This document shows, one piece after another, positions 1 through 64,000 of a stretch of 64,000 nucleotides of DNA (positions are counted from its first letter, which is position 1; each line of letters starts with the position of its first letter). This DNA is from an uncultured Pseudomonadales bacterium (GTDB taxonomy: Bacteria > Patescibacteriota > Microgenomatia > UBA1400 > PJMF01). Location: the NCBI GenBank assembly GCA_964437755.1, contig CAYTIA010000005.1:802-64801 (forward strand). Reading direction: 5' to 3'. The notes under the pieces were generated by a model, which worked only from the letters and a program-made list of their open reading frames with translations, was not told the DNA's origin and did not search any database. The translations under genes were made by a program, and so were the position numbers.

Positions 1-548
1 AATCCACTCTTTTTGCCAGACGTGGTTTGTAAGAATATTTCTGGTGACAACTTGAGGATGATGGATTAGCAAGCACTCGAAAATAAACTGCTGTTTTCTA
101 GGAAGAAAAATAGGTTTTTTATAAAAGAATAAATGGTGAGTATTAAGATCAAACTTAAAATGACCTTTTCCAGAAAAGTAGCTTTCCTTTAAACAATCTC
201 TCCGAATTAGTGCATTGATTCTTGCCATAAGCTCATTTTTATTGAATGGCATTTTTATAAACTCATCTCCTCCACAGTTTAGAATTTGGGAAACCCTGTG
301 GTTTGAGTTGTTCTTCCCAATAGTTAGAATTGGAGCTTGGATTCCTTGCAATCTTATTTTTCTAATCAATCTTAAGCTAGTAAAATTACTGCTGAGGAGA
401 GCAACAATTACAATTTGATAGTGATTATTTGTGACTAAATTAAGTCCCTCGTCATAACTTTTTACGTAATCAACAAGATAGTGAGAATCCAACGCGATCT
501 TGGTTTTTAAAAGTGAATTACTCGTGGTTCCTATCATCAACAATCGCA
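1..548 (-). CDS. OmpR/PhoB-family response regulator with a degenerate receiver (5' partial, runs off window start)
   Basis: Reverse-strand translation from ATG at 548: MRLLMIGTTSNS...IVIVALLSS...GGDEFIKMPFNKNELMARINALIRR, then a winged-helix region (HHPQVVTRNILTNHVWQKEW). Receiver acidic pocket and phospho-Asp positions are replaced (TT, A). Confidence 0.6.
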
Positions 549-759
549 TAGCTGGATTTCTATAAATAGCTAAAGTTGTTTAGAAGATGATTGTCTTTGT
601 CGGTTTATTTATCAACAAGAATTGTTTGTATCAAATTAATCATAAAAAAAACTTAAAAAAAATGCCAGTTTATGATCACAATGAGTATGATTTGATGTCA
701 GTGTTTATATGATCAGACACTTGAATGAAAATACTTGTTAGAGTAAAGTACTGATCAAC

Positions 760-1377
760 ATGATAAACCTTTTTTTAGCTCACCCCATACTTTTTTTAAT
801 AATTTTTCCTGGAATTTTGTTAACGATAGCTTTCCATGAATATGCTCATTGCTGGACGGCGGATAAGTTGGGCGATCCAACTCCAAGAGTGAAGGGGAGA
901 CTTACTCTAGATCCTCGAGCCCATCTTGATCCATTGGGGGTCTTAGCAATTTTATTGACTCGGTTTGGATGGGGAAAACCAGCACCATATGATCCTTTCA
1001 ATCTTAAAGATCCTGTTCGAGACACAGCTTTAATAGCAGCTTCTGGTGCACTAATTAATTTTTTAATAGCCTGGTTGTTGATAATTATTACTAAGGCTTT
1101 TCCAGTTTCAGGACTATGGTTAATGGCATTAGTACAATTAGCCGCCATAAACATATATTTAGCTCTTTTTAACCTTATTCCGGTTAAACCCCTCGATGGT
1201 TCAAAAGTATTATTTGCTTTGTTGCCAAAAGAGATGGCCATGGAGTATGAGCAAATAATGGATAAATTTGGGATGATGATTCTTTTGCTTTTAATTATCC
1301 CTTTTGCCGGTGGCCAGGCTCCTGTTGTGCAGTTAATCAGTCCTATTGCTGATTTTTTCTTGAACTTGATGTTTTAA
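760..1377 (+). CDS. M50 family (site-2 protease-like) membrane zinc metalloprotease
   Basis: HEYAH (HExxH) in a TM helix; downstream LIPVKPLDG motif; polytopic hydrophobic profile. Confidence 0.8.
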   Translation: MINLFLAHPILFLIIFPGILLTIAFHEYAHCWTADKLGDPTPRVKGRLTLDPRAHLDPLGVLAILLTRFGWGKPAPYDPFNLKDPVRDTALIAASGALINFLIAWLLIIITKAFPVSGLWLMALVQLAAINIYLALFNLIPVKPLDGSKVLFALLPKEMAMEYEQIMDKFGMMILLLLIIPFAGGQAPVVQLISPIADFFLNLMF

Positions 1378-1437
1378 AGCCCTTAAAGATTCTTTGGTTT
1401 CGATAAAAAATTTAGGTTTATTTAGTAGAATAAAATT

Positions 1438-2694
1438 ATGATTGAAACAGGATCGCAAAGATTTCTTAAGAGCTCATCGGCTGAAATTGAAACACTCACT
1501 CAGCCATTTTTCCCAATTGGTTGTCCTGGAAAAGACGACACAGCCTGGATTGAAGTACAAACAAAAACACTTGAAGTTTATGAAACCCTTTTGTCTGATC
1601 TCAAAGAGAAAGGCTTAGAAGTAGGAGATATTAAGGATGCTCTCCCAAAAAATTATAGAAAAGTTGATTATTTTGTAGCAGACTATCATGCTCATGTGTC
1701 TCAAGTGTTACAGGTGATTAATAAGGTGTTGCTGAGCGTTGGAACTGAAGAACAAATCAATACTATTGTTTTTCTTGATAAGAGTGGCAGAATTGTAGCC
1801 CACTTGTTCAAATCTATGTGGAATGATTTAGTGAATATGGGGTTAATTAATAGGTCTGACAAATGTCCAAAGATCCGATTTTTAAATGATGGTTATGATA
1901 ACTGGCAGAAAAGGAAAAGAATTAGTTCTATGCATGTTATTGATTATATAAAAAGAATTGCGGGTAGGAGTAGTGTGTTAATTGTAGATGAAGTAATATC
2001 GTCTGGTACAACGATTCGCTCTGCATTAGATAATTTTGAGATTGCTGGGGTCAATATCTTGGGGGGTATGTCAGCTTACCACTTTACTCCTCAATGGTAT
2101 GGGGAAAATGATGGAGTTAAGGGAGTAGATGATGTACCCATACAAGAAGAAACCTATGATGCTTTTGAAAAGTTATCTGAGCGAGAGTTCATTTTTTTTA
2201 AAGATATTATTAACAGATTGAGAGAATCAAATTTATTTGAAGAAATTATCCCTCCTTTGATCCAAGGTAAACTAGATGGGATATCGGAGATGTTAGGACG
2301 TGAGCCTTTGAGTTTTTCGACAGAAGAGATAGAGAGAGTAAAGGACATCATTAATAAAATTAAATTTGATCTAATGAACGCTGCTCCATCTAGAGAGGGG
2401 AAACTAGATTATGCGGTAAAGCAAATTTTCTTGTATTTCAAATACTATGCTGGATATTTAGCACAACCCTTTAGTACATCAAAAGAGAGAAGAACAGGTT
2501 ATTTATACAGAAGAGTCTTAAGAGAGATGATTAGAGAATCTACAAAACATTTTTATCTAACCAAAGAAAAAGATGAGCAAGAATTTTCAGACACCGAGTC
2601 GTTCTGCAAGGATGATGTGTTAGAAATGATGGTGCAAACAGACGGAAAGTTAGCAAGATTGTTAAATATGATTAAGAATTTATTTAGTAAATAG
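1438..2694 (+). CDS. Phosphoribosyltransferase-domain protein with long C-terminal extension
   Basis: PRPP-binding motif VLIVDEVISSGTTIRSA; about 200-aa C-terminal region without recognisable motifs. Confidence 0.5.
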   Translation: MIETGSQRFLKSSSAEIETLTQPFFPIGCPGKDDTAWIEVQTKTLEVYETLLSDLKEKGLEVGDIKDALPKNYRKVDYFVADYHAHVSQVLQVINKVLLSVGTEEQINTIVFLDKSGRIVAHLFKSMWNDLVNMGLINRSDKCPKIRFLNDGYDNWQKRKRISSMHVIDYIKRIAGRSSVLIVDEVISSGTTIRSALDNFEIAGVNILGGMSAYHFTPQWYGENDGVKGVDDVPIQEETYDAFEKLSEREFIFFKDIINRLRESNLFEEIIPPLIQGKLDGISEMLGREPLSFSTEEIERVKDIINKIKFDLMNAAPSREGKLDYAVKQIFLYFKYYAGYLAQPFSTSKERRTGYLYRRVLREMIRESTKHFYLTKEKDEQEFSDTESFCKDDVLEMMVQTDGKLARLLNMIKNLFSK

Positions 2695-2755
2695 CGGGTG
2701 TTTAATCTTTACTCCTATTTACATCTAAAAACTTGGATGATACAATCTCTCAGTT

Positions 2756-2989
2756 ATGAAAAGTTATGATCTCAAATATCCATCGGTGGCAAGCATTGGT
2801 CACAATGTTTCTCACGCTAAAAATAGAACCTCTCGTGCTTTTAAGAGAAATTTGCACACTGTAACCCTAATGGTTGACGGTATTCGTAAGCGCTATAAGG
2901 TTCCTACAAAAGTGTTACGAGTCATGAAAAAACAGGGAGTAACTACTCACTGGAAAAATCCTCTTGTAGATTCAAAAGCGACCGATTAA
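2756..2989 (+). CDS. rpmB: 50S ribosomal protein L28
   Basis: GHNVSHAKNRTSRAFKRNLHTVTL matches the L28 core; length 77 aa. Confidence 0.8.
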   Translation: MKSYDLKYPSVASIGHNVSHAKNRTSRAFKRNLHTVTLMVDGIRKRYKVPTKVLRVMKKQGVTTHWKNPLVDSKATD

Positions 2990-3975
2990 TACTGTTTTTC
3001 TTGATCTATTACCACGTTTTTTACCTGATTCCAGCTAGATATTTCTTGACCCTCAATTTTAACTCTTTCAAGAATAAGTTTACTGTTTAAGCCTTCTGCT
3101 AGAACATTACACTCAAAAATTTGCATTCTTTTCTCTCCCTTTGTTGTTGGAATGGTTGTCCAGAGTAATGGCCAAGGTTGGAAAGCTTGGCAAGCACGAG
3201 CTACAACTTCGGGCCAGAGTTCAGAAGAAGTTTGTTGAAGCACATCTTTAATAAGAGATTCTTCCAATGAACTACAGTCAGCGAATACTTGCTGATTATT
3301 GAATAAACTTGATAGAAACTTCCAACTAATAAAAGCATCGTTTTTCAAGATTTTTCTGGCATAAGGAGTGGGTGAAGCAATGGGCTGCGTCTTTTCTTGT
3401 TTTGGGTTTTGTTGATATTGGTCAATCCAATTAGCCATATGATTACAAACTAACTCAAAACTATGTTGATAATAATTTTCGGCGTTCCAGCTCTCTTCAA
3501 CAAGAAATTCAACTTGATTGATTATTGGCCCAGCATCAAGTTCTGAAGTAATTCTAATTAGTGTAACTGCTGATTTTTTGTCTCCATGAAGAATGACAAA
3601 CTGTCCTGGTGAACTACCTCGCCATTTGGGTAGAGCAGACGGATGGATGTTTATAGGGGTTAGTTTAGGAAATGATAAAAGCCAGTTGGGAATAAAGTAT
3701 CCAAAATCAACGACTAATAAAAAATCTGGTTGTGGGAAATCAGGATTAATCTGATCAATTTTTTTATCAATCAATTGAAAATTAATTTGATTTTTGATTG
3801 CCCACTGATGAAGTGGATTGCTGAATATCTCTTGTTTTCTACCTACTTTTTTGGGAGAAGGGGTTAAGATCCAGCAGATATTGAATCTTGAATCATTAGC
3901 AAGAGCTTGAGCTACCATTAAGCTGTGTTTGGTGCTACCAGCTATGGCTATCTGTATTGTTGGGGAGATGCTCAT
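2986..3975 (-). CDS. fmt: Methionyl-tRNA formyltransferase
   Basis: Formyltransferase N-domain with NIHPSALPKWRGSSP motif and an Fmt C-terminal domain; immediately downstream of def. Confidence 0.85.
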   Translation of the reverse strand: MSISPTIQIAIAGSTKHSLMVAQALANDSRFNICWILTPSPKKVGRKQEIFSNPLHQWAIKNQINFQLIDKKIDQINPDFPQPDFLLVVDFGYFIPNWLLSFPKLTPINIHPSALPKWRGSSPGQFVILHGDKKSAVTLIRITSELDAGPIINQVEFLVEESWNAENYYQHSFELVCNHMANWIDQYQQNPKQEKTQPIASPTPYARKILKNDAFISWKFLSSLFNNQQVFADCSSLEESLIKDVLQQTSSELWPEVVARACQAFQPWPLLWTTIPTTKGEKRMQIFECNVLAEGLNSKLILERVKIEGQEISSWNQVKNVVIDQEKQY

Positions 3976-3983
3976 GTTATTGA

Positions 3984-4568
3984 CTAAAAAGATTTTAGTA
4001 ACTGTCTGTCTTCAAAAGGGATGAGTTGATCATTTTCGACTAAATAAATCGGTAGTCTGTGTTTTAGGACGTGATCGGTAAACAAAATGCCATTGAGATG
4101 ATCAATTTCATGTTGAACAATTCTAGCTTTATAGTCTTTAAAAACTTGTTTCTTAGTAATGAGTTTGTCACCTTCGACAATTTGATATTCCATCTCAACC
4201 CAGCTCCAACGAGGAACTGCCCCAAATAGTCTTGGTACTGAAAGGCATCCCTCTAAATCTGGTTTTTTAGAATTTCTGCCCACAACCATTTCATTACTAT
4301 GTGAAATAATCTTAGGATTAAAAAAGACTTTAACTGAATCTAGGCCTTTTTTATTTTTGTCAGGTCTGTAGGCAAAACCGCTAATTGACTTGTTGATTTG
4401 GGGGAAAGCTAGACCTACTCCCTCAGGATCTTTTTCAAGAAATAAACTTTCAATCAACAACTTAATATTTTGTTGCAGTTTTTTATCTACGACGATGACA
4501 GTTTTAGCCACTTTTCTTAAAGTTGGATGTGGTGCGGTAATGACATTCATGCGCCTATTATAACTCAA
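3984..4568 (-). CDS. def: Peptide deformylase
   Basis: EGCLSVP and QHEIDHLNG motifs. The true start may be the internal MNVITAPHPTLRKVAK. Confidence 0.85.
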   Translation of the reverse strand: MSYNRRMNVITAPHPTLRKVAKTVIVVDKKLQQNIKLLIESLFLEKDPEGVGLAFPQINKSISGFAYRPDKNKKGLDSVKVFFNPKIISHSNEMVVGRNSKKPDLEGCLSVPRLFGAVPRWSWVEMEYQIVEGDKLITKKQVFKDYKARIVQHEIDHLNGILFTDHVLKHRLPIYLVENDQLIPFEDRQLLKSF

Positions 4569-5232
4569 CAGATATTTGATAATCAGAAAGTTCTAATACT
4601 TTTTCCTCAATTTGATGCTGAGAAAGAGATTTCAGATCAATCTTTGTGTGTTGATTTAGTTGATCCTCTAACTGAGTTGACCAGTTTAGCCATTTTTTAT
4701 AAAGAGAGTTATTATTCCAATCTGGATTCCGGTGACAGTATCTTTCTTTGAGATTTTTAATTCTTTGAGTGACAGACACAATTCCCCATGGAGCTACTCT
4801 TAAATCGGAATAAAAAACAATTTTCTCATTCCAGTTTTCTGAGTCTAGTAGTGTTGGTAAAAAATCAAATGAGTGATTATCAAGAAGCTGGATAATCTGT
4901 TTATCTACACGTAGTTTTTTGAGAATGAGAATGTTGGCAATATCCGCATTGTCTCCATAAAGATCAATCATCTGTTTTTGAACAATAACGAGTTTTTCTA
5001 GTTCTTGTTTCGAATATAATTTTTTGACTTGGCTAGAGCCAAGCTCAAACTTAATTACATTACCAATGTCGTGAAGAAGTAGGGCAGAAATGACCTGGTT
5101 TTGATCAATAGCTGATCCTGACCAGTTCTCAATAGCTAAGGCTCCAATTGAGGTTACCCACAACATATGCATGGCGAGATTTTTTGGGATATGAAATTTC
5201 AGGTAAATTTGGTTAATTGGAACTTTTTTCAT
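4558..5232 (-). CDS. HD-domain phosphohydrolase
   Basis: LLHDIGN motif (His-Asp doublet); about 220 aa. Confidence 0.55.
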   Translation of the reverse strand: MKKVPINQIYLKFHIPKNLAMHMLWVTSIGALAIENWSGSAIDQNQVISALLLHDIGNVIKFELGSSQVKKLYSKQELEKLVIVQKQMIDLYGDNADIANILILKKLRVDKQIIQLLDNHSFDFLPTLLDSENWNEKIVFYSDLRVAPWGIVSVTQRIKNLKERYCHRNPDWNNNSLYKKWLNWSTQLEDQLNQHTKIDLKSLSQHQIEEKVLELSDYQISVEL

Positions 5233-5247
5233 TGTCTAAAGATAATT

Positions 5248-7455
5248 TTAACACTCTAATAGATTAACTTTTTGTTTGAGGTTTTGATCGTTGGGAATAA
5301 TATTTTTCAAAATATATTTGTATTGTTCTTTTGCTTGTAGGCAGTCTCCACTCTCCTCGAATATTTGTCCAAGTTTATAACGGGCCTCGTGATAATTTGG
5401 CTTGAGTTCGATTGCTTTAATAATTGTATTTATAGAATCTTCTTGTTTACCCATAGATAACTCTATCTTTGCTTGATGAAAAACTAGTTTTGGATGTGTG
5501 GGTGCCATTTTTTGAGCTGTTAGCAGAGTTTTGTGGGCATCTTCTAGATAAGAAATATCAATTAGGGCTAGTTTTGAAAAAATACTGGCTCTTGTTTGAT
5601 AAAAGTTTAGATGAACAGAGTTTAGTTCAAGAGTTTTATCGCTTGTTTTGATTGCAAGATCGGCAAACTCTCTCGCAAGCTCGGGGTTTTCTAGTTGCAG
5701 AAACTCGACGGCTATTGAGGCATAGGTATTAGCCAACTCATCATAAAACAATGCTTCTTTTGGAGATAAAAGAATGGCTTTTTGTAGGTAATCTACTCCA
5801 GATTGATACTCTGATGCCTGGATTAATGTTTTACCTTTAGTAAAAAAATAATCTGCTTGCCAAATGCTGGCAACAGAAATCAATGAATGAACTGTAATTA
5901 ATGACAAGCAGATCAGGGTTAGTAATTGAAAGAGAGTTGGCTTTTGATCAAGTTGGGTCTTTTTTATTGTGCGGGGGCAAGAGAGAATTGCTAGATAAGC
6001 AAACAGTAAGTAGTTTAGTACACCAATCATAACAGTAGAAAACCCAAAAAAGTTGGTGATATTGATCGCCAAAATACTTAAGATTATGACAAAAAGCTCT
6101 GTTTGTCTTTGTTGATTGACACTAAATTTCTCTATCAATTTTATAGCAAGAACAATACTGACAATTTGTACAATTAAATATGAGATTAATCCCACCAAAC
6201 CAGTATTTGCTAAGGTATTGAGAAGTTCATTGTGTGCTTTGTTGTACAAAAAATCCCATTCTGACAGAGTGTTGTGCTCAAGAGGGCGGTCAAGGTAATA
6301 GCTATAAGCAAAAGTTTCTGGACCAGAACCAAAAACTGGATATCTTTGCCAGATTTTTATAGCTCCTTTCCAGACAACTAAACGAATATTTTCCGAAGGA
6401 GTAATTAAAACTCCTTGGTCCGTGCTGCTGTTGGCTAAAAATTGCTGAGAGAAAGAGTTTTCTTTGATTAATCCTACTATTTTAATATGGCTAAGTATTG
6501 GTAATGAGGGAAGAGGAAAGTTAACAAATACGAGCGTGGTCACTAGAAAAAATCCTAGCAGAATCAGCATTATTTTTTGTTTTTGTTCAAACAATTTTAG
6601 AAAAAAGCCAACAATCTTCTTTTTATACTTAAAGACAAAGAATAGAACTGTAGAAAATGTTACCGCCAGTATCCCAGAACGTGATTGAGTAAAAATAGTG
6701 GCAATGAAAATGAAGATTGACCCGCACAGCCAAAACATTTTTTGAGTTTTATGGCTAAAAAATTCAGCTGATTTTTCTTGGAGAAAATAATAGTACAAAG
6801 AAAAAGGAAAGAGTGTTGCCAGATATGCTGCTAACCAATTTGGTTGTCCGAAAGTAGCGAATACTCTTGATTGCACATCCTGAACCCAACAACTTACATC
6901 AAATTTTTGTCTTAATAGAATACAACTTGGGGAAACACCAAGTTTTTCAGGTATGGCATAGACACTTACAATTATTGAGGCAATTAATGCTGATTTAATC
7001 AATGTTTGAATCTGTTTTTGATTAAAGTTGTTAACAATTAAGAAAAAATGAAATGAGTAAACGATTGTTGACAACAGTCCTCCGTGAAATCTGGTGTAAT
7101 AACCAAAAAACGAGGTTCTGGGATGAATAGAAAAAATTGTGGAGATGACTTGACTTAACAAGAATATTAATATGGGTAAATTGAGTAGATTTTGTTTAAA
7201 CCTTATTTTTTTATTTAGTATTATTTGAGTAAGCCATAATAAAGCTAGTTGAGTTGTAAAGAAATAAACTACCTGCATCTTGTTAAACTCAAATAACTCT
7301 TCGTTTACACTTGTAAAAATAAATGGAGTTACTATTACAGATAAGTTTGTTAAAAAGAAAGTTAATCTTCTAATTATTAATGTATTTTTTTTCATTATTT
7401 TCATTGTCTTGATTTTAATTATACTCCGTGAGGTTCTTTTAGGAAAAAATATCAA
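5248..7455 (-). CDS. O-antigen ligase (Wzy_C)-like polytopic membrane protein with C-terminal TPR repeats
   Basis: More than 10 predicted TM helices with a large periplasmic loop, followed by TPR-like repeats (YxxLGxxYxxxG pattern) in the last 230 aa or so. Confidence 0.5.
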   Translation of the reverse strand: MIFFPKRTSRSIIKIKTMKIMKKNTLIIRRLTFFLTNLSVIVTPFIFTSVNEELFEFNKMQVVYFFTTQLALLWLTQIILNKKIRFKQNLLNLPILIFLLSQVISTIFSIHPRTSFFGYYTRFHGGLLSTIVYSFHFFLIVNNFNQKQIQTLIKSALIASIIVSVYAIPEKLGVSPSCILLRQKFDVSCWVQDVQSRVFATFGQPNWLAAYLATLFPFSLYYYFLQEKSAEFFSHKTQKMFWLCGSIFIFIATIFTQSRSGILAVTFSTVLFFVFKYKKKIVGFFLKLFEQKQKIMLILLGFFLVTTLVFVNFPLPSLPILSHIKIVGLIKENSFSQQFLANSSTDQGVLITPSENIRLVVWKGAIKIWQRYPVFGSGPETFAYSYYLDRPLEHNTLSEWDFLYNKAHNELLNTLANTGLVGLISYLIVQIVSIVLAIKLIEKFSVNQQRQTELFVIILSILAINITNFFGFSTVMIGVLNYLLFAYLAILSCPRTIKKTQLDQKPTLFQLLTLICLSLITVHSLISVASIWQADYFFTKGKTLIQASEYQSGVDYLQKAILLSPKEALFYDELANTYASIAVEFLQLENPELAREFADLAIKTSDKTLELNSVHLNFYQTRASIFSKLALIDISYLEDAHKTLLTAQKMAPTHPKLVFHQAKIELSMGKQEDSINTIIKAIELKPNYHEARYKLGQIFEESGDCLQAKEQYKYILKNIIPNDQNLKQKVNLLEC

Positions 7456-7568
7456 ACTAAAACTCCTAAGAAAATAATTCTTGATGTGCTGCTTCTTGTG
7501 CTTATGTATTTAAATGATTTATAGTAAAGATATAAGTATTCTTTTCTACTTTTATTAAGAAATTCCCA

Positions 7569-10163
7569 ATGCAAACAGATAATTTTTTACATCAACCTCC
7601 ACAAAATCTAAATCCCAATAGTAGTAGTCTTCAAACAACTCAATCAGTTTTTGGTCAACATTCTCAACCAGAACAGCAGGAAACAACAAAATTTAGAAGA
7701 AATCAAGGTGATTTTTCAAGAAATAAATCAAAACTTTTTTTAGGTGGATTAGTTCTTTCATTGTTTATGGTTGCTGGAGGTGTGGCCTACCATTTATCTC
7801 AACAAGCAGGAATTGGTGAGATCAGACAACAAGCTAGTGTTGGCTCAGAGGGTTGGATTGCCTTTTCTGCCAAAACAGCTACTGGCACAACTCAAATCTT
7901 CTCCATGAAAGAAGATAATGGAGATTTTAAGGTACTATCATCAGAAATAAATGGCGAATCTTCGAAACATGTTTCTTATTCTCCTGACGGAAGTAAGGCT
8001 GTTTATACTTCCAATAAATCTGGCTCATGGAATATTTACATGATGGATTCCGACGGAGGAAATGAAGAACAGTTAACTACTGACGGAGGAGCTTTCTATC
8101 CAAGTTTTTCTCCTGACGGAAGTAAAGTTGTGTATGTGTTTGAAACCTCTATTGGACCAGCAATAAGTTCGCAAATCAGAGTTAAAAATATTGGAGGATC
8201 AATAACTCCCTTAACAGATGCAGTTCAGGCTAAAATTCATAACCCTCTTTTGATTCAGGGCGGAAGCAAGTTAATTTTTTCTTCAACTCAGATGGGTGGA
8301 ATACCACAAATTTTTTCTTACAATTTAGGAGTTGAAAATTCACCAATTAATCAGCTGACGACATCTGGAGGAAAGCATCCTTCAATGCTTAACAATAATA
8401 CAATTATGTTTGTTGCTCCGATTGACGGAGTTGATCAAATATTTTCCATTGGAATTGACGGCGGGAATTTAACTCAATTGACTTTTGATACAACTTCCCA
8501 TTATGGATATCCTGTGATATCTCCTGATGGTACTCATATAGCTTATGTTGCTTGGAATATTGGGGAGATTCTTCCCACAGTTGCTCCAACAACACCTCCT
8601 ACGGTAGCTCCCACAGCTATTCCCACAGTTGCTCCAACTCCTACAGATGTACCTTGGTGTCTTGCAAGAGGAGAAGAATGTTACAATGGATATTCTGAGG
8701 GTACCTGTTGCTCTGGCTTGTTCTGTAGCTATGATACTGACAATTGTGAGTGTATAGATTCAAACAACTGTCCAGCTCTACCAACAACAACTCCTACGGT
8801 TGCTCCTACAGCTATTCCCACAACAGCGCCTACTCTTACTCCAGTTCCTCACTTGACAATAGCGCCGACAATCCCTGAAGGATCTTGTACAGGCCAGTGT
8901 TTAGGTTCTCCCGGATTTGAGTGTCCAGGAGGAAGTTTTGTCTGTAGCCCAGATGGTTTGGGTTCTTGTAGTTGGACTTGTGGCCAAGGTGATGTTATGG
9001 GAGTAAATACAGCTGACTATCAAATTGTAATTGAAAACTTGAATACTGGTGAGGCTTGGGAGTTTTCACAACCTCATTTGTGGCAAGATGAGTACGTCAA
9101 TAGTGATGAAACAATGTTGTCTCCCAATTCGTGGGTAATTAATTCTCAAACGCCAACAATTTCTCCAGGATTATCTCCAACTGGTCAGCCTGAAGAGCTT
9201 TCATGTGGTGAGTTTGGCTGCATTAGCAACAATGATTGTGAGGGGGATTTAACTTGTGCTGTTTTTGGAGATAATGAAAGAGGTTATTGTAGTGAACAAG
9301 TAAATTTAGATGCTTGTTTAGCTGAGCCAAGTTTAGAGACTTGTTGCGATGAGCCAGCAATATTGACTCCTGATCCAACAAGCGCTCTTACTCCAACTGT
9401 TGTTCCAGAAACATCTCCAACACCGGGCATCTCTGAGCCAGAGGGTAGTGTCGATCTAACTTTATCAATTTCTCTAGACGGGGTACCTTATTGCGAAAAT
9501 ATTGGCACAACATGTTTGGGTAATTCTGACTGTCAAGAAAACAATTTCTGCATTTTGGGAAACTGTTCAGCTTGTTATCACCCCATTTCTTCACACCCAG
9601 CTTTTAGTGGAGGTCAGAGAATAATAAATACCAACGTAACAATACTTCATGCAAAAGCAGGAATTTTTACTAAGAACAATGTGGAATTCGTTTATTCAGA
9701 ACAATCTAGAGCGTTCTCAAATTCAAGTCCAGTAACTTTTGATAATCTGCCAGAAGGCCCCTTCATGATTTATGTTAAGGGTCCAATGCATATGGCAACA
9801 CAATACTGTTATTCTGGGGCTGGAATTAATAACGTTTGTAATTATGAAAGTTTGTTGGCTGCTAATAATATATATCCAACCGTAACACCTCATTTTATTT
9901 ATTTAATACATGGGGCAAACAGTTTGGATTTATCGGCTCGATCTGTTCGAGTAGGAGACTTACCAATTTCTGGTGAGGCTCAGAATGTTCAGGATGGAAA
10001 AGTAAATGTTTTTGATTATTCATTCATGCTTTCTTGTTTGGGAAATAATAGTAAAACCGAGTTTTGTCTTTCTAGAGCTGACGTGGATTTTTCAGGTCAA
10101 GTGAATAATATTGACCTAGGGCTTCTTCGAAAAGCATTTATTGAAACAGTTGATCAAATATAG
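7569..10163 (+). CDS. Membrane-anchored surface protein: TolB-like beta-propeller repeats, Pro/Thr linkers, Cys-rich modules, C-terminal dockerin-like domain
   Basis: One TM segment around aa 55-75; repeated YSPDGSK/FSPDGSK (PD40-type) blades; PTVAPT linkers; CxxC-dense modules; C-terminus DGKVNVFDYSFML...DVDFSGQVNNIDLGLLRKAF resembles a duplicated dockerin calcium-binding segment. Confidence 0.6.
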   Translation: MQTDNFLHQPPQNLNPNSSSLQTTQSVFGQHSQPEQQETTKFRRNQGDFSRNKSKLFLGGLVLSLFMVAGGVAYHLSQQAGIGEIRQQASVGSEGWIAFSAKTATGTTQIFSMKEDNGDFKVLSSEINGESSKHVSYSPDGSKAVYTSNKSGSWNIYMMDSDGGNEEQLTTDGGAFYPSFSPDGSKVVYVFETSIGPAISSQIRVKNIGGSITPLTDAVQAKIHNPLLIQGGSKLIFSSTQMGGIPQIFSYNLGVENSPINQLTTSGGKHPSMLNNNTIMFVAPIDGVDQIFSIGIDGGNLTQLTFDTTSHYGYPVISPDGTHIAYVAWNIGEILPTVAPTTPPTVAPTAIPTVAPTPTDVPWCLARGEECYNGYSEGTCCSGLFCSYDTDNCECIDSNNCPALPTTTPTVAPTAIPTTAPTLTPVPHLTIAPTIPEGSCTGQCLGSPGFECPGGSFVCSPDGLGSCSWTCGQGDVMGVNTADYQIVIENLNTGEAWEFSQPHLWQDEYVNSDETMLSPNSWVINSQTPTISPGLSPTGQPEELSCGEFGCISNNDCEGDLTCAVFGDNERGYCSEQVNLDACLAEPSLETCCDEPAILTPDPTSALTPTVVPETSPTPGISEPEGSVDLTLSISLDGVPYCENIGTTCLGNSDCQENNFCILGNCSACYHPISSHPAFSGGQRIINTNVTILHAKAGIFTKNNVEFVYSEQSRAFSNSSPVTFDNLPEGPFMIYVKGPMHMATQYCYSGAGINNVCNYESLLAANNIYPTVTPHFIYLIHGANSLDLSARSVRVGDLPISGEAQNVQDGKVNVFDYSFMLSCLGNNSKTEFCLSRADVDFSGQVNNIDLGLLRKAFIETVDQI
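8586..8627 (+). repeat. 42-bp Pro/Thr-linker coding repeat, copy 1 (copy 2 at 8781..8822, about 88% identical)
   Basis: ccaacaacacctcctacggtagctcccacagctattcccaca versus ccaacaacaactcctacggttgctcctacagctattcccaca. Confidence 0.8.
8781..8822 (+). repeat. 42-bp Pro/Thr-linker coding repeat, copy 2
   Basis: See copy 1; direct repeat within the same CDS. Confidence 0.8.
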
Positions 10164-10335
10164 AGAATTCAGATATTCTGGCCAAGAACCTTACAGAAAG
10201 TAGAAATATTTTTTTTTACTTCTTCCCACAGTTCAGTGATTTCTGATATATTAATTATAGAACCAGGAACTGTTTGGTGTCTTTTAAATCACCATTCATC
10301 AACCTTGGGATCATTACTAATAAAGAAAACTGCCT

Positions 10336-11148
10336 ATGTTTACTCAAGACGACAACCAACAAGTAATTTTACCAACATCCGATGACTCTCAGGCTCAATC
10401 AGGAAGCACTCCATCAACTGAACCAAAAGTTGATGACAATATTGGTTCATATGAACCTCCTTTAGAAATTGATGAAGATGCCCAATCTAAAGGTCAACAA
10501 CCCTCTATCCAGGATTCAACAGTCGTTGAGGATAATCTAGCTGAACTAAAAAAAATGGTTGCTAGTTTTGGAGATGACGTAAAACAACCATCTGATAATG
10601 CTGACAGTCAAATTCTAGACGAGCCTTCTGTGGAAAAGACTTTTGAATCAACAGATGATTCTTTTGGTAATAATATATCGCAGAATGCTCAGGCCACTTC
10701 AACTGGAAATTCAGAAGCCTTAGCTGATCAAAACATTTTCTTTTTGCTAGGAGCTGAAAAAAGTAGCGCTCAAGAACAGGAGGAATTTTTAAATGAACTT
10801 CAAGCTACTATATGGGAAGATTTTGTACACAATGATATGGAGCTATTGATAACTTCTCAAGAAAAAGTTGGTGCTGATGAAATTACTAATAATGCAAGTT
10901 TAACTGAGTTGCAAAAGCAGGAACAGTTATTAGATTACCTTGATAATTTAATTCCTGATTTAGAGACAATAATGCTAGAAAAAGCTTTAGAACTCAAGCA
11001 AGATCTGGTAAAAGAAAGAATTACCTCTATAAAAGAGGCATCTCCTAACGATCAGCTCAAGCTTAACAGAATTCAAGAAGTTGAGTCTCTTCTAAGCCAA
11101 GGAAGATGGTATTCAGCTGGAGTTCTGTTAAATCAAATTGATCAATAG
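10336..11148 (+). CDS. Acidic low-complexity hypothetical protein
   Basis: D/E/Q/S-rich ORF with no motifs; good coding-length ORF in an otherwise compact region. Confidence 0.4.
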   Translation: MFTQDDNQQVILPTSDDSQAQSGSTPSTEPKVDDNIGSYEPPLEIDEDAQSKGQQPSIQDSTVVEDNLAELKKMVASFGDDVKQPSDNADSQILDEPSVEKTFESTDDSFGNNISQNAQATSTGNSEALADQNIFFLLGAEKSSAQEQEEFLNELQATIWEDFVHNDMELLITSQEKVGADEITNNASLTELQKQEQLLDYLDNLIPDLETIMLEKALELKQDLVKERITSIKEASPNDQLKLNRIQEVESLLSQGRWYSAGVLLNQIDQ

Positions 11149-11318
11149 TTTTTAAGTTTTTCAATATCATTAGTGTTGTTAATGCACTTGTCTTGGTATT
11201 CGTTGTAAAAGTCAGCATTTCTAAACTGTATTTGCTTATGAGTAGTTATGAGTCATGATACTATACTTGTAAGTGTGTTATAGTTTATTTTATTTTTTGA
11301 ACTCTCTTTGCATACCAA

Positions 11319-12452
11319 ATGAAACACCAAAACTTAAGTATCAATGGTAGCCATTTTTTTTCGCAATTATTCTCTTCAAACTCTTTAAATTTATATTTTG
11401 ATTTTGGAAGTTTTTACACAAGAGTTGCAACTTCAGAAAAATTATTGATCAATCAACCAACTTGTTATTTGAGTGAGAGAAACACGGGAGCTGTTTTAAC
11501 AATGGGCAAAGAAGCTTTTCGTTCATTTGGGAAGTCTAGTTCAAGTACTCAGGTAATTTTCCCGATAAAAAAAGGAAGTATTTATGATTCGAAAGAGTTT
11601 AATCAATATTTAGAATTATTGTTGATGCAGATAAAAAAAATAATAGATAGGAAATTTTTCACCAAAGTGGTGGCTGTATGCTATGTGCCAGAATCAGCCA
11701 CCTTCTTAGATAAACAACTTTTTATAAATGCTTTTTTAAATTTTGGAATTACTCAAGTACGCATAGAAAATAAAGCGAGCATAATTTTAAAAAATTGTGC
11801 TCAAACTCCAACTCAATCATCACATCTCAATCTAGATAAGTATAATAATGACGTTGTTTCTCATAATACTGTTGCTATTCTTGATATTGGCGATCAACTT
11901 ACTGAGTTAGCAATAGGTTCTGTTGAAAGCATCATGCTCGCTACAACACTTGACTTCGGTGGTCAACAAATTACTCAGGCAATCATTGATTACTTAAAAG
12001 AACACTGCGAACTTCAAATAAGCAAAACTCAAGCGATGAGTCTAAAACACCAGATGCAAAATGTTTTTGGAGGTGAGGTTAGAAAAATCTCAAACGATAA
12101 AGCTGTTCGAGTTGATAAAAAAAGCTCTTCGGTTTCCAAAACATTAATAAACAACTCAGTTATCAATGTTAGGGGAGTAGGGTTATCTGAGGGATTGGTT
12201 GTAACTCAAAAAATTCAAGTTGAGTCAATAAAAAATATTATTTTGAATCAACTAAGACAACTTTCAAAAAAAATAAAAAACAGCTTACTTAATTCAAATT
12301 CTCAAGAATTAGTATCAGCACTAGAAAATGGTTTAATAATAACTGGTGGAGGAAGCTTACTTGCTGGAATAGATGATTTTTTATCGGAAGAGGTTGGACT
12401 AGGTGTTTATAGATCATTAAATCCATATAGCTTTCTTGTAAAGGGGGGTTAG
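11319..12452 (+). CDS. mreB: Rod shape-determining protein MreB (divergent, N-terminal extension)
   Basis: Actin-fold motifs: LYFDFGSFYTRVA (phosphate 1), AILDIGDQLTELAIG, LIITGGGSLLAGIDDFLSEEVGLGV; followed by mreC and mreD. Confidence 0.7.
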   Translation: MKHQNLSINGSHFFSQLFSSNSLNLYFDFGSFYTRVATSEKLLINQPTCYLSERNTGAVLTMGKEAFRSFGKSSSSTQVIFPIKKGSIYDSKEFNQYLELLLMQIKKIIDRKFFTKVVAVCYVPESATFLDKQLFINAFLNFGITQVRIENKASIILKNCAQTPTQSSHLNLDKYNNDVVSHNTVAILDIGDQLTELAIGSVESIMLATTLDFGGQQITQAIIDYLKEHCELQISKTQAMSLKHQMQNVFGGEVRKISNDKAVRVDKKSSSVSKTLINNSVINVRGVGLSEGLVVTQKIQVESIKNIILNQLRQLSKKIKNSLLNSNSQELVSALENGLIITGGGSLLAGIDDFLSEEVGLGVYRSLNPYSFLVKGG

Positions 12453-12472
12453 AAATAGCGATTTTATTAATT

Positions 12473-13276
12473 ATGAACTTGATATCTCCAATAACTTTTA
12501 TTTCAAAAAAATCCAGAATCAAAACAATGGAAGCTGGATTAATTGCAGTATTTGTTTTTTTAGTTTTTATTTTTCAGTTAAGTGGTATATCTTCGACAGC
12601 CTTAAGTATTGGGAATGTGATTTGTATCCCTTTTATTCGATTAAATGTTGCCGTAGTTTCAAAAATTCATAATTTTCATGAAATTCTGCATCAGCAACAA
12701 CAACTGATTAGAAGAGTTCAAGATCTAGAAATCAGATTAAGTCAATCTCAGGCTCGTCTTGGCGAGATTGACCAACTTTCTAAGGAAAATGAAGAACTTA
12801 GGCAGTTACTAAATAGTTCTGACAGGTCTTTAAGAAAGGTGGTAATAACTAAACCAATTTTGTCATTTGCTCAACCAACAGTTGGTATTTCAGCAGAGGA
12901 AGAAATCCAAATAGGATTAGCGGTTTTAGTGAAAGATACCTTAATTGGACAGATTAAGGAAATTAAACAAGGTGCTGCCTCGATTGAGTTGTTGTGGCAA
13001 GGAGGGTCAAGTCCCGTGTTGGCAACAACTGAATCAGGTACTCAGGGAGTTGTTATTGGAGATGGGAAAAGAGTGATTTTTACAGAGGTGCCAATTACCG
13101 AAAAGCTAGAAATCGGGCAGAGAATCACCACTACAGGACAAAGAGGGATAGAGAGGGGTTTGTATATTGGGGAGATTCGCGCTCTTCAAACAGGTGCTTC
13201 TTCTGCTGTACAAACAGCTATTATTGAGCAACACGTATCCTTTTATGAAGCCCAACTTGTTGAAATAAGATTGTAG
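12473..13276 (+). CDS. mreC: Rod shape-determining protein MreC
   Basis: N-terminal TM segment, coiled-coil (RLSQSQARLGEIDQLSKENEELRQLL), C-terminal beta-domain; position between mreB and mreD. Confidence 0.65.
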   Translation: MNLISPITFISKKSRIKTMEAGLIAVFVFLVFIFQLSGISSTALSIGNVICIPFIRLNVAVVSKIHNFHEILHQQQQLIRRVQDLEIRLSQSQARLGEIDQLSKENEELRQLLNSSDRSLRKVVITKPILSFAQPTVGISAEEEIQIGLAVLVKDTLIGQIKEIKQGAASIELLWQGGSSPVLATTESGTQGVVIGDGKRVIFTEVPITEKLEIGQRITTTGQRGIERGLYIGEIRALQTGASSAVQTAIIEQHVSFYEAQLVEIRL

Positions 13277-13341
13277 CAATAATAGATCTATCATTAACTT
13301 TAAACTTGGATTTTTTATTTGGTGGGGTTAGCATATAACTT

Positions 13342-13779
13342 ATGTCCATAATCATAAAGAATACTTTCATTTTTTTAATCAAGTTGTTTGTATTATTGTT
13401 TGTATTGAGTTTTGAAAGGGTGGTTGGATTACCCTTTCTTTTTTCCTTGTTTGGTCTAATTATGCTTGATCAAACTAAGAAATCTTTCTTTATAAGACCT
13501 GTTTTGCTGCTAATTCTAAGTTTTTTAATGGCTGCAATGTTTCAAGCAGCCTGGTTAACAACAATGGTTGCATGGTGTTTGTCATTAATGTTTATGATTT
13601 TGGGTACTAAGTTGGTGAGAGTTAAAAAAAGGAGGTTCTTAATAATAGTGATTATTCAAAACTTATTGTGGCTGTGGTGGTTGAATATTCCAACAAATTG
13701 GTCTTTACTAATCCAATTAATTGTAAGTTACGTTCTCGTGATAATCTGGTTTAGAATTTTCTCAAAACCTAGAAAATAA
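13342..13779 (+). CDS. mreD: Rod shape-determining protein MreD (small polytopic membrane protein)
   Basis: 145 aa, 4-5 hydrophobic helices, located between mreC and PBP2. Confidence 0.45.
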   Translation: MSIIIKNTFIFLIKLFVLLFVLSFERVVGLPFLFSLFGLIMLDQTKKSFFIRPVLLLILSFLMAAMFQAAWLTTMVAWCLSLMFMILGTKLVRVKKRRFLIIVIIQNLLWLWWLNIPTNWSLLIQLIVSYVLVIIWFRIFSKPRK

Positions 13780-15659
13780 TGAAAAAAAATTATCGAATTA
13801 TCTCGTTTATAAAACTTGGTAAGCGTGATAAATTTTTTGTCGTTGTTTTTATTATGGTGGTGGCTTTTTCAGTATTGGTTCTGAGATTGATTCATGTTCA
13901 GTTGATAATGGGTAGTTACTATTATCGATTGGCTGATGCCAATCGACATTTTAAACAGCCAATTCCTGCCAGAAGAGGGGTTTTTTTAGATAGATATCAT
14001 CAACCACTAGTTAACAACACTAAACAATATTACGAACAAGAAGAGGATCTACTTTTTCCAAAAAAAAATCAAATAGACCATCAATCTGCTTTAGAGTTAA
14101 TGGTCAAAAATGATTGGCAAGTTTCGTTTGAGTATCGAAGACTGTATAAATATCCTTGGCAGCTCGCCCACACATTGGGTTACGTAGGGCCAATTACCTC
14201 TCAGGAACTGGCAGAGAATAATCAACTTAAAGTAAACGATCAAGTTGGAAAAATGGGCTTAGAAAAAGTTTATGATCAAGTATTGAGAGGCAGAGATGGT
14301 TATCAAATTTTTGAGATTAATACTTTAGGAGAAAAACAACAACTAGTCTCAAAAACAGACCCAGTTGCAGGCAATGATATTTTGACTAGTCTGGATCCAT
14401 TCTTATCAAAAATTGCGTATGATGCTTTGGGAGAGATGATGGGAGCTGTGATAGTTTTAGACGCAGAAACTGGGCAGGTTTTAGTTTTGGTTAACAAGCC
14501 ATCTTTTAATCCTAATGATTTTGGCAATAACTTTTTAGATCAAGTACATGAAGAACAAAGAAAGGCCAGTCTTCAAAGTTATTTTCAAGATGAAAGAAGA
14601 GTGTTTTTTAATCGGGCCATCAGCGGAACCTATCCGCCAGGATCTGTTTTTAAGTTAGTCACTTCTGTGGCAGGTTTAGAGTCAGGATCTTTCGACGAAC
14701 ACAAAACAGTTTTGGATGAAGGAATATTAAAGGTTGGAGATTATGAGTACAGAAATTGGCTTTATACTCAGCGAGGAGCAACTGATGGCGAGATTGCCCT
14801 AATTCGAGCTATTGCTAGAAGTAATGACATCTTTTTTTATAAAGCAGCTGAATGGACGGGGCCAACAACGATTGCTAATCAGGCATTGGCCTTTGGATTT
14901 GGTAAAATAACTGGAATTGAGCTATCTGGAGAAGTTAGAGGACTTGTTCCAGATCCTACTTGGAAGGAAGAGGTGATGGGAGAAAGATGGTTTTTAGGAA
15001 ATACTTACCATTTTGGAATTGGCCAAGGAGACATGGTTGCCACCCCCCTTCAGATTGCTCAGTTTATTCAATCTTTAGGAAACTATGGGAAGCTTTGTCA
15101 TCCTAGTTTAGTCATCAATGATGGAAAAAATGAGTGGAGTGCAGAAAAATGTGAAAACCTTGGTCTTCAGGATAATTCTTTAGAATTAACCTTAAGTGGA
15201 ATGATAGCTGCTTGTCAGCCTGGTGGCACTGGTTCACTCTTGTTTAAATATAACGAAGCTTTTGCGCCAATTAATGATGTAGAAAATGCTTACGATATGA
15301 TTGAGGCTGGGGCGGTTGGATGTAAAACAGGAACCAGCGAGTTCGGCGGACAAAACGAAAAAGGAAGAAGGAGAACTCATGGGTGGTTTGTTGCAATTAC
15401 AACAATAAATAGTGAAGATGTGGAGAATAATATTGAGGAAAGACTTGAATTATCGATAAATAGAGAAGAGGAAGAAAGTCAGTTAGAAATACTATCAACT
15501 AAAGAGTTACAGCAATGGTTAGATGGTATACAAAAACAGGGATTTCCAAAAAAAATAGCTCTTGTTGCATTAGTAGAAAGTGATGACGCTATTCCTTATA
15601 AGGAGGGTTCTAGAGAAGCAGCTCCGGTAATAGGTGCAATTTTAAGTTATTTGAAGTGA
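13779..15659 (+). CDS. mrdA: Penicillin-binding protein 2 (class B transpeptidase)
   Basis: N-terminal TM; SxxK (PGSVFKLV), SxN (ARSNDIFF), KTG (GCKTGTSE) motifs; start codon overlaps mreD stop. Confidence 0.85.
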   Translation: MKKNYRIISFIKLGKRDKFFVVVFIMVVAFSVLVLRLIHVQLIMGSYYYRLADANRHFKQPIPARRGVFLDRYHQPLVNNTKQYYEQEEDLLFPKKNQIDHQSALELMVKNDWQVSFEYRRLYKYPWQLAHTLGYVGPITSQELAENNQLKVNDQVGKMGLEKVYDQVLRGRDGYQIFEINTLGEKQQLVSKTDPVAGNDILTSLDPFLSKIAYDALGEMMGAVIVLDAETGQVLVLVNKPSFNPNDFGNNFLDQVHEEQRKASLQSYFQDERRVFFNRAISGTYPPGSVFKLVTSVAGLESGSFDEHKTVLDEGILKVGDYEYRNWLYTQRGATDGEIALIRAIARSNDIFFYKAAEWTGPTTIANQALAFGFGKITGIELSGEVRGLVPDPTWKEEVMGERWFLGNTYHFGIGQGDMVATPLQIAQFIQSLGNYGKLCHPSLVINDGKNEWSAEKCENLGLQDNSLELTLSGMIAACQPGGTGSLLFKYNEAFAPINDVENAYDMIEAGAVGCKTGTSEFGGQNEKGRRRTHGWFVAITTINSEDVENNIEERLELSINREEEESQLEILSTKELQQWLDGIQKQGFPKKIALVALVESDDAIPYKEGSREAAPVIGAILSYLK

Positions 15660-15689
15660 GCTGGTCAGCATCTTACTTACTAGCGATTT

Positions 15690-16247
15690 TCATTGAGAAA
15701 AAATTATTGTTTTTTTTAGTGTCTCATTTTGATTGATTAACTCTCTTAAGTGATCATCAGTTCTTAAAAGATTTCCGCTTGAGTGGCTGATATCGATAAG
15801 AATTTTTCCTGATGGTTTAAGCAAAGGTATTAATGACTCAAGAAACTTTATTTTACTATCTAATGGAGATAGTCCAGGATATATGACGTGTTGAAGAACG
15901 TTAACTAACAAAATTGTATCTGCCGTTGAATGATATCTTGAATCAAATTGGGGCGGTTTATCTCTGGCTAATAGAATAAAAGGAACATCACTATTTTTTA
16001 GATCTTGATCTCGATTGTCAAATAGATCAGCCTGAATAAGAGCTGAATCTGCCACATGAGCAATCTTGGCGCCAATTAATCCATTGCCACAGCCGATATC
16101 AAAAATAACACCGTTGGTTACACAATGTTCTTTGATAAAAATAGCCATGCTTGCATATTGATATCTTTCGGCTCCCATAAGTGCCGGAGGAGCTGAAATT
16201 TTTGAGGGAAGTTGTATTGATTGAGTGAGTGTATCTTGTTCTGCCAT
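15690..16247 (-). CDS. Class I SAM-dependent methyltransferase (small)
   Basis: Motif I IFDIGCGNGLIG; acidic residue after beta-2 (LIQADLF). Confidence 0.6.
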   Translation of the reverse strand: MAEQDTLTQSIQLPSKISAPPALMGAERYQYASMAIFIKEHCVTNGVIFDIGCGNGLIGAKIAHVADSALIQADLFDNRDQDLKNSDVPFILLARDKPPQFDSRYHSTADTILLVNVLQHVIYPGLSPLDSKIKFLESLIPLLKPSGKILIDISHSSGNLLRTDDHLRELINQNETLKKTIIFSQ

Positions 16248-16380
16248 ATTTTACTTAAAATCAACAGTCGTTGTTAATGAGTTATATTTGTAAGCTTGTT
16301 CTCATGATAATCTGAAAAGAGTATTTTTTCTAGCAAAAAAACTTAAGCTATTTTTCAGTTTTAAGGCTGATAATGAAATA

Positions 16381-17604
16381 ATGAGTTTACAAATAGATAA
16401 AAAAAAGAAGATTGATCATTTTGTACAAAATGATCAATTGGCAAGACTACTTAAAGAGCACTCACAGCTAACAAAAGATGACAGAAGAAATTGGACGGTT
16501 CTTTTTTCTGTTGAGGGTATAGGTCCACAAACTTTTTATTTAATTGTCAATTACCTGAATAAATACCAAATATCTTGGGAAGATTTTTGGGTTGGAAAAC
16601 AGGGCATATGGACAAAATTATCGTTAAACAAAAATATTATAGAATCAATAAAAAAGTTTATAAAAGAACACACAATTAACTCATATTGGAACAGTATAAT
16701 TGAGAAAAAAATTTCGGTAATATTTATCACAGATCAGAACTATCCCTTCTTATTAAAACAGATTGATGATCCTCCTCCATTGTTTTTTTTGAAAGGAAAA
16801 ATGATAGAAGATGAAAAGTTGCCAATAGCAGTGATTGGTTCCAGGAAAATGACTGGTTATGGATGTATGGTTACAGAAAAAATTGTTAATGAGCTAGTGA
16901 TTAATGATGTGGTTATAGTTTCAGGATTTATGTATGGAGTTGATGTAAAAGCTCAGAAAACAGCCATTAAACAAGGAGGCTATACTATTGGAGTTCTTGG
17001 TTATGGTTTTGATCATGTTTTCCCAAAATCTCAAACTCAACTAATGGAAACTATGCTTGAATCAGGCAATATAACCTTTATCTCAGAATATGCACCATCT
17101 GTTTGTCCCTCAAAAGGAACATTCCCCAGAAGAAATAGAATTATTGCTGGCTTAAGTTTTGGCGTGGTGGTTACTGAGGCAGGTCTGCGTAGCGGTACAC
17201 AGATTACTGTTTCTTATGCACTAAATTATGGAAGAGATGTATTTGCGGTATCAGGTCCAGTGACTAGTATTTACCACGAAGGAGTAAAATCGATGCTTAA
17301 TCAGGGTGCAACGTTGGTTGGTTCAGGAGTAGAAATTCTGAATAATTTATCGATAAAACAATGGATAGATATAAAGCAATATAAAACAGTTGAGAGTAAA
17401 CCACACCCTCAAACTACTAAGGCTAACAAGTTGAATCAGGATATTCTTGACGCGTTGAGCATTATGCCCCTAACAACGTCTGAACTATCAAAACAGATTG
17501 AAGCAAAAACAAGCAAGATAAATAAAGCCTTGGCTTTATTAGAAATTGATGGAGCCATTGTTTACAAAGAAGGGTGTTGGTGGAGAATAAAGAATAATTT
17601 CTGA
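16381..17604 (+). CDS. dprA: DNA processing protein DprA (Smf)
   Basis: Rossmann-like DprA core (IAVIGSRKMTGYG, RRNRIIAGLSFGVVVTEAGLRSGTQITVSYALNYGRDVFAV) with an N-terminal helical domain and a C-terminal wH-like tail. Confidence 0.85.
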   Translation: MSLQIDKKKKIDHFVQNDQLARLLKEHSQLTKDDRRNWTVLFSVEGIGPQTFYLIVNYLNKYQISWEDFWVGKQGIWTKLSLNKNIIESIKKFIKEHTINSYWNSIIEKKISVIFITDQNYPFLLKQIDDPPPLFFLKGKMIEDEKLPIAVIGSRKMTGYGCMVTEKIVNELVINDVVIVSGFMYGVDVKAQKTAIKQGGYTIGVLGYGFDHVFPKSQTQLMETMLESGNITFISEYAPSVCPSKGTFPRRNRIIAGLSFGVVVTEAGLRSGTQITVSYALNYGRDVFAVSGPVTSIYHEGVKSMLNQGATLVGSGVEILNNLSIKQWIDIKQYKTVESKPHPQTTKANKLNQDILDALSIMPLTTSELSKQIEAKTSKINKALALLEIDGAIVYKEGCWWRIKNNF

Positions 17605-17710
17605 TTGTACTTTGATAGCTTGCAAAGTAGAAGCAAAACTGTTGAGGGACTTGCTCCTCAGAAAGAGTTAATTTCTATTAATAATCATTAGCATTGTTAA
17701 CGAATTTATT

Positions 17711-17739
17711 TTGGTTAGTGTATATTAGTAGTTTATAAT
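17711..17739 (+). promoter_or_regulatory. Sigma70-like promoter upstream of topA (-35 TTGGTT, 17-bp spacer, -10 TATAAT)
   Basis: ttggtt-N17-tataat, 55 nt or so upstream of the topA ATG. Confidence 0.45.
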
Positions 17740-17799
17740 GACGCATTGGCACAAAGGCCATAAAAAATCTAAAGAAAAAAAATAATAAGAAAGAAATTC

Positions 17800-19947
17800 A
17801 TGAATTTAGTGATTGTCGAGTCACCAACCAAAGCAAAGAAACTTAGTACCTACCTAGGCAAAAGTTATAAGGTAAAGGCTTCAGTGGGGCATGTTCGAGA
17901 TTTACCAAAGAGCAAGCTGGGAGTTGACCTTGATAAAAACTTTGAGCCTACCTATCAAATACCAAGAGGTAAGGGAGTTGTGGTTAAAGAACTTCAAAAG
18001 CTAGCAAAATCGGCTGACAAAGTCTATTTGGCTATGGATCCTGATCGAGAAGGGGAAGCAATTGCCTGGCATGTTAAAGAACTTCTTCTAGAAAAAGATA
18101 AAAAAACAACTGATGATTATTTACGTTGTACTTTTAACGAAATTACAAAACAGGCCGTTATTCAAGCGATTGAAAATCCAGGAGAGCTTAATCTTAATCT
18201 TGTAGATGCCCAACAAGCTCGCCGAGTAGTGGATCGATTGGTTGGATATAAAATTTCCCCAGTTTTATGGAGAAAGATTCGACGCGGGTTGTCTGCAGGA
18301 AGAGTTCAGTCTGTGGCAGTTAGGTTAATCGTTGAACGTGAACGAGAGAGAGATGCTTTTAATCCAGAAGAATATTGGGAAATAGAGGTAGCTGTTGATA
18401 GTTCTGAGGATGTCGCAACACGAAAGCCAAATAAAATTTATGTAGATGGCAAAATCACTGAAAATTTACCTCAAGAAATTCTCAACCTTCAACTGTATCA
18501 AATAAATAAGAAAAAACTCGATGTTGATAGTCAAGACAAGGCAAAACCTGTTATTGAAGATCTATCTGGAGCAAACTATAAAGTTGTTGAAGTTGAACGC
18601 AAAGAAAGGAAACAACAAAGTAAACCACCTTTTACAACTTCTACTCTTCAACAAACTGCTGCTTATATGTTGGGTTTTTCTGCAAAACAGACAATGACTT
18701 TAGCTCAGCAACTTTATGAAGAGGGATTAATCACTTACCATCGTACTGATGCCATGACGTTAAGTACCAGTGCTCTAGAAATGGCACGAGATTATATTAA
18801 GAGAGAGTATGGGCAAAAATATCTTCCATCAAAAGTTAGAGTTTTTAAAAATAACTCAAAAAATGCTCAAGAGGCTCATGAAGCAATTCGTGTTACTGAT
18901 GTCAATTTAGTTGAGGAAAGAGTAGCGGAACAGGGAGCAAAATTGGGTCCAAGACATGCCAAACTGTATGATTTAATTTGGCGAAGATTTTTGGCTAGCC
19001 AGATGGAGTCAGCGGTATACGATCAAACGACAATTCATGTTGAGGCAATTAATCCGAATAACAAGGATAATATTTATAATTTAAGAACTACGGGTTCAAT
19101 CATGAAGTTTCCAGGTTGGAGAAGACTTTTTCCATCTGGCCAAGATATTCAACTCCCAGAAATTAAGAATAATCAGGAATTAAAATATTTAGATATTAAT
19201 CCTCAGCAAAAATTCACTCAACCACCACCAAGATATAATGATGCTTCTTTGGTCAAAGAGTTAGAAAAACGAGGTATTGGTAGACCAAGCACGTATGCCA
19301 GCATTATCTCTGTTATTCAAGACAGGGGTTATGTAGATCGCGAGAACAAAGCTTTTGCTCCAACCGCAATTGGATACACGGTTTGTGATTTTTTAATCCA
19401 GAACTTTGAAGGAATTATGGACTACGATTTCACGGCAGAAATGGAAGAAGACCTAGACAGAATTGCAAGAGGAGAAAAGGAATGGAGAAAGGTAATGGCT
19501 AATTTTTGGTCGCCTCTTGAGGGGAAAATCGAGAATGTATTAGAAAATGCACAGAGAGCCCAGATCCCAACCGAGAAAACTGGCGAAGTATGTCCTGAAT
19601 GTGGCAAAACTGATGGGGGAGAGATTGTGATCAGAACGGGTAGATATGGAAAGTTTCGTAGCTGTAGTCGCTATCCAGATTGTAAGTTCACTGAACCAAT
19701 TGTTGATGTTTTAGAAGGATATGATTGTCCATTGTGTGGCAAGGGTCAGATTATTATCAAACCCACCAGATATGGCAAGAGTTTCTTTGGATGTAGTCGC
19801 TATCCCGAATGTGATTGGGCCAGTTGGAAAAAGCCAGAAAAAGACTTAAAGATATCTGCTCAAGAATGGCAAGAGATTCAAAAAGCTAGGGAAGAGAGAA
19901 AAGCCAAGAGAAACTCAACAAAAAAAACTAAAAAAAAGAAAAAATAA
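17800..19947 (+). CDS. topA: DNA topoisomerase I
   Basis: Toprim N-terminus (VIVESPTKAKKL), catalytic domain, three C-terminal Cys4 zinc ribbons (CPECGK...CSRYPDC), basic tail. Confidence 0.9.
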   Translation: MNLVIVESPTKAKKLSTYLGKSYKVKASVGHVRDLPKSKLGVDLDKNFEPTYQIPRGKGVVVKELQKLAKSADKVYLAMDPDREGEAIAWHVKELLLEKDKKTTDDYLRCTFNEITKQAVIQAIENPGELNLNLVDAQQARRVVDRLVGYKISPVLWRKIRRGLSAGRVQSVAVRLIVERERERDAFNPEEYWEIEVAVDSSEDVATRKPNKIYVDGKITENLPQEILNLQLYQINKKKLDVDSQDKAKPVIEDLSGANYKVVEVERKERKQQSKPPFTTSTLQQTAAYMLGFSAKQTMTLAQQLYEEGLITYHRTDAMTLSTSALEMARDYIKREYGQKYLPSKVRVFKNNSKNAQEAHEAIRVTDVNLVEERVAEQGAKLGPRHAKLYDLIWRRFLASQMESAVYDQTTIHVEAINPNNKDNIYNLRTTGSIMKFPGWRRLFPSGQDIQLPEIKNNQELKYLDINPQQKFTQPPPRYNDASLVKELEKRGIGRPSTYASIISVIQDRGYVDRENKAFAPTAIGYTVCDFLIQNFEGIMDYDFTAEMEEDLDRIARGEKEWRKVMANFWSPLEGKIENVLENAQRAQIPTEKTGEVCPECGKTDGGEIVIRTGRYGKFRSCSRYPDCKFTEPIVDVLEGYDCPLCGKGQIIIKPTRYGKSFFGCSRYPECDWASWKKPEKDLKISAQEWQEIQKAREERKAKRNSTKKTKKKKK

Positions 19948-19955
19948 TCATCACA

Positions 19956-20537
19956 ATGAAAATTGCACTTTTTGGTGGAGCTTTTGATCCCCCCCATCTT
20001 GGTCATCTTCAGGTGATTGTCAACCTTTTTGAAAACAGGTTGGCAGATGAAGTCTGGTTGGTGCCTACGGGGACGCATGATTTTCATAAACTGATGCAAC
20101 CAGCTCCAATTAGACTAAAGATGTTAGAGATGCTCATTGATCAAATTCCTTTTAAGCATAGAGATAAAGTTAAGATTGAGCGGTGCGAATTGGAGAGAGA
20201 AGGAGTTAGCCATACAATTGACACTCTTAATCAGTTATCAAAACAATATCCCCATGACGATTTATATTTTGTAATTGGTTCTGATAACTTACAAAAGTTT
20301 CACCTGTGGGACAGATATCAAGAAATATTAGAAAAGTTTCCAGTTATTGTCTATCCGAGAGTTAATTATCCCATGAGTTCCACATATAAGAGCATGATTC
20401 CGTTAACAGGGGTTAAGCAGTTCTTAGCTTCTTCTACAGAGATAAAAAAAAGAATAATCGAACGAAAATCGGTTGATGACATGTTGCCTCAGGAAATACT
20501 AGACTTTATTCAGAAGGAACGACTATACTTGAGTTGA
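19956..20537 (+). CDS. nadD: Nicotinate-nucleotide adenylyltransferase
   Basis: MKIALFGGAFDPPHLGHL (HxGH nucleotidyltransferase). Confidence 0.85.
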   Translation: MKIALFGGAFDPPHLGHLQVIVNLFENRLADEVWLVPTGTHDFHKLMQPAPIRLKMLEMLIDQIPFKHRDKVKIERCELEREGVSHTIDTLNQLSKQYPHDDLYFVIGSDNLQKFHLWDRYQEILEKFPVIVYPRVNYPMSSTYKSMIPLTGVKQFLASSTEIKKRIIERKSVDDMLPQEILDFIQKERLYLS

Positions 20538-20564
20538 TAATTATATATTTCAGAAAAAAATAGT

Positions 20565-20864
20565 ATGGCAGAAGCAAAATACAAAAAGTTTTATAAATTA
20601 ATGCGCGAAAAAGAAGAAAAACTGTTTCAAGAGTTTGAGCATATTCATCAGTCGTATAAAGAAGATTCTAAGGCAAATCAGCCAGAATTTAATAGGATTG
20701 GTGAAAAGGTTGTCGAGGTGATTCGTGACTGGGATAGGAAGTTGTGTTCAAGTATGGGCAAAACAATGTATGGTCAATACTCTCAGCAGGTCTCTGAGAA
20801 GTTTTGGGATTTAGTGCGTCAAGATTTTGATCAAATTGATATGGTGGGAATAAAAATAGAGTAG
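20565..20864 (+). CDS. Hypothetical protein (99 aa) between nadD and nadE
   Basis: ORF only; no motif. Confidence 0.35.
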   Translation: MAEAKYKKFYKLMREKEEKLFQEFEHIHQSYKEDSKANQPEFNRIGEKVVEVIRDWDRKLCSSMGKTMYGQYSQQVSEKFWDLVRQDFDQIDMVGIKIE

Positions 20865-20872
20865 TTATCACA

Positions 20873-21637
20873 ATGAAAAACAATATTATTCAGTTTATTA
20901 AACAGGCTTTTACAAACTCTGGCTTGGATCAGGCAATTGTTGGAGTGTCAGGGGGGATTGATAGTGGAGTTGTGTTGAGTTTATTAACGAATGTTTTACC
21001 AATTGATAATATTCATCCAATTTTAATGCCTTACGAAAATCAGGATATGCAAGATGCTTATTTAGTTTGCAACGCACTTGGTTTTTCTAGTGAGATGATT
21101 TCTGTGATCAATATTGAACCAATTGTTCGAGCTGTTGGTGAAACATTAGGAGAAAATCTATCTTCTTTGCGAACTGGGAATATTATGGCTCGTTCCAGGA
21201 TGATGGTTTTATTTGATCAAGCTAAAAAACACGGGGCATTAGTAGTTGGCACTGAAAATAAAACTGAAAATGTGCTTGGATATTTTACTCGCTTTGGTGA
21301 CTCGGCAAGCGATCTTGAGCCGATTGCCAATTTGTACAAAACAGACGTGAGGCAACTGGCTAGAGATTTAAAACTTCCAGAAGAAATAGTAAATAAACCT
21401 CCTAGTGCTGGATTGTGGGCAGGTCAGACTGATGAAACTGAGTTTGGATTTAGTTATGATCAAGCCGATGAACTTTTAGGGCAACTAGAGAATCAAGCAA
21501 TAAATCGGGGGGTTAAAATAATCCAAATAGTTAAAGAAGAACTTTCTAAAGAAATAGATGATGCAGTGAGAAAAAAAATCTTAAAACGTGTAAATGACAA
21601 TTGGTTTAAACAAGAAGTTCCCTATAAAATTGAGTAA
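20873..21637 (+). CDS. nadE: NH3-dependent NAD+ synthetase
   Basis: PP-loop VGVSGGIDSGV; NAD synthetase length and layout. Confidence 0.85.
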   Translation: MKNNIIQFIKQAFTNSGLDQAIVGVSGGIDSGVVLSLLTNVLPIDNIHPILMPYENQDMQDAYLVCNALGFSSEMISVINIEPIVRAVGETLGENLSSLRTGNIMARSRMMVLFDQAKKHGALVVGTENKTENVLGYFTRFGDSASDLEPIANLYKTDVRQLARDLKLPEEIVNKPPSAGLWAGQTDETEFGFSYDQADELLGQLENQAINRGVKIIQIVKEELSKEIDDAVRKKILKRVNDNWFKQEVPYKIE

Positions 21638-21863
21638 ACGACTATTAATAATTAGTTAGTACCTTTATGCCAGAATATACAACAAAACCAGTTACTACAG
21701 CAGATGGCTATTACTCTGATGATGATTTAACACTTGATGATGAACTTGATTTGAGTTTTTTAGACGATGAAGAGGAGTAGCTTGTTTGTCTCTAACACTT
21801 TGTAGTAATTCAGATTATCCAAATCATTGCTGATAAGTTTTATCTGTTATAAATTTTTGAATT

Positions 21864-23069
21864 ATGAGAATTGCTCTGGTTGTTCCTCACATCTTTTTTA
21901 ATCAAGAAATATTACCAAATGTAATTTTTTCTCCGGGAGAGTTAGCTACTTCCTTGGCTAGAGGTTTGTCTGAGAGAGGGCATCAAGTTACTGTCTTTAG
22001 TCCTGGATCAGTTGTAAATCTATTATCAAAAGGTTCCTCAATAAAAAATATTAACACAGATCTTTCCTTATTTGAGAAAGAGCTTATTATGCGTGGTGAT
22101 TCTTATCTAGAGTTATTAAAAAAACATCCACTAACCTTTATAACTCTAGCAAGACAGGTACAAACAGAACTGATAGTGCAAGCCTACGCAATGGCAAACC
22201 AAGATGAATTTGATCTTGTTCATATTTGGTGTAACGAAGAAGAACAAGCTTTAGTGCTAGCACAGTTTTGTCAAAAACCGGTGATATTTAACCACCATGA
22301 GCCGTTTAATTTTTTAGCTCGTTACAGAGCAATTTTTCCTAAATATCCACATTTAAACTGGATCTCTTTCTCACAGGTTCAACGAAAAACATTTATTTCA
22401 ACAAATAAAATTAACTGGATAGGTAATGTCTATCATGGTTTAGAGCCTGATTTATATCAATTAAGCAATGAGAAACGAGAGTATCTTTTATATCTTGGAA
22501 GAATAATCCAGCCAAAAGGGGTTCATTATGCAATCTCGGTAGCTAAAAAGATGGGGCTAAAACTGAAAATTGCTGGAAAACACTATACCGGATATAGCAA
22601 GGATAAATATTGGCAAGAGTATATTCAGCCAGAAATAGATGGTAAGCAGATTGAGTATGTGGGTTTTGTTAAAGATCAACAAAAAAAGCAACAATTAATG
22701 AATAAAGCCATAGTACTTCTAATGCCATCAACTTGGCAGGAACCATTCGGATTGGTGATGATTGAGGCATTAGCCTGTGGGACACCGGTAATTGGATTTG
22801 ATCAGGGAGCGATACCTGAGGTTATTAATCATGGAGTGAGTGGCTTTGTTGTTCAGTATCAGGTTGAGCTAGGTGAAAAAAATATTCAGAGTTGGACTCA
22901 GCTCAAGAACGAGAAATGCTTTTTACAAAATGTTAGTCGTTTTGTTGATGCTGTTGGCAAGATTCCCTCAATTAAGCCAAAAGAATGCAGAAATGAATTT
23001 GAAAAAAAATTTACTGTTCAGATCATGGCAAAAAACTATGAAAAAATTTACAAAGATCAGGTTAAATGA
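21864..23069 (+). CDS. Glycosyltransferase family 4 (GT-B fold)
   Basis: C-terminal EPFGLVMIEALACGTPVIGFDQGAIPEVI (the E-x7-E GT4 signature region). Confidence 0.8.
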   Translation: MRIALVVPHIFFNQEILPNVIFSPGELATSLARGLSERGHQVTVFSPGSVVNLLSKGSSIKNINTDLSLFEKELIMRGDSYLELLKKHPLTFITLARQVQTELIVQAYAMANQDEFDLVHIWCNEEEQALVLAQFCQKPVIFNHHEPFNFLARYRAIFPKYPHLNWISFSQVQRKTFISTNKINWIGNVYHGLEPDLYQLSNEKREYLLYLGRIIQPKGVHYAISVAKKMGLKLKIAGKHYTGYSKDKYWQEYIQPEIDGKQIEYVGFVKDQQKKQQLMNKAIVLLMPSTWQEPFGLVMIEALACGTPVIGFDQGAIPEVINHGVSGFVVQYQVELGEKNIQSWTQLKNEKCFLQNVSRFVDAVGKIPSIKPKECRNEFEKKFTVQIMAKNYEKIYKDQVK

Positions 23070-23859
23070 TTACTAAATCTGCTTTAATATGTGGATGTGA
23101 GTTGTAGTTTTCAAGCTTAAAATCTTCAATGGTGAATTTATCGATGTCTTTTATTTCAGGATTAATTGCTATTTTTGGTAGGTGATAAGGCTTGCGTCTT
23201 AGTTGCTCTTTTGCAGGTTCAAGATGATTGGTATAGATATGAAGGTCACCAATGGTGTGAACAAACTCGCGAGCCTCTAGTCCTGTAACTTGAGCCACCA
23301 TCATCAATAATAGAGAATATTGAGTGATGTTAAATGGTAATCCTAAGAATGCATCAGCGCTTCGCTGATAAAGTTGCATTCTTAACTTTCCTTTGGTCAC
23401 GTTAAATTGATAAAAAGTGTGGCAAGGAGGAAGACGCATCTCTTCAAGCTGGGCGGGATTCCAGGCGGAAACAAGCATGGCTTTTGAATCTGGCTGAGTT
23501 TTTATCTCTTCAATTACATTTTTCAGCTGATCAATATGCCCACCTTTGTAGTCTGGCCATCTTCTCCATTGATAACCATAAACTGGCCCCAGGTCTCCAT
23601 TCTCATCAGCAAACCCATCCCAATAATGAATCTTTTTTTCTTGAAGTGATTTAATGTTTGTATCTCCGGAAATAAACCAAAGTAACTCGTTAGTCATGAG
23701 CTTAAATGGCATTTTTTTGGTAGTTAAAATTGGAAAACCCTTGCGTAGATCAAAGCGCATTTGATAGCCGAAAGTACTTTTGATAGGGTGAATTCCTCTG
23801 GTACCCTTAGATTTACCATTTTTTACAACGTGGGCTAGAGCTTTTAAGTATTGGATCAT
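23062..23859 (-). CDS. thyA: Thymidylate synthase (ThyA type)
   Basis: FGYQMRFDL, ELLWFISGDTN, LPPCHTFYQF (catalytic Cys), DLGPVYGYQWR. Confidence 0.9.
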   Translation of the reverse strand: MIQYLKALAHVVKNGKSKGTRGIHPIKSTFGYQMRFDLRKGFPILTTKKMPFKLMTNELLWFISGDTNIKSLQEKKIHYWDGFADENGDLGPVYGYQWRRWPDYKGGHIDQLKNVIEEIKTQPDSKAMLVSAWNPAQLEEMRLPPCHTFYQFNVTKGKLRMQLYQRSADAFLGLPFNITQYSLLLMMVAQVTGLEAREFVHTIGDLHIYTNHLEPAKEQLRRKPYHLPKIAINPEIKDIDKFTIEDFKLENYNSHPHIKADLVII

Positions 23860-23887
23860 GTGTTTAATCTATCATCTTCTTTAATAC

Positions 23888-23916
23888 TTGACAATCAGTT
23901 ATTTTGGGTATATATT
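23888..23916 (+). promoter_or_regulatory. Consensus sigma70-like promoter (-35 TTGACA, 17 bp, -10 TATATT) for the DUF5320-like gene
   Basis: ttgaca-N17-tatatt; strong SD AAGGAGG 6 nt before the ATG at 23981. Confidence 0.5.
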
Positions 23917-23980
23917 CATAACCATCAGAGATATATCTGTGAAATACTCTGAAAATATTATTTAATAACAAGGAGGTTTT

Positions 23981-24238
23981 ATGCCAAATTTTGATCAAAC
24001 AGGACCTACAGGAGCTGGTCCAAGAACTGGTAGAGGAAGAGGGGGTTGCATTTCTGGCTATGGAGTAGGATATGGATATGGATATGGATGTGGGTGTGGC
24101 TGTGGAAGAGGAATGGGAATGGGTCGATTTGTTTCGCCAAAGAATCAACTAATGGCTCTTAAGGAACAGGAAGAGATGCTAACTGAAGAGTTAGAAGTTT
24201 TGAGAGAAGAAATCTCTTCTCTTGAAAAATCAGCTTAG
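23981..24238 (+). CDS. Small Gly/Cys-rich protein with C-terminal coiled-coil (DUF5320-like)
   Basis: MPNFDQTGPTGAGPRTGRGRGGC...GYGYGYGCGCGCGRGMGMGR low-complexity core plus acidic helix LKEQEEMLTEELEVLREEISSLEK. Confidence 0.55.
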   Translation: MPNFDQTGPTGAGPRTGRGRGGCISGYGVGYGYGYGCGCGCGRGMGMGRFVSPKNQLMALKEQEEMLTEELEVLREEISSLEKSA

Positions 24239-24266
24239 AAGATAGGTTTTAATAAGACGAATTTTG

Positions 24267-24300
24267 CCAGCAACACAAAAAGTGTTGCTGGTTTTCTGTT
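24267..24300 (+). terminator. Rho-independent terminator after the DUF5320-like gene
   Basis: Perfect 10-bp stem ccagcaacac/gtgttgctgg with 5-nt loop, followed by TTTTCTGTT. Confidence 0.55.
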
Positions 24301-24325
24301 AGACTAGACCGTATAAAATATACAT

Positions 24326-24610
24326 ATGCCTCGTCCAAGATCACAAAAATCAATACGTTTTAAGCCAAGCGCTACCTTTTTTAAACCGCGTGGAGTGCCA
24401 ATGCGTGATCTTGAGGTGGTGAAGTTATCTCCTGAAGAAGTTGAGGTATTACGTTTAAAAAATATGGAAGATCTTTGCCAGCATGGGTGTGCTTGCCAAA
24501 TGAACACTTCTCAAAGCACTGTGCAGAGGTTGCTCTCTTCAGCGTACTCAAAAATTACTCAAGCCATTATTGAGGGAAAAGCATTAGAGATTGAGGAGAA
24601 GACTATATAA
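24326..24610 (+). CDS. UPF0251/DUF134-like predicted DNA-binding protein
   Basis: N-terminal MPRPRSQKSIRFKP...FFKPRGVPMRDLEVVKLSPEEVEVLRL, then an HTH-like STVQRLLSSAYSKI. Confidence 0.55.
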   Translation: MPRPRSQKSIRFKPSATFFKPRGVPMRDLEVVKLSPEEVEVLRLKNMEDLCQHGCACQMNTSQSTVQRLLSSAYSKITQAIIEGKALEIEEKTI

Positions 24611-24697
24611 ATAATATTTATTAGATATTTATATATCTCAATGTATCTATTGCAGGATAAGGCTGATATCTCAATATAATTTTTTTGCGTGAAAGAT

Positions 24698-24726
24698 TTG
24701 CTTCAAAGTAATAAAAAAGATATAAT
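24698..24726 (+). promoter_or_regulatory. Sigma70-like promoter (-35 TTGCTT, 17 bp, -10 TATAAT) for the giant PP2C gene
   Basis: ttgctt-N17-tataat, 27 nt upstream of the ATG at 24754. Confidence 0.45.
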
Positions 24727-24753
24727 TTTCAGAGTCTTAATTAATTTTTTTAT

Positions 24754-27700
24754 TTGAAAAAAAATATGTCCACAGAAAATTCTCCATCACCAGCATCACA
24801 AAGAGAAAAACTTGCTCATGAAACGCTGGGGCCAGACTTTAAGCCAGCTCCAATATCGGTAACTACTTGGACTGGTGGTCGTGAAGAAAACCAAGATGCA
24901 TTTTTTTCATTTGCAGTTATGCCAGAGTCTTACTATGATCGAGATCTAAATGAAAAAGAAAACTTGAAGGCTTTATCAGCTGCTGGGTATGAGTTGGTGA
25001 TGGTTGCTGACGGTATGGGAGGACATCAGGGTGGTGCAGAGGCTTCAAAAGTATTGACTCAGACAGTAATGAGGGTGTTTGCCGGTGAATTCGCTAGATA
25101 TTATGCTCAAACAACAAATAAGTCTTTAGCGACTGCCTCTCCAGAAGAAATCCAACAGTTTGTTAGAGATAAAATGCCGGTTTATAATTTGAAATCTTTG
25201 CTTAGGTATGCTATTGTTGAGGGCAACAAAAGCATTCAGGGTGTTGCTGGTTATGCAGAAGCTAGCAAAAAACCAGGATCGACTATTGTGGCTTCTTTTT
25301 TTGATCGCAACACAAACAAACATGTAATTGCTAACGTAGGGGATTCAAGAGCTCAGAAGATCACTCAAGGGGGTAAGCTAGAGCAGGTTACTGAAGATCA
25401 TTCAGTGGTTCAAAGATTATTAAAGGCGAAAGTAATTACAGAGGAAGAGGCACAAAGGCATCCAGCACGAAATGAAATATACCGCTCTTTAAATGGTCAA
25501 AAAATTGAAAAACCAGTTGAATATATTGACACTTTCGAAGTTCAGCTTAAACCAGGAGAAGTATTGATCTTGAACTCCGATGGATTAGAGGTCTTATCAA
25601 GAGATGAGATTGAAAAAGTAGTTAAAGAAGCCAAGAAGGATGGTACAACCATAGATCGGGCTTTAGTTGCTGCGGTTGACAGAAAACAACTTTTAGCGCT
25701 TGCCGAAAAAATTGAGTTTTCAGGTTTGCTTACAAGTGAAGAAATCAAAAAAATCTTTGAAGAGAATGCTCATCAAATGAAAAATAGTGAATTAGCGAAG
25801 CTTCTTTTTGAGAAAGTTGAGGAGGCTAGAAGAGAGGCAATTTATCAAGAATTAAGGGCTATTAATGTCCCTGGTTGGGTAAATAAACCTACTTTAGCCG
25901 AAAAGCTAAGAAAGGGAGAGGTTATTGCTGATGCAGTCATAGGTGAAGCACAGCAGTTAGCTAATGAAGGAACCATTGAGAAAAGCGATGTTAACCATTT
26001 ACTAAATGGTAAGAAATTTAGAAAAATCGAAGGCTACAATCATGACAATATTACTGTTATAATTATTGGCGAGGTAAAAAATACTTTTGGAACTGAATTA
26101 ATAAACAGGGCAAAATCTCTTTGGGATTCAGTTATCAATCTCTTCATAGGCAAAGATAAAAAAACTTCACCAGCAACTCCTACTGCTCAATCACCTGAGC
26201 AAGCTGATGCTAAACCAGAAAAAACTGGTTCATTGGCAAAGGTTTGGAAATGGTTAATAAGCTGGAAAGAGAGACGTGCCGCAAAACGATCAGCTGCAGA
26301 AATCAGAACTGCTTCTCAATCTCCAGAAGTGAGTACAGGTTTAACTGTTGAACAATCAATTCAAGCTTTATTGGCAATACTTAAAACACAAGATCGAAAT
26401 TTATTATTAAAGCTAGGGTTAATTAAAAATACACAAGAAGAGGATGATGATTCTGAGGCAGGGGGCTTGGCTGATTTTGTGAATGAGTTAAGTAGGGATC
26501 AAGCTGAGACCATTCAAAACAGAGAAAAAATTACTGATTTAGAAGCAAGAATTGAAGAGAATAGGCAAGCAGAGCGAGATATAGCAACTGAAGTTCATAA
26601 CTACTTAATATCTCTTTATGGTCATAATTATTTAAATCATCTTAGTCAAGATAATCGTGTTTATATAAACAGGTGTAATCAAGATATTCTTGGTATTAGA
26701 GCTATTCGCGCTGATCTCGAAAGAGAACTTGAACAAGCTAGGCAAGAGATGGGTGAAACAGATTCTTCCGTAAAAGAACTTACTATTGATGGTTTAGCAT
26801 TTAATCCAAAACGCAGAAGACAAGTAAAATTAGCTCTAGAAAGAGTGATTTCTAGCAATGAAGATGAAACTAAAGTAGCCAATATTAGAGACGCTTTGCA
26901 AAAGCATTTGCATGCTCTTGAGGCTAGTGCCTGGAAACCATTTGAAAAACTACAGCAGAAACCACTTTTCATGAAGATAAAAGGTATTTTCGAGAAGTTA
27001 AGTGGCTATACAAAAACTCAATGGGAAAATAGACCAAGGACGGTTGCAGAATGGAAAGACAGAGCGAGAGATAAGTCTATCGAGCGTTGGGAAAAACGAA
27101 AAGATAGCTATAACAAAAAGGAGCAAGTTTGGAGAACTAGTCTTAATTTGGAGTCAGTTACCCCAGAAGAATTAACAGCCTGGGAATTAGCACTAAGAAA
27201 AGGTCAGACTCTTGAAGCTAGGCAAGTGGTAGCTTTAGTTCTTGAACAGAGAGTTGGCTCAATTCCAGAGTTGAATAAACATAAAAAAGTTCTTAGAGAA
27301 GCGGGAATTGATTTGCAGCATGATTTAATGGATTGGCTCAGATTCCAGTGGGAGAAAAAGTTAACTGATGAGAGAATTGAGGCTGATGAAAATGTCAGAA
27401 AACTAAAAGAAGCAAAAGCTAACTCCCCTGAAGCAAGAAAAGAACTAAGAAAAGCAATTGTAGCACAGACAGAAGCTTATCTTAAATGGCTTAATTTGAA
27501 GGTTTATGATCATGTTAAAAAATCTGCTATTTTGGAAGCACAACTTGATCGATTTGGCAGACCAAATGCTACGGGCATAGCGAAAGAAGACATTGAAGGA
27601 ACTGGATGGCGGGGTTTGGTTAATAACCTTAAGAGATATATGTCTATGCCAAAGATGACAGCAGGACAAAGAGACGTGGCTTACTACGTCACCTATTTTC

Positions 27701-28833
27701 CATCTATGATTGGATTGCTAACTGCTCCAGGTTTAACTGCAGGAGCAAAAAACGTCATCATGGGAGTAACCTCTGGAGTGAGTGTTGGCGGTGAAGTAAT
27801 TAAACAAAGAATTGAGGCTCAATATGGAGGAGACAGTGAGGCATACTGGGAGAGTTTGCGTGCCAAAGAGGGTTTAAGTAGCAAAGTAATTTTTGCTCTT
27901 CAGAGGATAGCTGTTTCCAAAGCTGTCCAAAGTGTTAGAGATGGTATATCTGGAGGTGCAATGGCAGCTCAGGTCAGCAGTCTTCTTGGATTTGACACTT
28001 TTGCCTATCAGCTAAGAGAAAGTATTGATCGTGCTGCGCAGGGATTGAGTGGAGAACTTCCTGCTGATTTACAGGAGATTGTTGATCAACATCCAGAAAT
28101 TGTTTCTGAAATGGAAGATCTTCAGGCAGAACTCGATAGAGTCACTGAAGAAGCAGCACAACAAGCTGATTCACTTCGAGATGAATTAAGCGACGCTCAA
28201 CAAGCTGCAAAAGATTTGGAAGTGGAACTTGGTGACGCTCAACAAGCTGCAAAAGATTTGGAAGCTGAGCTTGAAAGGAAGGCTCAAGAGTTGCTCAAAG
28301 AGCAAGAAAAAGTAGCAGAGGCTGCCAAAGAAGCTGCTGAGCGTTCAGCTGCTGCTCAAGTAACTGAAGAAGCTGCTGTCGAAGCGGCCAAAGAAGTTAC
28401 TTCTAAGGCAGTTTCTCATTTGCCAGAAGCTCTTGCTGACTATGGTGATCAAGTAGTGCAGATGAAAGGAGGTGATTTTCTAGGAGATGTCTCTGCTTTA
28501 TGGACGGCTAACAGAAACCTTTCGGCTGAACTAGATCCAGCAAATAATGCTAACTCAATGGCGGGGTTTTTAACAAGAGCCTTTAGAGCACTAAACCCAG
28601 GAGTTGATCCAGCCAAACTTGATCCTGAAAAAACTTATAACTTCTTAACTGAAGAAGCAGTTAAAGCCTTGTTGCCAGAAATTAGAGCTGCTGAAAAGGC
28701 TGTTCTTGAAAGAGGTATCCAGAGTCTTGATTTACCTCAGCAATTAATGGCTGCGGGAATCGATGGATTTACTCATCCTACCTTTAATGATGAGCAATTA
28801 GCTTTAGTGTTAGAAACTGTTCTAAATAAATAA
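24754..28833 (+). CDS. Giant (1359 aa) protein: N-terminal PP2C/PPM Ser/Thr phosphatase domain fused to about 900 aa of coiled-coil/low-complexity sequence
   Basis: PPM motifs GGREENQDAF, VADGMGGHQGGAEAS, VIANVGDSRA, ILNSDGL. The remainder is helical and charged, with one hydrophobic stretch (YYVTYFPSMIGLLTAPGLTAGAKNVIMGVTSGVSVGG). Confidence 0.75.
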   Translation: MKKNMSTENSPSPASQREKLAHETLGPDFKPAPISVTTWTGGREENQDAFFSFAVMPESYYDRDLNEKENLKALSAAGYELVMVADGMGGHQGGAEASKVLTQTVMRVFAGEFARYYAQTTNKSLATASPEEIQQFVRDKMPVYNLKSLLRYAIVEGNKSIQGVAGYAEASKKPGSTIVASFFDRNTNKHVIANVGDSRAQKITQGGKLEQVTEDHSVVQRLLKAKVITEEEAQRHPARNEIYRSLNGQKIEKPVEYIDTFEVQLKPGEVLILNSDGLEVLSRDEIEKVVKEAKKDGTTIDRALVAAVDRKQLLALAEKIEFSGLLTSEEIKKIFEENAHQMKNSELAKLLFEKVEEARREAIYQELRAINVPGWVNKPTLAEKLRKGEVIADAVIGEAQQLANEGTIEKSDVNHLLNGKKFRKIEGYNHDNITVIIIGEVKNTFGTELINRAKSLWDSVINLFIGKDKKTSPATPTAQSPEQADAKPEKTGSLAKVWKWLISWKERRAAKRSAAEIRTASQSPEVSTGLTVEQSIQALLAILKTQDRNLLLKLGLIKNTQEEDDDSEAGGLADFVNELSRDQAETIQNREKITDLEARIEENRQAERDIATEVHNYLISLYGHNYLNHLSQDNRVYINRCNQDILGIRAIRADLERELEQARQEMGETDSSVKELTIDGLAFNPKRRRQVKLALERVISSNEDETKVANIRDALQKHLHALEASAWKPFEKLQQKPLFMKIKGIFEKLSGYTKTQWENRPRTVAEWKDRARDKSIERWEKRKDSYNKKEQVWRTSLNLESVTPEELTAWELALRKGQTLEARQVVALVLEQRVGSIPELNKHKKVLREAGIDLQHDLMDWLRFQWEKKLTDERIEADENVRKLKEAKANSPEARKELRKAIVAQTEAYLKWLNLKVYDHVKKSAILEAQLDRFGRPNATGIAKEDIEGTGWRGLVNNLKRYMSMPKMTAGQRDVAYYVTYFPSMIGLLTAPGLTAGAKNVIMGVTSGVSVGGEVIKQRIEAQYGGDSEAYWESLRAKEGLSSKVIFALQRIAVSKAVQSVRDGISGGAMAAQVSSLLGFDTFAYQLRESIDRAAQGLSGELPADLQEIVDQHPEIVSEMEDLQAELDRVTEEAAQQADSLRDELSDAQQAAKDLEVELGDAQQAAKDLEAELERKAQELLKEQEKVAEAAKEAAERSAAAQVTEEAAVEAAKEVTSKAVSHLPEALADYGDQVVQMKGGDFLGDVSALWTANRNLSAELDPANNANSMAGFLTRAFRALNPGVDPAKLDPEKTYNFLTEEAVKALLPEIRAAEKAVLERGIQSLDLPQQLMAAGIDGFTHPTFNDEQLALVLETVLNK
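28192..28275 (+). repeat. Two tandem 42-bp repeats inside the giant CDS (DAQQAAKDLE[V/A]EL[G/E])
   Basis: gacgctcaacaagctgcaaaagatttggaag occurs at 28192 and 28234. Confidence 0.8.
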
Positions 28834-28859
28834 ATACCAATAATTAAATAAAACTGCCT

Positions 28860-29159
28860 ATGTCAAAAATCTCAGATCTAATAAAAATGATGCGGGATGA
28901 TGGAGTTGAGGAGGAAGAAATAACACTTGCTTTGGAAGAAATGACAAAATCAACTGCAATGGAACTATTTACTCATTTATTATCCTTGATCAGCAAAGAT
29001 GAGGCAGAGCTGTTGGATGCAGTTGCAGATGATCAAGAAAGAGTTGATCAGTTAGTTGACGAGATGTATCAAAAGTATGAGGGGAAAACTACAGCACAAG
29101 CTGTTGATGAGATGAACGCTCGTTTTATTGAGGCTTTTTTAGATGGTTACGGCGCTTAA
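28860..29159 (+). CDS. Small acidic hypothetical protein (99 aa) immediately after the giant gene
   Basis: ORF 26 bp after the giant CDS stop; acidic and helical. Confidence 0.35.
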   Translation: MSKISDLIKMMRDDGVEEEEITLALEEMTKSTAMELFTHLLSLISKDEAELLDAVADDQERVDQLVDEMYQKYEGKTTAQAVDEMNARFIEAFLDGYGA

Positions 29160-30085
29160 GCCTTATATTGTCTAATGCTTTTACCAGCTTTTTCAAGGAT
29201 AGTTATTGCGTAGTTGTTTGAGTGTGAATCTTTATAAACTATTTCTTTTATTTCTGTTCGGGCTAACATTCTGCTACAAATGGGGCAAGGCATTAGGTTT
29301 ATATAGAGTGAACAACCTTCGAGTTTTATCTCTCTTTTAGCGGCTTCAAGAATAATTTCTACCTCAGCGTGATTGGTATCATAATAATTTAGATCTTGTG
29401 AGGGAGTTCGATACCTTTCTTTGCTGGCTCCGTGCAGAAGGGCATAGGTTTCAAAGGGCACAATTTTATTGTAAGTAGCTAATAAAAATTGATCGTTTTT
29501 GGTTAAGACAGCACCTGTCTGCCAAGTATTGTCAAAAGAGTAGCTTGCAACTTCATCGACTAATTGAAAAATCTTTTTTTTTGAGCAGTTTTCGCCAAAA
29601 TTTATAGAAAGAGCTGGTCTTGTTTTAAGAATTTTCGCTTCATACTGCAGAGCTTCGGCTTCATCTGCAAAGGCACTCACAAATTTTAATGGAATTTTAA
29701 GTTTCTTGATTGTTTGATATTCCTCTCGATAATGAAAAGCTCGATGCCAAGAGCCATTAATACCAATAACTGCTGACCAGTTATGATTGGCGATGATTGT
29801 CGATATATGAGTTTGAGGATATTCCAAAATATTAATCCTAGAGTTATCAAGTTGTTCTAGGCTTTCTTTAAGTTTTTTTATCGTAAGAGTTCTAAACTGT
29901 GGAGAGTTTTCCAATCCTTTAATAAATTCTTCTGTAAATACTCCCCAAACAATTTTTCTATCAGTATTTTTTAATAATTGACTGGAAAGTTGAATAATTC
30001 TTTCTGAAGAGATTTCTCGAGAACCCAATATTAGGATGGGAGAACTTTCAATCTCACTTAGACCTTGCCATGAAATAATTTTCAT
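29156..30085 (-). CDS. Two-domain protein: unknown N-terminal domain (about 170 aa) plus C-terminal dCMP/CMP deaminase zinc-binding domain
   Basis: HAEVEII ... PCPICSRML (H-A-E / PCxxC cytidine-dCMP deaminase signature). Confidence 0.65.
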   Translation of the reverse strand: MKIISWQGLSEIESSPILILGSREISSERIIQLSSQLLKNTDRKIVWGVFTEEFIKGLENSPQFRTLTIKKLKESLEQLDNSRINILEYPQTHISTIIANHNWSAVIGINGSWHRAFHYREEYQTIKKLKIPLKFVSAFADEAEALQYEAKILKTRPALSINFGENCSKKKIFQLVDEVASYSFDNTWQTGAVLTKNDQFLLATYNKIVPFETYALLHGASKERYRTPSQDLNYYDTNHAEVEIILEAAKREIKLEGCSLYINLMPCPICSRMLARTEIKEIVYKDSHSNNYAITILEKAGKSIRQYKA

Positions 30086-30621
30086 TATTTATTGTTTATT
30101 GAACCACCTTGATATTTTTCTTTGTATCTCTGGAGAGTTTTCTTGATTAATTCCGACTGTTTCTTGTAAAGAGCTATATTTTCGAGCGGAGTATGTTTAA
30201 GCTGTTGATAGTTCCAGCTACAAAGCTCCGGATGATTAAAAGGGATAAACTGTACATGAAGATGATCTGTAACGCTCATTTGGGCTTGTTCACCACCTTC
30301 ACGAATTAAGGTCCACATCCCTCTACAACCATGAATTTTTTTGATTAATTTTTTAGCTAGATAACTGTATTTTCTGATAGTTTCCCATTGAGCTGAAGAC
30401 AATTCTTTGGGCGAACTAATATGCTGACGGGGAATAGCCATTAGCTGTCCGTCGGTATATGGATAAAGATTCACCGTTAAAACGATCTCATTTTCCTCTA
30501 GCAAGATATACTTTTTTTTAAGATCACAAAATACACATTTACCAGTATTTTGCCAGATTTTCTCATACTCTCCAGTCGTCCTGGCATTCTTCTTATACTG
30601 CTGATCCTGTGTGTGATTCAT
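30085..30621 (-). CDS. HIT-superfamily nucleotidyltransferase/phosphorylase of the GalT/Ap4A-phosphorylase branch
   Basis: CxxC (CVFC) followed by HLHVQ (HxHxQ variant of the histidine triad). Confidence 0.6.
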   Translation of the reverse strand: MNHTQDQQYKKNARTTGEYEKIWQNTGKCVFCDLKKKYILLEENEIVLTVNLYPYTDGQLMAIPRQHISSPKELSSAQWETIRKYSYLAKKLIKKIHGCRGMWTLIREGGEQAQMSVTDHLHVQFIPFNHPELCSWNYQQLKHTPLENIALYKKQSELIKKTLQRYKEKYQGGSINNK

Positions 30622-30636
30622 AACAACATTTGTTTA

Positions 30637-31209
30637 TCAACTTGGCAACTTTCCAGAATCGCCTAACGGTCTTTTTGTTTCTCCCATGAAATCTTTTAAA
30701 ATATCATTGAGTTGTGCTGAAGCGCTTTTTTTAAGTATCTGAGTGGTAGAGATAAACGGAGACTGACGATCTACTAGTTCGACTCTGCCTCCATTGTTAA
30801 CAACAGTTTGGTATTCTGGAGAATCTTGATAACCACTGTTCCAGTCTTCTTTAACGGTTACATATACATCTGGTTGGAGTTGATCTAGAGTAGGTTGATT
30901 ACTAAGAGTGGGAACAATTGTAACCAGATCAACGAATCTGAGATAACTAATCATCTCGGCTCTGATCTTTTCATCTAATATGGGGCGATTAGGACCCTTG
31001 AGAGTGCTAACGGTTTGATTGCTACTTACTCCGACTATCAAAACATCAGCTTGCTTTTTTGCCTCAGCTAAATATCTAACTTGGCCGACATGCAACATAT
31101 CCCAGGCACCAGCTGTATAAACTATTGTTTTTTTCTTAGCATGAATAATTTTTCCTGTCTCTTCGATTTTATTTGGAAGAATCAGTCTTCTTTTCCAGTT
31201 AAATGCCAT
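30637..31209 (-). CDS. HxGH-type cytidylyl/adenylyltransferase (TagD/RfaE-domain-II-like)
   Basis: YTAGAWDMLHVGQVRYL (HxGH) plus a downstream ISTT motif region. Confidence 0.65.
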   Translation of the reverse strand: MAFNWKRRLILPNKIEETGKIIHAKKKTIVYTAGAWDMLHVGQVRYLAEAKKQADVLIVGVSSNQTVSTLKGPNRPILDEKIRAEMISYLRFVDLVTIVPTLSNQPTLDQLQPDVYVTVKEDWNSGYQDSPEYQTVVNNGGRVELVDRQSPFISTTQILKKSASAQLNDILKDFMGETKRPLGDSGKLPS

Positions 31210-31240
31210 GTTGTTGTATGTATCTTAATTATTGATAAAA

Positions 31241-31266
31241 AACCAAAAATAACCCGCCAGTGCGGG
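31241..31266 (-). terminator. Rho-independent terminator on the minus strand between the APH-like kinase gene and the cytidylyltransferase gene
   Basis: Minus strand reads CCCGCACUGGCGGG followed by UUAUUUUUGGUUUUUU. Confidence 0.5.
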
Positions 31267-31304
31267 CAGCCTGTTTTCTCTTATTCTAATCATTTATATC
31301 AGGA

Positions 31305-32381
31305 TTAGATGGGTAAAAGCAACCGCTGGTTTCCGTATTTAATAAGATAATCTCTGGTTCTTAAAAAATGTTGGTTTTGATATAGATATTCATAGGGATT
31401 GTGCTTGAAAAACTGGTAGAGGTCAATTAACAAATACATAAAAACCAGTTCTGTGATTAACAAGTGATTAGGTTGAGCAATATTAACTCTTTTTACATAT
31501 CCTGAATCAATAAAATACTTAACAATTTTCTGGGGATTTTTGTTCTTGCAGTCAACAAGTAAAAAAGCTAATGTTCTAGAGATATCAAGCTCTCTTGGAC
31601 CAAGAGCTGCCTTTTCAAAATCTAAAACTCCAGTTACAGCTAGACTTTTATTTGTAACGGTTTTTTGTTCAAGTTTAAGAACGAATTTATCGTCAAAATG
31701 ACAATTTGTAATATTCTTGAATAGAATATTGCCACGCACAAAGTCTAGATGAAGGAGTTGAGACTTTTTATGAGCATTAAGCCACTTTAGAAGCTTAGCG
31801 TACCTTGATAAATAGACTGGGTTTATTCTAAGTTTTAGTTTTTGTTCAATTGCTGTTTGAGTTTCAATATTTGTAAAATAGTTGTTCATTTTTGTCAATT
31901 TTTGTTGAAGATTAGAACATTCTTTGCTAGCTATTATATTTATGTTGTGACTAATTCTTTCTAAATCTTGATGCAGATAACCCAAAACTTGACCCAAAAG
32001 TTTAATGTGTTTTTTGCTATAGCTTTCCCACTCAATAGTGGATCCATCTAGGTAATTGTACAAACAACAAAAAATAGTTTTATCTCTAGTGTGGAGTTTC
32101 AAGATTTCTTGATTGTTGGTTGAGATAGTTTGACGAGTTGGCCAGCCATTATTGGCGAGTTGGTTTGAGATGAGATTGGTGAGCTTAATTTTTTCAAGAA
32201 TTTTTGGTTCTCTTTTGTAAAAAATTAGAGCTAGTTTTTCTGGTTTATCGCCATGAATCTCAATGGGTATTATTGAGTTTCGATAACCAGATTGAGTAGG
32301 TTTAATGGATATATCATTTTGATGATATTCAAACTGTGTTAAAACTCTTTTGATAACAGCTTGGCTTACTTTTGCTGGCAT
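31305..32381 (-). CDS. Protein-kinase-fold small-molecule kinase (APH/choline-kinase/HSK-II-like)
   Basis: Catalytic loop LLHLDFVRGNILF (HxDxxxxN) and VLDFEKAALG (DFx metal-binding). Confidence 0.6.
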   Translation of the reverse strand: MPAKVSQAVIKRVLTQFEYHQNDISIKPTQSGYRNSIIPIEIHGDKPEKLALIFYKREPKILEKIKLTNLISNQLANNGWPTRQTISTNNQEILKLHTRDKTIFCCLYNYLDGSTIEWESYSKKHIKLLGQVLGYLHQDLERISHNINIIASKECSNLQQKLTKMNNYFTNIETQTAIEQKLKLRINPVYLSRYAKLLKWLNAHKKSQLLHLDFVRGNILFKNITNCHFDDKFVLKLEQKTVTNKSLAVTGVLDFEKAALGPRELDISRTLAFLLVDCKNKNPQKIVKYFIDSGYVKRVNIAQPNHLLITELVFMYLLIDLYQFFKHNPYEYLYQNQHFLRTRDYLIKYGNQRLLLPI

Positions 32382-32437
32382 ATTTACTTGATTTTTCTTG
32401 GAGTATAATCTATTTAGTTAGAAATGATAAATAACCT

Positions 32438-33205
32438 ATGAAAATTACTGCAGTTAAAACTCCAGTTGTTAGGGCAGGTGATACTCTTTTTGAACATATT
32501 GCTAATTGTATTCCTTCACTAGAAGAAAAGTCGGTGTTGGTAGTGGTCTCAAAAATTATCAGTTATTCCCAGAATCGACTAATTCCAATCAATGATGGAA
32601 CTCACGAAGAGAAGTATGAGATTGTGAAGCAGGAGGCAGATTTGTATTTACCCAATAGCATTTCTAGATATGACTTGATGTTTACCATTAAAAATGGTCA
32701 TTTAACTGTTAATGCTGGAGTAGATGAGTCAAATGCCAATGACCATTATTTACTATGGCCAACCGATCTTCAGCAAGAGGTTAATAACATCTGGAAATTT
32801 TTACGCGAGCATTATCACCTAAAGAAGGTTGGAGTGATTGTTACTGATAGCAGAACATGGCCGTTACGCTGGGGAGTAGTTGGTACCTGTCTAGCTCACT
32901 GCGGCTTTAAGCAGTTATATGATTACAGGGGGCAACCAGACGTATTTGGCAGAGAGATTCATTTTGTTCAACAAAACATTGCAGAAGCAATGGCTAGTTT
33001 TTCGGTGTTGGAGATGGGTGAGGTGGCTGAACAAACGCCATTGGGAATAATTGAGAATATCAAAAAAATTGAGTTTCAAGATCACGAACCAACACAGCAA
33101 GAATTAGCAGATCTCTTAATCAATATAGATGATGATATGTATGGGCCTTTGCTAACAAGTGTCTCTTGGCAAAAGGGTGGTGGAGGAATTAAGCTTGAGA
33201 GATAA
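32438..33205 (+). CDS. CofE-like (F420-0:gamma-glutamyl ligase family) protein
   Basis: Collinear with archaeal CofE as I remember it: VLVVVSKIISYSQNR, TVNAGVDESNA, KKVGVIVTDSRTWPLRWGVVGTCLAHCGF. Confidence 0.7.
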   Translation: MKITAVKTPVVRAGDTLFEHIANCIPSLEEKSVLVVVSKIISYSQNRLIPINDGTHEEKYEIVKQEADLYLPNSISRYDLMFTIKNGHLTVNAGVDESNANDHYLLWPTDLQQEVNNIWKFLREHYHLKKVGVIVTDSRTWPLRWGVVGTCLAHCGFKQLYDYRGQPDVFGREIHFVQQNIAEAMASFSVLEMGEVAEQTPLGIIENIKKIEFQDHEPTQQELADLLINIDDDMYGPLLTSVSWQKGGGGIKLER

Positions 33206-33207
33206 TC

Positions 33208-33957
33208 ATGATAAAAAAATCGGCTCTCTTATCCTCTCAACTTCTATTTGATGAAGCCAAGAAAATTGGTTTAGATCCTAAATGGGAAACAGATTATGGA
33301 TTATTCTCAGTGAGTCTTAATAACTCTCCGAAGAGGGAGTTCTTTTTTCATTCTAATCTTAATCTTAATGGGGAGTTATCTAGAATTCTAGTTAAGAATA
33401 AACATTTTACACGCCTGATCTTGGAAAAAAATAATTTTGTGAATATTCCGTATATTTTGCCTCGTTCTTCAGAAAAATTACAAGACTTTTTTGAGCAATA
33501 TCAGCCGATTATCTGTAAGCCTCTCTTGGGTCAGAAATCAAAAAGAGTGTATTTAATTAAAACAGTAGAACGTTTACAGAAATGTTCTCTTAAAATGAAT
33601 TTTTTTGAAAAGTATATCGATGGGGAAGAGTGTCGTTATTTAATTTTGCAGAATCAAGTGATTGCTGTGCAAAGAAAAAAACTATCTCCGACAAAAAAGT
33701 ATCCGTGGAATTTACACTACATAGGGGTTGAGAAGTTGCATTGGAATAACGATCTTGTAGAAGAATCTTTACGAATTGCTAACATATTTAATTTACGATG
33801 GGCAGCCGTCGATTTTATTATTGATGCAGCAGGAAAAGCCTGGGTACTTGAAGTAAACTCTTCTCCTGGAATAGTGAAAATCCACAATCCAGATGAGGGA
33901 GTAAGAGTAAATGCGGCGGAGTTGATCTGGAAAGCAATAACTGCTAAATACAATTAA
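33208..33957 (+). CDS. ATP-grasp ligase (RimK/CofF/MptN-like)
   Basis: ICKPLLGQKSKRVYL, EKYIDGEECRYLIL, AAVDFIIDAAGKAWVLEVNSSPG. Confidence 0.7.
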   Translation: MIKKSALLSSQLLFDEAKKIGLDPKWETDYGLFSVSLNNSPKREFFFHSNLNLNGELSRILVKNKHFTRLILEKNNFVNIPYILPRSSEKLQDFFEQYQPIICKPLLGQKSKRVYLIKTVERLQKCSLKMNFFEKYIDGEECRYLILQNQVIAVQRKKLSPTKKYPWNLHYIGVEKLHWNNDLVEESLRIANIFNLRWAAVDFIIDAAGKAWVLEVNSSPGIVKIHNPDEGVRVNAAELIWKAITAKYN

Positions 33958-35243
33958 ATTAGTTTTTCAACCGCTCCTACCAGTTCATCATCATTAAAAT
34001 ATTTAAGTAGTTCTTTTTGCCAATTGGGTACAGAGATATCAACATCAGGATTAACTCCGTTGCTCTCTATAGCAATACCATCAGAGCGAAGTGTTAAATG
34101 ATGAACTAAAAATATTGAGTACTCTTGCGTTTGATTAACCTGATTTTTGATTGGAAAAATGCGCTCTACTGTTCCCCAACCTTTGGTGGTGGTGCCGATC
34201 AGTACTCCTACATTATATTTTTGTAGTACATCAGCCATTACCTCGGCGCTAGATTGCACTTCTTCATCAATCAGTACTACGACTTTTTTATAACGAGCCA
34301 AAGTTGGTAACCAACCGACCTTGGTTTTAAAATCAGTGGTTTTTCCTTGTTGAAGCATTTGGTAAGCGTATTGATTATTGCCGATGAATGGTCCTAAAAA
34401 ATAGGGGAGACCATCAATTGCTCCTCCAATATTACCTCTTAAATCTAGAATTAAGCTAGATAATCGCTCATCCTCTCCATCAACCTTTTGAGTGATTTCT
34501 AGCAGTTCCTCAACGGTTGTAGGTGAAAACTGTTTAATTTTTAAGTAAAAAATTTGAGGAGAAATTAGCCTCCATTCCATAGTAGGATTAACACCAGATT
34601 TATCATAACGCTCACGATTTTCTTGACTTAGTAAAGTTTGCTGAGCTAATTCGAGTTGAGCTAGTTGCTGTTTTGATTCTGGGGTGTCTTCTGTCTGGAG
34701 GAGCTCCTTTTGTTTGTGGTAGGCTTGCTCAACCTCTTCATTGGTGGCTTCAGGATTGACTCCTAGTGATTGATAGTGATCAAGATCGGGATTAATGTTA
34801 CTCACTTTTTCTACAAGTTCTTTTTCAAGCTGTTGTGAGTAAAGTCGGCTACGACCAAATGGTTCTAGGTTAGCTAGAACCAGATCGGCTAATTGGGTTG
34901 TAAACTCTTCCTTGGTAGAATCGTCAGTGTAGTTCTCGAGAATAGCTATAATTTCGTCATCAAGATCTTGATAAGTTTTTATTCTGTCTCCTAGAGGTTG
35001 AGCGACAATCTGTTCTATAGCTTTGACATGCAATCGCACTAAAGCGTCTTCAGAAAAAGAATCCCAGTAGTTTTCTTGAATGATAACCCTAACTTCCTGT
35101 AAAAAGGCTAGGTATTTATTTTCGGGCTCATTGGTTTTTGTAAACCACTCAGATTTATATCTTGAAATAAACAGTCCGCCAGAAATTCCAAAAAGAAAAA
35201 TGACAATAATAAACAGCAGTGATTTGATTTTGCTATTGCGCAT
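33954..35243 (-). CDS. S41 family C-terminal processing peptidase (no PDZ) with an inserted degenerate J-domain-like segment
   Basis: S41 catalytic region LILDLRGNIGG ... VVVLIDEEVQSSAEVMADVL. The segment DHYQSLGVNPEATNEEVEQAYHKQKELLQTEDT...RERYDKSG resembles a DnaJ J-domain but lacks HPD. Confidence 0.7.
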   Translation of the reverse strand: MRNSKIKSLLFIIVIFLFGISGGLFISRYKSEWFTKTNEPENKYLAFLQEVRVIIQENYWDSFSEDALVRLHVKAIEQIVAQPLGDRIKTYQDLDDEIIAILENYTDDSTKEEFTTQLADLVLANLEPFGRSRLYSQQLEKELVEKVSNINPDLDHYQSLGVNPEATNEEVEQAYHKQKELLQTEDTPESKQQLAQLELAQQTLLSQENRERYDKSGVNPTMEWRLISPQIFYLKIKQFSPTTVEELLEITQKVDGEDERLSSLILDLRGNIGGAIDGLPYFLGPFIGNNQYAYQMLQQGKTTDFKTKVGWLPTLARYKKVVVLIDEEVQSSAEVMADVLQKYNVGVLIGTTTKGWGTVERIFPIKNQVNQTQEYSIFLVHHLTLRSDGIAIESNGVNPDVDISVPNWQKELLKYFNDDELVGAVEKLI

Positions 35244-35272
35244 ATAAGATATCTCTACTGTATACTACAGTT

Positions 35273-35854
35273 ATGGAAAATATCCCGCAAGTTTTTATTA
35301 TTGTAGCAACCAGTCTTGATGGATTTATTGCTCAAACAAGAGAGCAGTCATCAGTTAGTTGGGCAAGCAAAGAAGACAATCAGTTTTTCCATCAAAAAAC
35401 AAAAGAGGCAGGGGTGATAGTGATGGGTAGTTCGACATTTAAAACCATTGATCCAAAATATCTGCCTCTTTCTGATCGTCTGAACATTGTTTATACAAAT
35501 TTTTCCAGCGATACTTTAGTAAAAGAACTTGGACTAAACCAAAGAAAGGTTAATCAAAGAAACTTGATGATAACCACTCAACCTCCAAAAGATTTAGTAA
35601 AAGAATTGGGAAAGATGGGCTATAAGCAGGTTGCGATTTGTGGTGGGAGTTCCATTTATACTCAGTTTCTGCAATCAGGGTTAGTAAGCAAAATTTTTGT
35701 TACTGTTGAGCCAGTTATTTTTGGTGATGGCATTAAACTTTTTAATCAGGTAGAAACAAAGAAAATGAAGCTATTGTCTATAAAGCAGCTCAATGATCGA
35801 GGCACATTACAACTTGAATATGAGTTAATCAATGAAAGTCAGAATGAAGGTTAA
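35273..35854 (+). CDS. Dihydrofolate reductase family (RibD C-terminal-like) protein
   Basis: VFIIVATSLDGFIA...GVIVMGSSTFKTI pattern of DHFR/RibD-C proteins. Confidence 0.55.
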   Translation: MENIPQVFIIVATSLDGFIAQTREQSSVSWASKEDNQFFHQKTKEAGVIVMGSSTFKTIDPKYLPLSDRLNIVYTNFSSDTLVKELGLNQRKVNQRNLMITTQPPKDLVKELGKMGYKQVAICGGSSIYTQFLQSGLVSKIFVTVEPVIFGDGIKLFNQVETKKMKLLSIKQLNDRGTLQLEYELINESQNEG

Positions 35855-36275
35855 GATTAAATTGATCAATGACTCTTTACCGGTTCCAGGATATCAGACT
35901 TCTGATTCAGCTGCTTTTGATCTCTATTCTAGACTTGATGTAGAAATTTTGCCTAAGGCTGTTTTTTTGGTGCCTTTAAATGTGATTTTACAGATTCCAA
36001 AAAATCATTGGGTTTTGATGGCAGCTCGAAGCAGTCTGCATAAAAAAGGTTTAATGTTGATTAATGGTATCGGGGTTGGAGATTATGATTATCAGGGAGA
36101 AAATGATGAATACCATGCGGCCTTATTTAACTTTTCTGATCAAACAGTCAAACTCAAAAAAGGCGACAGACTGGTTCAGGCAATTGTGTTGCCAAGAGAA
36201 AAAGTTGAGTTTTCAAAAATAGATGTTATTGCCGAGAATGATAAAAGCAGAGGAGGATTTGGTTCCACAGGTTAA
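35832..36275 (+). CDS. dut: dUTP diphosphatase
   Basis: Trimeric dUTPase motifs: SAAFDLYS, ARSSL, GVGDYDYQGE, C-terminal RGGFGSTG. Confidence 0.85.
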   Translation: MKVRMKVKIKLINDSLPVPGYQTSDSAAFDLYSRLDVEILPKAVFLVPLNVILQIPKNHWVLMAARSSLHKKGLMLINGIGVGDYDYQGENDEYHAALFNFSDQTVKLKKGDRLVQAIVLPREKVEFSKIDVIAENDKSRGGFGSTG

Positions 36276-36405
36276 AAAGCTGGATAAACTTTTTTGTTAT
36301 TCATATGTAAGTATTTTTTGCTCTTGAATAATAAATATGGATTGTTTATATTGGTTTTCAGTCTGCCCATCACTCGTTATTTCTTAATTAAATGAGAGGT
36401 CTTCT

Positions 36406-38079
36406 TTGAAAAAAACAGAGGTGGGATCGTATTTACCTCCTGACATTATTAAAGAGGGAGATTGCCAAGTTTTAATTGACGTTGGTTCTTCATCCACGAA
36501 ATTATACTTGGAGTGTGAAGGTAAAATATTAGGGGATAAAGATGACTGGGTTTATGTTAATAAAGAGGTTATTGATGTTGGGGGTCAGCAGGCAAGGGTA
36601 ATTCGTCCCGATGATCTTCAGCAGTACATTGAAACAATATCTCAGTTTAGTGCTTCAAGATATATTCTAACAAGCCTATTACACAGTTTGGTGGTGGTTG
36701 CCAATACTCAGCAAGGAGAGGTGGCAGTAGCTTTTATGTGTGATCCCAATTTTGAGCCTGACTGGCGAGAAGATAGAGTTTCGCAATTATTGGCTAGTAG
36801 AACCGAGTTTGCAGAGTCGGTGCAAAATATGTCAAGATCCTGGCTTCATAAATTAGTTGCCTTGCTTCAAAACTATTCAGCTATTGCCCAGGAACTAGAA
36901 TTGCCAGAAGATCCTGCTGACATTTCATTAGTTACGACTATTCCAGGTTATATTATCTTAAAATTAAGGGGGGATGATGAGGGGTTTATACCAGGAAATG
37001 AGCCAAAAATTCCTGATTTATCAATCGAGTTTATTCAAGATCTATTGGTTGAATTTGGCTTCCCGATAAACTCCATCATGCAGTTGTTAGATACACTAGT
37101 CATTGAGGGAAATGGAGATAAGCCAGAAGTAGCAACTTATAGTGACACTACAGCTGAAATGTTGGCAATTCAAAAAATTGTTCAACATTTTCAAGCCCAA
37201 GCGGTTGTAATTTCAACAGATTCAGTTTACAAAGCTATTGTTATTTCTGATAAACCAATTGAGGGTTTAAAAAACAGTGTTGATGGAGTTTATTATAGTA
37301 GTGCCAGAACTGGTTTTGGTAATCTTTGTGGAGTAGTTTTACTACCCCTACTTGAAAATAAAGAAGATTTTTTAGGTCTTCGCATTAAACTGAATATTTA
37401 TGAACTAGTTGATGAGTTTATTCAAAAATCATTTGATGAGGGGTTGCTAGATAACTTTAATCCTGATTATCATTTTTTTGCTTGTGAGTCTGGAGATTAT
37501 TTGTGCGTAGATCATGAGGGTAATCAGATCGATTATAAACGGGAGGCTCAAAGGCTAGTTGATCAAAATAATGTTGACCAATATCGAAACCTAGTTTTAT
37601 CTGTAATTTTAGGTTCTGCGTTCTCATTAAGACAAAAATCAGATTACGTTTATCATCAAACTTACAGAAATGATGAGTGGCAGGGTCAGTCAGCTGATAC
37701 AGTTGTTTACTATGGTGGCTTTTTACAGCACTCAGTCAGGGGTGATGGTAAGATTGGCGGGGGAATAACGAGATTGTTTATTGGGACTCATGATAAACAT
37801 ACCAGTGTTATGATGACTCCACTTTATACTGCAGCTGAAGCAGCCTCAATAGTTGGGGCAAATGACACAGAGGCTGAAGAAACAATGCTTGAGCGTTATC
37901 AACCAACTATGATAGATAGAAAAACAGGAATTTTTTCAACTCAATACCAAGAGTGGCACAGACAAGTAAAAAGAAATATAGATCAAGGTGTTCTATTAGC
38001 TACATCTTTAGGAGGAGTGGAGCTAAATAAATTCGTTGACAACACTATGGCGGGGTATGATCAGAAGCACAATAATTAG
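36406..38079 (+). CDS. Hypothetical 557-aa protein, possible ASKHA (actin/Ppx-GppA-like) ATPase fold
   Basis: TTG start; N-terminal VLIDVGSSSTKLYL resembles the phosphate-1 loop of sugar-kinase/Ppx-GppA proteins; the rest is uncharacterised. Confidence 0.35.
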   Translation: MKKTEVGSYLPPDIIKEGDCQVLIDVGSSSTKLYLECEGKILGDKDDWVYVNKEVIDVGGQQARVIRPDDLQQYIETISQFSASRYILTSLLHSLVVVANTQQGEVAVAFMCDPNFEPDWREDRVSQLLASRTEFAESVQNMSRSWLHKLVALLQNYSAIAQELELPEDPADISLVTTIPGYIILKLRGDDEGFIPGNEPKIPDLSIEFIQDLLVEFGFPINSIMQLLDTLVIEGNGDKPEVATYSDTTAEMLAIQKIVQHFQAQAVVISTDSVYKAIVISDKPIEGLKNSVDGVYYSSARTGFGNLCGVVLLPLLENKEDFLGLRIKLNIYELVDEFIQKSFDEGLLDNFNPDYHFFACESGDYLCVDHEGNQIDYKREAQRLVDQNNVDQYRNLVLSVILGSAFSLRQKSDYVYHQTYRNDEWQGQSADTVVYYGGFLQHSVRGDGKIGGGITRLFIGTHDKHTSVMMTPLYTAAEAASIVGANDTEAEETMLERYQPTMIDRKTGIFSTQYQEWHRQVKRNIDQGVLLATSLGGVELNKFVDNTMAGYDQKHNN

Positions 38080-38127
38080 ATAAATTTTCCGTTATACTTC
38101 ATTTATTAAAAGTAACAGTTAATTTTT

Positions 38128-38772
38128 ATGACAGATAACAAACAATCAGGTTTTTTAATAACTCTTGAGGGAGGTGAGGGAGGAGGAAAGTCTACTCAAT
38201 CAGTGAGATTGAGGCAGAAGCTTTCTGAAGAAGGAAGGGATGTAGTTGTTTTGCGAGAGCCCGGTGGTACAGCCATCAGCGAACAGATTCGCCAAGTTGT
38301 TTTATCTCCAACCAATACCAGCATGGCTTTTACCACTGAGGTTTTACTGTTTCAGGCTGCCCGTGCACAAATTTATCGAGAAATAGTTATTCCATCATTA
38401 AAAGCTGGCAAGGTGGTAATCATGGATCGCTCGCGTGACAGCAGCGTTGTCTATCAGGGTATGGTGAGAGGGTTTGGCAAGGAGTTAATTAATAATCTTA
38501 ATGATTTATCTACCGATAAAACTCTTCCCAATCTAACTATTTTACTAGATCTTCCAGTTGCTATGGGTTTACAACGAAGAGAGGAATCAGGAAAAATTGA
38601 TAGACTCGATATGGAGGCACAAGACTTTCATCAAAAAGTCAGAGATGCTTATTTAGAGTTGGCAAGGGAGGATAAAACGAACAGGTGGGTGATTGTTGAT
38701 GCTCAGAAAACTGTTGATGAGGTAGAATTAGAAATTTGGCAGGAAATTAATAAAAGGGTTTTTGGTAACTGA
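38128..38772 (+). CDS. tmk: Thymidylate kinase
   Basis: FLITLEGGEGGGKST P-loop; LID region with RSRD. Confidence 0.85.
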   Translation: MTDNKQSGFLITLEGGEGGGKSTQSVRLRQKLSEEGRDVVVLREPGGTAISEQIRQVVLSPTNTSMAFTTEVLLFQAARAQIYREIVIPSLKAGKVVIMDRSRDSSVVYQGMVRGFGKELINNLNDLSTDKTLPNLTILLDLPVAMGLQRREESGKIDRLDMEAQDFHQKVRDAYLELAREDKTNRWVIVDAQKTVDEVELEIWQEINKRVFGN

Positions 38773-39394
38773 AAATAAATGTTTTATGGCAAGGCTTCCC
38801 AAATCAGTAATAAAATTAATTGAGCAGTTTGAAAGACTCCCTGGAATAGGTCCGAAATCTGCTCAAAGATTGGTTTTTTATCTTCTACACAATCCCGAAG
38901 AACAGATTAATGAGTTTGCAACTCGTTTACAGGCTATTAAAACTGAAACTACTCTTTGCTCGATTTGCCATCAGGTAACTGAACATGATCCTTGTGAGAT
39001 CTGTTCTGATCAAGCCCGTGACGAAACTCTTCTTTGTGTTGTAGAACAACCTTTGGATTTAATTGCCATCGATAACTCAAATAAATTTCGTGGGAAATAT
39101 CATGTTCTTCACGGATCAATTGATCCTCTAAACAATATTGGTCCAGAACAGATTTTTTTAAGAGATCTATTAGAGCGACTGAATGGTGTAAATGAGCTAA
39201 TTTTAGCAACTAATCCGACTATGGAAGGTGAGGCAACTGCTTTATTTATAAAAGAGTTAATTGAAAAGTCAGATAAGCATGAAGATTTAAAGATTACTCG
39301 TATTGGGCATGGATTGCCAATTGGTGCAGATATCGAATACGCCGATGGCATTACTTTAGCCAGAGCACTTGAGGGTAGGCGAGAGCTTGATTAA
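38762..39394 (+). CDS. recR: Recombination protein RecR
   Basis: HhH LPGIGPKSAQRL; C4 zinc finger CSICHQVTEHDPCEIC; Toprim domain. Confidence 0.9.
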   Translation: MVTENKCFMARLPKSVIKLIEQFERLPGIGPKSAQRLVFYLLHNPEEQINEFATRLQAIKTETTLCSICHQVTEHDPCEICSDQARDETLLCVVEQPLDLIAIDNSNKFRGKYHVLHGSIDPLNNIGPEQIFLRDLLERLNGVNELILATNPTMEGEATALFIKELIEKSDKHEDLKITRIGHGLPIGADIEYADGITLARALEGRRELD

Positions 39395-39490
39395 TAAATG
39401 ATATTGGCAGAAACAATCTTTTTCTTATTGTTTTTTGTTTCTTTTTTGATAAATTAATAGTAATGATACTTTTGTATCTAAGATATTATT

Positions 39491-39531
39491 ACCGACGAAA
39501 ACTTCATAACTAAGTAACGTCGGTTTTTTTA
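39491..39531 (+). terminator. Possible terminator after recR (7-bp stem, large loop, T7)
   Basis: accgacg ... cgtcggt followed by ttttttt; the loop is about 20 nt, so weak. Confidence 0.3.
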
Positions 39532-39578
39532 TAGGTTGAGAGTGATTATAAAAATTATTAAATAGACAAAGGAGCCTA

Positions 39579-39899
39579 ATGAAGATATCAGTCCAAGCAA
39601 AAGAGATGAGAGTAACCAAGGCAATCCATGAGTTTGTTAATGATAAAGTAGTAAGGACAATGGGCAAGTTTGGGAAAAGAGTTTTGGGAGTAAGAGTATA
39701 TCTCGAGAATATAACTCGAAAAAAAAGCGATCCTGACGCAGCTCAAGCAAAAGTTGAGATTGATTTACCAGGAAATAACATTGTTGTTCAGGAAAAATCA
39801 TTCGATCCTTATCAAGCAATAACCAAGGCAATTAAAACCGGAGCAAGAAAGCTAAGAAAAGAAAAAGAGAAAGGAAACAAGAAGAAGAGAAATAACTGA
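39579..39899 (+). CDS. hpf: Ribosome hibernation promoting factor (RaiA/HPF family)
   Basis: MKISVQAKEMRVTKAIHEFVNDKV...VYLENI...AKVEIDLPGNNIVVQEKSFDPYQAI. Preceded by SD AAAGGAG. Confidence 0.75.
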   Translation: MKISVQAKEMRVTKAIHEFVNDKVVRTMGKFGKRVLGVRVYLENITRKKSDPDAAQAKVEIDLPGNNIVVQEKSFDPYQAITKAIKTGARKLRKEKEKGNKKKRNN

Positions 39900-40016
39900 A
39901 TAAACTTCTGAATTAGAAATGGTTTTTTTCTATTTATGTTGCTAAGTTGCAAGTTCGGGAATCCATGACCTAATTTCTGTTATGATTAATTAATTGGTAT
40001 TTTTAATGAACTTTTT

Positions 40017-40454
40017 ATGACTCAAGATCCTACAGGTGACTTACAAAATATACCCCCAGCTCAACAGAATCCAAGCAACGGAGCTTCTGGAGCAAATCCG
40101 CTTGATCAACTGGAGGAGTTGATTAAGAGTGCTCAAAGTAGGGCAGGTCAGTCTTCAGACGGAGGAGAACAGCTATCACAAGGCGTTAATCCAGAAGAAG
40201 AGGCTCAACAATTAGCCGAAGAAGAAAAACAAAAGCTAGAGCAGATTGAACAGATGAAGTTACAAAAGGCCGAAGAAGAAAAAAAGTTAGTTCTTCAACA
40301 GCAACAGTTAATTCAGCAGAATGCAACAGAATCAGTGCAAGCAAAAAATCGGGCTATTGCTAAAGATGAGGAAGCGAAAGAAAGAGAGCCGATTGCAGAT
40401 AGTTTTTTAATTCGGCAGTTAGATCATATAAAAATAAAAAAACCAGTAGATTAA
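40017..40454 (+). CDS. Q/E-rich low-complexity hypothetical protein
   Basis: ORF only; coiled-coil-like EEKQKLEQIEQMKLQKAEEEKK. Confidence 0.3.
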   Translation: MTQDPTGDLQNIPPAQQNPSNGASGANPLDQLEELIKSAQSRAGQSSDGGEQLSQGVNPEEEAQQLAEEEKQKLEQIEQMKLQKAEEEKKLVLQQQQLIQQNATESVQAKNRAIAKDEEAKEREPIADSFLIRQLDHIKIKKPVD

Positions 40455-40472
40455 CGAATTATATTTTTCAAT

Positions 40473-41087
40473 ATGAAAGGACAGGGCGGAGTTACGAGAC
40501 AATCAGGAGGCATGAGATCAGCGATGGGATCGTTTGGGATGGATAGCGAAAGGATGGAGCAGCAGGCAATGCAAGGGGCGACTCAGCAGAAAGCTATTCA
40601 GCAACAGGCTGGTAATACGGGTACAAAACCCAATCCTCAACAAAATCAATCGCAAACTCAACCTGCTCCTCCTCGCGAAGTGGGTTCTTTTACAGATGAA
40701 CTAATTAAGCGACCTGTAAAAGATGTTGCAAAAGAAATTAGCAAATTTTTCGATTTAAATGATCTTCTTGGGATTAAGCGTGATGATACTCCAGAAGAAA
40801 AAGCTAGAAAAAACAAGACTCACCAGCGTTATCAACAACTAACAAAAGAAGAGCAACGAGTTGCTCAAGAAAAATATCAGAAATCTCTTCAGAAAAAACA
40901 ACAAGAAGAAAAAATCAAACAACAAAAGCAACAAGAAGAACAACAAGCTCAAGCTAGAACTCTTCCATCCGTGGGTAAGACAAGCAAGAGAGGTACTGCC
41001 TTAATGGGTGGTAGTCAGAAAAAACAAGCCGCGGCGAGACTTGAGGACAGCAGAAAGACGATTGGTAAATTAGCCAAGACAGGTTAA
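40473..41087 (+). CDS. Q-rich low-complexity hypothetical protein
   Basis: ORF only; QQ-rich and basic. Confidence 0.3.
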   Translation: MKGQGGVTRQSGGMRSAMGSFGMDSERMEQQAMQGATQQKAIQQQAGNTGTKPNPQQNQSQTQPAPPREVGSFTDELIKRPVKDVAKEISKFFDLNDLLGIKRDDTPEEKARKNKTHQRYQQLTKEEQRVAQEKYQKSLQKKQQEEKIKQQKQQEEQQAQARTLPSVGKTSKRGTALMGGSQKKQAAARLEDSRKTIGKLAKTG

Positions 41088-41117
41088 AATTACTCTCCAA
41101 ATAATCCAAAATAAACA

Positions 41118-42548
41118 ATGAAAATTTATAACACCCTTTCTCACCAAGTTGAGGAGTTTAAACCAATCAATCCTGCTGAAGTTAAGTTTTATGCTTGCGG
41201 TCCTACAGTATATGACTATGCCCATATCGGGCACTTACGCAAATACACCATGGATGATATTTTGCTAAAAGTTCTTGAAAAAGAAGGCTACAAAGTTAAG
41301 TTTGTACAGAATGTAACTGATGTTGGTCATTTAGCTTCAGACGCTGATACTGGTGAAGACAAACTTGAAAAGGGAGCAAAAAAATATAAGCAAGATGTTT
41401 GGGCAATTGCCCAAATGTTTGAGGATTACTTTTATTGCTCGATGGAGTTAATGGGTAATCGTAAACCAGATATTTCATGTAAAGCTACTGATCACATCGA
41501 TCAGATGCGAAAAATGGTCGAGACACTTGAAAAAAAAGGTTACACCTATATTATCGAGGATGATGGTGTTTACTATGATAGTAGTAAGTTTCCCGATTAT
41601 CCAAAGTTGGCAAATCTTAATCTTGAGGAGATGATGGAGGGGGCGAGAGTGGAAAAAGTTGAGGGAAAAAGAAATCCAACAGATTTTGCTCTTTGGAAAT
41701 TCGAGCGTCCTGGTGAAAACCGAGCTATGGTTTGGCCAAGCAAGTGGCATCCCCGCAGTTTTCCAGGCTGGCACATTGAGTGTTCAGCGATGAGCATGGA
41801 GTATTTGGGAGATCAGCTCGATATTCATACTGGTGGCATTGATCATATTCCGGTTCATCACACCAACGAGATAGCTCAGTCAGAAGCTAGTTCTGGCAAA
41901 AAACCATTTTCAAGATATTGGGTTCATCATAACTTCTTGGTAGTTGATGGTGAGAAGATGAGCAAATCAAAGGAAAACTTTTATACCATCGATGATGTTT
42001 TAAAAAAGGGTTTTGAGCCAATGGCTTTGCGATTGCTATTTTTGGGAGCTCATTACAAAAGTGAATTAAATTTTACTTGGCAAAGCTTGCAAGCGGCTCA
42101 AACTAGTTGGGAGAAGCTAAGGAGAATAGTTGGAGAACTGAAGTCAGATAAGGTAATTAAAAATGGAGATTTTTCAGAAAAAGCTCATCAATATCGAAAG
42201 CAATTTTTTGAGTTGGTTAACAACGATCTTAACACTCCAGAAGCTTTGGCTATATTTTGGCAAGTTACAAAAGATGAGGATCTTTCCTCAGAGCAAAAAT
42301 ATCAATTACTCCTCGACTTTGATCAAGTTTTTGGACTTGGATTATCTGAAATTAAAGCTCAAGAGGATAGAAAAACTTTGCAAAAAGAAAATTTACCAGT
42401 TGAGGTACAGCGGTTGCTGGATCAAAGAACAGAAGCCAGAAAAAATCATGATTACGATTTAGCAGATGAGCTTAGAGATCAACTCATAGCTCGCGGTTAT
42501 ACACTTATTGACAAAGAAAATGAGCAGTTAATTTTTTTAACGGAATAA
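41118..42548 (+). CDS. cysS: Cysteinyl-tRNA synthetase
   Basis: YACGPTVYDYAHIGHLR (HIGH), KMSKS, zinc-binding Cys; anticodon-binding C-terminal domain. Confidence 0.9.
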   Translation: MKIYNTLSHQVEEFKPINPAEVKFYACGPTVYDYAHIGHLRKYTMDDILLKVLEKEGYKVKFVQNVTDVGHLASDADTGEDKLEKGAKKYKQDVWAIAQMFEDYFYCSMELMGNRKPDISCKATDHIDQMRKMVETLEKKGYTYIIEDDGVYYDSSKFPDYPKLANLNLEEMMEGARVEKVEGKRNPTDFALWKFERPGENRAMVWPSKWHPRSFPGWHIECSAMSMEYLGDQLDIHTGGIDHIPVHHTNEIAQSEASSGKKPFSRYWVHHNFLVVDGEKMSKSKENFYTIDDVLKKGFEPMALRLLFLGAHYKSELNFTWQSLQAAQTSWEKLRRIVGELKSDKVIKNGDFSEKAHQYRKQFFELVNNDLNTPEALAIFWQVTKDEDLSSEQKYQLLLDFDQVFGLGLSEIKAQEDRKTLQKENLPVEVQRLLDQRTEARKNHDYDLADELRDQLIARGYTLIDKENEQLIFLTE

Positions 42549-42576
42549 CATATTTAATTACTTTTAATGTCAATTT

Positions 42577-43617
42577 ATGATAAATAATCATGCATCGCTA
42601 GAAGATAATAATTTTGAAGGGAAATCTTCATCAGACGACCAAAAGCTATTACAAGCAAAAATGAAACGTTCCTTGTTGATATTGACGGTTGTTATATTGG
42701 TGTTGATCCTGACTTCAATAATTGCATATTTCCTTGTGCAAAATCAACTATCACGCATGATTGACCAGAATAACTCCCTTTTCCCATCAACAGATCAATC
42801 AGTAGATTCTACATCCCAGGATCGGCAAGTTATTGACTTTTCTCAAGTGGAGATTGAACTGGACGGTTTTGAAGAAAAGTTAGGTATTTTTGCTCCAGAA
42901 AAATCTTTTGATCAATTCACCTGGCAAAATTTTACTGGTGAAGTTTCCAAAGACGGAAAACTTATTTATGAGCCAGTTATTCTTTCGGGGATAAGATACA
43001 CAATGCAGACAGCTAAAAATGCGGGCATTAATTCACAGAGTGATGTGATAGCGTTCTTGGAAGATCGTTATTTTTATCCAAGTGATGCGAATTGGGATGG
43101 AATAAATGTATTGGGTTTTCAAAAAGATAAAATTGTATGTTTATTTATCTCAGATGAGTATCAAGCCGAATCTTCGAGTTCAGGAAATATTACTGAGACT
43201 TTGTCTTGCGGACAACTTTTAGAGTTCAATCGAGTTGAGTTTAATACTGCTTCAGAATTAATTGATCACTTAAAACTTGTTTTTGGAAAGGTTGGTGGAG
43301 AGTTTAAGGATTTATCAGGCTTTTCTTATTATTCTCTTGCTGATGATCAAGAAAAAACTATTTCTGGAGACGGAATCACTATTGAAGGACAAAATGGGGT
43401 TGAGTTTGCCAACTATCTTCGAACGCAAGGGTATTTAAATCAATCTTGGGGTGCATTTGATGGTCCATTTAGTAGTGGGGTAGGGTGTAGTAATGGGAAA
43501 ATATCCTGTCAGGTGACTCAAATTTTTTCCACAAGCGGTGATCACGCTGGAGAAGTTCAGAGTTCAGGGGAAGTTGACCAAACATCCATTGTTTGTACTA
43601 ATGAGGTTGTGCGGTAA
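42577..43617 (+). CDS. Membrane-anchored hypothetical protein
   Basis: Single N-terminal TM (LLILTVVILVLILTSIIAYFLV); no motifs. Confidence 0.35.
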   Translation: MINNHASLEDNNFEGKSSSDDQKLLQAKMKRSLLILTVVILVLILTSIIAYFLVQNQLSRMIDQNNSLFPSTDQSVDSTSQDRQVIDFSQVEIELDGFEEKLGIFAPEKSFDQFTWQNFTGEVSKDGKLIYEPVILSGIRYTMQTAKNAGINSQSDVIAFLEDRYFYPSDANWDGINVLGFQKDKIVCLFISDEYQAESSSSGNITETLSCGQLLEFNRVEFNTASELIDHLKLVFGKVGGEFKDLSGFSYYSLADDQEKTISGDGITIEGQNGVEFANYLRTQGYLNQSWGAFDGPFSSGVGCSNGKISCQVTQIFSTSGDHAGEVQSSGEVDQTSIVCTNEVVR

Positions 43618-43670
43618 TTAAGAACATATATGAGATGGGAAAGTTTTTTAATCAGTTTTTTCTTTAGAAA

Positions 43671-44282
43671 ATGAATATTCACCTCAATTTTTCTAGATCC
43701 CAAGTCTCTAATAACACAAATGAAAATCTTAGACATTTATCTTCAGAAGATGGTGTGAATGGTGAATCTCTTTCAGCTTTTGATAAAGCACTTCAAGAAA
43801 AAAAATTATCTTCATATGAAAGAACTGTTTTGATTGTATTTGGATTGTCATTTTTGATTGCTGGGATTTTTCTATTTAGAGTAGCATATGTTGCTCAAAG
43901 TGAAAATCAAATGATCAACCACACTGTGTCGATATATGAGAGTTCTCAGATAAGCTTAGAACATGATGATGATTCATTGGTAGAAAAAAGAGTTGTCCAG
44001 GTTAAACCAGTGATTCAATATGGTTGGTCGGTTGTTTTTACTTATACTGGAGTTTATCTTCTCTCCGTGCTTTTAATGAAGCCATTCATTATTGCTTTTA
44101 TGTCAGGTTTGTGGGGAGTTTTACTAACTTCAGTTTTTATTTTTGGATATTGGGATCATCAGATGCCGGTTCAAATAAAAGTGATTTTAATAATATTTTT
44201 TTTAATCTCTCTTGGAATATGTGCTCTATCATTTTCTTTGGTGAAAAATATCAAACACGAAATTATTATTAATAAAAAATGA
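43671..44282 (+). CDS. Polytopic membrane hypothetical protein
   Basis: 4-5 hydrophobic helices. Confidence 0.35.
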   Translation: MNIHLNFSRSQVSNNTNENLRHLSSEDGVNGESLSAFDKALQEKKLSSYERTVLIVFGLSFLIAGIFLFRVAYVAQSENQMINHTVSIYESSQISLEHDDDSLVEKRVVQVKPVIQYGWSVVFTYTGVYLLSVLLMKPFIIAFMSGLWGVLLTSVFIFGYWDHQMPVQIKVILIIFFLISLGICALSFSLVKNIKHEIIINKK

Positions 44283-45211
44283 TAGATCACTTTCAGACAC
44301 AATTAGTTGAATTTCCAACTCCAGACAATCTTTTACTCCCAGGTTTGTTGTTTACTCCCTCCAAACAAACTAAAAAAGCGGCCATCTTTTTGCATGGTAA
44401 CGGTAGCTCATCGGTTTTTTATTCAGTGAAAAGAGCCAATGCATTAGCTAAATCTTTTTGTTCACAAGGCATGGCTTTGTTGCTTTTTAATAATCGAGGT
44501 GCTCACTACATTAAAAAGTTGACTAAAATTGATGAGGTAGGAGAGGAGATAGAGGATGTCTTGCTGGGTACAGCTCTTGAGATAATTAAGGATGTGGTGC
44601 ATGATATTGACGGGGCGGTGAATTACTTGCAAAAACATGGTTATCAACAGTTTTATTTGATTGGTCATTCGACTGGTGCAAACAAGATCTGTGTTTATAA
44701 TCACTATCAACCAGACAATGTTTTTGAAAAATATATCCTTTTGGGAGGAGGTGATGATACGGGCTTATTTTTTCATGAATGTAGTAATGTGAGTCAATTC
44801 AGGCAACTGCTTGAAAAAGCAAAAGATATGATTGATCAGCACAGGGGGCAAGAGCTGGTACCTCAAAACTTTTCAAACTCAATGATCTCTTACCAGTCAT
44901 TTTTTGACATTGCTAATCCTGATGGTGATTACAACTGTTTTCCTTTTAAAGAGTATCTAGAACAACTGCAGTTATCCTCAAAGTCGTTATTTAGATACTT
45001 TAGGGCTATTAAAAAGCCTTCGTTGGTTGTTTATGGAGAGAATGACCAGTATGCAGCAGAAAAATCAGGGCAAAAAGCCAATGAGGTTCTTTCGAGCTTA
45101 ACTAAAGATAAAAAAAATTTTGAATTTGAAATAATAACCCAAGCTGATCATAGCTTTCATGGATTTGAAAAAGAGTTGGGAGAGTTAATTGCTGATTGGT
45201 TAAAAGATTAG
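44279..45211 (+). CDS. Alpha/beta-hydrolase fold protein
   Basis: Nucleophile elbow LIGHSTGAN (GxSxG); HG oxyanion-like FLHGNGSS. Confidence 0.6.
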   Translation: MIDHFQTQLVEFPTPDNLLLPGLLFTPSKQTKKAAIFLHGNGSSSVFYSVKRANALAKSFCSQGMALLLFNNRGAHYIKKLTKIDEVGEEIEDVLLGTALEIIKDVVHDIDGAVNYLQKHGYQQFYLIGHSTGANKICVYNHYQPDNVFEKYILLGGGDDTGLFFHECSNVSQFRQLLEKAKDMIDQHRGQELVPQNFSNSMISYQSFFDIANPDGDYNCFPFKEYLEQLQLSSKSLFRYFRAIKKPSLVVYGENDQYAAEKSGQKANEVLSSLTKDKKNFEFEIITQADHSFHGFEKELGELIADWLKD

Positions 45212-45888
45212 AGATGTCCGCTCTGTTTTAATGAAAGATAGTTTTTACTCGAGACAATGACGTGATCTATCAGTTCAATTCCCATTAAGTTAGCCCCTTT
45301 TGCAATCTGTTTAGTGACCTCAATATCTTGTTGACTTGGCTGGCAGTTACCAGAGGGATGATTATGAACCAAGAAAAATCCTGAAGCTGGTATGGTAATT
45401 GCTGGCTCCAGTATTTGTCTAAATTCAAGAAAATTTTGATTTAATGATCCAATAGCTAATGTTTTTTTGTGAAGCAGCTGCTTGCTCCCATTAACATATA
45501 AAGCCAGGCATATCTCTTGTTTACAATCTTTAATGTCAAAAGTTTGGTAAAAAATTTTACTTGGATTATCAAGAGACACAAGTTCAGAATCATCTTTATA
45601 ACGTCTGGCTAACTCAAAAGCTGCCAGCAGAGTTGAGGCTTTTGAGATACCAATTCCTGTGTGCTGACAGACCTCTTTTTCGGTTAACTGAAGTAGTTGA
45701 GATAAGCTTGGTTTGTTAATTTTTTTTGCTAACTCCATTACCGAATGTTTTTTGCTGCCAGTATTTAAGAGAATTGCTAATAATTCAGTGATCGTAAGAT
45801 TCTTTGCACCAAACTCTCTCATCTTTTCTCTTGGCTTGTAGGTGTTTGCTAAATCCTTAAAACACTTTTTTGAGATATTTGTCATCAA
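45208..45888 (-). CDS. radC: RadC-like JAMM-domain protein (UPF0758)
   Basis: N-terminal HhH; JAMM motif LVHNHPSGNCQPSQQD. Confidence 0.8.
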   Translation of the reverse strand: MMTNISKKCFKDLANTYKPREKMREFGAKNLTITELLAILLNTGSKKHSVMELAKKINKPSLSQLLQLTEKEVCQHTGIGISKASTLLAAFELARRYKDDSELVSLDNPSKIFYQTFDIKDCKQEICLALYVNGSKQLLHKKTLAIGSLNQNFLEFRQILEPAITIPASGFFLVHNHPSGNCQPSQQDIEVTKQIAKGANLMGIELIDHVIVSSKNYLSLKQSGHL

Positions 45889-45928
45889 AAAAAATATAGA
45901 GGAGCTGGCTGAAAATGAGCTGAGTAAA

Positions 45929-47029
45929 CTAAGCTAGTTTTTGGAGAATTTCCATTAGTTTTGAGTAAAATCTCAAGTTGTGGATGGTGGCTAGTCTATA
46001 AGCAGTGCCGTCTTTAATCTTAAAAAGATGATGAAGATAAGCTCGTGAGTAGTTTTGGCAGGTAAAACAATCACAGTGATGACTAATAGGTTCAAGATCA
46101 TTCTTGTGAGCACCCCTATCAAGATAAACATACTGATACCAGCTTTTATCAGTATGAGGATCAATCTCATCAGGATTAGTAGCAAAGGCGTACAGTCTTT
46201 TATGACGAGCATCTCTGGTTGGTAGAACGCAATCAAAAAAATGATAGCCCATTTTTGTTAACCTGACGATATTCTCAGGTGAACCAACGCCGAGAGCAAA
46301 CTTTAAACTCTCGGTTGGCAAAACATCATTATTTTGCTCACACATCTCGTAATCAAATTGACCATCTTTTAAAAATGGCCAACCACCCAAACCATAAATA
46401 TCAAAATTAATATTAACCAGTTGTTGAGCACATTCTCTTCTCAAATCATAATAATTATGACCTTGTATAGGAGCAATTAATAATGGTCTTTTTACATCAG
46501 AAAAGCCATTTATCTTAACTTGTTTCTCGAATTCCACCTTACTTCGCTCGGCCCAAGCAATGGTTCTGATGACGCTTTGCTTGGCTCTGTTTGTATCAGC
46601 TTCGGGTGGAGTAAAGTCATCTAGGCAAACCATGATATCACTGCCAATAACGAACTGAATACGAATCGATTCCTCGGGTGTAAAAAGATATTTTTTTTGT
46701 TGATTTTTTCCCGAATAGAGAATTACTCCTTCATCAATAATTCTTCCTAACTCTGGATTCTTATTGATCAGGGAAAACAGCTGGAAACCACCTGAGTCTG
46801 AGGTGATCAACCCGTTCCAGTTCATTAATTTTTTAATTCCTCCAATTTTTTTTAGGAGTTCTAATCCCGGTTTTTCACGAAGGTGATAGGTATTAACCAC
46901 AAGTCCTTTTATGCCGGTCTCAACAACATCTTGTGAGGAAAGTGACCTAACAACCCCTAGTGTAGCATCGGGAGAGTAGAGAGGTAGCTTATAGTTTTTC
47001 AGTAAATTTTTTACTGCAGGAGAGATCAT
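45929..47029 (-). CDS. tgt: Queuine tRNA-ribosyltransferase
   Basis: TIM-barrel TGT with ITSDSGGFQ, catalytic Asp region, zinc site CDCFTCQNYSRAYLHH. Confidence 0.85.
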   Translation of the reverse strand: MISPAVKNLLKNYKLPLYSPDATLGVVRSLSSQDVVETGIKGLVVNTYHLREKPGLELLKKIGGIKKLMNWNGLITSDSGGFQLFSLINKNPELGRIIDEGVILYSGKNQQKKYLFTPEESIRIQFVIGSDIMVCLDDFTPPEADTNRAKQSVIRTIAWAERSKVEFEKQVKINGFSDVKRPLLIAPIQGHNYYDLRRECAQQLVNINFDIYGLGGWPFLKDGQFDYEMCEQNNDVLPTESLKFALGVGSPENIVRLTKMGYHFFDCVLPTRDARHKRLYAFATNPDEIDPHTDKSWYQYVYLDRGAHKNDLEPISHHCDCFTCQNYSRAYLHHLFKIKDGTAYRLATIHNLRFYSKLMEILQKLA

Positions 47030-47034
47030 GATGA

Positions 47035-47604
47035 TTAACCCTCAAGAAGCACAGAAAAAATTTGAGAAAACTCATTTATCTTAGCAACTATAGCTACTAT
47101 CAGCAGAATCACAGCGATAGTAATCATTAGTGTTGCTAGCCAACTATTCCATGAACTTTCTTTTTTAATTAGATAAGTACCAGATAGCATGTCATGCCAA
47201 GTTTGTTTATTTTTATCTTTAATCATCCATAAAAAACCTAGACAAAATGTGAAGTGGCTGACTTGTTTGGCCACAAATTCTCTGAAAAATGCCATCCAAA
47301 ATGATAAATGAGCTTCTTCTTCATCAACTACTTCAATTCCCCAAATTTGTTTACCAAGAGTAGCTCCAATATTTGATATAAACCAAGAATGGTAAAAGAA
47401 AGAAAATACTAAAGAAGGAATTGAGATTAAAAAGAAGTAGATGACAATTCTATAAACTAAGTCGGTTGGATCAACTGAGTTTAATAAATAATAGATTCCC
47501 AGTAAGGGCATTATGCCGAGGATCATTTGGTCACATACGACCGCTAACCATCTTTGCCAAAAAGTTGCATAATTTCTATCTAGTTGAGTGGGTTGGATTG
47601 ACAT
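47035..47604 (-). CDS. RDD-family-like membrane protein
   Basis: WQRWLAVVCDQMI pattern plus 3 TM helices. Confidence 0.4.
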   Translation of the reverse strand: MSIQPTQLDRNYATFWQRWLAVVCDQMILGIMPLLGIYYLLNSVDPTDLVYRIVIYFFLISIPSLVFSFFYHSWFISNIGATLGKQIWGIEVVDEEEAHLSFWMAFFREFVAKQVSHFTFCLGFLWMIKDKNKQTWHDMLSGTYLIKKESSWNSWLATLMITIAVILLIVAIVAKINEFSQIFSVLLEG

Positions 47605-47621
47605 AATAGTTTTATTTATCG

Positions 47622-48926
47622 CTAATTATCTATATTTTTAGATTTATTGTTTTCAACAAGGTATTGATATGCCCAATACCAATTTGCGTGCTTGATTGGA
47701 GTAGAAACTAGTTGTAAGGCCAAGAGAAGAATGCTGGTGAGTATGGTTGTAATGATGACTCCGAAAATTGCCACAGGTGTTAAACTCTCTAGAATAATTT
47801 GAATAATTTGTCCTGGATCAGAAGTGTTGCTCACAGTTTGCCAAATGTTCTTGATAAAAGAGTAGAGAAACGAACCAACTGGAACCAATGCGATTAAAGG
47901 TAATAGTAGCCCAAAAATTATAAAGTGAACAAAACCAAGACCAAACAGTTTTCCCGCCGTACCTTTGTTGCCAGCTAGTTCAAAGGCCTGATTATAACTT
48001 TCTTTGGCTGGTTGAAGATCTCTCAAAGCAATGGTCCAGTATCCAAGAATTTGGGCGACTGTGGTTCTAATCACTTTCTTCAATGAGAAGATAAACAGAG
48101 CTATTCCAAGACCAATAAACAATAGCCCATATATTTTTTTATCAAAAGTCAGGGCAATTCCAGAAATAAAAATACCAACACCTCCAAAAAATGCCATCAT
48201 CCACAGAAAGATTTTGAGGGTTGGAATAATTAACATCCACACCATTGGCTTGATTCTTTTTGAAGACTCTTTGGTAACGGTAGATAGTTTCCAGTTATTA
48301 TTGTCGATAGTTGCAGCCTGATGAGTGCCATACATCATGGCGACTCTGGCCCAGATTCCGACTAAATATGAAAACAAGATTAAAGCAATGCCAAGCAAAA
48401 CAATTTCTATCGGAAAAGATATCTTCATCCATGGAGAAAGACGCTTAACGCCGTTGGTAAATGCTTTGCCGATGTTGTTGAGGACAATCGATGATTTTGA
48501 ATAAAGGTTATTGATTACTTCTGGATCACTTTCAATTCCCATTTCTCTAAAAAGTTCAGTTGAGCTATTAAATTCATTAGTAAAATCTGTGTTTACAGTT
48601 GATATTAGTTCATCTTCAGTTAATGTCTCAAACTCTTCCTCTTGATCATCCAAGATGACTTCATTAATTTCTGAATCATTATCTTTGTCTGAAGAACTAG
48701 AAGAACCACCGCTATTAAAATTTGAACTTGAACTACTCGAGCCGGCCAAAACTAAAAAAACTACGCTTAAAAGTAACAGTTTTGGATTTCTTTTTAACAG
48801 CTGAATTGATTGTTTAAAAAAGTCGGTTATATTCCAGGATAATTTTTGGGAATTTGGAGTTTGGTTTTCTGTTGACATAAACGATAATAAATATCTACGA
48901 CTATATATATTATGAGTATAAAACAA
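47622..48926 (-). CDS. Polytopic membrane hypothetical protein with Ser-rich N-terminal region
   Basis: SSSSSSNFNSGGSSSSS tract; multiple TM helices. Confidence 0.35.
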   Translation of the reverse strand: MFYTHNIYSRRYLLSFMSTENQTPNSQKLSWNITDFFKQSIQLLKRNPKLLLLSVVFLVLAGSSSSSSNFNSGGSSSSSDKDNDSEINEVILDDQEEEFETLTEDELISTVNTDFTNEFNSSTELFREMGIESDPEVINNLYSKSSIVLNNIGKAFTNGVKRLSPWMKISFPIEIVLLGIALILFSYLVGIWARVAMMYGTHQAATIDNNNWKLSTVTKESSKRIKPMVWMLIIPTLKIFLWMMAFFGGVGIFISGIALTFDKKIYGLLFIGLGIALFIFSLKKVIRTTVAQILGYWTIALRDLQPAKESYNQAFELAGNKGTAGKLFGLGFVHFIIFGLLLPLIALVPVGSFLYSFIKNIWQTVSNTSDPGQIIQIILESLTPVAIFGVIITTILTSILLLALQLVSTPIKHANWYWAYQYLVENNKSKNIDN

Positions 48927-49069
48927 TTATTAATTAATATTTTCTAACCTGGAGTAATTATATCGAATATTGTTTGAGTAAACAATAAATTGTTTTTGAT
49001 TTAAATAAACTTTGATTTCTAATTAAGAATGTAGTAGAGTATGCACCGTTATCAAAGTTCAAAAAAAAC

Positions 49070-49603
49070 ATGTCACAAAAAAAACAACTCTATGCACTCA
49101 TAATTGGTGGGGTAGCACTGTTACTAATAGCAACTATTGCTTATGGAAATCGTAACAATAAGGCTATGGTTGGTGGTGGAGATAATACAAATCAAGAAGA
49201 GGAAGTTTTAGACATTGCTCAAGATATATTTATAGAGGAAGAAGTTACTCCAGAGGCAACTGGCGCCGGAGTTTTGGGCGCTGAAGTTTCAAAAGAAACT
49301 GAGGTCAAAGTTGTTGCGCCAAATCAAGAGAAACAACAATACGTTTTATTTTATGGAGAAACATGTCCACATTGCCATGTTGTAATGGATTGGATGGATG
49401 AAACAGGTGTCGATTCCCGTTTGGATATTACTCGAAAAGAAGTTTACAACAATCAACAGTTTTCGGAGCAGATGAAGTTAGCAGCACAAAACTGTGGCAT
49501 TGACAGAATTGGCGTCCCATTTTTATATGACGCTAGCCAAAAAGAATGTGTAGTTGGCTCAACCCCAATTATTGATCATTTAACTGCAAAACTTGGTTTA
49601 TAA
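49070..49603 (+). CDS. Membrane-anchored thioredoxin-fold protein (CPHC active site)
   Basis: N-terminal TM; VLFYGETCPHCHVV thioredoxin/glutaredoxin-like motif. Confidence 0.6.
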   Translation: MSQKKQLYALIIGGVALLLIATIAYGNRNNKAMVGGGDNTNQEEEVLDIAQDIFIEEEVTPEATGAGVLGAEVSKETEVKVVAPNQEKQQYVLFYGETCPHCHVVMDWMDETGVDSRLDITRKEVYNNQQFSEQMKLAAQNCGIDRIGVPFLYDASQKECVVGSTPIIDHLTAKLGL

Positions 49604-49650
49604 ATCAAGAGCAGTGGTTTTTAAATTAGCGCAATCTTATTATTTTTGCG

Positions 49651-50211
49651 ATGAGAGAATCTCAGTCAAATTCGATACGGAAGTTTGTTTTATTGTCCAA
49701 CGATCCCCTTAAGCTCAGAGAAAAGTTTTTAAATCGCTTATCTCTAGGAAATCTGACTCGCGATGAAGACTCAGCTTCTCACTTTTGTGTTTTCTTTGCA
49801 CCATTTGATCCTGTTTCTAAACAGGTTTTTCTTGGACATCATGTCAAAGGTGATAGGTGGTTATTTAATGGAGGACACCTAGATTTGGGAGAATCTCCTC
49901 AAGAAACTCTTAGGCGAGAGATGGCTGAAGAGTGGGGAGCAAACATAGGGTTAGTAAAAATCTGCGATCAACATTTAATAACTGTAACCAATATTACCAA
50001 TACCGTTAGGTCTTGCAAAACTCATTTTGATCTTTGGTTTTTTCTTGAAGTTAATCAGCAAAACTTTTTTCCTGATGAAAAAAAGATGGCTAAAGAGTTT
50101 CATCAGTGGGGATGGAAAACCAAAAAAGAGGCTCTAGCTTTATGTCATGAAAATGGAGCCGATATTTCACAAGCAATAAAAATTATTTTTGAAAATTTAA
50201 TCAGATCATGA
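49651..50211 (+). CDS. NUDIX hydrolase
   Basis: Nudix box GGHLDLGESPQETLRREMAEEWG. Confidence 0.7.
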   Translation: MRESQSNSIRKFVLLSNDPLKLREKFLNRLSLGNLTRDEDSASHFCVFFAPFDPVSKQVFLGHHVKGDRWLFNGGHLDLGESPQETLRREMAEEWGANIGLVKICDQHLITVTNITNTVRSCKTHFDLWFFLEVNQQNFFPDEKKMAKEFHQWGWKTKKEALALCHENGADISQAIKIIFENLIRS

Positions 50212-50678
50212 ACAATCAACCAAGACAAATTTTTAGAACCATTGCGGTTGGATTGCTTATTTCTGCCGATGATAAGGTGCTACTTGGTAAAAAGAGAGAT
50301 GGAGGAGTATATCCAGACTGTTGGCATTTACCTGGGGGCGGAGTAAAGAAAGATGAAACAATCGAGCAGGCTTTAGCTAGAGAAATAAAGGAAGAAACAG
50401 GATTTAATCTTAGGTCTGAAGGTGTGGCAGTTAGATTAATTGATGATAGGGGTAGGGGAGAGCATTTCAAAAAAACTACCAGTGGAGAAAAGGTGTTGGC
50501 GAAAATGCAGTTTGTGGTTTATGAGGTGAGGTTGAGCGCGAACTCGGCAGATATTAACTTAAAACCAGGTGATGATTTGGGTGAGTTGAAGTGGATAAGA
50601 CTTGATCAACTGGACAAATATCAGCATACTCCACCTTCGATTGAGTTATTCAGGCGACTTGGCCTGATGAAAAATTAA
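50208..50678 (+). CDS. NUDIX hydrolase
   Basis: Nudix box GGGVKKDETIEQALAREIKEETG; 4-bp overlap with the upstream NUDIX gene. Confidence 0.75.
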   Translation: MNNQPRQIFRTIAVGLLISADDKVLLGKKRDGGVYPDCWHLPGGGVKKDETIEQALAREIKEETGFNLRSEGVAVRLIDDRGRGEHFKKTTSGEKVLAKMQFVVYEVRLSANSADINLKPGDDLGELKWIRLDQLDKYQHTPPSIELFRRLGLMKN

Positions 50679-50745
50679 GTGACCTTTTTGAACTTTGCTT
50701 GTCTTAAAACGATTTCTATTAAGAAGTAAAAAGAGTTAGTACTAT

Positions 50746-51927
50746 CTAAGCAATAGTGTTTTTCGTAATAGCTTTTTTTGACACAAAGTACTGCATTGCC
50801 AAAAATATTATTAGTATTGAACCGAGTAAAACTGCAGTGTATTTGGCTGAAACGCTATCTGCTATAAAACCAATAAAATACGCGCAAAGCATATAGGGGA
50901 TATTCTTGAACATTCTAAAGGTTGAAAGAGTAGTGGCTCGATATTTTGATTGAGTGTGGTGATTGATCAAAATGCTTGAGTAGTTGTGATATAGGGTGAT
51001 GGTAGCATTTCTAATGATAAGTAAAGTTCCTCCTAAAATAAGACCAACCACCGGTGAGATGATGAGTGAAAAAGAGACTATCAATCCGAAAACAAAAACT
51101 GCCCTATTTTCTGTTAGGAGCTTATTTATTTTTGGAGTAAGTTGAGAAACACCAGCACTAACCAAAAGAATTACTGCCCATAACACTCCCATCTGTGCTT
51201 CGTTAAACCCAAACTCTATGCCTAACATACTGTCAATAACCTCATTTACAATGACCGCAATTACTCCAATTGAGGTTAGCAATATCGTTTGTTTGATGAT
51301 GATTGAGTTTTTTGTAAGCTCCCTCCAACCAGTTTTAGTCTGTTGAATAAATTGAGAAAAGGAATACTTATCGGTATCAATGCTTGGTTCGGATAAAAAT
51401 AAAGAGGTGATTAGTCCAAAAAAGAAAAAAAGTGCTACTGCAAAGTATGGTGAGCTTGGATTGATGGAGTATATGTATCCACCGATTGCTCCAGCAATTG
51501 CCGGTGAGATTAAACGAATTGAACTAATGTTGGCAATGATCTTGTTATAAAGTTTTTCTTGCTTTTCTTCTTTAAGAGAATCATATATGAGAGCTTCAAA
51601 TGTTCCAGAAAATAAAGTTGCTCCTGTTGTTAGTATAGTGACCGCGATTGCTAAAAAAGTAAAATTGGGAGCAAGGCCTATCATTAGTGAACCGATAACT
51701 TGAAGGAAAAACGAGATGATAGTAGTATTTTTCTTTCCAAGAATATCAGCAATGACTCCCGCTGGAATTGCCATTAATGTACTTGTTGCTATGTAAATTG
51801 TTTCCATCAAACCAACCCCGGCATAGTTGGTAAATCTAAGGTAGTAAAAAATCCAGATTCCATACCAAAACCAGCTACTGGAAAAAGAGGCAATTAAGTA
51901 AGATAACTTGATGTTTTTATGAAGCAT
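50746..51927 (-). CDS. MFS transporter
   Basis: 12 predicted TM helices; 6+6 topology with a loop-2/3 motif region. Confidence 0.7.
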   Translation of the reverse strand: MLHKNIKLSYLIASFSSSWFWYGIWIFYYLRFTNYAGVGLMETIYIATSTLMAIPAGVIADILGKKNTTIISFFLQVIGSLMIGLAPNFTFLAIAVTILTTGATLFSGTFEALIYDSLKEEKQEKLYNKIIANISSIRLISPAIAGAIGGYIYSINPSSPYFAVALFFFFGLITSLFLSEPSIDTDKYSFSQFIQQTKTGWRELTKNSIIIKQTILLTSIGVIAVIVNEVIDSMLGIEFGFNEAQMGVLWAVILLVSAGVSQLTPKINKLLTENRAVFVFGLIVSFSLIISPVVGLILGGTLLIIRNATITLYHNYSSILINHHTQSKYRATTLSTFRMFKNIPYMLCAYFIGFIADSVSAKYTAVLLGSILIIFLAMQYFVSKKAITKNTIA

Positions 51928-52022
51928 CTGAGAATCATACTGGAAAAGAACTGTTTTTTGAAGAATTAGTTGAGTGTTTTGTCAAAGATGGGTATCGAGA
52001 AATATGCTAAAATCCAGTCACT

Positions 52023-53135
52023 ATGTCATTATCTATCGGCATCGTTGGCCTACCCAACGTTGGCAAATCCACTCTCTTTAACGCTCTGTTAAAAAAACAG
52101 ATTGCTTTATCTGCAAATTACCCGTTTGCCACGATCGAGCCCAACGTGGGAGTAGTGGAGGTGCCAGATAATCGTTTGCCGATTCTTGCCAAGCTGGTTA
52201 ACACCACTGTTATTAAACCAGCTCTAGTTGAGTTTACCGATATTGCTGGCCTGATCAAAGGTGCTTCTCAAGGAGAGGGGCTGGGTAATAAGTTTTTATC
52301 TCACATTCGTGAAACTGATGCCATTTGTCATGTGTTGCGAGCTTTTTCGGATGACAGCATTATTCGCGAAGGTTCGGTTGATCCGGTGGCTGATCTTGAA
52401 ACGGTTCGCACAGAACTACAACTTGCCGATTTGGAAACGATTGACAAACAAAAACAACCTAAGGGCATCAAGGAAAAAGAACAACAGACTAGGTGGGAGA
52501 TTATTCAGCAGTTCAAGCAAAGGTTGGAACTAGGGGAGTGCATATCGGTAAATTTATTGGCATCAACATTAACTCAGGAATTGGAACAAAGAATTGCCAA
52601 AGAACTTAATCTTCTAACTGCTAAATCAGAGATTTTTGTCTTGAACGTGGATGAGGCAGATCTCTCAAAATCTTCTGAAATTAAAGAAAAGTATGCTAAC
52701 TTGCTCTCAACCGCAAAACAGCCGGTTAACCCAAAACAGATTGTGGTTATTAGCGCTCTAATAGAAAGTGAGTTGGCTTCATTGGGACAAGAAGATCAGC
52801 AACAGTATTTGGCTGATTTGGGTATAGAGCAATCTGGTTTAGAGAGATTGGCACAAGTTGCTTATCAAACATTAAAGTTACAAAGTTTTCTCACGGCGGG
52901 TGAGCTAGAGGTCAAAGCTTGGACCATTAAGCAAGGAGCAACTGCGGTAGAGGCAGCTGGTGTGATTCACACAGACTTTATGAAAAAGTTTATTAAGGCT
53001 AAGGTGATTAGCTATGAACAGTTTATACAATATGAAGGTTGGACAAGAGCCAAGGAAGCAGGAAAGGTTCGTCTTGAGGGTAGGGATTATCAAATGCAAC
53101 CAGATGATATAGTAGAGTTTATGATTGGAAGTTAG
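52023..53135 (+). CDS. ychF: Ribosome-binding ATPase YchF (Ola1 family)
   Basis: IGIVGLPNVGKSTLFNAL, NYPFATIEPNVGVV; C-terminal TGS domain. Confidence 0.9.
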   Translation: MSLSIGIVGLPNVGKSTLFNALLKKQIALSANYPFATIEPNVGVVEVPDNRLPILAKLVNTTVIKPALVEFTDIAGLIKGASQGEGLGNKFLSHIRETDAICHVLRAFSDDSIIREGSVDPVADLETVRTELQLADLETIDKQKQPKGIKEKEQQTRWEIIQQFKQRLELGECISVNLLASTLTQELEQRIAKELNLLTAKSEIFVLNVDEADLSKSSEIKEKYANLLSTAKQPVNPKQIVVISALIESELASLGQEDQQQYLADLGIEQSGLERLAQVAYQTLKLQSFLTAGELEVKAWTIKQGATAVEAAGVIHTDFMKKFIKAKVISYEQFIQYEGWTRAKEAGKVRLEGRDYQMQPDDIVEFMIGS

Positions 53136-53146
53136 CAAAAAATTTT

Positions 53147-53617
53147 ATGTCTCAATCAAAATCACTTTTCGAAAAACTAGCTAACAACGAGATTCCAAGC
53201 TGGAAGGTTTGGGAAGATGACAAGCACATGGCTTTTTTAACGCCATTTCCCAACACTCCTGGAGTAACAGTGGTGGCGCCAAAAAAGAATATTGGCGATG
53301 ATGCTTTTGAGATTGGCGATGATGACTATCAGGAGTTGTTAGCAGTTGCAAAAAAAATGGTGAAGGTATTAAAAAAAGCTTTGAGAGTATCAAGAGTGGC
53401 GCTAGTGATTGAGGGTTTGGGTGTACCTCATGTTCATATTAAACTTTTTCCTTTGCATGGAGATTTGGAAGATGCAAATAGCTGGCAGAAAAATAATCAG
53501 TTTTATGAGGAGTACATTGGATATTTAACAACTAATAACGGTCCTCAAATGAATGATGAGGAGCTTAATAAGCTTCAAGCGAATATTAAACAAGTTATTA
53601 ATCAAATTAAGGAGTGA
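53147..53617 (+). CDS. HIT family (HINT-like) protein
   Basis: EIPSWKVWEDDKHMAF ... VPHVHIKLFP histidine triad. Confidence 0.75.
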   Translation: MSQSKSLFEKLANNEIPSWKVWEDDKHMAFLTPFPNTPGVTVVAPKKNIGDDAFEIGDDDYQELLAVAKKMVKVLKKALRVSRVALVIEGLGVPHVHIKLFPLHGDLEDANSWQKNNQFYEEYIGYLTTNNGPQMNDEELNKLQANIKQVINQIKE

Positions 53618-53623
53618 AGCACC

Positions 53624-54406
53624 ATGCTAACTCAAGCACAATCTCAGAAAATACTTTCCAGTAAAATCAAGAATTTTCCCAAACAGCTTTTAATTTTAGG
53701 ATCTGGCTGGAATCAAGTTCTGCGCGGTTCTCCAGTGGAAACAGAAATCTCATACAAAGATCTTTTTGATGTAGAGGCAACGGTTCCTGGACACGAAGGC
53801 AAGTTGGTGATTACTAAAATTGAGGGCGTGAGGGTAGCAGTAATGGTGGGTCGTTTTCATATGTATGAGGGATATACGGCTCAACAAGCAACTCTGCCAA
53901 TTAGGGTTTTTGCCAAAGCAGGGGCAAAACAACTTCTTGTGACAGCTGCTTCTGGGGCTCTTCATCAAAAATATAAAGTTGGAGATTTTGTTATTCTTAA
54001 TGATTTGTTGACACTTTTTCTTTCACTAGATAATCCCTTAGTAGGTCCAAAGTTTCTAGATTGTTCGCAGTTATTTGATCCAGAATTAAGGCAAATATTG
54101 CTTGATGTGGCCCAACAAAATAAAATTCCTTTCCAGCAGGGTTGCTATGCATATTATCATGGCCCTAACTTTGAAACTCCTGCTGATAAAATGGCGCTTA
54201 AGTTTTTAGGTGCAGATGTGGTCGGTATGAGTACGGCCCCCGAAGTATTAGTGGCTAGATGGTTAAAGATGAAGGTTGCTGGTATAGCCCTAGTTACAAA
54301 CTTGGCTTTTGTGAAACATGATCATAAAGAGGTTTTAGCTCAAGCTAATAAAGCGAGTCAACAAATGGTAAAATTGATTAAGAGCTACGTTCAGTTGAGT
54401 GAGTAG
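53624..54406 (+). CDS. Purine nucleoside phosphorylase (PNP-I / trimeric family)
   Basis: GSGW ... GHEGKL ... RFHMYEGY ... GMSTAPEV motifs. Confidence 0.75.
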   Translation: MLTQAQSQKILSSKIKNFPKQLLILGSGWNQVLRGSPVETEISYKDLFDVEATVPGHEGKLVITKIEGVRVAVMVGRFHMYEGYTAQQATLPIRVFAKAGAKQLLVTAASGALHQKYKVGDFVILNDLLTLFLSLDNPLVGPKFLDCSQLFDPELRQILLDVAQQNKIPFQQGCYAYYHGPNFETPADKMALKFLGADVVGMSTAPEVLVARWLKMKVAGIALVTNLAFVKHDHKEVLAQANKASQQMVKLIKSYVQLSE

Positions 54407-54513
54407 AGATTAATCCAATAATTCTACAAACTCACATCTAGAATTTTTTGCTACTTTAGGTATAATAGCCACTTCAAGTATTGAAAGTTAATATAATTAA
54501 ACTGAAAAAAAAT

Positions 54514-54834
54514 ATGAAGATACCAGAAGAAAAGAGAATCCGTATTTATGAGTTAACTTGTTTAGTCTCAGTCGAACATACCAAAGAGGAATTGGACAGT
54601 ATTAAAGAAGTAGTTAGTAACGTTATTACTAATTCAAGTGGTAAGATAAAAGAAATTGAAGAATGGGGAAAAAAAGATCTTGCTTATACTATTAAGACTG
54701 GCGGAAAAAGCTTTGATCAAGCCTTGTATTTCCATTTTGTATTTGAAGCTGAGGCAGATAATGCTACTGCAATCAAGGACAATATTAATATTACGGAAAA
54801 CATTATCCGTTATTTGTTGGTTGTTAGAGAGTAG
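54514..54834 (+). CDS. rpsF: 30S ribosomal protein S6
   Basis: KRIRIYELTCLVS...WGKKDLAYTI aligns with the S6 N-terminus. The ORF track's longer start at 54481 adds 11 non-conserved residues, so 54514 is preferred. Confidence 0.7.
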   Translation: MKIPEEKRIRIYELTCLVSVEHTKEELDSIKEVVSNVITNSSGKIKEIEEWGKKDLAYTIKTGGKSFDQALYFHFVFEAEADNATAIKDNINITENIIRYLLVVRE

Positions 54835-54943
54835 AGCTTGGTTAACTAGATTGGAGCAGTTTTAAAAATCCTACGCTTTTTCTCAGAATGCCGTATAATA
54901 GTAATGGGAATATATAAGTTAGTCTGATAGAGGAGGAAAAAAA

Positions 54944-55444
54944 ATGGCTGTCAGATCATTAAATAAAGTAATGCTAATCGGGAATCTCACTCGAAACCCA
55001 AATTTGAGATACACACCAAATAATACTGCTGTTTGTTCATTTGGACTTGCAACTAACCGTTCTTGGGCCAATGAAGATGGAAGTACTGAAGAAAGAACAG
55101 ATTTCCATAATATTGTTGCTTGGGCTAAGTTGGCAGAAATTTGTGATCAGATTTTGCAAATGGGAGATAAAGTTTATCTTGAAGGTAGAATTCAAACTAG
55201 AGACTGGAAAACTGAAGAGGGTGACGAAAGAAGAATTACCGAGATTGTTCTTGATAGTATGATTAAGCTTTCTTCCCCAAGAGGAAGCTACGATGATGGT
55301 AATTCTGCAAATCAATCATCTTCAGGTGTCAGCGATGATTCAAAAAAATCTCAGCCTAAGTCCAAGTCTGATGATAAGAACTCAAAGAAGAAAAAAGAGG
55401 ATGAGGTAGATGTTGAAGAGGTTGCTGATGATATCCCTTTTTAG
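54944..55444 (+). CDS. ssb: Single-stranded DNA-binding protein
   Basis: OB-fold LNKVMLIGNLTRNP...TDFHNIVAW; acidic tip DDIPF. Confidence 0.9.
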   Translation: MAVRSLNKVMLIGNLTRNPNLRYTPNNTAVCSFGLATNRSWANEDGSTEERTDFHNIVAWAKLAEICDQILQMGDKVYLEGRIQTRDWKTEEGDERRITEIVLDSMIKLSSPRGSYDDGNSANQSSSGVSDDSKKSQPKSKSDDKNSKKKKEDEVDVEEVADDIPF

Positions 55445-55478
55445 TCTATAGAAATTAGTAAAATAGTGAATAAATAAA

Positions 55479-55655
55479 ATGACTACAGTATTTACATATA
55501 AAGATCCAGATAAATTGCGTGAGTATGTTACCTCACAAGGAAGAATTATTCCTCGCTCAAAGACTGGATTAAAAAAGAAGGATCAAAACAGACTAGCTAA
55601 AGAAATTGAAAGAGCTCGTCATTTGGCCTTAATAAACTACACTCAAACTCTTTAA
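55479..55655 (+). CDS. rpsR: 30S ribosomal protein S18 (short form, 58 aa; not in the supplied ORF track)
   Basis: MTTVFTYKDPDKLREYVTSQGRIIPRSKTGLKKKDQNRLAKEIERARHLALINYT matches the conserved S18 core; rpsF-ssb-rpsR synteny. Confidence 0.7.
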   Translation: MTTVFTYKDPDKLREYVTSQGRIIPRSKTGLKKKDQNRLAKEIERARHLALINYTQTL

Positions 55656-55749
55656 TAAAAATTTGAGCTCTGGTTTTAGAGCCAAGAATAAATTTGTTTT
55701 GCTTTGTTTTTTTTGGTGGAATTTAGTATCAATTTATAATCAGTATTAA

Positions 55750-57060
55750 TTGTTTTACGTTATTAATTGCTTCTGTTTAGATCCCAATATGCCCAAATCT
55801 AGAAAAATCGTTAGTTTTTATACTTTAAGAAACATTGTTTTTGGTATATTGCTTTTTGTTTTTGGGATGGTAATAGGTCAGCGCTATAAAGGGAGAATTT
55901 CTTTAGTTTCTTCACAAATAGCATCTCCAAACTCCTCATCAACTTTAGGTCGACTAGTTGGTAAGTTTTCTCCACCAGAAAATAAAGAGGTTAATTTTAA
56001 TGTTTTTTGGGAAGTCTGGGGATTGCTTGAAAATGAATACCTTGATGCTGATAAGCTTGATTCTCAGGAATTAGTTAATGGTGCTGTTCGTGGATTAGTT
56101 CAAGCTGCTGGAGATCCTTATACTGTATATCTTCCTCCAGAGGATAACAAAAGATCAGGAGAAGACCTTCAAGGCACTTTTTTTGGGATAGGTATCGAAC
56201 TTGGTTATATTGATGGTATCTTGGCAGTAATAGCTCCACTTAGTGGCACTCCAGCTGAACAAGCGGGTATTCAAGCAGGAGATTTAATCTTGAACGTGAA
56301 AGATGAGGGTAAGGGGATAGATGAAGATAGTTCCAGATGGAGTCTAACAGAGGCAGTCGAAAAAATTAGAGGTCCAAAAAACTCAACGTTAACGCTCACT
56401 TTGTTTAGAGAAGGTCAAGATGACACATTTGAGGTTGCTGTTCGTCGTGATGAGATCATTGTCAACACCGTTGATCTAGAAATCATAGATCATGAAAGTA
56501 AAAAAATAGCTCATCTTAACGTATCTCGTTTTGGTGGCAGAACAGAAGAAGAATGGAATGAGGCAGTTAAGAATATAACGAGCTCATCTCCCAAGATAGA
56601 TGGCATTGTTTTGGACATGAGAAACAATCCCGGTGGTTATTTTGATGGATCAATTACTTTGGCTAGTGATTTTATTCAAAATGATGTAGTTGTGTCGCAA
56701 AAAGGCAAGTATTTTGAAAAAGATTACCGCACAAAAGGAACGGCAAGATTAAGAAATTATCCTCTAGTTGTCTTGGTTAATCGAGGCAGTGCTTCTGCAT
56801 CAGAGATTGTTGCTGGTGCTCTTAGAGATGATCTTGGAGTAAAGCTGGTTGGTGAAAAAACTTTTGGAAAGGGTACAGTTCAAGAAAGAAAAGAAGTGTC
56901 AAATGGTGGTGGCCTACATATAACCATTGGCAGATGGATGTTACCAAAGGGGGACTGGATCCATGACGAGGGCATTCCAGTAGATGTTGAGGTTGAGCAA
57001 AATCGTGACACTCTAGAAGACGAGGTTTTAATGAAGGGAATAGAGGTGTTGTTCCAATAG
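55750..57060 (+). CDS. ctpA: S41 C-terminal processing protease with PDZ domain
   Basis: PDZ GIGIELGYIDGILAVIAPLSGTPAEQAGIQAGDLIL; catalytic LVVLVNRGSASASEIVAGALRD. Confidence 0.8.
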   Translation: MFYVINCFCLDPNMPKSRKIVSFYTLRNIVFGILLFVFGMVIGQRYKGRISLVSSQIASPNSSSTLGRLVGKFSPPENKEVNFNVFWEVWGLLENEYLDADKLDSQELVNGAVRGLVQAAGDPYTVYLPPEDNKRSGEDLQGTFFGIGIELGYIDGILAVIAPLSGTPAEQAGIQAGDLILNVKDEGKGIDEDSSRWSLTEAVEKIRGPKNSTLTLTLFREGQDDTFEVAVRRDEIIVNTVDLEIIDHESKKIAHLNVSRFGGRTEEEWNEAVKNITSSSPKIDGIVLDMRNNPGGYFDGSITLASDFIQNDVVVSQKGKYFEKDYRTKGTARLRNYPLVVLVNRGSASASEIVAGALRDDLGVKLVGEKTFGKGTVQERKEVSNGGGLHITIGRWMLPKGDWIHDEGIPVDVEVEQNRDTLEDEVLMKGIEVLFQ

Positions 57061-57118
57061 TTTAATGAAGATTTGATATTTTGTTTGAGAAATCGTAAAA
57101 TATTGTCGCTTTAGGATT

Positions 57119-58324
57119 ATGAAAAATAAACAAACGAACTCATTTTTAATTGGTTTGTCGTTATCCTTGATCATTCTTTTTAGCTTTTTTCTTGGTGGGT
57201 TGGCAGATAGGATTTTTGTAATTAAGCCTCTAGATTATTTTTCCTCAAACTCAAACAGAATTTCCTTACCAAAATCTGAAAGTAGCCAGTCAGATTTTTC
57301 AGGCACAAGTTTGGGACAAATGATGCAAAGAGGCGAATATAGTGTTGCTGATGTTGCCCAGAAAGCATCTGAATCAGTTGTAACAATCTCAATTAAAACT
57401 CAGCAAAGAGTTATAGATCCAAATAGTATTTTTGAGAGTTTTGGTTTTTTTGGACTTGGCAAAGAAGAGGTTCGTTTCGAGGAGATTCAAAGAGATGTTG
57501 GTACAGGTTTTGTGGTTGAAGGAGACTTGATTGTTACCAATAGGCATGTGGTTAGCGACTTAACTGCTGAATACAAAGTTATTGATTTTCAAGATAATGA
57601 ATATTTTGTTACTCAAATATATCGTGATCCAACTTTAGATTTAGCGATTTTACACGTAGATAATTTTGATGCTCCAGCTTTAAAACTAGGCAATAGTGAT
57701 GAAGTGAGAGTAGGTGAGTCAGTAATAGCAATTGGCACAGCTCTTGGCCAATTTAGGCACACAGTTACTACGGGGGTCGTTTCGGGAGTGGGTAGATCAA
57801 TTACAGCGGCTGGAGCAGATAGTATCGAAGATCTGCAAAATATGCTACAAACTGATGCAGCAATTAATCCAGGAAATTCAGGAGGTCCATTAATTAATTC
57901 TTCGGGGGAAGTTATAGGAGTGAATGTAGCTACTGCAACAGCAGATAACATTAGTTTTGCAATCCCAATAAATATCGTTAATGTGGCAATTAGCACTTTT
58001 AATGAAACTGGCCAGTTTGATAGACCAATGCTTGGGGTAAATTATACTTTAATTAGTGAGCAGTCGGCATTATTGAATGAAGTTCCTCAAGGAGCTTATA
58101 TCACTGAGGTGGCGGAAGGAAGTGTGGCCTATGATTCAGGAATACAAATTCAAGATATAATAGTAGAGTTTGATGGACAAAAAATAACCGAAACTCAAGA
58201 TCTAGCTCAACTTATTAACAAAAAGAAAGTTGACAGTAAAGTAAAGATAAAATTATGGAGAGCTGGCGAGTTCCGAGAACTTGAAGTGATCTTAAAAAGT
58301 ACAAATATTAACAACAAACCATAA
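57119..58324 (+). CDS. htrA: HtrA/DegP-family serine protease with one PDZ
   Basis: GTGFVVEGDLIVTNRHVV (His), D, GNSGGPLIN (Ser); C-terminal PDZ. Confidence 0.85.
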   Translation: MKNKQTNSFLIGLSLSLIILFSFFLGGLADRIFVIKPLDYFSSNSNRISLPKSESSQSDFSGTSLGQMMQRGEYSVADVAQKASESVVTISIKTQQRVIDPNSIFESFGFFGLGKEEVRFEEIQRDVGTGFVVEGDLIVTNRHVVSDLTAEYKVIDFQDNEYFVTQIYRDPTLDLAILHVDNFDAPALKLGNSDEVRVGESVIAIGTALGQFRHTVTTGVVSGVGRSITAAGADSIEDLQNMLQTDAAINPGNSGGPLINSSGEVIGVNVATATADNISFAIPINIVNVAISTFNETGQFDRPMLGVNYTLISEQSALLNEVPQGAYITEVAEGSVAYDSGIQIQDIIVEFDGQKITETQDLAQLINKKKVDSKVKIKLWRAGEFRELEVILKSTNINNKP

Positions 58325-58340
58325 ATTGTAAGGAAAAAAT

Positions 58341-58895
58341 ATGACAGACCATGAGCCAAAAGTGGGAGACAAAATTGTTCGCTTTGGAAGAGTATATGAA
58401 ATATTTAAGATAGCGGAGGAGGAGAACTTTGATTCTGGAGAAATGGAAAAGCTAATGTATTTTCGGCCTGTTTATGAATCTCAGGCAAACAGAACACTAA
58501 TATGTGCAATTCCAATCAGCAATCTTGACTTAACAAATATAAGGTTGCCAATGTCAGAAGAGGAGTGTGACAAGTTGCTAGAACTTCTTGATTCTCAATA
58601 CGAAATGAAGGGTAGATTTAACACAAGATTGGCCAAAGATGTACTTAAATCAAATGAGCCAGAAAAAATTGCAATGATGCTAAAAAAGTTGGCAATTGTA
58701 AAAAGAGATCCCGATGTTAATTTTACCTATACTAAAAAAACTGTTTTTAGGCAGGGACTAAAAAGGTTGCAAGAGGAAGTTGCCTTAGTTAAGGGAATTC
58801 CTTTAGAAGAAGCCAGAAAAAAGCTGATTAAGCTACTCAAGAGTCAGGCAGTACAGAATTTACCGCTTGATGAAGACGATGATTTGGAAGACTAA
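58341..58895 (+). CDS. CarD/CdnL-family RNA polymerase-binding transcription factor
   Basis: N-terminal PKVGDKIVRFGRVYEIFKI Tudor-like RNAP-interaction region and a helical C-domain collinear with CdnL. Confidence 0.65.
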   Translation: MTDHEPKVGDKIVRFGRVYEIFKIAEEENFDSGEMEKLMYFRPVYESQANRTLICAIPISNLDLTNIRLPMSEEECDKLLELLDSQYEMKGRFNTRLAKDVLKSNEPEKIAMMLKKLAIVKRDPDVNFTYTKKTVFRQGLKRLQEEVALVKGIPLEEARKKLIKLLKSQAVQNLPLDEDDDLED

Positions 58896-58929
58896 ACTGC
58901 AGTAATAGCGGATCGCAAAAAGCAATAGA

Positions 58930-59928
58930 TTACGAGTTTTCTTTAAGTAATTCACCTTTAACGGCTTTTATTACTGGTGCTAAATCACCTTCAATGATTG
59001 AGTCTAATTGATGCCAACTTTGATTAATTCTGTGGTCAGTAACTCGATTTTGTGGATAGTTGTAAGTTCTAATTTTTTCGGCACGCATGTTTCTCCCAAT
59101 TGCCGATCTAGCAGAATCAATTTTTGCTGCTCTTTTTTCTTCATGATCTTCCCATAATTGTGCTCTTAGCAATTCAAGGGCGATTTCTCGGTTCTGAAGT
59201 TGCTTTCTCTCTCGACTGACTCTGACAACTATTCCCGATGGTTTATGAGTTAACCTAACTGCACTACTAGTTTTGTTAACAGATTGACCACCAGCACCTC
59301 CAGAACGCATAAATTCCCAGGTTAAATCTTCATCTCTGATGACAATAGCAGAAGATGCTTTTAGTTCAGGTAAAACGGCAACTGATGCTGTTGAAGTGTG
59401 GACTCTTCCTTGAGCTTCTGTTGCAGGAACTCTTTGTACTCGGTGCACTCCGGCCTCGTGTTTAAAAAGTTGATAAGGATAGAAACTTTGCTCAATGACT
59501 CTTTGTTCTCCTGACTCAGAATCAAGATGCTCAATCTCAAGACTAATTCTGCCAGAAATCTTTATAGAAAAATCATCAATATATTCTGCTCTAAGATTGT
59601 TATTTTCTGAAAATCTCAAGTACATTCTTATTAAATCTTCAGCCCAGATTTTAGCTTCATCTCCACCAGCTCCAGCTCGCAATTCTAAGATGGCATTTGA
59701 TTTAATAGTAGGATTTTGCTCAGCACTTTCTTGTTCTTCTAGAGATTGTTGATAAGTGGCAGAAGCCCTGAGTAATTCATCTTTTTCTTGAGTTAAATTT
59801 GAAATCTCTTCCAAAGCTAACTGCTTAAGATCTGGATCATTGAGAAGTTCTTGATTACTCTCAATTTTTTGATCAATAAGGTCAATTTGCTGTTGATAGG
59901 GGTGAGATTGATTTGACATGTTAGCCAC
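58930..59928 (-). CDS. prfA: Peptide chain release factor 1
   Basis: GGQ motif (SGGAGGQSVNKTSSAVRLTH) and PAT (PxT) tripeptide motif (RVQRVPATEAQGRVHTS); no SPF. Confidence 0.8.
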   Translation of the reverse strand: MANMSNQSHPYQQQIDLIDQKIESNQELLNDPDLKQLALEEISNLTQEKDELLRASATYQQSLEEQESAEQNPTIKSNAILELRAGAGGDEAKIWAEDLIRMYLRFSENNNLRAEYIDDFSIKISGRISLEIEHLDSESGEQRVIEQSFYPYQLFKHEAGVHRVQRVPATEAQGRVHTSTASVAVLPELKASSAIVIRDEDLTWEFMRSGGAGGQSVNKTSSAVRLTHKPSGIVVRVSRERKQLQNREIALELLRAQLWEDHEEKRAAKIDSARSAIGRNMRAEKIRTYNYPQNRVTDHRINQSWHQLDSIIEGDLAPVIKAVKGELLKENS

Positions 59929-59987
59929 TATAATAACACTAAGCTGAATTTTTCAGAGTAGAAAAAAGCTTAAATGAAAAAAAATCG

Positions 59988-60371
59988 CTATTTGGAATCT
60001 GTTTTGCTGGTTCCAGCCACTTTTGCTTCTTGTTTTGAATCAGATTGGCGAAGTTGAGTTTGTTTTTCTCTAAGAATGTCTTGGTAAGATTTTTCTTCAG
60101 TTGCTTGAGCATCTGACTGCTGAGATAGTTTTTCCTCTAACTCTTTTTGTTTTTTCTCATGAAGAATCTTAGCTTGTTCCATCTTTTGTTTAAACTTCTC
60201 GACTCGACCTTGTCTATCAACGAACTTCATTTCGCCGGTAAAATAAGGGTGGCATTGTGAACAAATATCAACTTCAATAACTGGCTCGGTTGAACCGGTG
60301 GTAAAAGTATTGCCACAAGAGCAAGTCACTTTTGCATTTTTATACCATTTAGGATGAATGTTAGCTTTCAT
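59988..60371 (-). CDS. rpmE: 50S ribosomal protein L31 with about 55-aa K/E/Q-rich C-terminal extension
   Basis: MKANIHPKW...[12 protein letters not shown]...[10 protein letters not shown]. The track's upstream ATG at 60404 adds 11 residues; the start chosen here is at the conserved MKANIHPK. Confidence 0.75.
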
Positions 60372-60437
60372 AGTTTTTCTAGTCTTCAAATTTGCAAGAG
60401 GCAATTATAGCATAATTATTTTGTAGTGCGAGTGCGA

Positions 60438-62369
60438 CTAGCGTTTCTGGATGATTTCTATTGCTTCTTGGGTTTTTAACTGTTTTTGTTCTCCAGATAC
60501 CATATTTTTTAAAGAGACGGTGTTTGAACTGAGCTCATCCTCTCCAATAATAACTACCCAGGGAATTTTTTGCTGATTTGCGTACCCAAACTGTTTTCCA
60601 AGAGCATCAAATTCAGGGTAGATACTTGCTTCAATCTTTTCTTGACGAAGTTTGGTTACGACTTTTAGTGTTTCTGGTAGCAACTCTTCAGAAAAAATTG
60701 ATACGAGTACTTGTGCTGAGGAGTTTGAACTTGGAACAAGTCCTAGTTTAACTGCAGCTTCAACGGTGCGATCAAAGCCAAATGCTACTCCAACTGCGGG
60801 AATGGACTTTGAGCTAAGCTGTTCTATTAGATTATCATATCTGCCTCCTCCTCCACATGATCCACCTGAATATTCAGGCAAGATAACTTCAAAAATCAAG
60901 CCCGTATAATAATCTAGTCCTCGTGCTAGAGTGGGGGAGAAGACTAAAGTTTCTTTTGGAACTCCTAAGGATATTGTTTGCTCAATAATCTGTTTTAGAT
61001 TATCACTAGATTTTACATCTTTGAGAGAACCGAGAAGTTTAATTGATTGGTTTTTCATTAAGCCTTTTTTTTCGAGCTCATCAATCACCTCAGACTCGGT
61101 TTTTTTATCAAGTTTGTCTATGGTTTGGATAATACTAAAAATATCAACTTCCTTATTTGCATAAGGTTTAATAGTTGAGATCAGGGTTTGACGATCATTA
61201 ACGATTAACTTAATTTTTTTAAAACCAATATTCTCATATGATCGATAAGTGCAGGCTAAGATTTCTGCATCTGCTAGAGTTGATTTGGTTCCATAAATAT
61301 CTACATCACAATGACAGAATTCTCGATATCTTCCGGCTTGTGGTTTATCGGCTCTGAACACATTTTGTATTTGATATCTTTTAAAGAATTTTGGAAGATT
61401 GTTTTGATACTGAGCAAGAATACGAGCTGTTGGTACTGTTTGATCATATCTCAAGCCAATCTTTCTTTTACCTCTATCTTCAAAAGTGTAAACTAATTTA
61501 TCTGCCTCATCGCCATATTTTCCAAGTAATAACTCTGCGTACTCAACGGTAGGTGTTTCCAAGGGTTCGAACCCAAAAAGGGTAAAGACTTCAACTATCT
61601 TGTTTTGGACATATTCTCTTTGTCTTTTTTCTTCAGGAAGAAAATCTCTAAATCCCTTAAGTGTTTGTAATGTTTGTTTATTCATAATCTGTTGATTTTG
61701 ATAATTAATTTCTTGGACTTTTGCTGAAATGGTAACCAACTGTTTTGTCTTGTCAATTATAACCGAGATTTTTTCACCACTTGGCTGAATAATTTCTGAT
61801 AAATCAGAGTAGGTGCTAAACGCTATACTGCCAGATCCACAGGCCGTTTCTTTAACTAGTGAATTTGTATCTTTAACATAAACAGTTGGATATATTTTAT
61901 TTTCTTGGTATTCCACCAAGCCAAAAGCGGGTAGATTAAACTGCTTACAATAGAATCTTGCTTTTTCTTCAAACTGTTTGATGGAAGCTGATTTTTTTTG
62001 GATTAAGTAGCCAATTCCGTCTAATAAAACAATATTTTTCTCAACGATTTTAGGATTAATTGGTAACTTTATCGTAGTTTTGTTTTTTTGATTAGAATAA
62101 AGTACCTTGGACTTTCCAACTCCACTAGTGAGTAGTTCTCCCTTATCTCCTAAGCTATACGCAAAGGCGATGGCTCCATTAACAGATAGCTCATTTCCCA
62201 TCATTTTCAGCTTTGGGATATTTTTATCATACGAAACATAGCCAACCTGTTCAACCTCTAGGAGCAAATCTTTGGTGAATATATTAAAGTCTTGATTAAG
62301 TTGTTTATTTACCAGCGCAGTTAGATTGCCTCCTGCGATAAGGTATCTTTTTTGAGTTTGAATTTTCAT
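60438..62369 (-). CDS. hisS: Histidyl-tRNA synthetase with an in-frame N-terminal DapF/PhzF-fold domain of about 220 aa
   Basis: Class II HisRS from MNKQTLQTLKGFRDFLPEE onward (motifs 1-3, HisA/HisB, anticodon-binding domain). The N-terminal region carries a DapF-like C-terminal-lobe motif ETACGSGSIAF and SVNGAIAFA where the first-lobe Cys would be. Confidence 0.8.
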   Translation of the reverse strand: MKIQTQKRYLIAGGNLTALVNKQLNQDFNIFTKDLLLEVEQVGYVSYDKNIPKLKMMGNELSVNGAIAFAYSLGDKGELLTSGVGKSKVLYSNQKNKTTIKLPINPKIVEKNIVLLDGIGYLIQKKSASIKQFEEKARFYCKQFNLPAFGLVEYQENKIYPTVYVKDTNSLVKETACGSGSIAFSTYSDLSEIIQPSGEKISVIIDKTKQLVTISAKVQEINYQNQQIMNKQTLQTLKGFRDFLPEEKRQREYVQNKIVEVFTLFGFEPLETPTVEYAELLLGKYGDEADKLVYTFEDRGKRKIGLRYDQTVPTARILAQYQNNLPKFFKRYQIQNVFRADKPQAGRYREFCHCDVDIYGTKSTLADAEILACTYRSYENIGFKKIKLIVNDRQTLISTIKPYANKEVDIFSIIQTIDKLDKKTESEVIDELEKKGLMKNQSIKLLGSLKDVKSSDNLKQIIEQTISLGVPKETLVFSPTLARGLDYYTGLIFEVILPEYSGGSCGGGGRYDNLIEQLSSKSIPAVGVAFGFDRTVEAAVKLGLVPSSNSSAQVLVSIFSEELLPETLKVVTKLRQEKIEASIYPEFDALGKQFGYANQQKIPWVVIIGEDELSSNTVSLKNMVSGEQKQLKTQEAIEIIQKR

Positions 62370-62380
62370 AATATTTTTCC

Positions 62381-62487
62381 ATAAAAAACAGTCACCTGGG
62401 TTTTTGCAGAAACAAAAAACCCGCTTAGCTAGCGGGGGTGGTGACTGTTTGAAAAATTTTATTAAATAAACACGTTAAATCACCCCG
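62381..62487 (-). promoter_or_regulatory. Putative transcription attenuator in the hisS leader (terminator/antiterminator hairpins with U-tracts)
   Basis: Minus strand: CUAGCGGGGUG (segment 1) ... CAGUCACCACCCCCGCUAGCUAAGCGGGUUUUUUGUUUCUGCAAAAACCCAGGUGACUGUUUUUUAU. There is a 6-bp GC terminator stem followed by U6; an alternative 8-bp GGGUUUUU/AAAAACCC stem; an outer 8-bp CAGUCACC/GGUGACUG stem followed by U6. Segment 1 can pair with 9 of the terminator 5'-arm nucleotides. Confidence 0.5.
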
Positions 62488-62541
62488 CTAGATAGCGTGG
62501 TGATGATGGCGAAGCTGATTTTGCACATCTTTGATTAACAT
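62488..62541 (-). CDS. Putative hisS leader peptide MLIKDVQNQLRHHHHAI (17 aa) with four consecutive His codons
   Basis: ATG ... CAU CAU CAC CAC GCU AUC UAG; the stop codon lies inside attenuator segment 1. The ATG is 7 nt downstream of the -10 element, so the mRNA is near-leaderless. Confidence 0.5.
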   Translation of the reverse strand: MLIKDVQNQLRHHHHAI

Positions 62542-62548
62542 AAAGACA

Positions 62549-62577
62549 ATTATAACAGCTACAATCTTCCAGAGCAA
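62549..62577 (-). promoter_or_regulatory. Sigma70-like promoter for the hisS leader (-35 TTGCTC, 17 bp, -10 TATAAT)
   Basis: Minus strand ttgctc-N17-tataat immediately upstream of the leader-peptide ATG. Confidence 0.4.
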
Positions 62578-62622
62578 TAAATTAGTGTAGCGGTGTGATA
62601 AAATCTGATTGACGGCGAAAAT

Positions 62623-62695
62623 GGGCTTGTAGCTCAGGTGGTAGAGCACTGCTATCGCACAGCAGGGGTCAGGGGTTCGACTCCCCTCAAGTCCA
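62623..62695 (+). tRNA. tRNA-Ala (anticodon CGC)
   Basis: Cloverleaf GGGCUUG/CAAGUCC acceptor with G3:U70 Ala identity pair; D-arm GCUC-AGGUGGUA-GAGC; anticodon loop AUCGCAC; T-arm AGGGG-UUCGACU-CCCCU; discriminator A; CCA not encoded. Confidence 0.8.
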
Positions 62696-62719
62696 CAGTG
62701 AAGTAAGGCGTGTGTTCGG

Positions 62720-63454
62720 TCAATCTAAGCTGACTAAGGCTTTTACGATTTGTGCGATTTTCTTTTCTTCATCTCCAGAATTATCAATATATCCTGCTAT
62801 TACAACCTGCACATCTTCAAACAGATCCGAAATCGAAATTTCATTGTTCTCAGCATCAATTATTTGAGCATTCTTATTTAGCGAGAAGGTGCTTGTTGAT
62901 GAAGAAATTCTAGATTCAATACTAAGGCTTGAACTTGAGATCTCCTTCACAGCACCAATAGTAACAACTTGAGGTCTTGGCATTATTTGGTCATCATCTA
63001 CGATTACTTTTATAGGGGTAAATGTTTCACCAGTTTGTAATCCAAGAGCAATGACGGAGTTTTCAATTTCAATATCAGCAATTAATAGCTGTTTATCATC
63101 TTTAATTAGTTCTACGGCTGGAGTAATGGGAATGATCACTGATCCAGATATGTTGCTGATGGTAATGGCTGATTCTGATACTCTTTCAACAACTCCCACA
63201 ATAGCTCTAGTTTTATAATCAATCTGTCCTGCAACTGAACCGTTTTTGTTTTCCTTTTCTTCGACAACTTTCTCAATTCTTTCCTTTAAAGAAGCAGTTG
63301 TGGCTGAAGTTGCTTCTTGATCAGTCTTTTCCTCAGCTCTAGTTTCTTGAGCAGCTACCAACATATTATGGTCATAGCTAAATACTCCTGTTATTAAAGT
63401 TATGAGAAAGGTAATTAAGAGTATTTTTGTGAAGCTATTTAAGGTTTTTAGCAT
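62720..63454 (-). CDS. Secreted/membrane-anchored hypothetical protein
   Basis: N-terminal hydrophobic anchor; no motifs. Confidence 0.35.
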   Translation of the reverse strand: MLKTLNSFTKILLITFLITLITGVFSYDHNMLVAAQETRAEEKTDQEATSATTASLKERIEKVVEEKENKNGSVAGQIDYKTRAIVGVVERVSESAITISNISGSVIIPITPAVELIKDDKQLLIADIEIENSVIALGLQTGETFTPIKVIVDDDQIMPRPQVVTIGAVKEISSSSLSIESRISSSTSTFSLNKNAQIIDAENNEISISDLFEDVQVVIAGYIDNSGDEEKKIAQIVKALVSLD

Positions 63455-63463
63455 AATATTTTG

Positions 63464-63934
63464 TTATGATTCTGATTCTTCTTCCTCGATTTGAGGCTGA
63501 TCTTCAAGAGTAAGTTCTTGGTTGTATACCACTACGGTTCGAGTAACTGAAACTACTTCACCAGTTGAGTCTATGCTGTGCACGTTGATAATATTTGCCA
63601 AAGGTTTGAGTTCAAATTCTTTTGAAAAGTTTCCGGTTTCATCTGATTGAGTGATAAACGGAGTATCATTGATATAAATAATAACATTTGAATTTTGACT
63701 GGTGTTGCCAGTTATTTTAACTATTTTATCTGCTTGAATAGATTCATTTTCTGGACTAAAAAGAGTTAGTTTACCTGTATTCTGGTCAGTTGAAGATGAA
63801 TCAGAAGGTTTACCATTTTCAATATTAGTAATTTGGTTAACCTCTGTAGTCTGTTGCGAGTGATAGTATCCATAGGTAATAAACAACCCCATCACCAGAC
63901 CAATAATAATAGCAATTAATATTTCTTTTCTCAT
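63464..63934 (-). CDS. Membrane-anchored protein with a bacterial Ig-like domain
   Basis: N-terminal TM; IVKITGNTSQNSNVIIYINDTPFITQSDETGNFSKEF resembles Big/Ig-like beta-sandwich repeats. Confidence 0.4.
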   Translation of the reverse strand: MRKEILIAIIIGLVMGLFITYGYYHSQQTTEVNQITNIENGKPSDSSSTDQNTGKLTLFSPENESIQADKIVKITGNTSQNSNVIIYINDTPFITQSDETGNFSKEFELKPLANIINVHSIDSTGEVVSVTRTVVVYNQELTLEDQPQIEEEESES

Positions 63935-64000
63935 TTTTCAGTATTATAACCTAATTTAGAAGAATGGAAAAAATCTGAAGAGTTTTTGTCTCTCAAAAAT

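Follow-up and report, generated by a model that had tools for sequence, protein, structure and literature searches.

Bacterial PPM phosphatases are commonly regulated via appended helical or coiled-coil modules, and their control through coiled-coil linkers and partner proteins has been presented as general (PMC12143880). The RsbU/RsbP/SpoIIE-type enzymes are built from a sensor domain, a helical linker and a PP2C domain, while among the Stp1/PrpC/PstP-type phosphatases PstP carries a transmembrane and extracellular tail. To our knowledge, the regulatory part of the known regulated bacterial PP2Cs is N-terminal to the phosphatase; in the protein described here the candidate regulatory part has the opposite position, C-terminal to PP2C. 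Ser/Thr phosphosignalling in CPR/Patescibacteria is, as far as we know, essentially unstudied, and a full-text literature search found no papers on PP2C phosphatases in these bacteria.

The gene lies in a 64-kb stretch of DNA (the window) from an uncultured Microgenomates (CPR) bacterium and extends from an ATG at 24766 to 28833 on the forward strand, encoding a fusion protein of 1355 aa. The 1359-aa reading frame first reported is present as a mechanical ORF that opens with TTG (24754..28833, forward strand). However, the true start is almost certainly the ATG at 24766 rather than the TTG at 24754, because the NCBI product (P0001, 100% identical to the fusion protein) and all orthologues begin there and conservation does not extend to the TTG. 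The gene itself is further backed by its four orthologues and by its dN/dS. A promoter-like element can be read from the sequence at 24698..24726 (forward strand), with a -35 box TTGCTT (24698-24703), a 17-nt spacer and a -10 box TATAAT (24721-24726). Of the near-consensus promoter claimed at 24698, the -10 box stands as perfect and the element is kept in four of five related loci, but the -35 box agrees with the consensus at only three of six positions, which is why the consensus scan did not return the element.

Residues 30-437 (24853..26076, forward strand) form a PP2C/PPM phosphatase domain of the bacterial Stp1/PrpC-like type. Two Pfam profiles score above their curated thresholds (PF13672, 33.5 bits against a cutoff of 24; PF00481, 21.3 bits against 20.3) and place the domain in the PPM/PP2C superfamily. 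The Stp1-type phosphatases of the PDB match it at E 5e-16 and the NCBIfam model Stp1_PP2C_phos (NF033484) at E 1.7e-37, the latter over profile positions 8-216 of 232 and with 129.1 bits against an equivalog cutoff of 230, so that on score the protein falls outside the Stp1/IreP equivalog. The metal-binding motifs NQD44, D82-G83 (DGMGGH), D193 (GDSRA), D272 (SDGL) and D427-N428 (DNITV) follow each other in canonical order and line up with their counterparts in seven bacterial PP2Cs; the orthologues show no variation in them, and the whole set is kept in six orthologues. With these motifs intact the phosphatase looks catalytically competent, in agreement with the preliminary description, which had recognised the full motif set and predicted a probably active enzyme. 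The label "eukaryote-like" does not specifically apply, since the PDB and NCBIfam matches are those of an ordinary bacterial Stp1/PrpC-type PP2C.

The likeness to the Stp1/PrpC/PstP type thus concerns the sequence of the catalytic domain, the set and order of its motifs and the best PDB and NCBIfam matches. Besides the low equivalog score, the fusion protein differs in two insertions within PP2C, in the lack of a Hanks kinase gene adjoining its own, and in a C-terminal extension of ~920 aa that is dissimilar to the tail of PstP. One insertion, placed by alignment with the seven bacterial PP2Cs, is a helical stretch of 116 aa (aa 309-424; 25690..26037, forward strand) that separates the last helix of PP2C from its closing DNITV strand; its region evolves fastest in the whole protein (pN 0.27, codons 301-400).

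Four full-length orthologues (P0002-5) are 75-77% identical, and full-length orthologues come from five independent assemblies with a shared gene order; the fusion is evidently genuine and well maintained. Two other proteins represent the C-terminal module without PP2C: P0081 (Ca. Pacebacteria, GCA_014728635.1) and P0082 (metagenome, JGI 3300083231). They were recovered in an exhaustive HMMER search (E 1e-45 and 1e-9, respectively) and align by BLASTP at E 3e-54 and 4e-24, with homology beginning at aa 715 and 731. Their N-termini are unrelated to the fusion protein, PP2C and aa 438-714 being missing. What they share with it is homology to aa ~715-1355, a helical protein of ~640 aa, with a homologue of the ~100-aa ORF coming immediately after it in the same orientation; they differ from it in the composition of a linker and in the hydrophobicity of a hairpin, which is higher in P0081 and lower in P0082. 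Because both occur without PP2C and are each followed by the small-ORF homologue, the phosphatase has been fused onto a pre-existing two-gene unit in one Microgenomates-group CPR clade. The exhaustive search returned no further relatives among 1.84 billion representative proteins, where the module is found in three lineages only.

Between PP2C and the module lies a clade-specific basic helical region (aa 438-714; 26077..26907, forward strand), found in P0080 and P0002-5 and absent from P0081 and P0082, for which AF2 predicts long helices with pLDDT 70-80 at aa ~590-660. The stand-alone-type module itself (aa ~715-1355; 26908..28830, forward strand) starts with a Trp/Lys/Arg-rich helical domain (26908..27645, forward strand) that has invariant W, H, K and DRFG..N.TG...ED columns, ends in the motif DRFGRPNxTGxxxED and is predicted by AF2 with pLDDT 70-88 for module residues 30-160. 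It is followed by the most conserved core (aa 961-1085; 27646..28020, forward strand; pN 0.035-0.042), which comprises the hairpin and a YGGDxE motif, then by an acidic coiled-coil/low-complexity linker (aa 1086-1215; 28021..28410, forward strand), whose length and composition vary between lineages (Pro-rich in P0081; acidic and Pro/Gly-rich in P0082). A conserved C-terminal domain (aa 1216-1355; 28411..28830, forward strand), aligned in all three lineages and marked by N..TR....NP...N...EA motifs, closes the protein. The "coiled-coil/low-complexity" character at first given to some 900 aa therefore holds for aa ~1086-1215 only, the remainder including the conserved ~640-aa module that elsewhere is free of PP2C. 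Structure prediction of the C-terminal part gives helices, but the mean pLDDT over two AF2 runs is 46 and Foldseek found no match to the predicted structures at E <= 0.001; neither the module nor its small partner matches any library of families, folds or defence systems.

Within the linker, 42 bp are also duplicated in tandem and in frame (14 aa x 2; 28183..28266, forward strand), the copies at 28183-28224 and 28225-28266 being 86% identical; the array was not among the TRF results at score 30. This is the repeat previously placed at 28192-28275, the same array in a shifted register. Repeat number does vary among relatives: the duplication occurs only in this genome, and each of the four orthologues has a single copy.

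The 35-aa hydrophobic stretch of the preliminary description exists as a Gly/Ala/Ser-rich, semi-hydrophobic helix-PG-helix hairpin (aa 971-1009; 27676-27792, forward strand) flanked by amphipathic helices, but its hydropathy is modest. Its best 19-aa Kyte-Doolittle mean is 1.17, against 2.0-2.35 for the true transmembrane helices of a control membrane protein. Across the lineages the maxima are 1.17 here, 1.88 in P0081 and 0.80 in P0082, under the transmembrane range in two of the three, and this Gly/Ala-rich helical hairpin is probably not consistently hydrophobic enough to cross a membrane.

The 99-aa acidic ORF (28860..29159, forward strand; pI 4.1) begins 26 bp past the large gene, as had been noted, with no terminator-like site between them in a terminator scan, and shares 4 bp with the convergent gene for dCMP deaminase. 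Across six loci (the window clade and L008), 24-26 bp separate the large gene from the small one; in L007 the distance is no more than 123 bp. In four relatives the ORF is 95-98% identical; homologues lie downstream of P0081 (BLASTP E 5e-17) and of P0082, and this conserved pairing in two distant lineages supports the small ORF as a true partner of the module. Its proposed chaperone role has fared less well: the protein matches no Pfam, NCBIfam, PHROG, PADLOC or PDB profile and no known chaperone family, and acidity is not conserved, the Pacebacteria copy having a pI of 5.5.

Both genes are under strong purifying selection, although only three lineages carry the module and the conservation arguments therefore rest on few sequences. 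The dN/dS of the fusion gene is 0.15-0.18 overall and that of the small ORF 0.01-0.03, similar to thyA (0.016-0.023). Within the protein, conservation is highest in codons 800-1100, whose pN of 0.035-0.058 is lower than that of the PP2C domain (0.13-0.16) or the neighbouring dCMP deaminase (0.12-0.14). Taken together, these values support the view that the C-terminal ~900 aa are functional and not the unconserved junk that had been considered as a possibility.

The surroundings are those of a housekeeping locus with conserved flanking synteny and no sign of an island. No secretion, phage or defence genes were found in the 64-kb window or in L007, nor any secretion-system genes in the related loci. 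When the six-frame ORFs of the window were searched by phmmer with kinase-bearing queries, neither a Hanks kinase nor an FHA domain turned up, which bears out the earlier statement on Ser/Thr kinases as far as Hanks kinases are concerned, and the gene lists of L001, L003, L004 and L006 show no adjacent Hanks/PASTA kinase. An APH-family kinase-fold ORF is present at 31305-32381 on the reverse strand, and 155 bp upstream of the fusion gene stands a gene for a DUF134 protein with a weak sigma-70 region-4-like match.

On this evidence we give about even chances to a scaffold inside the cell, perhaps at the periphery of the membrane, by which an active phosphatase is positioned or regulated and to which the small protein binds as a constant partner. 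The gene product would be an active Ser/Thr phosphatase of the bacterial Stp1/PrpC type that depends on Mn/Mg, with PP2C joined to the N-terminus of a unit made of a ~640-aa all-helical protein and a ~100-aa helical partner. The module would act as an intracellular scaffold or anchor, to which the hairpin, judging from its composition, might add peripheral membrane contact, and would thereby place the phosphatase at a particular site or gate its activity. The small protein may be a constitutive binding subunit of the module, either stabiliser or adaptor, and the putative protein substrates would owe their phosphorylation to a kinase whose gene lies in another part of the genome.

The secreted or host-directed effector originally envisaged seems unlikely. 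Module and hairpin would then serve for translocation or for insertion into a membrane, the small protein would be a secretion chaperone, and PP2C would be the "head", replaced by other heads in other lineages, that is delivered to the host of an episymbiont-type bacterium. CPR bacteria are often episymbionts, and several features suit this proposal: a conserved C-terminal module preceded by varying N-termini (PP2C here, unrelated sequences in P0081 and P0082), a small helical partner, acidic here, encoded alongside, and amphipathic helices on both sides of the hairpin. The layout, in which a large helical protein bearing a hydrophobic segment adjoins a small helical one of acidic character, also recalls secretion substrates paired with chaperones, such as T3SS translocator/chaperone and VirE2/VirE1, but the likeness is one of layout only and involves no sequence or profile similarity. 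The fusion protein has no signal peptide-like N-terminus, selection is at or above housekeeping level with no hypervariable surface, no secretion apparatus lies nearby, and the acidity of the partner is not conserved. With no chaperone profile match and no secretion genes in 64 kb, the two proteins cannot be classed as a secretion chaperone/effector pair. A related idea, equally doubtful or slightly more so, makes module and partner a so far unrecognised, CPR-specific delivery or anchoring device with interchangeable N-terminal heads, which here would export or membrane-insert PP2C to act on a host or partner cell.

It is quite improbable that the locus is a toxin-immunity or other conflict system, in which the linked small protein would neutralise a harmful C-terminal domain. 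The close spacing of the small conserved ORF and the variable linker that sets the C-terminal domain apart would fit, but between species this domain and the small ORF hardly change, and it is the N-terminus that varies, the opposite of what polymorphic toxins show. Neither Pfam nor PHROGs detects a toxin or trafficking domain, PADLOC returned only matches to the PP2C domain (E 3e-5, 5e-5) and one to a coiled-coil DndD (E 1e-4), from which no defence system can be assigned, and conserved housekeeping synteny is unlike an island.

A partner-switching phosphatase of the RsbU/SpoIIE type, acting in sigma factor control, is more improbable still. Like RsbU, RsbP and SpoIIE, the fusion protein joins PP2C to a large helical part that may regulate or localise it, and the DUF134 gene could supply the link to sigma factors. 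However, PP2C stands at the N-terminus, the inverse of their domain order, and there is no SpoIIE (PF07228) match, though many other PP2C matches carry one. The ORFs scanned in the window and in the syntenic loci include no STAS antagonist, anti-sigma protein or HATPase anti-sigma gene, and neither a kinase nor an anti-sigma-antagonist system was found next to the orthologues; the protein thus cannot be counted among partner-switching PP2Cs. Moreover, the appended module forms a family in its own right, which comes with a small partner and also exists without PP2C. Finally, a remnant of a phage tail tape-measure-like protein, suggested by long helices, a hydrophobic middle segment and weak, non-significant matches (PHROG E 0.025; BFVD Foldseek E > 0.04), is effectively refuted by zero relatives in 2.9 million viral contigs, no nearby phage genes and conserved chromosomal synteny.

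The locus provides a concrete, testable case of an active-looking phosphatase physically tied to an orphan two-gene unit, which is held under housekeeping-level constraint despite its occurrence in only three lineages. The PP2C fusion probably links the function of the module to protein dephosphorylation and gives a way into a family that otherwise defies annotation. Should the module prove to be a membrane anchor, a cytoskeletal scaffold or a delivery device, the very sparse cell biology of the reduced CPR bacteria would gain a new component.

The mechanical ORF of the fusion gene (24754-28833, + strand) opens at a TTG. The start codon in use is almost certainly the ATG at 24766, giving a product of 1355 aa, because the NCBI product P0001 (100 % identical) begins there, every orthologue starts from the aligned ATG, and the TTG is not conserved. 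A 99-aa ORF (28860-29159, + strand, pI 4.1) follows after 26 bp, and a terminator scan found no terminator-like site between the two. A 42-bp in-frame duplication (28183-28224 and 28225-28266, + strand, 36 of 42 bases identical), which TRF does not report, adds 14 aa that are confined to the window genome when it is compared with the orthologues; it sits in an acidic linker (aa ~1086-1215), the sole truly low-complexity segment of the protein. The large ORF, the repeat and the small downstream ORF of the preliminary description are thus all real, with small corrections. The near-consensus promoter that it proposed holds for the -10 box, a perfect TATAAT (24721-24726, + strand) within an element kept in four of five related loci, but not for the -35 box, TTGCTT, which matches the consensus at only three of six positions and for this reason leaves the element absent from the consensus scan list. 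In the intergenic region just upstream, the direct repeat ATATCTCAAT (24633-24642 and 24666-24675, 33 bp apart), partially conserved in related loci, could be an operator.

The phosphatase domain exceeds the Pfam cutoffs of both PP2C_2 and PP2C, and its closest solved structures are the bacterial Stp1, PphA, PstP and MspP (E down to 5e-16). NCBIfam Stp1_PP2C_phos matches with E 1.7e-37 and 129 bits, which is under the equivalog cutoff of 230. Alignment against seven bacterial PP2Cs reveals a complete set of metal-binding motifs, NQD44, DGMGGH (D82), GDSRA (D193), SDGL (D272) and DNITV (D427), as well as two insertions confined to the clade, one of ~28 aa that follows the DGMGGH helix and one of 116 aa (aa 309-424) immediately preceding the last strand. 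The latter evolves fastest in the whole protein (pN 0.27). Taken together, the profile matches, motifs and insertions delimit a bacterial-type PP2C domain at aa ~30-437, which is probably active, as the preliminary description had also supposed.

Four orthologues, recovered at full length in independent assemblies (P0002-P0005), share 75-77 % identity with the window protein overall and 79-84 % across aa 441-1355. Wherever flanking DNA was recovered, the gene order is constant: DUF5320, DUF134, the fusion gene, the 99-aa ORF and a convergent dCMP deaminase. Set against a synonymous divergence (pS) of ~0.45-0.55, dN/dS of the whole fusion gene is 0.15-0.18, and the lowest pN is found at codons 800-1100 (0.035-0.058), which is lower than in the neighbouring dCMP deaminase (0.12-0.14) or in the PP2C domain (0.13-0.16). 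The small ORF is constrained even between species (95-98 % identity), with a dN/dS of 0.01-0.03 that equals that of thyA. The C-terminal ~900 aa, for which the preliminary description suggested a role and named unconserved junk as counter-evidence, are on this pattern of conservation a functional part of the protein.

How far this region extends beyond the clade was addressed by building a profile from aa 441-1355 and searching 1.84 billion representative proteins with it exhaustively in HMMER. Outside the clade, only three relevant proteins were found: P0080, a PP2C-fused orthologue that is 54 % identical; P0081 (723 aa, E 1e-45) from Ca. Pacebacteria GCA_014728635.1; and P0082 (1063 aa, E 1e-9) from JGI metagenome 3300083231. 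The match of a further protein, P0083 (3750 aa, E 1e-4), is confined to the coiled-coil linker. Both P0081 and P0082 are without PP2C. Their homology to the window protein begins at aa 715 and 731, respectively, and reaches the C-terminus (BLASTP E 3e-54 and 4e-24), while their N-termini are unrelated to one another and to the window protein. Each is followed on the same strand by an ORF of ~100 aa homologous to the window 99-aa ORF (in Pacebacteria with BLASTP E 5e-17; next to P0082 the contig end truncates it at 88 codons), so that the small ORF, earlier proposed as a partner, is indeed one. Conservation does not extend to its acidity, the three lineages having pI values of 4.1, 5.5 and 4.3.

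Since P0081 and P0082 lack PP2C and each is accompanied by a partner homologue, aa ~715-1355 and the small ORF form an independent and very rare two-gene unit, known to date from two genomes of the Microgenomates group and from a metagenome contig without classification. PP2C and aa 438-714 are then an N-terminal addition of one clade only. A profile search with the partner returned none beyond the known copies. No further relatives of the unit were found in viral contigs or in GTDB representatives, the latter giving only one unrelated PP2C, and a scan of metagenome contigs merely re-found the P0004 locus.

Upstream of the PP2C-less pair of Ca. Pacebacteria (locus L007) lies a Lon-like AAA+ ATPase (8639-9955) that has the lid but no protease domain, and downstream a 607-aa membrane protein (12644-14467) whose N-terminus is rich in Gln and Glu and which contains several strong TM helices; a second PP2C-less locus, L008, has an HD-domain neighbour. 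None of these has a relative in the window, which places them outside the unit. The window contains a second 99-aa ORF further upstream, with nadD and nadE on either side, that has no relationship to the partner. In a 2.4-kb Logan contig (L010, SRR8925741_189858), positions 2195-2240 join window ~26940 to ~29130: a 54 %-identical orthologue ends ...WKPF (aa ~726), and the bases at its stop, read in another frame, give EAFLDGYGA and stop, the exact C-terminus of the 99-aa ORF, before the convergent dCMP deaminase end. This junction, which falls within the span where PP2C-less homology begins (aa 715-731), reflects either a chimeric assembly or a natural ~2.3-kb deletion in which the entire stand-alone module was lost together with most of the partner gene.

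The module comprises a helical domain rich in Trp, Lys and Arg, in which the spacing of W is conserved and the motifs HKK and DRFGRPNxTGxxxED occur (AF2 pLDDT 70-88); a most conserved core, in which a Gly-, Ala-, Ser- and Thr-rich hairpin (helix-Pro-Gly-helix) and an invariant Lys precede YGGDxE; a linker of variable length and composition; and a conserved C-terminal domain of ~140 aa. The 19-aa Kyte-Doolittle maximum of the hairpin (1.17 in the window, 1.88 in P0081, 0.80 in P0082) lies below the range of control TM helices (2.0-2.35), so a conserved transmembrane span is not supported by the sequences; a buried or membrane-peripheral hairpin is plausible. The preliminary description had pointed to structure prediction of residues 440-1359; AF2 runs on aa 441-1355 (five orthologues, mean pLDDT 46.5) and on the module (six sequences including P0081 and P0082, mean pLDDT 45.9, confident only at aa ~770-900) yielded models too poor to assign a fold. 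Module and partner gave nothing significant in Pfam, NCBIfam, PHROGs, PADLOC, PDB sequence profiles (chance matches only) or Foldseek against PDB and BFVD, and the coiled-coil linker matches TraP, DndD, KxDL and tape-measure proteins only weakly and spuriously. The sequence pattern of the C-terminal domain had suggested a LysM-like reading, which was dropped because the domain has no profile match and its low-confidence prediction is all-helical.

The surroundings, at a window GC of about 35 %, are housekeeping: MreB/MreC/PBP2, DprA, TopA, NAD synthase, ThyA, dCMP deaminase, DHFR, dUTPase, CysRS, TGT, HisRS and RF, among others, with thymidylate kinase and RecR assigned by synteny with related loci. 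The neighbouring thyA clusters at 90 % identity with 'Microgenomates bacterium 39_7', which marks the DNA as part of a CPR/Patescibacteria chromosome. As already described, no Ser/Thr kinase is present: phmmer over all six-frame window ORFs, queried with PP2C fusion proteins carrying Pkinase, FHA or FtsW domains, matched only the PP2C itself. The only kinase-fold protein seen, a candidate by fold only, is an APH-family ORF (31305-32381, - strand, 358 aa; weak Pfam APH match, E 1e-6; HxDxxxxN-like motif). It is encoded on the other strand, four genes downstream from the phosphatase, and all relatives keep it in synteny. Directly upstream of the fusion gene (23981-24610, + strand) lie the genes of an 85-aa DUF5320 protein, which has a hexamer-repeat tract rich in Gly, Tyr, Cys and Met (24055-24106), and of a 94-aa DUF134 protein with a weak match of the sigma-70 region-4 type, separated by a strong terminator-like hairpin (24266-24292); the pair is kept in all window-clade relatives with a recovered upstream flank and is absent beside PP2C-less copies. 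Elsewhere in the window, a 429-aa protein (33954-35243, - strand) shows an unusual pairing of DnaJ (J) and S41 peptidase domains and is kept in related loci, and an 864-aa protein (7569-10163, + strand) combines PD40 beta-propeller repeats with a dockerin type I domain at its C-terminus and lies in a local rise in GC (0.40 vs ~0.35). A gene pair kept in relatives (32438-33957, + strand) encodes a CofE-like F420-0:gamma-glutamyl ligase homologue and, after it, a RimK-type ATP-grasp ligase; the pair is unexpected in a CPR genome probably lacking F420 synthesis.

By its fusion to PP2C, the module is linked in function to protein dephosphorylation, and we infer that it would act as an intracellular scaffold, anchor or regulator to which the small protein would belong as a fixed subunit. 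An intracellular role is favoured because constraint matches or exceeds the housekeeping level, the window clade and L007, two of the lineages, show a housekeeping context, an export signal is absent and no export machinery lies nearby, and hypervariability is limited to the linkers. A host-directed effector with its chaperone, as first proposed, agrees with the layout of the genes and with nothing else, and is improbable; the same layout is all that would recommend a toxin with its immunity protein, also a reading of low likelihood. Partner switching fails on its own defining features, Pfam scans of the window having detected no STAS/anti-sigma genes (nor secretion, phage or defence genes), and so does a phage tape measure. 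For the scaffold or regulator there is precedent in that appended helical modules and partner proteins are known to control bacterial PPM phosphatases (PMC12143880), although the regulatory part is N-terminal there. What is new is the architecture, a known enzyme placed on an orphan two-gene module.

Follow-up and report, generated by a model that had tools for sequence, protein, structure and literature searches.

The conserved gene set described here points to an undescribed route into DNA-thymine synthesis. In the reading that we prefer, to which we give a probability of about 35%, a Patescibacteria-specific operon supplies deoxyuridylate and thymidylate through a (d)CDP-linked carrier cycle. 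The operon was analysed within a 64,000-nucleotide stretch of DNA (the window) from a bacterium of the Patescibacteria (CPR), and its members and neighbours are listed in Table 1. It is strongly supported that a dCMP-type deaminase with an orphan N-domain is the final enzyme and gives dUMP to a canonical ThyA, and that DHFR closes the thymidylate cycle, joined in the window lineage by dUTPase, dTMP kinase, and a FolC2-like ligase. All four minus-strand ORFs claimed by an earlier, sequence-only reading were found in place and on that strand, and its superfamily assignments (kinase, nucleotidyltransferase, HIT, and deaminase fusion) hold by Pfam profile search. Full-length homologues at E ≤ 1e-3 number 62 for the deaminase, 460 for the kinase, and 1095 for the transferase, and these are thus real genes rather than chance ORFs.

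Table 1. Features of the operon and its surroundings, in window positions.
Feature	Position	Strand	Remarks
Deaminase fusion	29156-30085	minus	309 aa
Orphan Rossmann-like N-domain of deaminase protein	29591-30085	minus	~residues 1-165
dCMP-deaminase-type zinc domain	29156-29578	minus	~residues 170-309
HIT protein	30085-30621	minus	178 aa
Nucleotidyltransferase	30637-31209	minus	190 aa
Terminator-like hairpin	31236-31267	minus	in 95-nt kinase/transferase spacer
APH-fold kinase	31305-32381	minus	358 aa; first gene of invariant core
GT4 glycosyltransferase	21864-23069	plus	PF00534 + PF13692; convergent with ThyA
Canonical thymidylate synthase ThyA	23062-23859	minus	PF00303, NF002497
CofE-family, FolC2-like folate gamma-glutamate ligase	32438-33205	plus	TIGR04132; divergent from kinase
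RimK/MptN-like ATP-grasp ligase	33208-33957	plus	PF08443
Dihydrofolate reductase (DHFR)	35273-35854	plus	RibD_C/DHFR_1
Trimeric dUTPase	35832-36275	plus	TIGR00576
dTMP kinase	38128-38772	plus	TIGR00041

In essentially all of 127 related loci (47 from genomes and 80 from metagenomes), the core genes follow one another on one strand as kinase, transferase, HIT, and deaminase, and this ordered core occurs in Microgenomates/Woesebacteria, Saccharibacteria, and Dojkabacteria. This preserved order gives no support to a chance adjacency. ThyA, GT4, transferase, and kinase occur together in 28/28 kinase-seeded and 18/18 GT4-seeded loci when the count is restricted to loci whose flank reaches 6 kb or more, and a GT4-seeded scan retrieves the entire cluster. 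GT4 lies on the strand opposite to the core genes, adjoins ThyA in 43 of 51 loci, relocates along with it, and overlaps its 3' end by 8 nt. The window ThyA is 83% identical to that of locus L003 by tblastn, and it was ancestrally the final gene of the operon; in the window, a 5.3 kb insertion has moved it away from the deaminase. DHFR stands beside the operon in 41 of the 47 genome loci, and in most Saccharibacteria it directly precedes the kinase. In the cultured Saccharibacterium Southlakia, Tmk-Dcd-DHFR-ThyA is present and all five module genes are absent, which indicates that these five (kinase, transferase, HIT, deaminase, and GT4) appear and disappear together around the dC-to-dU step. 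A Dcd-like gene adjoins the module in three loci, and the module therefore does not simply stand in for dCTP deaminase. Among the six genes earlier placed in one scheme, the four-gene core travels together and the CofE/ATP-grasp pair joins it only in a Microgenomates subset; ThyA, DHFR, and GT4, the last of which was not part of that scheme, are its invariant partners. Such co-conservation can also mean co-regulation rather than a common pathway.

The deaminase matches PF00383 dCMP_cyt_deam_1 over residues 170-284 (49.5 bits, Pfam cutoff 25), and its H238-A-E240 and P265-C266-x-x-C269 are invariant among homologues. Its domain has T4 Cd (1vq2, 1.4e-9) as top Foldseek match, along with the S-TIM5, human DCTD, and S. 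mutans dCMP deaminases. The refuting outcome named beforehand, non-syntenic orthologues together with a deaminase that groups with dCMP deaminases feeding ThyA, is seen in its second half only: the orthologues are syntenic, and the deaminase does group with dCMP deaminases and co-travels with ThyA. The N-domain, modelled by AF2 as six beta-alpha units at pLDDT 95.6, had been described as a 170-aa region without family and proves a true orphan: sequence searches of Pfam, PHROG, and PDB gave no match, viral relatives were not found, and only 71 representatives occur among 1.84 billion proteins, every one in the deaminase-fusion architecture. ThyA scores 379 bits on PF00303 and 388 bits on NF002497 (cutoff 327). 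Its R21, E58, Y94, L143, C146, H147, R166, D169, N177, and Y209 equal the E. coli residues, and judged on these it is canonical at all specificity residues. The trimeric dUTPase (TIGR00576, 106.6 bits, above cutoff) accompanies the operon in the Microgenomates subset, and the dTMP kinase reaches 168 bits on TIGR00041 (cutoff 83).

The HIT protein is a single domain that exceeds the Pfam cutoffs of two HIT-clan families, DcpS_C (33.6 bits) and CwfJ_C_1 (23.6 bits), and falls slightly below that of PF01230 (19.1 versus 21.5). Its closest solved relatives in the PDB are 6af2 (3e-7), the Ap4A phosphorylase Rv2613c (3ano, 2.6e-6), and Hint-type proteins. Among 47 orthologues H120, H122, C29, and C32 are invariant, and so is the CVFC motif noted earlier. 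The HLHVQ triad is present in the window as a local variant, since position 124, the third triad residue, is His in 35/47 orthologues (HxHxH) and Gln in 11/47. The protein also retains the Gln of 'AQxSV' ahead of the triad; this Gln of the Hint/Fhit 'GQxV' hydrolase motif is Gly in Rv2613c. An assignment to the GalT branch was proposed from the triad and does not stand, given the single domain, the Rv2613c/Hint-type solved relatives, and the prevailing His; the protein is Fhit/Hint-like, not GalT-like. It shares with Rv2613c-type Ap4A phosphorylases and Fhit the NLYPY...G(H/Q)...P motif, the CxxC, and the histidine triad. However, it scores only 31 bits against the Rv2613c family cutoff of 290, has conserved N- and C-terminal extensions, and is fused in many lineages to Nudix or deaminase domains. 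In the window, the HIT stop codon and the deaminase start codon share one base (TAATG). Seven sequences fuse HIT and deaminase in two architectures, four without the N-domain (L019, L021, L079, L122) and three with it (L042, L047, P0185). Frameshifts between neighbouring genes that overlap could conceivably mimic the three-domain fusions, but not the four two-domain ones. HIT-Nudix fusions occur at about 20 loci, and their Nudix domain is weakly similar to ADP-ribose and NTP pyrophosphatases.

The kinase matches PF01636 APH at 29.1 bits (Pfam cutoff 23.2). Across 43 homologues there is no variation at K55, H210-x-D212-xxxx-N217, and D253-F-E255, nor in the HLDFVRGN and DFE motifs recognised earlier. 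No match was returned by a PDB sequence search, and viral relatives were not found. Foldseek matches of its AF2 model (pLDDT 92.4), at 12-15% identity, are HSK2 (2ppq, 1.7e-11), NahK, ChoK, aminopropanol kinase, and AmiN. The transferase matches PF01467 CTP_transf_like (42.4 bits, Pfam cutoff 21), with ECT (3elb, 2e-18) and HldC (5x9q, 1e-11) as PDB matches, and its sequence places it in the ECT/CCT/TagD/RfaE-II branch. The HxGH motif ascribed to it is actually an HxGQ variant (H40-V-G-Q43), with Gln in place of the second His in 46/49 orthologues. The orthologues retain the RQS..STT motif and are 55-90% identical between CPR classes. Bona fide NadD, NadE, and dTMP kinase are encoded elsewhere in the window, so the transferase and kinase of the operon are not those enzymes. 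A kinase followed by a phospho-X nucleotidyltransferase, the logic proposed earlier, is still the most natural reading of both.

In the carrier cycle, one small carrier X would be processed by the kinase, transferase, and HIT in the order of their genes. From X, probably a small alcohol or a sugar that takes up the phosphate at the anomeric position, the APH-fold kinase would form X-phosphate. The HxGQ transferase would then convert X-phosphate and (d)CTP into (d)CDP-X and PPi. Successively, the Fhit-like HIT, assisted by a fused Nudix in a quarter of lineages, would cleave (d)CDP-X to (d)CMP and X-phosphate, and pass dCMP straight to the deaminase, its translationally coupled or physically fused partner. 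The net outcome would be that dCTP is turned by way of the carrier into dCMP, then into dUMP, and finally into dTMP, and the NDP-X is likely also the donor for the co-conserved, small-molecule-type GT4. An ECT of the same branch as the transferase uses dCTP, and dCDP-ethanolamine and dCDP-choline occur in cells (PMC2784872; PMC10505902). On the other hand, the best profile of the transferase is that of an adenylyltransferase, so that it may use ATP, in which case the connection to dCMP would be lost; the replacement of the second His of HxGH by Gln is a further point against the scheme. Moreover, a three-enzyme carrier cycle looks needlessly complex when a one-step Nudix or MazG dCTPase gives an equal net result, and the scheme explains the role of GT4 only loosely.

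The operon resembles the thymidylate cycle sets of T4 (cd-td-frd-gp56) and of the bacterial comEB/dcd-thyA-folA-dut-tmk type in the co-location of a dCMP-type deaminase, ThyA, DHFR, dUTPase, and dTMP kinase. Similar to the proposed scheme, the gp56 step from dCTP/dCDP to dCMP comes before the deaminase in T4. In contrast to these sets, the window deaminase carries the orphan N-domain, the kinase, nucleotidyltransferase, and HIT have no counterpart in described thymidylate pathways, and a hydroxymethylase is lacking beside the canonical ThyA. The succession of an APH/ChoK-fold kinase and an ECT/CCT-branch transferase, ECT being able to use dCTP, is also that of the Kennedy pathway. However, the operon has no CDP-alcohol phosphotransferase, its HxGQ transferase is nearer RfaE-II by profile, and the pair is coupled to the HIT hydrolase, deaminase, and GT4 rather than to lipid synthesis.

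A possible, though doubtful, alternative is a Leloir-like module that serves GT4 only. The kinase would form a sugar-1-phosphate, the RfaE-II-like transferase an ADP- or UDP-sugar, and GT4 would move the sugar onto an acceptor that is either a small molecule or part of the envelope; HIT and Nudix would be NDP-sugar hydrolases or phosphorylases for quality control, with deaminase, ThyA, and DHFR as co-transcribed housekeeping genes that share no intermediate. Anomeric sugar kinases of the APH fold exist, and one of them, NahK, has the best TM-score for the kinase (0.65), which agrees with the carrier cycle as well. The bifidobacterial lnpABCD operon pairs the APH-fold NahK with a GalT-type HIT. 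The transferase has rfaE_dom_II (heptose-1-phosphate adenylyltransferase) as its best profile match at 1e-30, yet under cutoff, and matches PHROG 7878; the Nudix similarity to ADP-ribose/NTP pyrophosphatases also fits. GT4 is universally co-conserved, and enzymes related to it use UDP-glucose to glycosylate small molecules (PMC9909042). The arabinosyl-5hoC cassettes of phages RB69 and DLP3, in which an APH-like sugar kinase, a nucleotidyltransferase, and GT4s stand beside a ThyA homologue and a dCTPase, are a precedent (PMC13326640). The kinase, nucleotidyltransferase, HIT-superfamily enzyme, and GT4 of the window likewise parallel the Leloir/GNB/LNB sets (GalK/NahK + GalT + GT), but its HIT is of the single-domain, Fhit/Hint-like hydrolase type whereas GalT has two domains, its transferase is HxGH-class rather than GlmU/RmlA-class as in the Leloir and phage systems, and its ThyA, unlike that of the phage cassettes, is an ordinary dTMP synthase. 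This alternative leaves unexplained the recurrent HIT-deaminase fusions, the position of the deaminase inside the invariant co-directional core while GT4 lies on the other strand, and the absence of the deaminase along with the module in Southlakia.

Kinase, HxGH transferase, and at times Nudix form the assembly architecture of NAD, FAD, and CoA (NadR, NadM-Nudix, RibL, PPAT). A vitamin-to-dinucleotide cofactor salvage of NadR/NadM-Nudix or RibK/RibL logic is unlikely here. In such a salvage, a scavenged riboside or vitamin would receive a phosphate from the kinase and an adenylyl group from the HxGH-type transferase, and the dinucleotide would be recycled by Nudix/HIT. This reading draws on the architecture just named, the weak matches of the L005 Nudix domain to the NadM-Nudix family (1.8e-4) and of the transferase to PPAT (5.8e-4), and the reliance of CPR bacteria on salvage. 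However, true NadD and NadE are already present, the kinase does not resemble any known kinase of ribosides, riboflavin, or pantetheine, and neither the deaminase fusion nor GT4 is accounted for.

Slightly more improbable is a folate/pterin tailoring or salvage, in which GT4, kinase, and transferase modify or activate a pterin or folate that is used by DHFR, ThyA, and the FolC2-like and ATP-grasp ligases. These four are all pterin-cofactor enzymes, the kinase is divergent from FolC2 in the window and downstream of DHFR in Saccharibacteria, and GT4 matches the UDP-Glc:tetrahydrobiopterin glucosyltransferase 5ze7 at 1.7e-22. However, GT4 is nearer to glucosylsucrose synthase (7fg9/8x3q, 1.5e-45), ThyA is canonical, the HIT-deaminase fusions are unexplained, FolC2 and ATP-grasp are missing from most cluster versions, and we know of no nucleotide-linked folate.

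The sequence-only reading itself had the kinase, transferase, HIT, CofE, and ATP-grasp assemble an F420-tail-like, oligoglutamylated phosphodiester metabolite, which is now very improbable. A CofE homologue and an ATP-grasp ligase (PF08443 9e-14, MptN 3e-11, CofF 1.5e-7) do divergently adjoin the kinase in the window and its Microgenomates relatives. However, the CofE homologue belongs to the folate (FolC2) type, with 245 bits (5.3e-73) on TIGR04132 'putative folate metabolism gamma-glutamate ligase', below the family cutoff of 350, and 113 bits (1.3e-32) on F420_cofE. The Chlamydia member of this group, the folylpolyglutamate synthase FolC2 (CT611), replaces FolC (PMC1971073). The window homologue resembles it and lies near DHFR and ThyA, and it differs in its sub-cutoff score and its pairing with an extra ATP-grasp ligase. 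The CofE homologue stands beside the operon in 8/47 genome loci, all in a Microgenomates subset, and the ATP-grasp ligase in 5/47; neither the Saccharibacteria nor the Dojkabacteria versions contain the pair, which is missing at 39/47 loci that retain the four-gene core. The pair is a lineage-specific accessory, not core, and this phyletic pattern already largely refutes the glutamylated product. Moreover, it is ThyA, DHFR, and GT4 that invariably accompany the core, the transferase is not CofC-like, and no F420 genes were shown in the window. A coincidental adjacency of unrelated salvage enzymes, packed tightly in small streamlined genomes, is scarcely credible and already refuted by gene order and strand kept in more than 100 loci of at least three CPR classes, and by the gene fusions and start/stop overlaps.

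The minus-strand terminator placed earlier between kinase and transferase (31241-31266) was seen in a sequence scan as the hairpin GCCCGC-ACTG-GCGGG with a T-run at 31267-31252. It is missing from Saccharibacteria, in which the kinase/transferase spacer is 0-50 nt, and is kept in at least six related loci (L007, L057, L010/L059, L003/L004/L009, L013). In the window, a TGATATAAAT box precedes the hairpin.

The four consecutive minus-strand ORFs delineated by the sequence-only reading are present in the AT-rich window (~36% GC), and they are regarded as genes because each encoded protein has many full-length homologues. The source names of these homologues are Microgenomates, Woesebacteria, Pacebacteria, Saccharimonadales, and Dojkabacteria, and by these names the organism belongs to the Patescibacteria/CPR. 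All motifs quoted in that reading occur in the window proteins, and its superfamily assignments (APH kinase, PF01467 nucleotidyltransferase, HIT clan, and PF00383 deaminase domain) are all supported.

Features of the window and of related loci (L handles), with coordinates, strand and size
Feature	Position	Strand	Size	Remarks
NadD and NAD synthase NadE	19956-21637	+		Directly upstream of GT4
GT4 glycosyltransferase	21864-23069	+		3' end overlaps ThyA 3' end by 8 nt
ThyA	23062-23859	-		Beyond 5.3 kb of plus-strand genes left of the deaminase
Block of four genes	23981-29159	+	5.3 kb	Between ThyA and deaminase
Block gene, DUF5320		+	85 aa	Gly-rich
Block gene, DUF134		+	94 aa	
Block gene, PP2C-like		+	1359 aa	N-terminal PP2C phosphatase domain; long coiled-coil-like acidic C-terminal regions
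Block gene, ORF		+	99 aa	
Deaminase fusion	29156-30085	-	309 aa	C-terminal cytidine/dCMP deaminase zinc domain (PF00383, residues 170-284, 49.5 bits)
HIT-clan protein	30085-30621	-	178 aa	Single domain; DcpS_C above cutoff, PF01230 just below
Nucleotidyltransferase	30637-31209	-	190 aa	PF01467 42.4 bits (cutoff 21)
Kinase-transferase spacer	31210-31304	-		
APH-fold kinase	31305-32381	-	358 aa	PF01636 29.1 bits (cutoff 23.2)
CofE homologue	32438-33205	+		
RimK/MptN-like ATP-grasp	33208-33957	+		Right of the CofE homologue
S41 C-terminal processing peptidase	33954-35243	-		Right of the CofE homologue
DHFR	35273-35854	+		Right of the CofE homologue
dUTPase				Right of the CofE homologue
ORF between dUTPase and dTMP kinase	36406-38079	+	557 aa	
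dTMP kinase (Tmk)				Right of the CofE homologue
Insertions in L005	5458-6564 and 7608-7988			Coordinates given jointly for both insertions
Dcd/dUTPase-fold protein and ~567-aa protein	L050 8323-9090; L103 13313-14038; L022 7342-8055; L050 5877-8330		~240 aa; ~567 aa	Coordinates given jointly for both proteins

Contigs carrying distant homologues of the deaminase have the arrangement kinase-transferase-HIT-deaminase-ThyA in Woesebacteria and Saccharimonadales. With the kinase profile, 47 loci, all from CPR, were collected from species-representative genomes, and their partner genes were located by tblastn. The transferase and HIT (or HIT-Nudix) are each found in 44 of them, and the deaminase, DHFR, and ThyA in 43, 41, and 39, respectively; most gaps fall at the ends of contigs. 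In nearly every locus, kinase, transferase, HIT, and deaminase follow one another in this order on one strand. Clustering of the remaining neighbours reveals a GT4 glycosyltransferase as a further constant partner, which is convergent to ThyA with overlapping 3' ends (43/51 loci) and follows ThyA when the latter is relocated. A metagenome scan seeded with GT4 retrieves the same cluster, and GT4, ThyA, transferase, and kinase are all present in 28/28 and 18/18 loci having at least 6 kb of flank. CofE, ATP-grasp, S41, and dUTPase are confined to 5-8 Microgenomates-type loci of the 47. Therefore, both a chance adjacency and a pathway defined by the CofE/ATP-grasp pair are excluded. The data define a conserved seven-gene unit in at least three CPR classes, which consists of GT4, ThyA, the orphan-domain deaminase, HIT either alone or with Nudix, an HxGQ transferase, the APH-fold kinase, and DHFR. 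A phage origin was considered and rejected: viral contigs gave no match to the profiles of the kinase and the N-domain, PHROGs matches comprise only generic dCMP deaminase and RfaE, and a BFVD fold search with the kinase gives only generic eukaryotic-virus protein kinases.

The kinase carries a catalytic loop H210-L-D212-F-V-R-G-N217, D253-F-E255, and K55 that are invariant in 43 homologues, and thus has the HxDxxxxN loop, Mg-binding aspartate, and β3 ATP-binding lysine of the APH/choline kinase group. A bilobal protein-kinase-like fold is predicted (AF2 pLDDT 92.4), and all of its 127 Foldseek matches among PDB structures (E<=1e-3) belong to the APH family, with TM-scores up to 0.65-0.70. The known small-molecule kinases of this family are about equally similar in structure at 12-15% identity; the lowest E-value belongs to homoserine kinase II and the highest TM-score to N-acetylhexosamine 1-kinase. 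No NCBIfam family of known substrate (ChoK, HSK2, NahK, MtnK, AmgK, etc.) reaches its cutoff, and a PDB sequence search gives no match. Anomeric sugar kinases with an APH fold are known. A dTMP kinase role is ruled out by the separate Tmk elsewhere in the window.

The nucleotidyltransferase is the most conserved of the proteins without a known role, at 55-60% identity between Microgenomates and Saccharibacteria. Its C-terminal R158-Q-S-P-F-I-S-T-T is conserved and agrees with the R-x-x-G-I-S-T-T-type motif. The H-x-G-H signature ascribed to it by the sequence-only reading is instead H40-V-G-Q43 in the window; since 46/49 orthologues have Gln and only 3/49 have His, HxGQ is a feature of the family. 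The closest profile is RfaE domain II (1e-30, under cutoff) and the closest PDB sequences are ECT and HldC. The scores remain below the cutoffs of the RfaE domain II/HldC equivalog TIGR02199 (106.5 bits vs 181.5) and of TagD TIGR01518 (35 bits vs 165). A NadD/NMNAT identity is ruled out by the bona fide NadD elsewhere in the window (TIGR00482, 147 bits, above cutoff). This NadD is a second HxGH-family transferase, and NadE adds another salvage step, both in the same 20-kb stretch.

The HIT protein has the superfamily triad H-phi-H-phi-H-phi-phi with invariant H120 and H122. At the third position, the window protein has Q; among the orthologues, H occurs there in 35/47 and Q in 11/47. The HLHVQ on which a GalT-branch assignment had been based is a local variant. 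The other marks of that branch, namely two tandem HIT-like half-domains (~350 aa), conservation of HxHxQ across the family, and a match to GalP_UDP_transf, are likewise missing: a GalT Pfam search gives no match, and the alignment to GalT-like 1z84 covers only 53 residues (E 0.05). Its nearest relatives of solved structure are Ap4A phosphorylase Rv2613c and Hint-type proteins, with a score to the Rv2613c-type family NF052622 of 31 bits vs a cutoff of 290. The HIT protein reads A113-Q114-M-S-V and keeps the hydrolase Gln, whereas Rv2613c has Gly in A-G-G-S-L. The single domain, these relatives, and the retained Gln together mark it as a Fhit/Hint-like rather than a GalT-like protein.

In the deaminase fusion, the zinc motifs H238-A-E240 and P265-C266-P-I-C269 are invariant and correspond to the H-A-E and P-C-x-x-C elements of dCMP deaminases, to which the fold is also closest. 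In the predicted structure (pLDDT 95.6), a beta-alpha domain of six units at the N-terminus is followed by a CDA domain, and the best 15 Foldseek matches of the latter are all dCMP deaminases, including T4 Cd, S-TIM5, human DCTD, and S. mutans. The score to the ComEB equivalog TIGR02571 is 42.5 bits vs a cutoff of 219. No relatives of the N-domain were found in Pfam, PHROG, or PDB sequences, and a profile search of 1.84 billion representatives returned 71 proteins, essentially all of the same architecture. Judged by these searches, the N-domain is an orphan restricted to CPR. An anti-phage dCTP deaminase or other defence system was rejected; the zinc motif region alone matches, and no further PADLOC matches occur.

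ThyA exceeds its equivalog cutoff (NF002497, 388 bits vs 327) and shares R21, E58, Y94, L143, C146, H147, R166, D169, N177, and Y209 with E. coli ThyA. With C146, N177, L143, and D169 (E. coli numbering) in place, it is an ordinary dUMP-to-dTMP enzyme and not a hydroxymethylase. A hypermodified-base pathway, in which the ThyA homologue would act like those of T4/RB69 as a hydroxymethylase or a 5hoC synthase, was rejected on these four canonical residues and the equivalog score. The overlapping GT4/ThyA pair is kept across CPR classes and is relocated as a unit in eight loci (L022, L023, L035, L036, L040, L043, L046, and L053); the two genes may be coupled by antisense action or through termination. 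The operon is split by the 5.3 kb block in the window and is contiguous in most relatives. The 1359-aa protein of this block has weak PADLOC matches to PDC-M21C and DndD.

Gene fusions and a cultured relative bear on how the genes work together. A Nudix domain is fused to HIT in ~20 loci. HIT, N-domain, and deaminase are fused in the homologue sequence P0185 and in loci L042 and L047, and HIT is joined straight to the deaminase domain (~330 aa, without the N-domain) in L019, L021, L079, and L122. Within the window, one base is common to the stop codon of HIT and the start codon of the deaminase (TAATG). The cultured Saccharibacterium Southlakia epibionticum has Tmk-Dcd-DHFR-ThyA, and its annotation table lists none of kinase, transferase, HIT, dCMP deaminase, and GT4 at that locus (PMC10633639, Table S1). 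Because all five are unlisted there, they behave as one accessory unit around the dC-to-dU step. The strict idea that the module replaces Dcd is weakened because three module-bearing loci (L022, L050, and L103) also have a Dcd-like gene beside it. The Dcd/dUTPase-fold protein of these three loci has ~240 aa. A ~567-aa protein with a degenerate N-terminal thymidylate-kinase-like domain adjoins the cluster in 19 Saccharibacteria loci. In the L005 lineage, a dimeric all-alpha dUTPase (dUTPase_2) and a 130-aa protein are inserted between transferase and HIT-Nudix, and an Avd/23S-rRNA-IVP-type four-helix protein is inserted before the deaminase.

The cluster is rated as a thymidylate-precursor or nucleotide-activation pathway. 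Three elements are solid: the operon ends with dCMP to dUMP to dTMP, with folate recycled by DHFR; HIT, of the hydrolase type releasing a nucleoside monophosphate, works with the deaminase; and the kinase-transferase pair has the make-up for a scheme in which X is phosphorylated and X-P is then nucleotidylated. Together they lead to a carrier proposal in which the kinase would convert X to X-P, the transferase would form (d)CDP-X from X-P, and HIT would release (d)CMP and X-P. The net result would be the conversion of dCTP to dCMP for the deaminase, and the NDP-X may also serve as donor for GT4. We hold this carrier model tentatively, at a probability of roughly 0.35. As precedent, dCTP is accepted by ECT-type enzymes, and dCDP-ethanolamine and dCDP-choline exist (PMC2784872, PMC10505902). 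Against it, a single Nudix could perform the net reaction, the best profile match of the transferase is an adenylyltransferase, and the role of GT4 is only loosely explained. The closest relatives of GT4 are glucosylsucrose synthase (1.5e-45) and UDP-glucose:tetrahydrobiopterin glucosyltransferases (1.7e-22), whose acceptors are small molecules (PMC9909042). A further precedent for the carrier model comes from phages RB69 and DLP3, whose cassettes unite GT4s with an APH-like sugar kinase and a nucleotidyltransferase and also include a dCTPase and a ThyA homologue (PMC13326640). A pathway that makes a sugar nucleotide for GT4 only, with the thymidylate genes co-transcribed, is conceivable, on the unlikely side. 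It is rather doubtful that one (deoxy)cytidine-diphosphate-linked sugar or alcohol, made and used by the seven co-conserved genes, has both roles, as obligatory dCTP-to-dCMP carrier for thymidylate and as donor for a pterin-glycosyltransferase-like GT4 acting on a small molecule, possibly pterin/folate or a pyrimidine nucleotide. Readings of the cluster as cofactor salvage or as folate tailoring are each quite improbable, and coincidence is essentially excluded.

The superfamilies of all catalytic domains were already known. What is new is how the genes are combined, together with the HxGQ transferase clade, the fusions of HIT to the deaminase and to Nudix, and the orphan N-domain; full-text literature searches for the gene combination returned no description. 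Patescibacteria comprise a large share of bacterial diversity and are mostly uncultured; we know of no de novo nucleotide synthesis in them, and the balancing of their dNTP pools has mostly been deduced from annotation. If the carrier cycle is true, it would represent a novel route to dCMP, and with a dual-role (d)CDP-X, DNA-thymine supply in a large part of Patescibacteria would rely on a new nucleotide-activated intermediate and an orphan domain. Should the sugar-nucleotide idea prove right, a glycoconjugate pathway conserved in CPR would be genetically tied to DNA precursor synthesis. The misleading routine annotations "ADP-heptose synthase", "homoserine kinase II / RdoA", "HIT family", and "F420 ligase" are corrected, which is relevant to metabolic reconstructions. 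For biochemists, the enzymes are small, soluble, and easily expressed, and the pathway is concrete and falsifiable.

An F420-like metabolite with a glutamylated phosphodiester tail, the model proposed from sequence, is essentially excluded. The CofE homologue is of the folate type, with 245 bits to TIGR04132 ("putative folate metabolism gamma-glutamate ligase") and 113 bits, vs a cutoff of 181, to the F420-0:glutamate ligase CofE profile. An F420 tail also involves CofC/CofD-type enzymes, the transferase is PF01467 and not CofC-like, and the CofE/ATP-grasp pair is absent from 39/47 loci. The Chlamydia protein CT611/FolC2, which belongs to this CofE group, rescues an E. coli folC mutant by complementation (PMC1971073). 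The RimK-like ATP-grasp directly after the FolC2-like ligase resembles the alpha-glutamate ligases MptN and CofF. A possible role is the extension of folate by additional glutamates, which may be alpha-linked; to our knowledge, no bacterial gene has been established for this activity. The S41 peptidase is kept between ATP-grasp and DHFR in Microgenomates loci (6-8/47); it has a membrane anchor at the N-terminus and a J-domain in its interior (DnaJ, residues 155-214). The window DHFR scores higher with RibD_C (79 bits) than with DHFR_1 (46 bits), and the orthologues that adjoin this operon in Saccharibacteria are ordinary FolA-type enzymes (PF00186). The 557-aa ORF has no match in Pfam, NCBIfam, PHROG, or PADLOC, and its N-terminus LIDVGSSSTKLY appears to resemble the phosphate-1 motif of ASKHA (acetate/sugar kinase-type) ATPases.

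The terminator-like hairpin reported between kinase and transferase is confirmed at 31252-31267, and its sequence is conserved in at least six related Microgenomates loci. In this spacer, a conserved TG-n-TATAAAT-like box is followed 20-40 nt on by the conserved GC hairpin and a T-run, an arrangement seen in L007, L057, L010, L059, L003, and L013; Saccharibacteria wholly lack the spacer. An Rfam scan of the window found one tRNA only, with no riboswitch or known RNA in the spacer. The spacer could be a promoter with a leader attenuator (e.g., NTP-sensing) rather than a simple terminator.

Follow-up and report, generated by a model that had tools for sequence, protein, structure and literature searches.

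The window, by which we mean the whole 64,000-nucleotide stretch of DNA analysed here, carries two adjacent plus-strand genes for predicted ligases, one CofE-like and one of the ATP-grasp type. They are divided by a short divergent spacer from a minus-strand kinase gene and share the window with the following genes and features:

2986-3975, minus strand: Fmt-like formyltransferase, beside peptide deformylase (PF00551, E 1e-20)
23062-23859, minus strand: thymidylate synthase ThyA (PF00303, 379 bits; NF002497, 388 bits, passing the cutoff of 327)
29156-30085, minus strand: dCMP-deaminase-family protein with an N-terminal extension of ~165 aa (PF00383, E 4e-13, residues 170-284 only)
30085-30621, minus strand: HIT protein (Pfam; PDB matches to Ap4A-phosphorylase-like entries)
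30637-31209, minus strand: ECT/CCT-like cytidylyltransferase (PDB match to ethanolamine-phosphate cytidylyltransferase 3elb, E 2e-18)
31305-32381, minus strand: APH-like kinase (Pfam; no PDB match)
32382-32437, no strand: divergent intergenic region of 56 bp, with the kinase gene starting at 32381 on its other side
32438-33205, plus strand: CofE-fold gamma-glutamate ligase, FolC2-like, 255 aa
33208-33957, plus strand: short carboxylate-amine ligase of the ATP-grasp type, 249 aa, from an uncharacterised family and probably in one operon with the CofE-like gene
35273-35854, plus strand: dihydrofolate reductase (DHFR) of the Thermotoga maritima type, RibD_C/DHFR_1 (PF01872, E 5e-22; PF00186, E 6e-12)
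35832-36275, plus strand: dUTPase (PF00692, E 3e-22; TIGR00576, 106.6 bits, passing the cutoff of 102.55)
38128-38772, plus strand: thymidylate kinase Tmk (PF02223, E 2e-44; TIGR00041, 168 bits, passing the cutoff of 83)

The CofE-like gene ends in a TAA stop at 33203-33205, followed by 'tc' and the ATG of the ATP-grasp gene at 33208, which leaves a gap of 2 bp between two genes that have no further same-strand partner. The blocks VVVSKIISY, NAGVDESNA and GVIVTDSRTWPLRWGVVG were all located in the CofE-like translation; these blocks, the open reading frame coordinates, the gap and the spacer are all as an earlier sequence-only reading of this DNA had described them. Direct reading of the spacer shows a perfect TATAAT at 32404-32409 on the plus strand, 28 nt ahead of the CofE-like ATG. 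We treat it as a putative promoter only, because a consensus scan of positions 32200-34200 yielded no promoter above shuffled expectation; the terminator-like matches from the same scan fall within coding sequence.

Membership of the CofE family, as proposed from the sequence alone, is confirmed by PF01996 (E 3e-34) and by a Foldseek search with the structure model of the 255-residue protein, for which CofE of A. fulgidus (Af-CofE) was the sole match (TM 0.74-0.77). The narrower identity with CofE, for which a comparison against profile models had been suggested as a check, did not hold: all four CofE/FbiB equivalog cutoffs were missed, among them TIGR01916 (113.2 bits, cutoff 180.65), NF009809 (111.6 bits, cutoff 274) and NF009810 (89.3 bits, cutoff 304). 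The best model was the FolC2-type TIGR04132, a hypothetical-equivalog model with the name 'putative folate metabolism gamma-glutamate ligase', which was covered over its full length (1-241 of 241) at 245.4 bits, a lead of more than 130 bits over other models. This score is under the model's cutoff of 350 and therefore places the protein formally outside the family, in a separate, large Patescibacteria clade; by sequence it is closest to the FolC2/TIGR04132 family yet outside its trusted set. Ten further clade members, including the N-terminal half of a natural fusion protein described below, gave 236-275 bits with TIGR04132 versus 103-127 bits with TIGR01916 and were likewise under the CofE equivalog cutoffs. 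Public sources name homologs 'putative folate metabolism gamma-glutamate ligase' or 'dihydrofolate synthase/folylpolyglutamate synthase', and some databases call them CofE.

The catalytic residues D96, S98, N99, D137, S138, G194 and E195 align with D109, S111, N112, D150, T151, G207 and E208 of Af-CofE and are invariant in the clade, as are the NAG-D-SN, TD(S/T) and MGE motif columns. The protein thus keeps the fold and motifs of CofE and of the FbiB N-terminal domain (2PHN, 7ULD) and presumably shares their chemistry, nucleotide-dependent addition of a gamma-linked glutamate, but its identity to them is 24-25% and it differs in the residues that hold the head group. In Af-CofE the deazaflavin head group is contacted by F92, G153-C155 and R234 of the partner subunit (PMC10861534). 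The position of F92 is a deletion in 15 of 15 clade sequences; G153-R154-C155 stand opposite T/S, W/F/I/L and an invariant P; R158 stands opposite an invariant W; and R234 falls outside the region alignable to CofE, where the C-terminal segment of the CofE-like protein does not align. K45 of Af-CofE is opposite Y43 of the window protein in both phmmer and MAFFT alignments. As aligned, the F420 head-group contacts are lost in the CofE-like protein, with the catalytic motifs intact.

A precedent for folate as the acceptor is CT611/FolC2 of Chlamydia trachomatis, a member of the COG1478/CofE family able to complement a folC mutant of E. coli (PMC1971073, PMC4161248), its function being supported by genetic complementation only. 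The sequence-only reading had missed this precedent, while its proposal that the acceptor is something other than F420 is upheld. The window protein resembles FolC2 in its single-domain CofE fold of ~250 aa, in its best end-to-end model, in its occurrence in reduced-genome bacteria with F420 genes undetected, and in its clustering with folate-pathway genes. It differs in its TIGR04132 score and its clade, and in lying with ThyA, DHFR, dUTPase and Tmk, whereas the Chlamydia gene is clustered with fol genes of the de novo pathway, folB and folKP; it differs also in the ATP-grasp partner, which is present in one subclade, that of the window, and fused in one lineage, and of which the FolC2 literature searched makes no mention. 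On these comparisons, the CofE-like gene most likely encodes a FolC2-type rather than an F420 enzyme.

ThyA, DHFR and the Fmt-like protein are makers or users of folate in the same window. ThyA uses 5,10-methylene-THF and produces DHF, and Fmt is a user of 10-formyl-THF. DHFR is encoded 2 kb downstream of the CofE-like gene and has T. maritima DHFR (1cz3) as its best PDB match (E 4.7e-28, residues 7-185), and the best NCBIfam model for the Fmt-like protein is TIGR00460 fmt, at 147.6 bits and under the cutoff of 201.5. No Mur-ligase-type FolC is encoded in the window. The sequence-only reading had the divergent arrangement on the kinase side right but overlooked ThyA, DHFR, dUTPase, Tmk and Fmt.

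The 249-residue partner has an ATP-grasp fold with an intact ATP/Mg2+ site. The earlier RimK-type assignment was correct. The RimK Pfam domain starts at residue 69, and the N-terminal domain is reduced. It scores below cutoff against CofF TIGR04443 (30.7 bits, cutoff 300), MptN NF040720 (42.9 bits, cutoff 350), rimK_fam TIGR00768 (53 bits, cutoff 143.4) and NF007764 (20.7 bits, cutoff 331), and far under the cutoffs of the RimK, Ddl and remaining equivalog models. The claim that the two genes form the exact pairing known from methanogens therefore fails as stated; because the ATP-grasp protein lies outside the CofF, MptN and RimK equivalogs, the correspondence is a functional analogy and not family-level homology. 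The protein belongs to a small family of its own, with ~60 representatives, a sharp boundary and a median length of ~245 aa versus 310-330 aa in the next-best ATP-grasp families, and no description of it was found in the literature searched. Nearest to it in fold are ArgX, LysX and RimK, together with the G-domain of cyanophycin synthetase, each of which extends the C-terminal carboxylate of a glutamyl or peptide substrate; Ddl and RiPP ligases are also among the neighbours. The window protein differs from RimK, LysX and ArgX in sequence (11-18% identity), and there is no LysW-like carrier gene near the pair.

CofF, which acts on gamma-F420-2, and MptN, which acts on H4MPT, are alpha-L-glutamate ligases, and MyfB is a methylofuran polyglutamate ligase; all three are RimK/GshB-type ATP-grasps that add glutamate to the acidic tails of C1 or redox cofactors, tails begun by another enzyme. 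The window ATP-grasp is similarly paired with a gamma-glutamyl ligase, but is ~40-50 aa shorter than these enzymes of about 290-300 aa. Alpha-linked distal glutamates have been reported in E. coli folates, and a folylpoly-alpha-glutamate synthetase activity was described from an E. coli enzyme preparation (Ferone et al. 1986, cited in PMC1971073). As cited there, the reaction is like the one we propose below, alpha-linked glutamates being added to the distal part of a gamma-glutamyl folate tail, but it is a biochemical activity without a sequence for comparison.

We think it somewhat probable, taking both genes together, that the CofE-like protein is a FolC2-type folate glutamate ligase and that the ATP-grasp protein is an accessory ligase acting on the same tail. 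The 255-residue enzyme would be a folate:L-glutamate gamma-ligase and a non-orthologous replacement for FolC, placing gamma-linked glutamate on folate that is probably salvaged rather than supplied de novo. Glutamylation would retain the cofactor in the cell, in a form that Fmt and the enzymes of the ThyA/DHFR cycle use well. The ATP-grasp ligase, if co-transcribed as the layout suggests, would probably work on the glutamyl tail in the manner of CofF, MptN, MyfB and the E. coli folate activity, most plausibly capping or extending it with an alpha-linked glutamate or another amino acid; its substrate, amino-acid specificity and linkage are predictions from these analogues. The folate half of this proposal is already known in kind, and what is new lies in the ATP-grasp partner. 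That the partner gene is the first known to encode a ligase capping the folate tail through an alpha linkage is possible but, in our estimate, doubtful.

Across related loci, the CofE-like gene is followed on its own strand, after 0-75 bp, by an ATP-grasp gene in seven of the nine groups with at least 60% identity (the window's clade) and in none of the 46 groups below 60% identity. The view of the pair as a unit, taken in the sequence-only reading, holds for most groups of that clade and does not extend to most CofE-like relatives, which have no ATP-grasp. A clean open reading frame of 510 aa (P0171, locus L099, positions 2999-4531), known from one 6.4-kb contig, fuses a CofE-like domain to an ATP-grasp of the same family, in a distant lineage and in a different context block (UvrB/LexA). 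The ATP-grasp protein is an accessory partner of the CofE-like gene. A related-locus search with the ATP-grasp alignment reached six genomes only, and a further word-indexed protein search found four more distant homologs and no others; these share 29-41% identity, none is near any CofE-like gene, and their contigs (L097, L098 and L009) have no common partner.

An alternative interpretation, which we regard as unlikely though the most serious of those considered, is that the CofE-like protein is of the FolC2 type and the ATP-grasp is functionally unrelated to it, perhaps a protein glutamylase resembling RimK, a cell-wall ligase resembling Ddl or a peptide ligase, with an adjacency that reflects synteny inherited within one Microgenomates clade. 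The confinement of the ATP-grasp to one subclade, its absence at the syntenic loci L024 and L027, the distant family members without a CofE-like gene, and the presence of Ddl and RiPP ligases among its structural neighbours are all consistent with this, but the natural fusion in a distant lineage and another context, the 2-bp gap to the only available same-strand partner, and the low RimK, Ddl and other equivalog scores argue against it. The window also holds a ribosomal protein S6 gene whose product is Glu-terminal, a point for this alternative; however, this gene is 21 kb away and its product ends in ...VVRE, without an acidic Glu-Glu tail, and RimK/S6 modification was set aside on those grounds.

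The FolC2-type reading draws on the neighbourhood of the CofE-like gene, for which counts were made over 71 dereplicated loci (groups) obtained by unbiased clustering, with recurrent neighbours surveyed over 97 loci. DHFR is the commonest neighbour (18-19 of 71 groups; 9 of 28 when only groups flanked by 5 kb or more on each side are counted) and the gene most often abutting the CofE-like gene on the same strand, at no more than 150 bp in 7 groups from several tree branches. In 14 groups a ThyA gene is no more than 10 kb away. ThyA, DHFR, dUTPase, dCMP deaminase and Tmk form a conserved thymidylate/folate cluster around the CofE-like gene, the dCMP-deaminase-family gene being kept in it across related loci. 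Neither DHFR nor ThyA occurs within 10 kb in 18 of the 28 well-flanked groups, and many clade members are placed instead in a UvrB/PIG-L/LexA block that is functionally uninformative. Since a cytidylyltransferase-like gene (16-17 of 71 groups) and the dCMP-deaminase gene are nearly as frequent as DHFR, the context is more direct evidence of a thymidylate cluster than of a link to folate.

That frequency also lends something to a second alternative, that the pair glutamylates a non-folate acceptor, possibly the product of the divergent kinase, ECT-like cytidylyltransferase and HIT genes, by a tail logic like that of F420. Within the clade of the window these three genes stay beside the CofE-like gene; the kinase gene lies divergently within 150 bp in 7 groups, and a cytidylyltransferase gene is so placed in 3 more. 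The score under the TIGR04132 cutoff would also fit, as would the fact that the segments that would hold the head group are low-confidence parts of the structure model. We nevertheless consider a non-folate acceptor quite unlikely: three loci (L058, L034 and L036) keep the cytidylyltransferase-deaminase-CofE-like-DHFR arrangement with kinase and HIT missing, DHFR is the most frequent same-strand abutting gene, the characterised relative acts on folate, and neither CofC nor CofD is a homolog of the kinase, the cytidylyltransferase or the HIT protein. We caution against reading these three genes as more than context, their joint action with the pair being putative. In a variant that we hold to be highly improbable, the five genes flanking the spacer (kinase, cytidylyltransferase, HIT, CofE-like and ATP-grasp) would build a new non-folate glutamylated molecule, an alcohol or acid being phosphorylated, converted to a CDP derivative, transferred and then given gamma- and alpha-linked glutamates, in convergence with F420 tail logic.

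Both proteins could also act on folate with the labour divided otherwise, the ATP-grasp adding the first glutamate (as a DHFS-like enzyme) or a non-glutamate residue and the CofE-like protein elongating. Coupling is evident from the fusion and the adjacency, which do not reveal the order of action, and the ATP-grasps MyfA and MfnD place the first glutamate on the aromatic amines of furan cofactors. We consider this division very unlikely, as the ATP-grasp is missing from every group below 60% identity and CT611 alone complements folC; because most clade members lack the ATP-grasp and CT611 needs no partner in that assay, the CofE-like enzyme seems sufficient for the essential steps. Ordinary F420 biosynthesis, with a CofE and a CofF-like cap, would account for the PF01996 match, the CofE fold and the CofE names in some databases, but has almost no credibility against the missed equivalog cutoffs, the lost head-group contacts, the absence of CofC, CofD, CofG/H and F420-dependent oxidoreductases from a Pfam scan of essentially all window open reading frames of at least 90 aa (as the sequence-only reading had noted), the absence of cof/fbi genes and F420-dependent enzymes among neighbours that recur across the 97 loci, and a review's list of F420-encoding bacterial phyla that does not mention Patescibacteria. 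Thymidine hypermodification by a ThyA-like hydroxymethylase, a kinase and amino-acid ligases was rejected because ThyA passes the thymidylate synthase equivalog, and is further disfavoured by the co-occurrence of ThyA with DHFR, an enzyme for which a hydroxymethylase would have no use.

Genomes of the candidate phyla radiation (CPR) commonly keep folA, glyA and folD with most cofactor biosynthesis missing, and Patescibacteria likewise still encode enzymes that use folate, ThyA and DHFR among them. No description of how Patescibacteria retain or tailor scavenged folate was found in the searchable CPR literature. A FolC2-type ligase inside the thymidylate cluster, if the folate reading is right, would supply the missing retention step. 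The label 'coenzyme F420 ligase', widely used in the phylum and wrongly suggestive of F420 metabolism, would then be corrected. To our knowledge, non-gamma additions to folylpolyglutamates are known only biochemically, and we know of no gene assigned to the E. coli folylpoly-alpha-glutamate synthetase. Should the ATP-grasp modify the folate tail, it would provide a gene for such additions and represent a reuse of CofE and CofF logic for folate. For tests of the tail hypothesis, the natural fusion conveniently places both domains on one polypeptide.

Judged by its profile scores, the CofE-like protein appears nearest to the FolC2 family (typified by Chlamydia CT611, a CofE-family protein that complements an E. 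coli folC mutant; PMC1971073, PMC4161248) yet beyond that family's trusted set. Both open reading frames of the sequence-only reading are present, with 2 bases between the CofE-like stop and the ATP-grasp start (TAA-tc-ATG) and a 56-bp spacer separating the CofE-like gene from the divergent kinase gene, and Pfam upheld both of its domain assignments.

2986-3975: Fmt-like formyltransferase, adjoining peptide deformylase
23062-23859: ThyA, 388 bits (equivalog cutoff 327)
30085-32381, minus strand: trio of APH-like kinase, cytidylyltransferase and HIT protein
32438-33205, plus strand: CofE-like gene, 255 aa, PF01996 at E 3e-34 (Pfam)
33208-33957, plus strand: ATP-grasp gene, 249 aa, RimK ATP-grasp domain at E 9e-14 (Pfam)
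35273-35854: DHFR, PDB top match Thermotoga maritima DHFR (E 4.7e-28, full length)

Pfam searches of essentially all window ORFs of at least 90 aa found no CofC, CofD, CofG/H or F420-dependent enzymes, as the earlier reading had also reported for F420 genes. The top NCBIfam model for the CofE-like protein was not CofE but TIGR04132, 'putative folate metabolism gamma-glutamate ligase' (245 bits, 1-241/241), while the CofE and FbiB equivalogs gave 89-113 bits, each under its cutoff. Scores of 236-275 bits with TIGR04132, versus 103-127 with the CofE model TIGR01916, were obtained for nine relatives spread over the clade and for the N-terminal half of a fusion protein. The placement outside the trusted FolC2 set follows from the TIGR04132 cutoff of 350, which exceeds the score of the CofE-like protein. 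Public labels of its homologs are of three kinds: CofE, 'putative folate metabolism gamma-glutamate ligase' and 'dihydrofolate synthase / folylpolyglutamate synthase'. The CofE-like half of the pair is most likely a new member of an already known kind, the FolC2 type; the initial proposal of a glutamylated cofactor other than F420 pointed in the right direction but missed both this known answer and the folate genes of the window.

The folate-requiring enzymes encoded in the window are ThyA, the Fmt-like protein and DHFR, and its thymidylate cluster is completed by dUTPase, a dCMP-deaminase-family protein and Tmk. Related loci were fetched (n = 99), and the 97 sources with a CofE-like gene, the window among them, were analysed as 71 groups dereplicated at 90% identity. 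When clustered without the window's own seeds, the commonest neighbour of the CofE-like gene was DHFR (19 of 71 groups), followed by a cytidylyltransferase-like protein (17), dCMP deaminase (16), Tmk (15) and ThyA (14); in 7 groups DHFR lies on the same strand within 150 bp. Linkage to DHFR or ThyA occurs on at least five branches of a neighbour-joining tree built without bootstrap support. In a genome of ~1 Mb, a gene has a chance of ~2% of falling no more than 10 kb from a given second gene; the neighbour enrichment is therefore real, although the loci are not phylogenetically independent. A UvrB/PIG-L/LexA block, which is uninformative, surrounds the gene in a large part of the clade.

Among the nine groups with at least 60% CofE-like identity and enough flank, seven carry the ATP-grasp gene 0-75 bp 3' of the CofE-like gene on the same strand, and none of the 46 groups under 60% identity has it alongside. 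The gene is cleanly missing from an otherwise syntenic locus (L024), and the ATP-grasp protein is therefore an accessory partner. No CofE-like neighbour was found beside more distant ATP-grasp homologs (29-41% identity). Incidental adjacency of an unrelated ATP-grasp enzyme is unlikely, being weakened by P0171, a 510-aa protein that joins PF01996 (residues 8-205) to a window-type ATP-grasp (residues 267-504) in a single unbroken ORF without Ns; this fusion is known from one contig, L099. Identity to the window proteins is 51% in the CofE half and 38% in the ATP-grasp half, and P0171 sits in the UvrB/LexA context, grouping with that distant clade in the neighbour-joining tree. The strongest evidence for joint action of both enzymes is that their genes adjoin in one lineage and are fused in another. 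We found no description of this partnership or fusion in the searchable literature, and they are the new element relative to the known FolC2 type.

A word-indexed search returned only 24 clusters for the ATP-grasp protein; when 1.84 billion representatives were searched exhaustively with a profile, ~60 matched at E ≤ 1e-30, nearly all ~245 aa. Beyond these, scores fall to ~100 bits, the level of ordinary ATP-grasps of 310-330 aa, and the family is thus small, with a sharp boundary. A close relative occurs in only 6 of ~185,000 species genomes, and the window protein falls far under every cutoff of the CofF, MptN, RimK and Ddl models.

P0166 (392 aa) fuses a weak NUDIX domain (residues 21-120, E 2.7e-4) to a window-type ATP-grasp. 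In L006 (7544-8011) the CofE-like gene begins inside a NUDIX gene, and in L063 a NUDIX gene lies 11 bp upstream of it. FolQ, a folate-pathway enzyme, belongs to the Nudix hydrolases. In a 57%-identity relative (L005, 7343-7993 / 3235-4197), a Vut_1 (PF02592) vitamin/queuosine-precursor-type transporter gene is directly upstream of the CofE-like gene, and the HIT protein of the same locus carries a fused NUDIX domain.

A non-folate acceptor, perhaps tied to the divergent trio, is decidedly unlikely in our assessment. Within the window's clade the trio is kept beside the CofE-like gene, and the closest PDB match of its cytidylyltransferase, 3elb (E 2e-18), is human ethanolamine-phosphate cytidylyltransferase. 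The HIT protein is Ap4A-phosphorylase-like, a PDB search found no homolog of the kinase, and kinase and cytidylyltransferase together resemble a Kennedy-type CDP-alcohol pathway.

In the folate reading that we prefer, the CofE-like enzyme would attach gamma-glutamate to folate, which would retain scavenged folate and tune the cofactor for ThyA, DHFR and Fmt. The genes folA, glyA and folD are typically retained in CPR genomes, from which cofactor biosynthesis is otherwise missing (PMC11974145). The ATP-grasp enzyme would next work on the same folate tail and, by analogy, may add an alpha-linked glutamate; we infer acceptor, amino acid and linkage alike. CofF puts a terminal alpha-Glu on F420 (PMC8498797), methanopterin and methylofuran are the targets of MptN and MyfB (PMC8141765), and the folates of E. 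coli are reported to carry distal alpha-linked glutamates (Ferone 1986, as cited in PMC1971073). That both enzymes act on folate with a different division of labour is very unlikely.

The AlphaFold model of the CofE-like protein (pLDDT 78) matched only A. fulgidus CofE (Af-CofE) structures in the PDB (TM 0.74-0.77, identity 24-25%). Residues D96, S98 and N99 (NAG-D-SN), D137 and S138 (TD-S), and G194 and E195 (MGE) align with Af-CofE D109, S111 and N112, D150 and T151, and G207 and E208, respectively, and are invariant in the clade. The F420 chromophore contacts, which in Af-CofE are F92, G153-C155 and partner-subunit R234 (PMC10861534), are absent from the CofE-like protein: F92 falls in a deletion in 15/15 clade sequences, the positions of G153, R154 and C155 are taken by T/S, a hydrophobic residue and an invariant proline, and an invariant tryptophan stands opposite R158. 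No part of the C-terminal segment aligns to CofE, yet TIGR04132 covers it, and the two low-confidence stretches of the model (140-147 and 232-255) are the segments of altered head-group contacts. The catalytic machinery is therefore kept and the head-group pocket different. F420 synthesis by the pair is extremely improbable.

The span 23062-38772, with ThyA, a long dCMP-deaminase-family protein, DHFR, dUTPase and Tmk, then RecR, forms a thymidylate 'supercluster' that is conserved. Its synteny holds until the CofE-like marker falls to ~57% identity, and it recurs, rearranged, on several CPR branches; some lineages keep only the cytidylyltransferase of the trio, beside the deaminase. The deaminase-family protein (29156-30085, minus strand; 309 aa) has its deaminase domain at residues 170-284 only, its N-terminal ~165 aa matching no Pfam family, and the long form (311-322 aa) is kept in related loci. 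An S41 C-terminal-processing peptidase (33954-35243, minus strand), convergent with the ATP-grasp gene and overlapping its 3' end by 4 bp, embeds a DnaJ J-domain at residues 155-214, a combination also kept in L002, L005, L008 and L010. In the 1359-aa protein at 24754-28833 (plus strand), the sole match is a weak N-terminal one to PP2C phosphatase (residues 75-284), and the remainder is long, charged and coiled-coil-like; it occurs in only four loci overall, with a 1336-aa counterpart in L002 (a 90% relative). Between dUTPase and Tmk, a 557-aa ORF (36406-38079, plus strand) matches no Pfam or NCBIfam family and occurs in only 5 related loci. Histidyl-tRNA synthetase (60438-62369, minus strand; 643 aa) has its synthetase domains from ~residue 239, after ~240 aa with no family match.

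Salvage-type genes dispersed in the window, including 45929-47029 (minus strand), 53624-54406 (plus) and 49651-50678 (plus), fit a scavenging lifestyle; among the window's genes of this type, tRNA-guanine transglycosylase scores 274 bits, where the bacterial Tgt model requires 307, and purine nucleoside phosphorylase exceeds its model cutoff; a second HIT protein and two neighbouring NUDIX hydrolases are also present. Five GenBank TPA MAG contigs, L011-L013, L015 and L016 (CAZQWI01, CAYXBZ01, CAZTBN01, CAZCXA01 and CAZSQY01), are titled 'uncultured Pseudomonadales bacterium'; these labels look wrong. In gene order the five match Woesebacteria/Microgenomates contigs, with which they share the CPR gene cluster.
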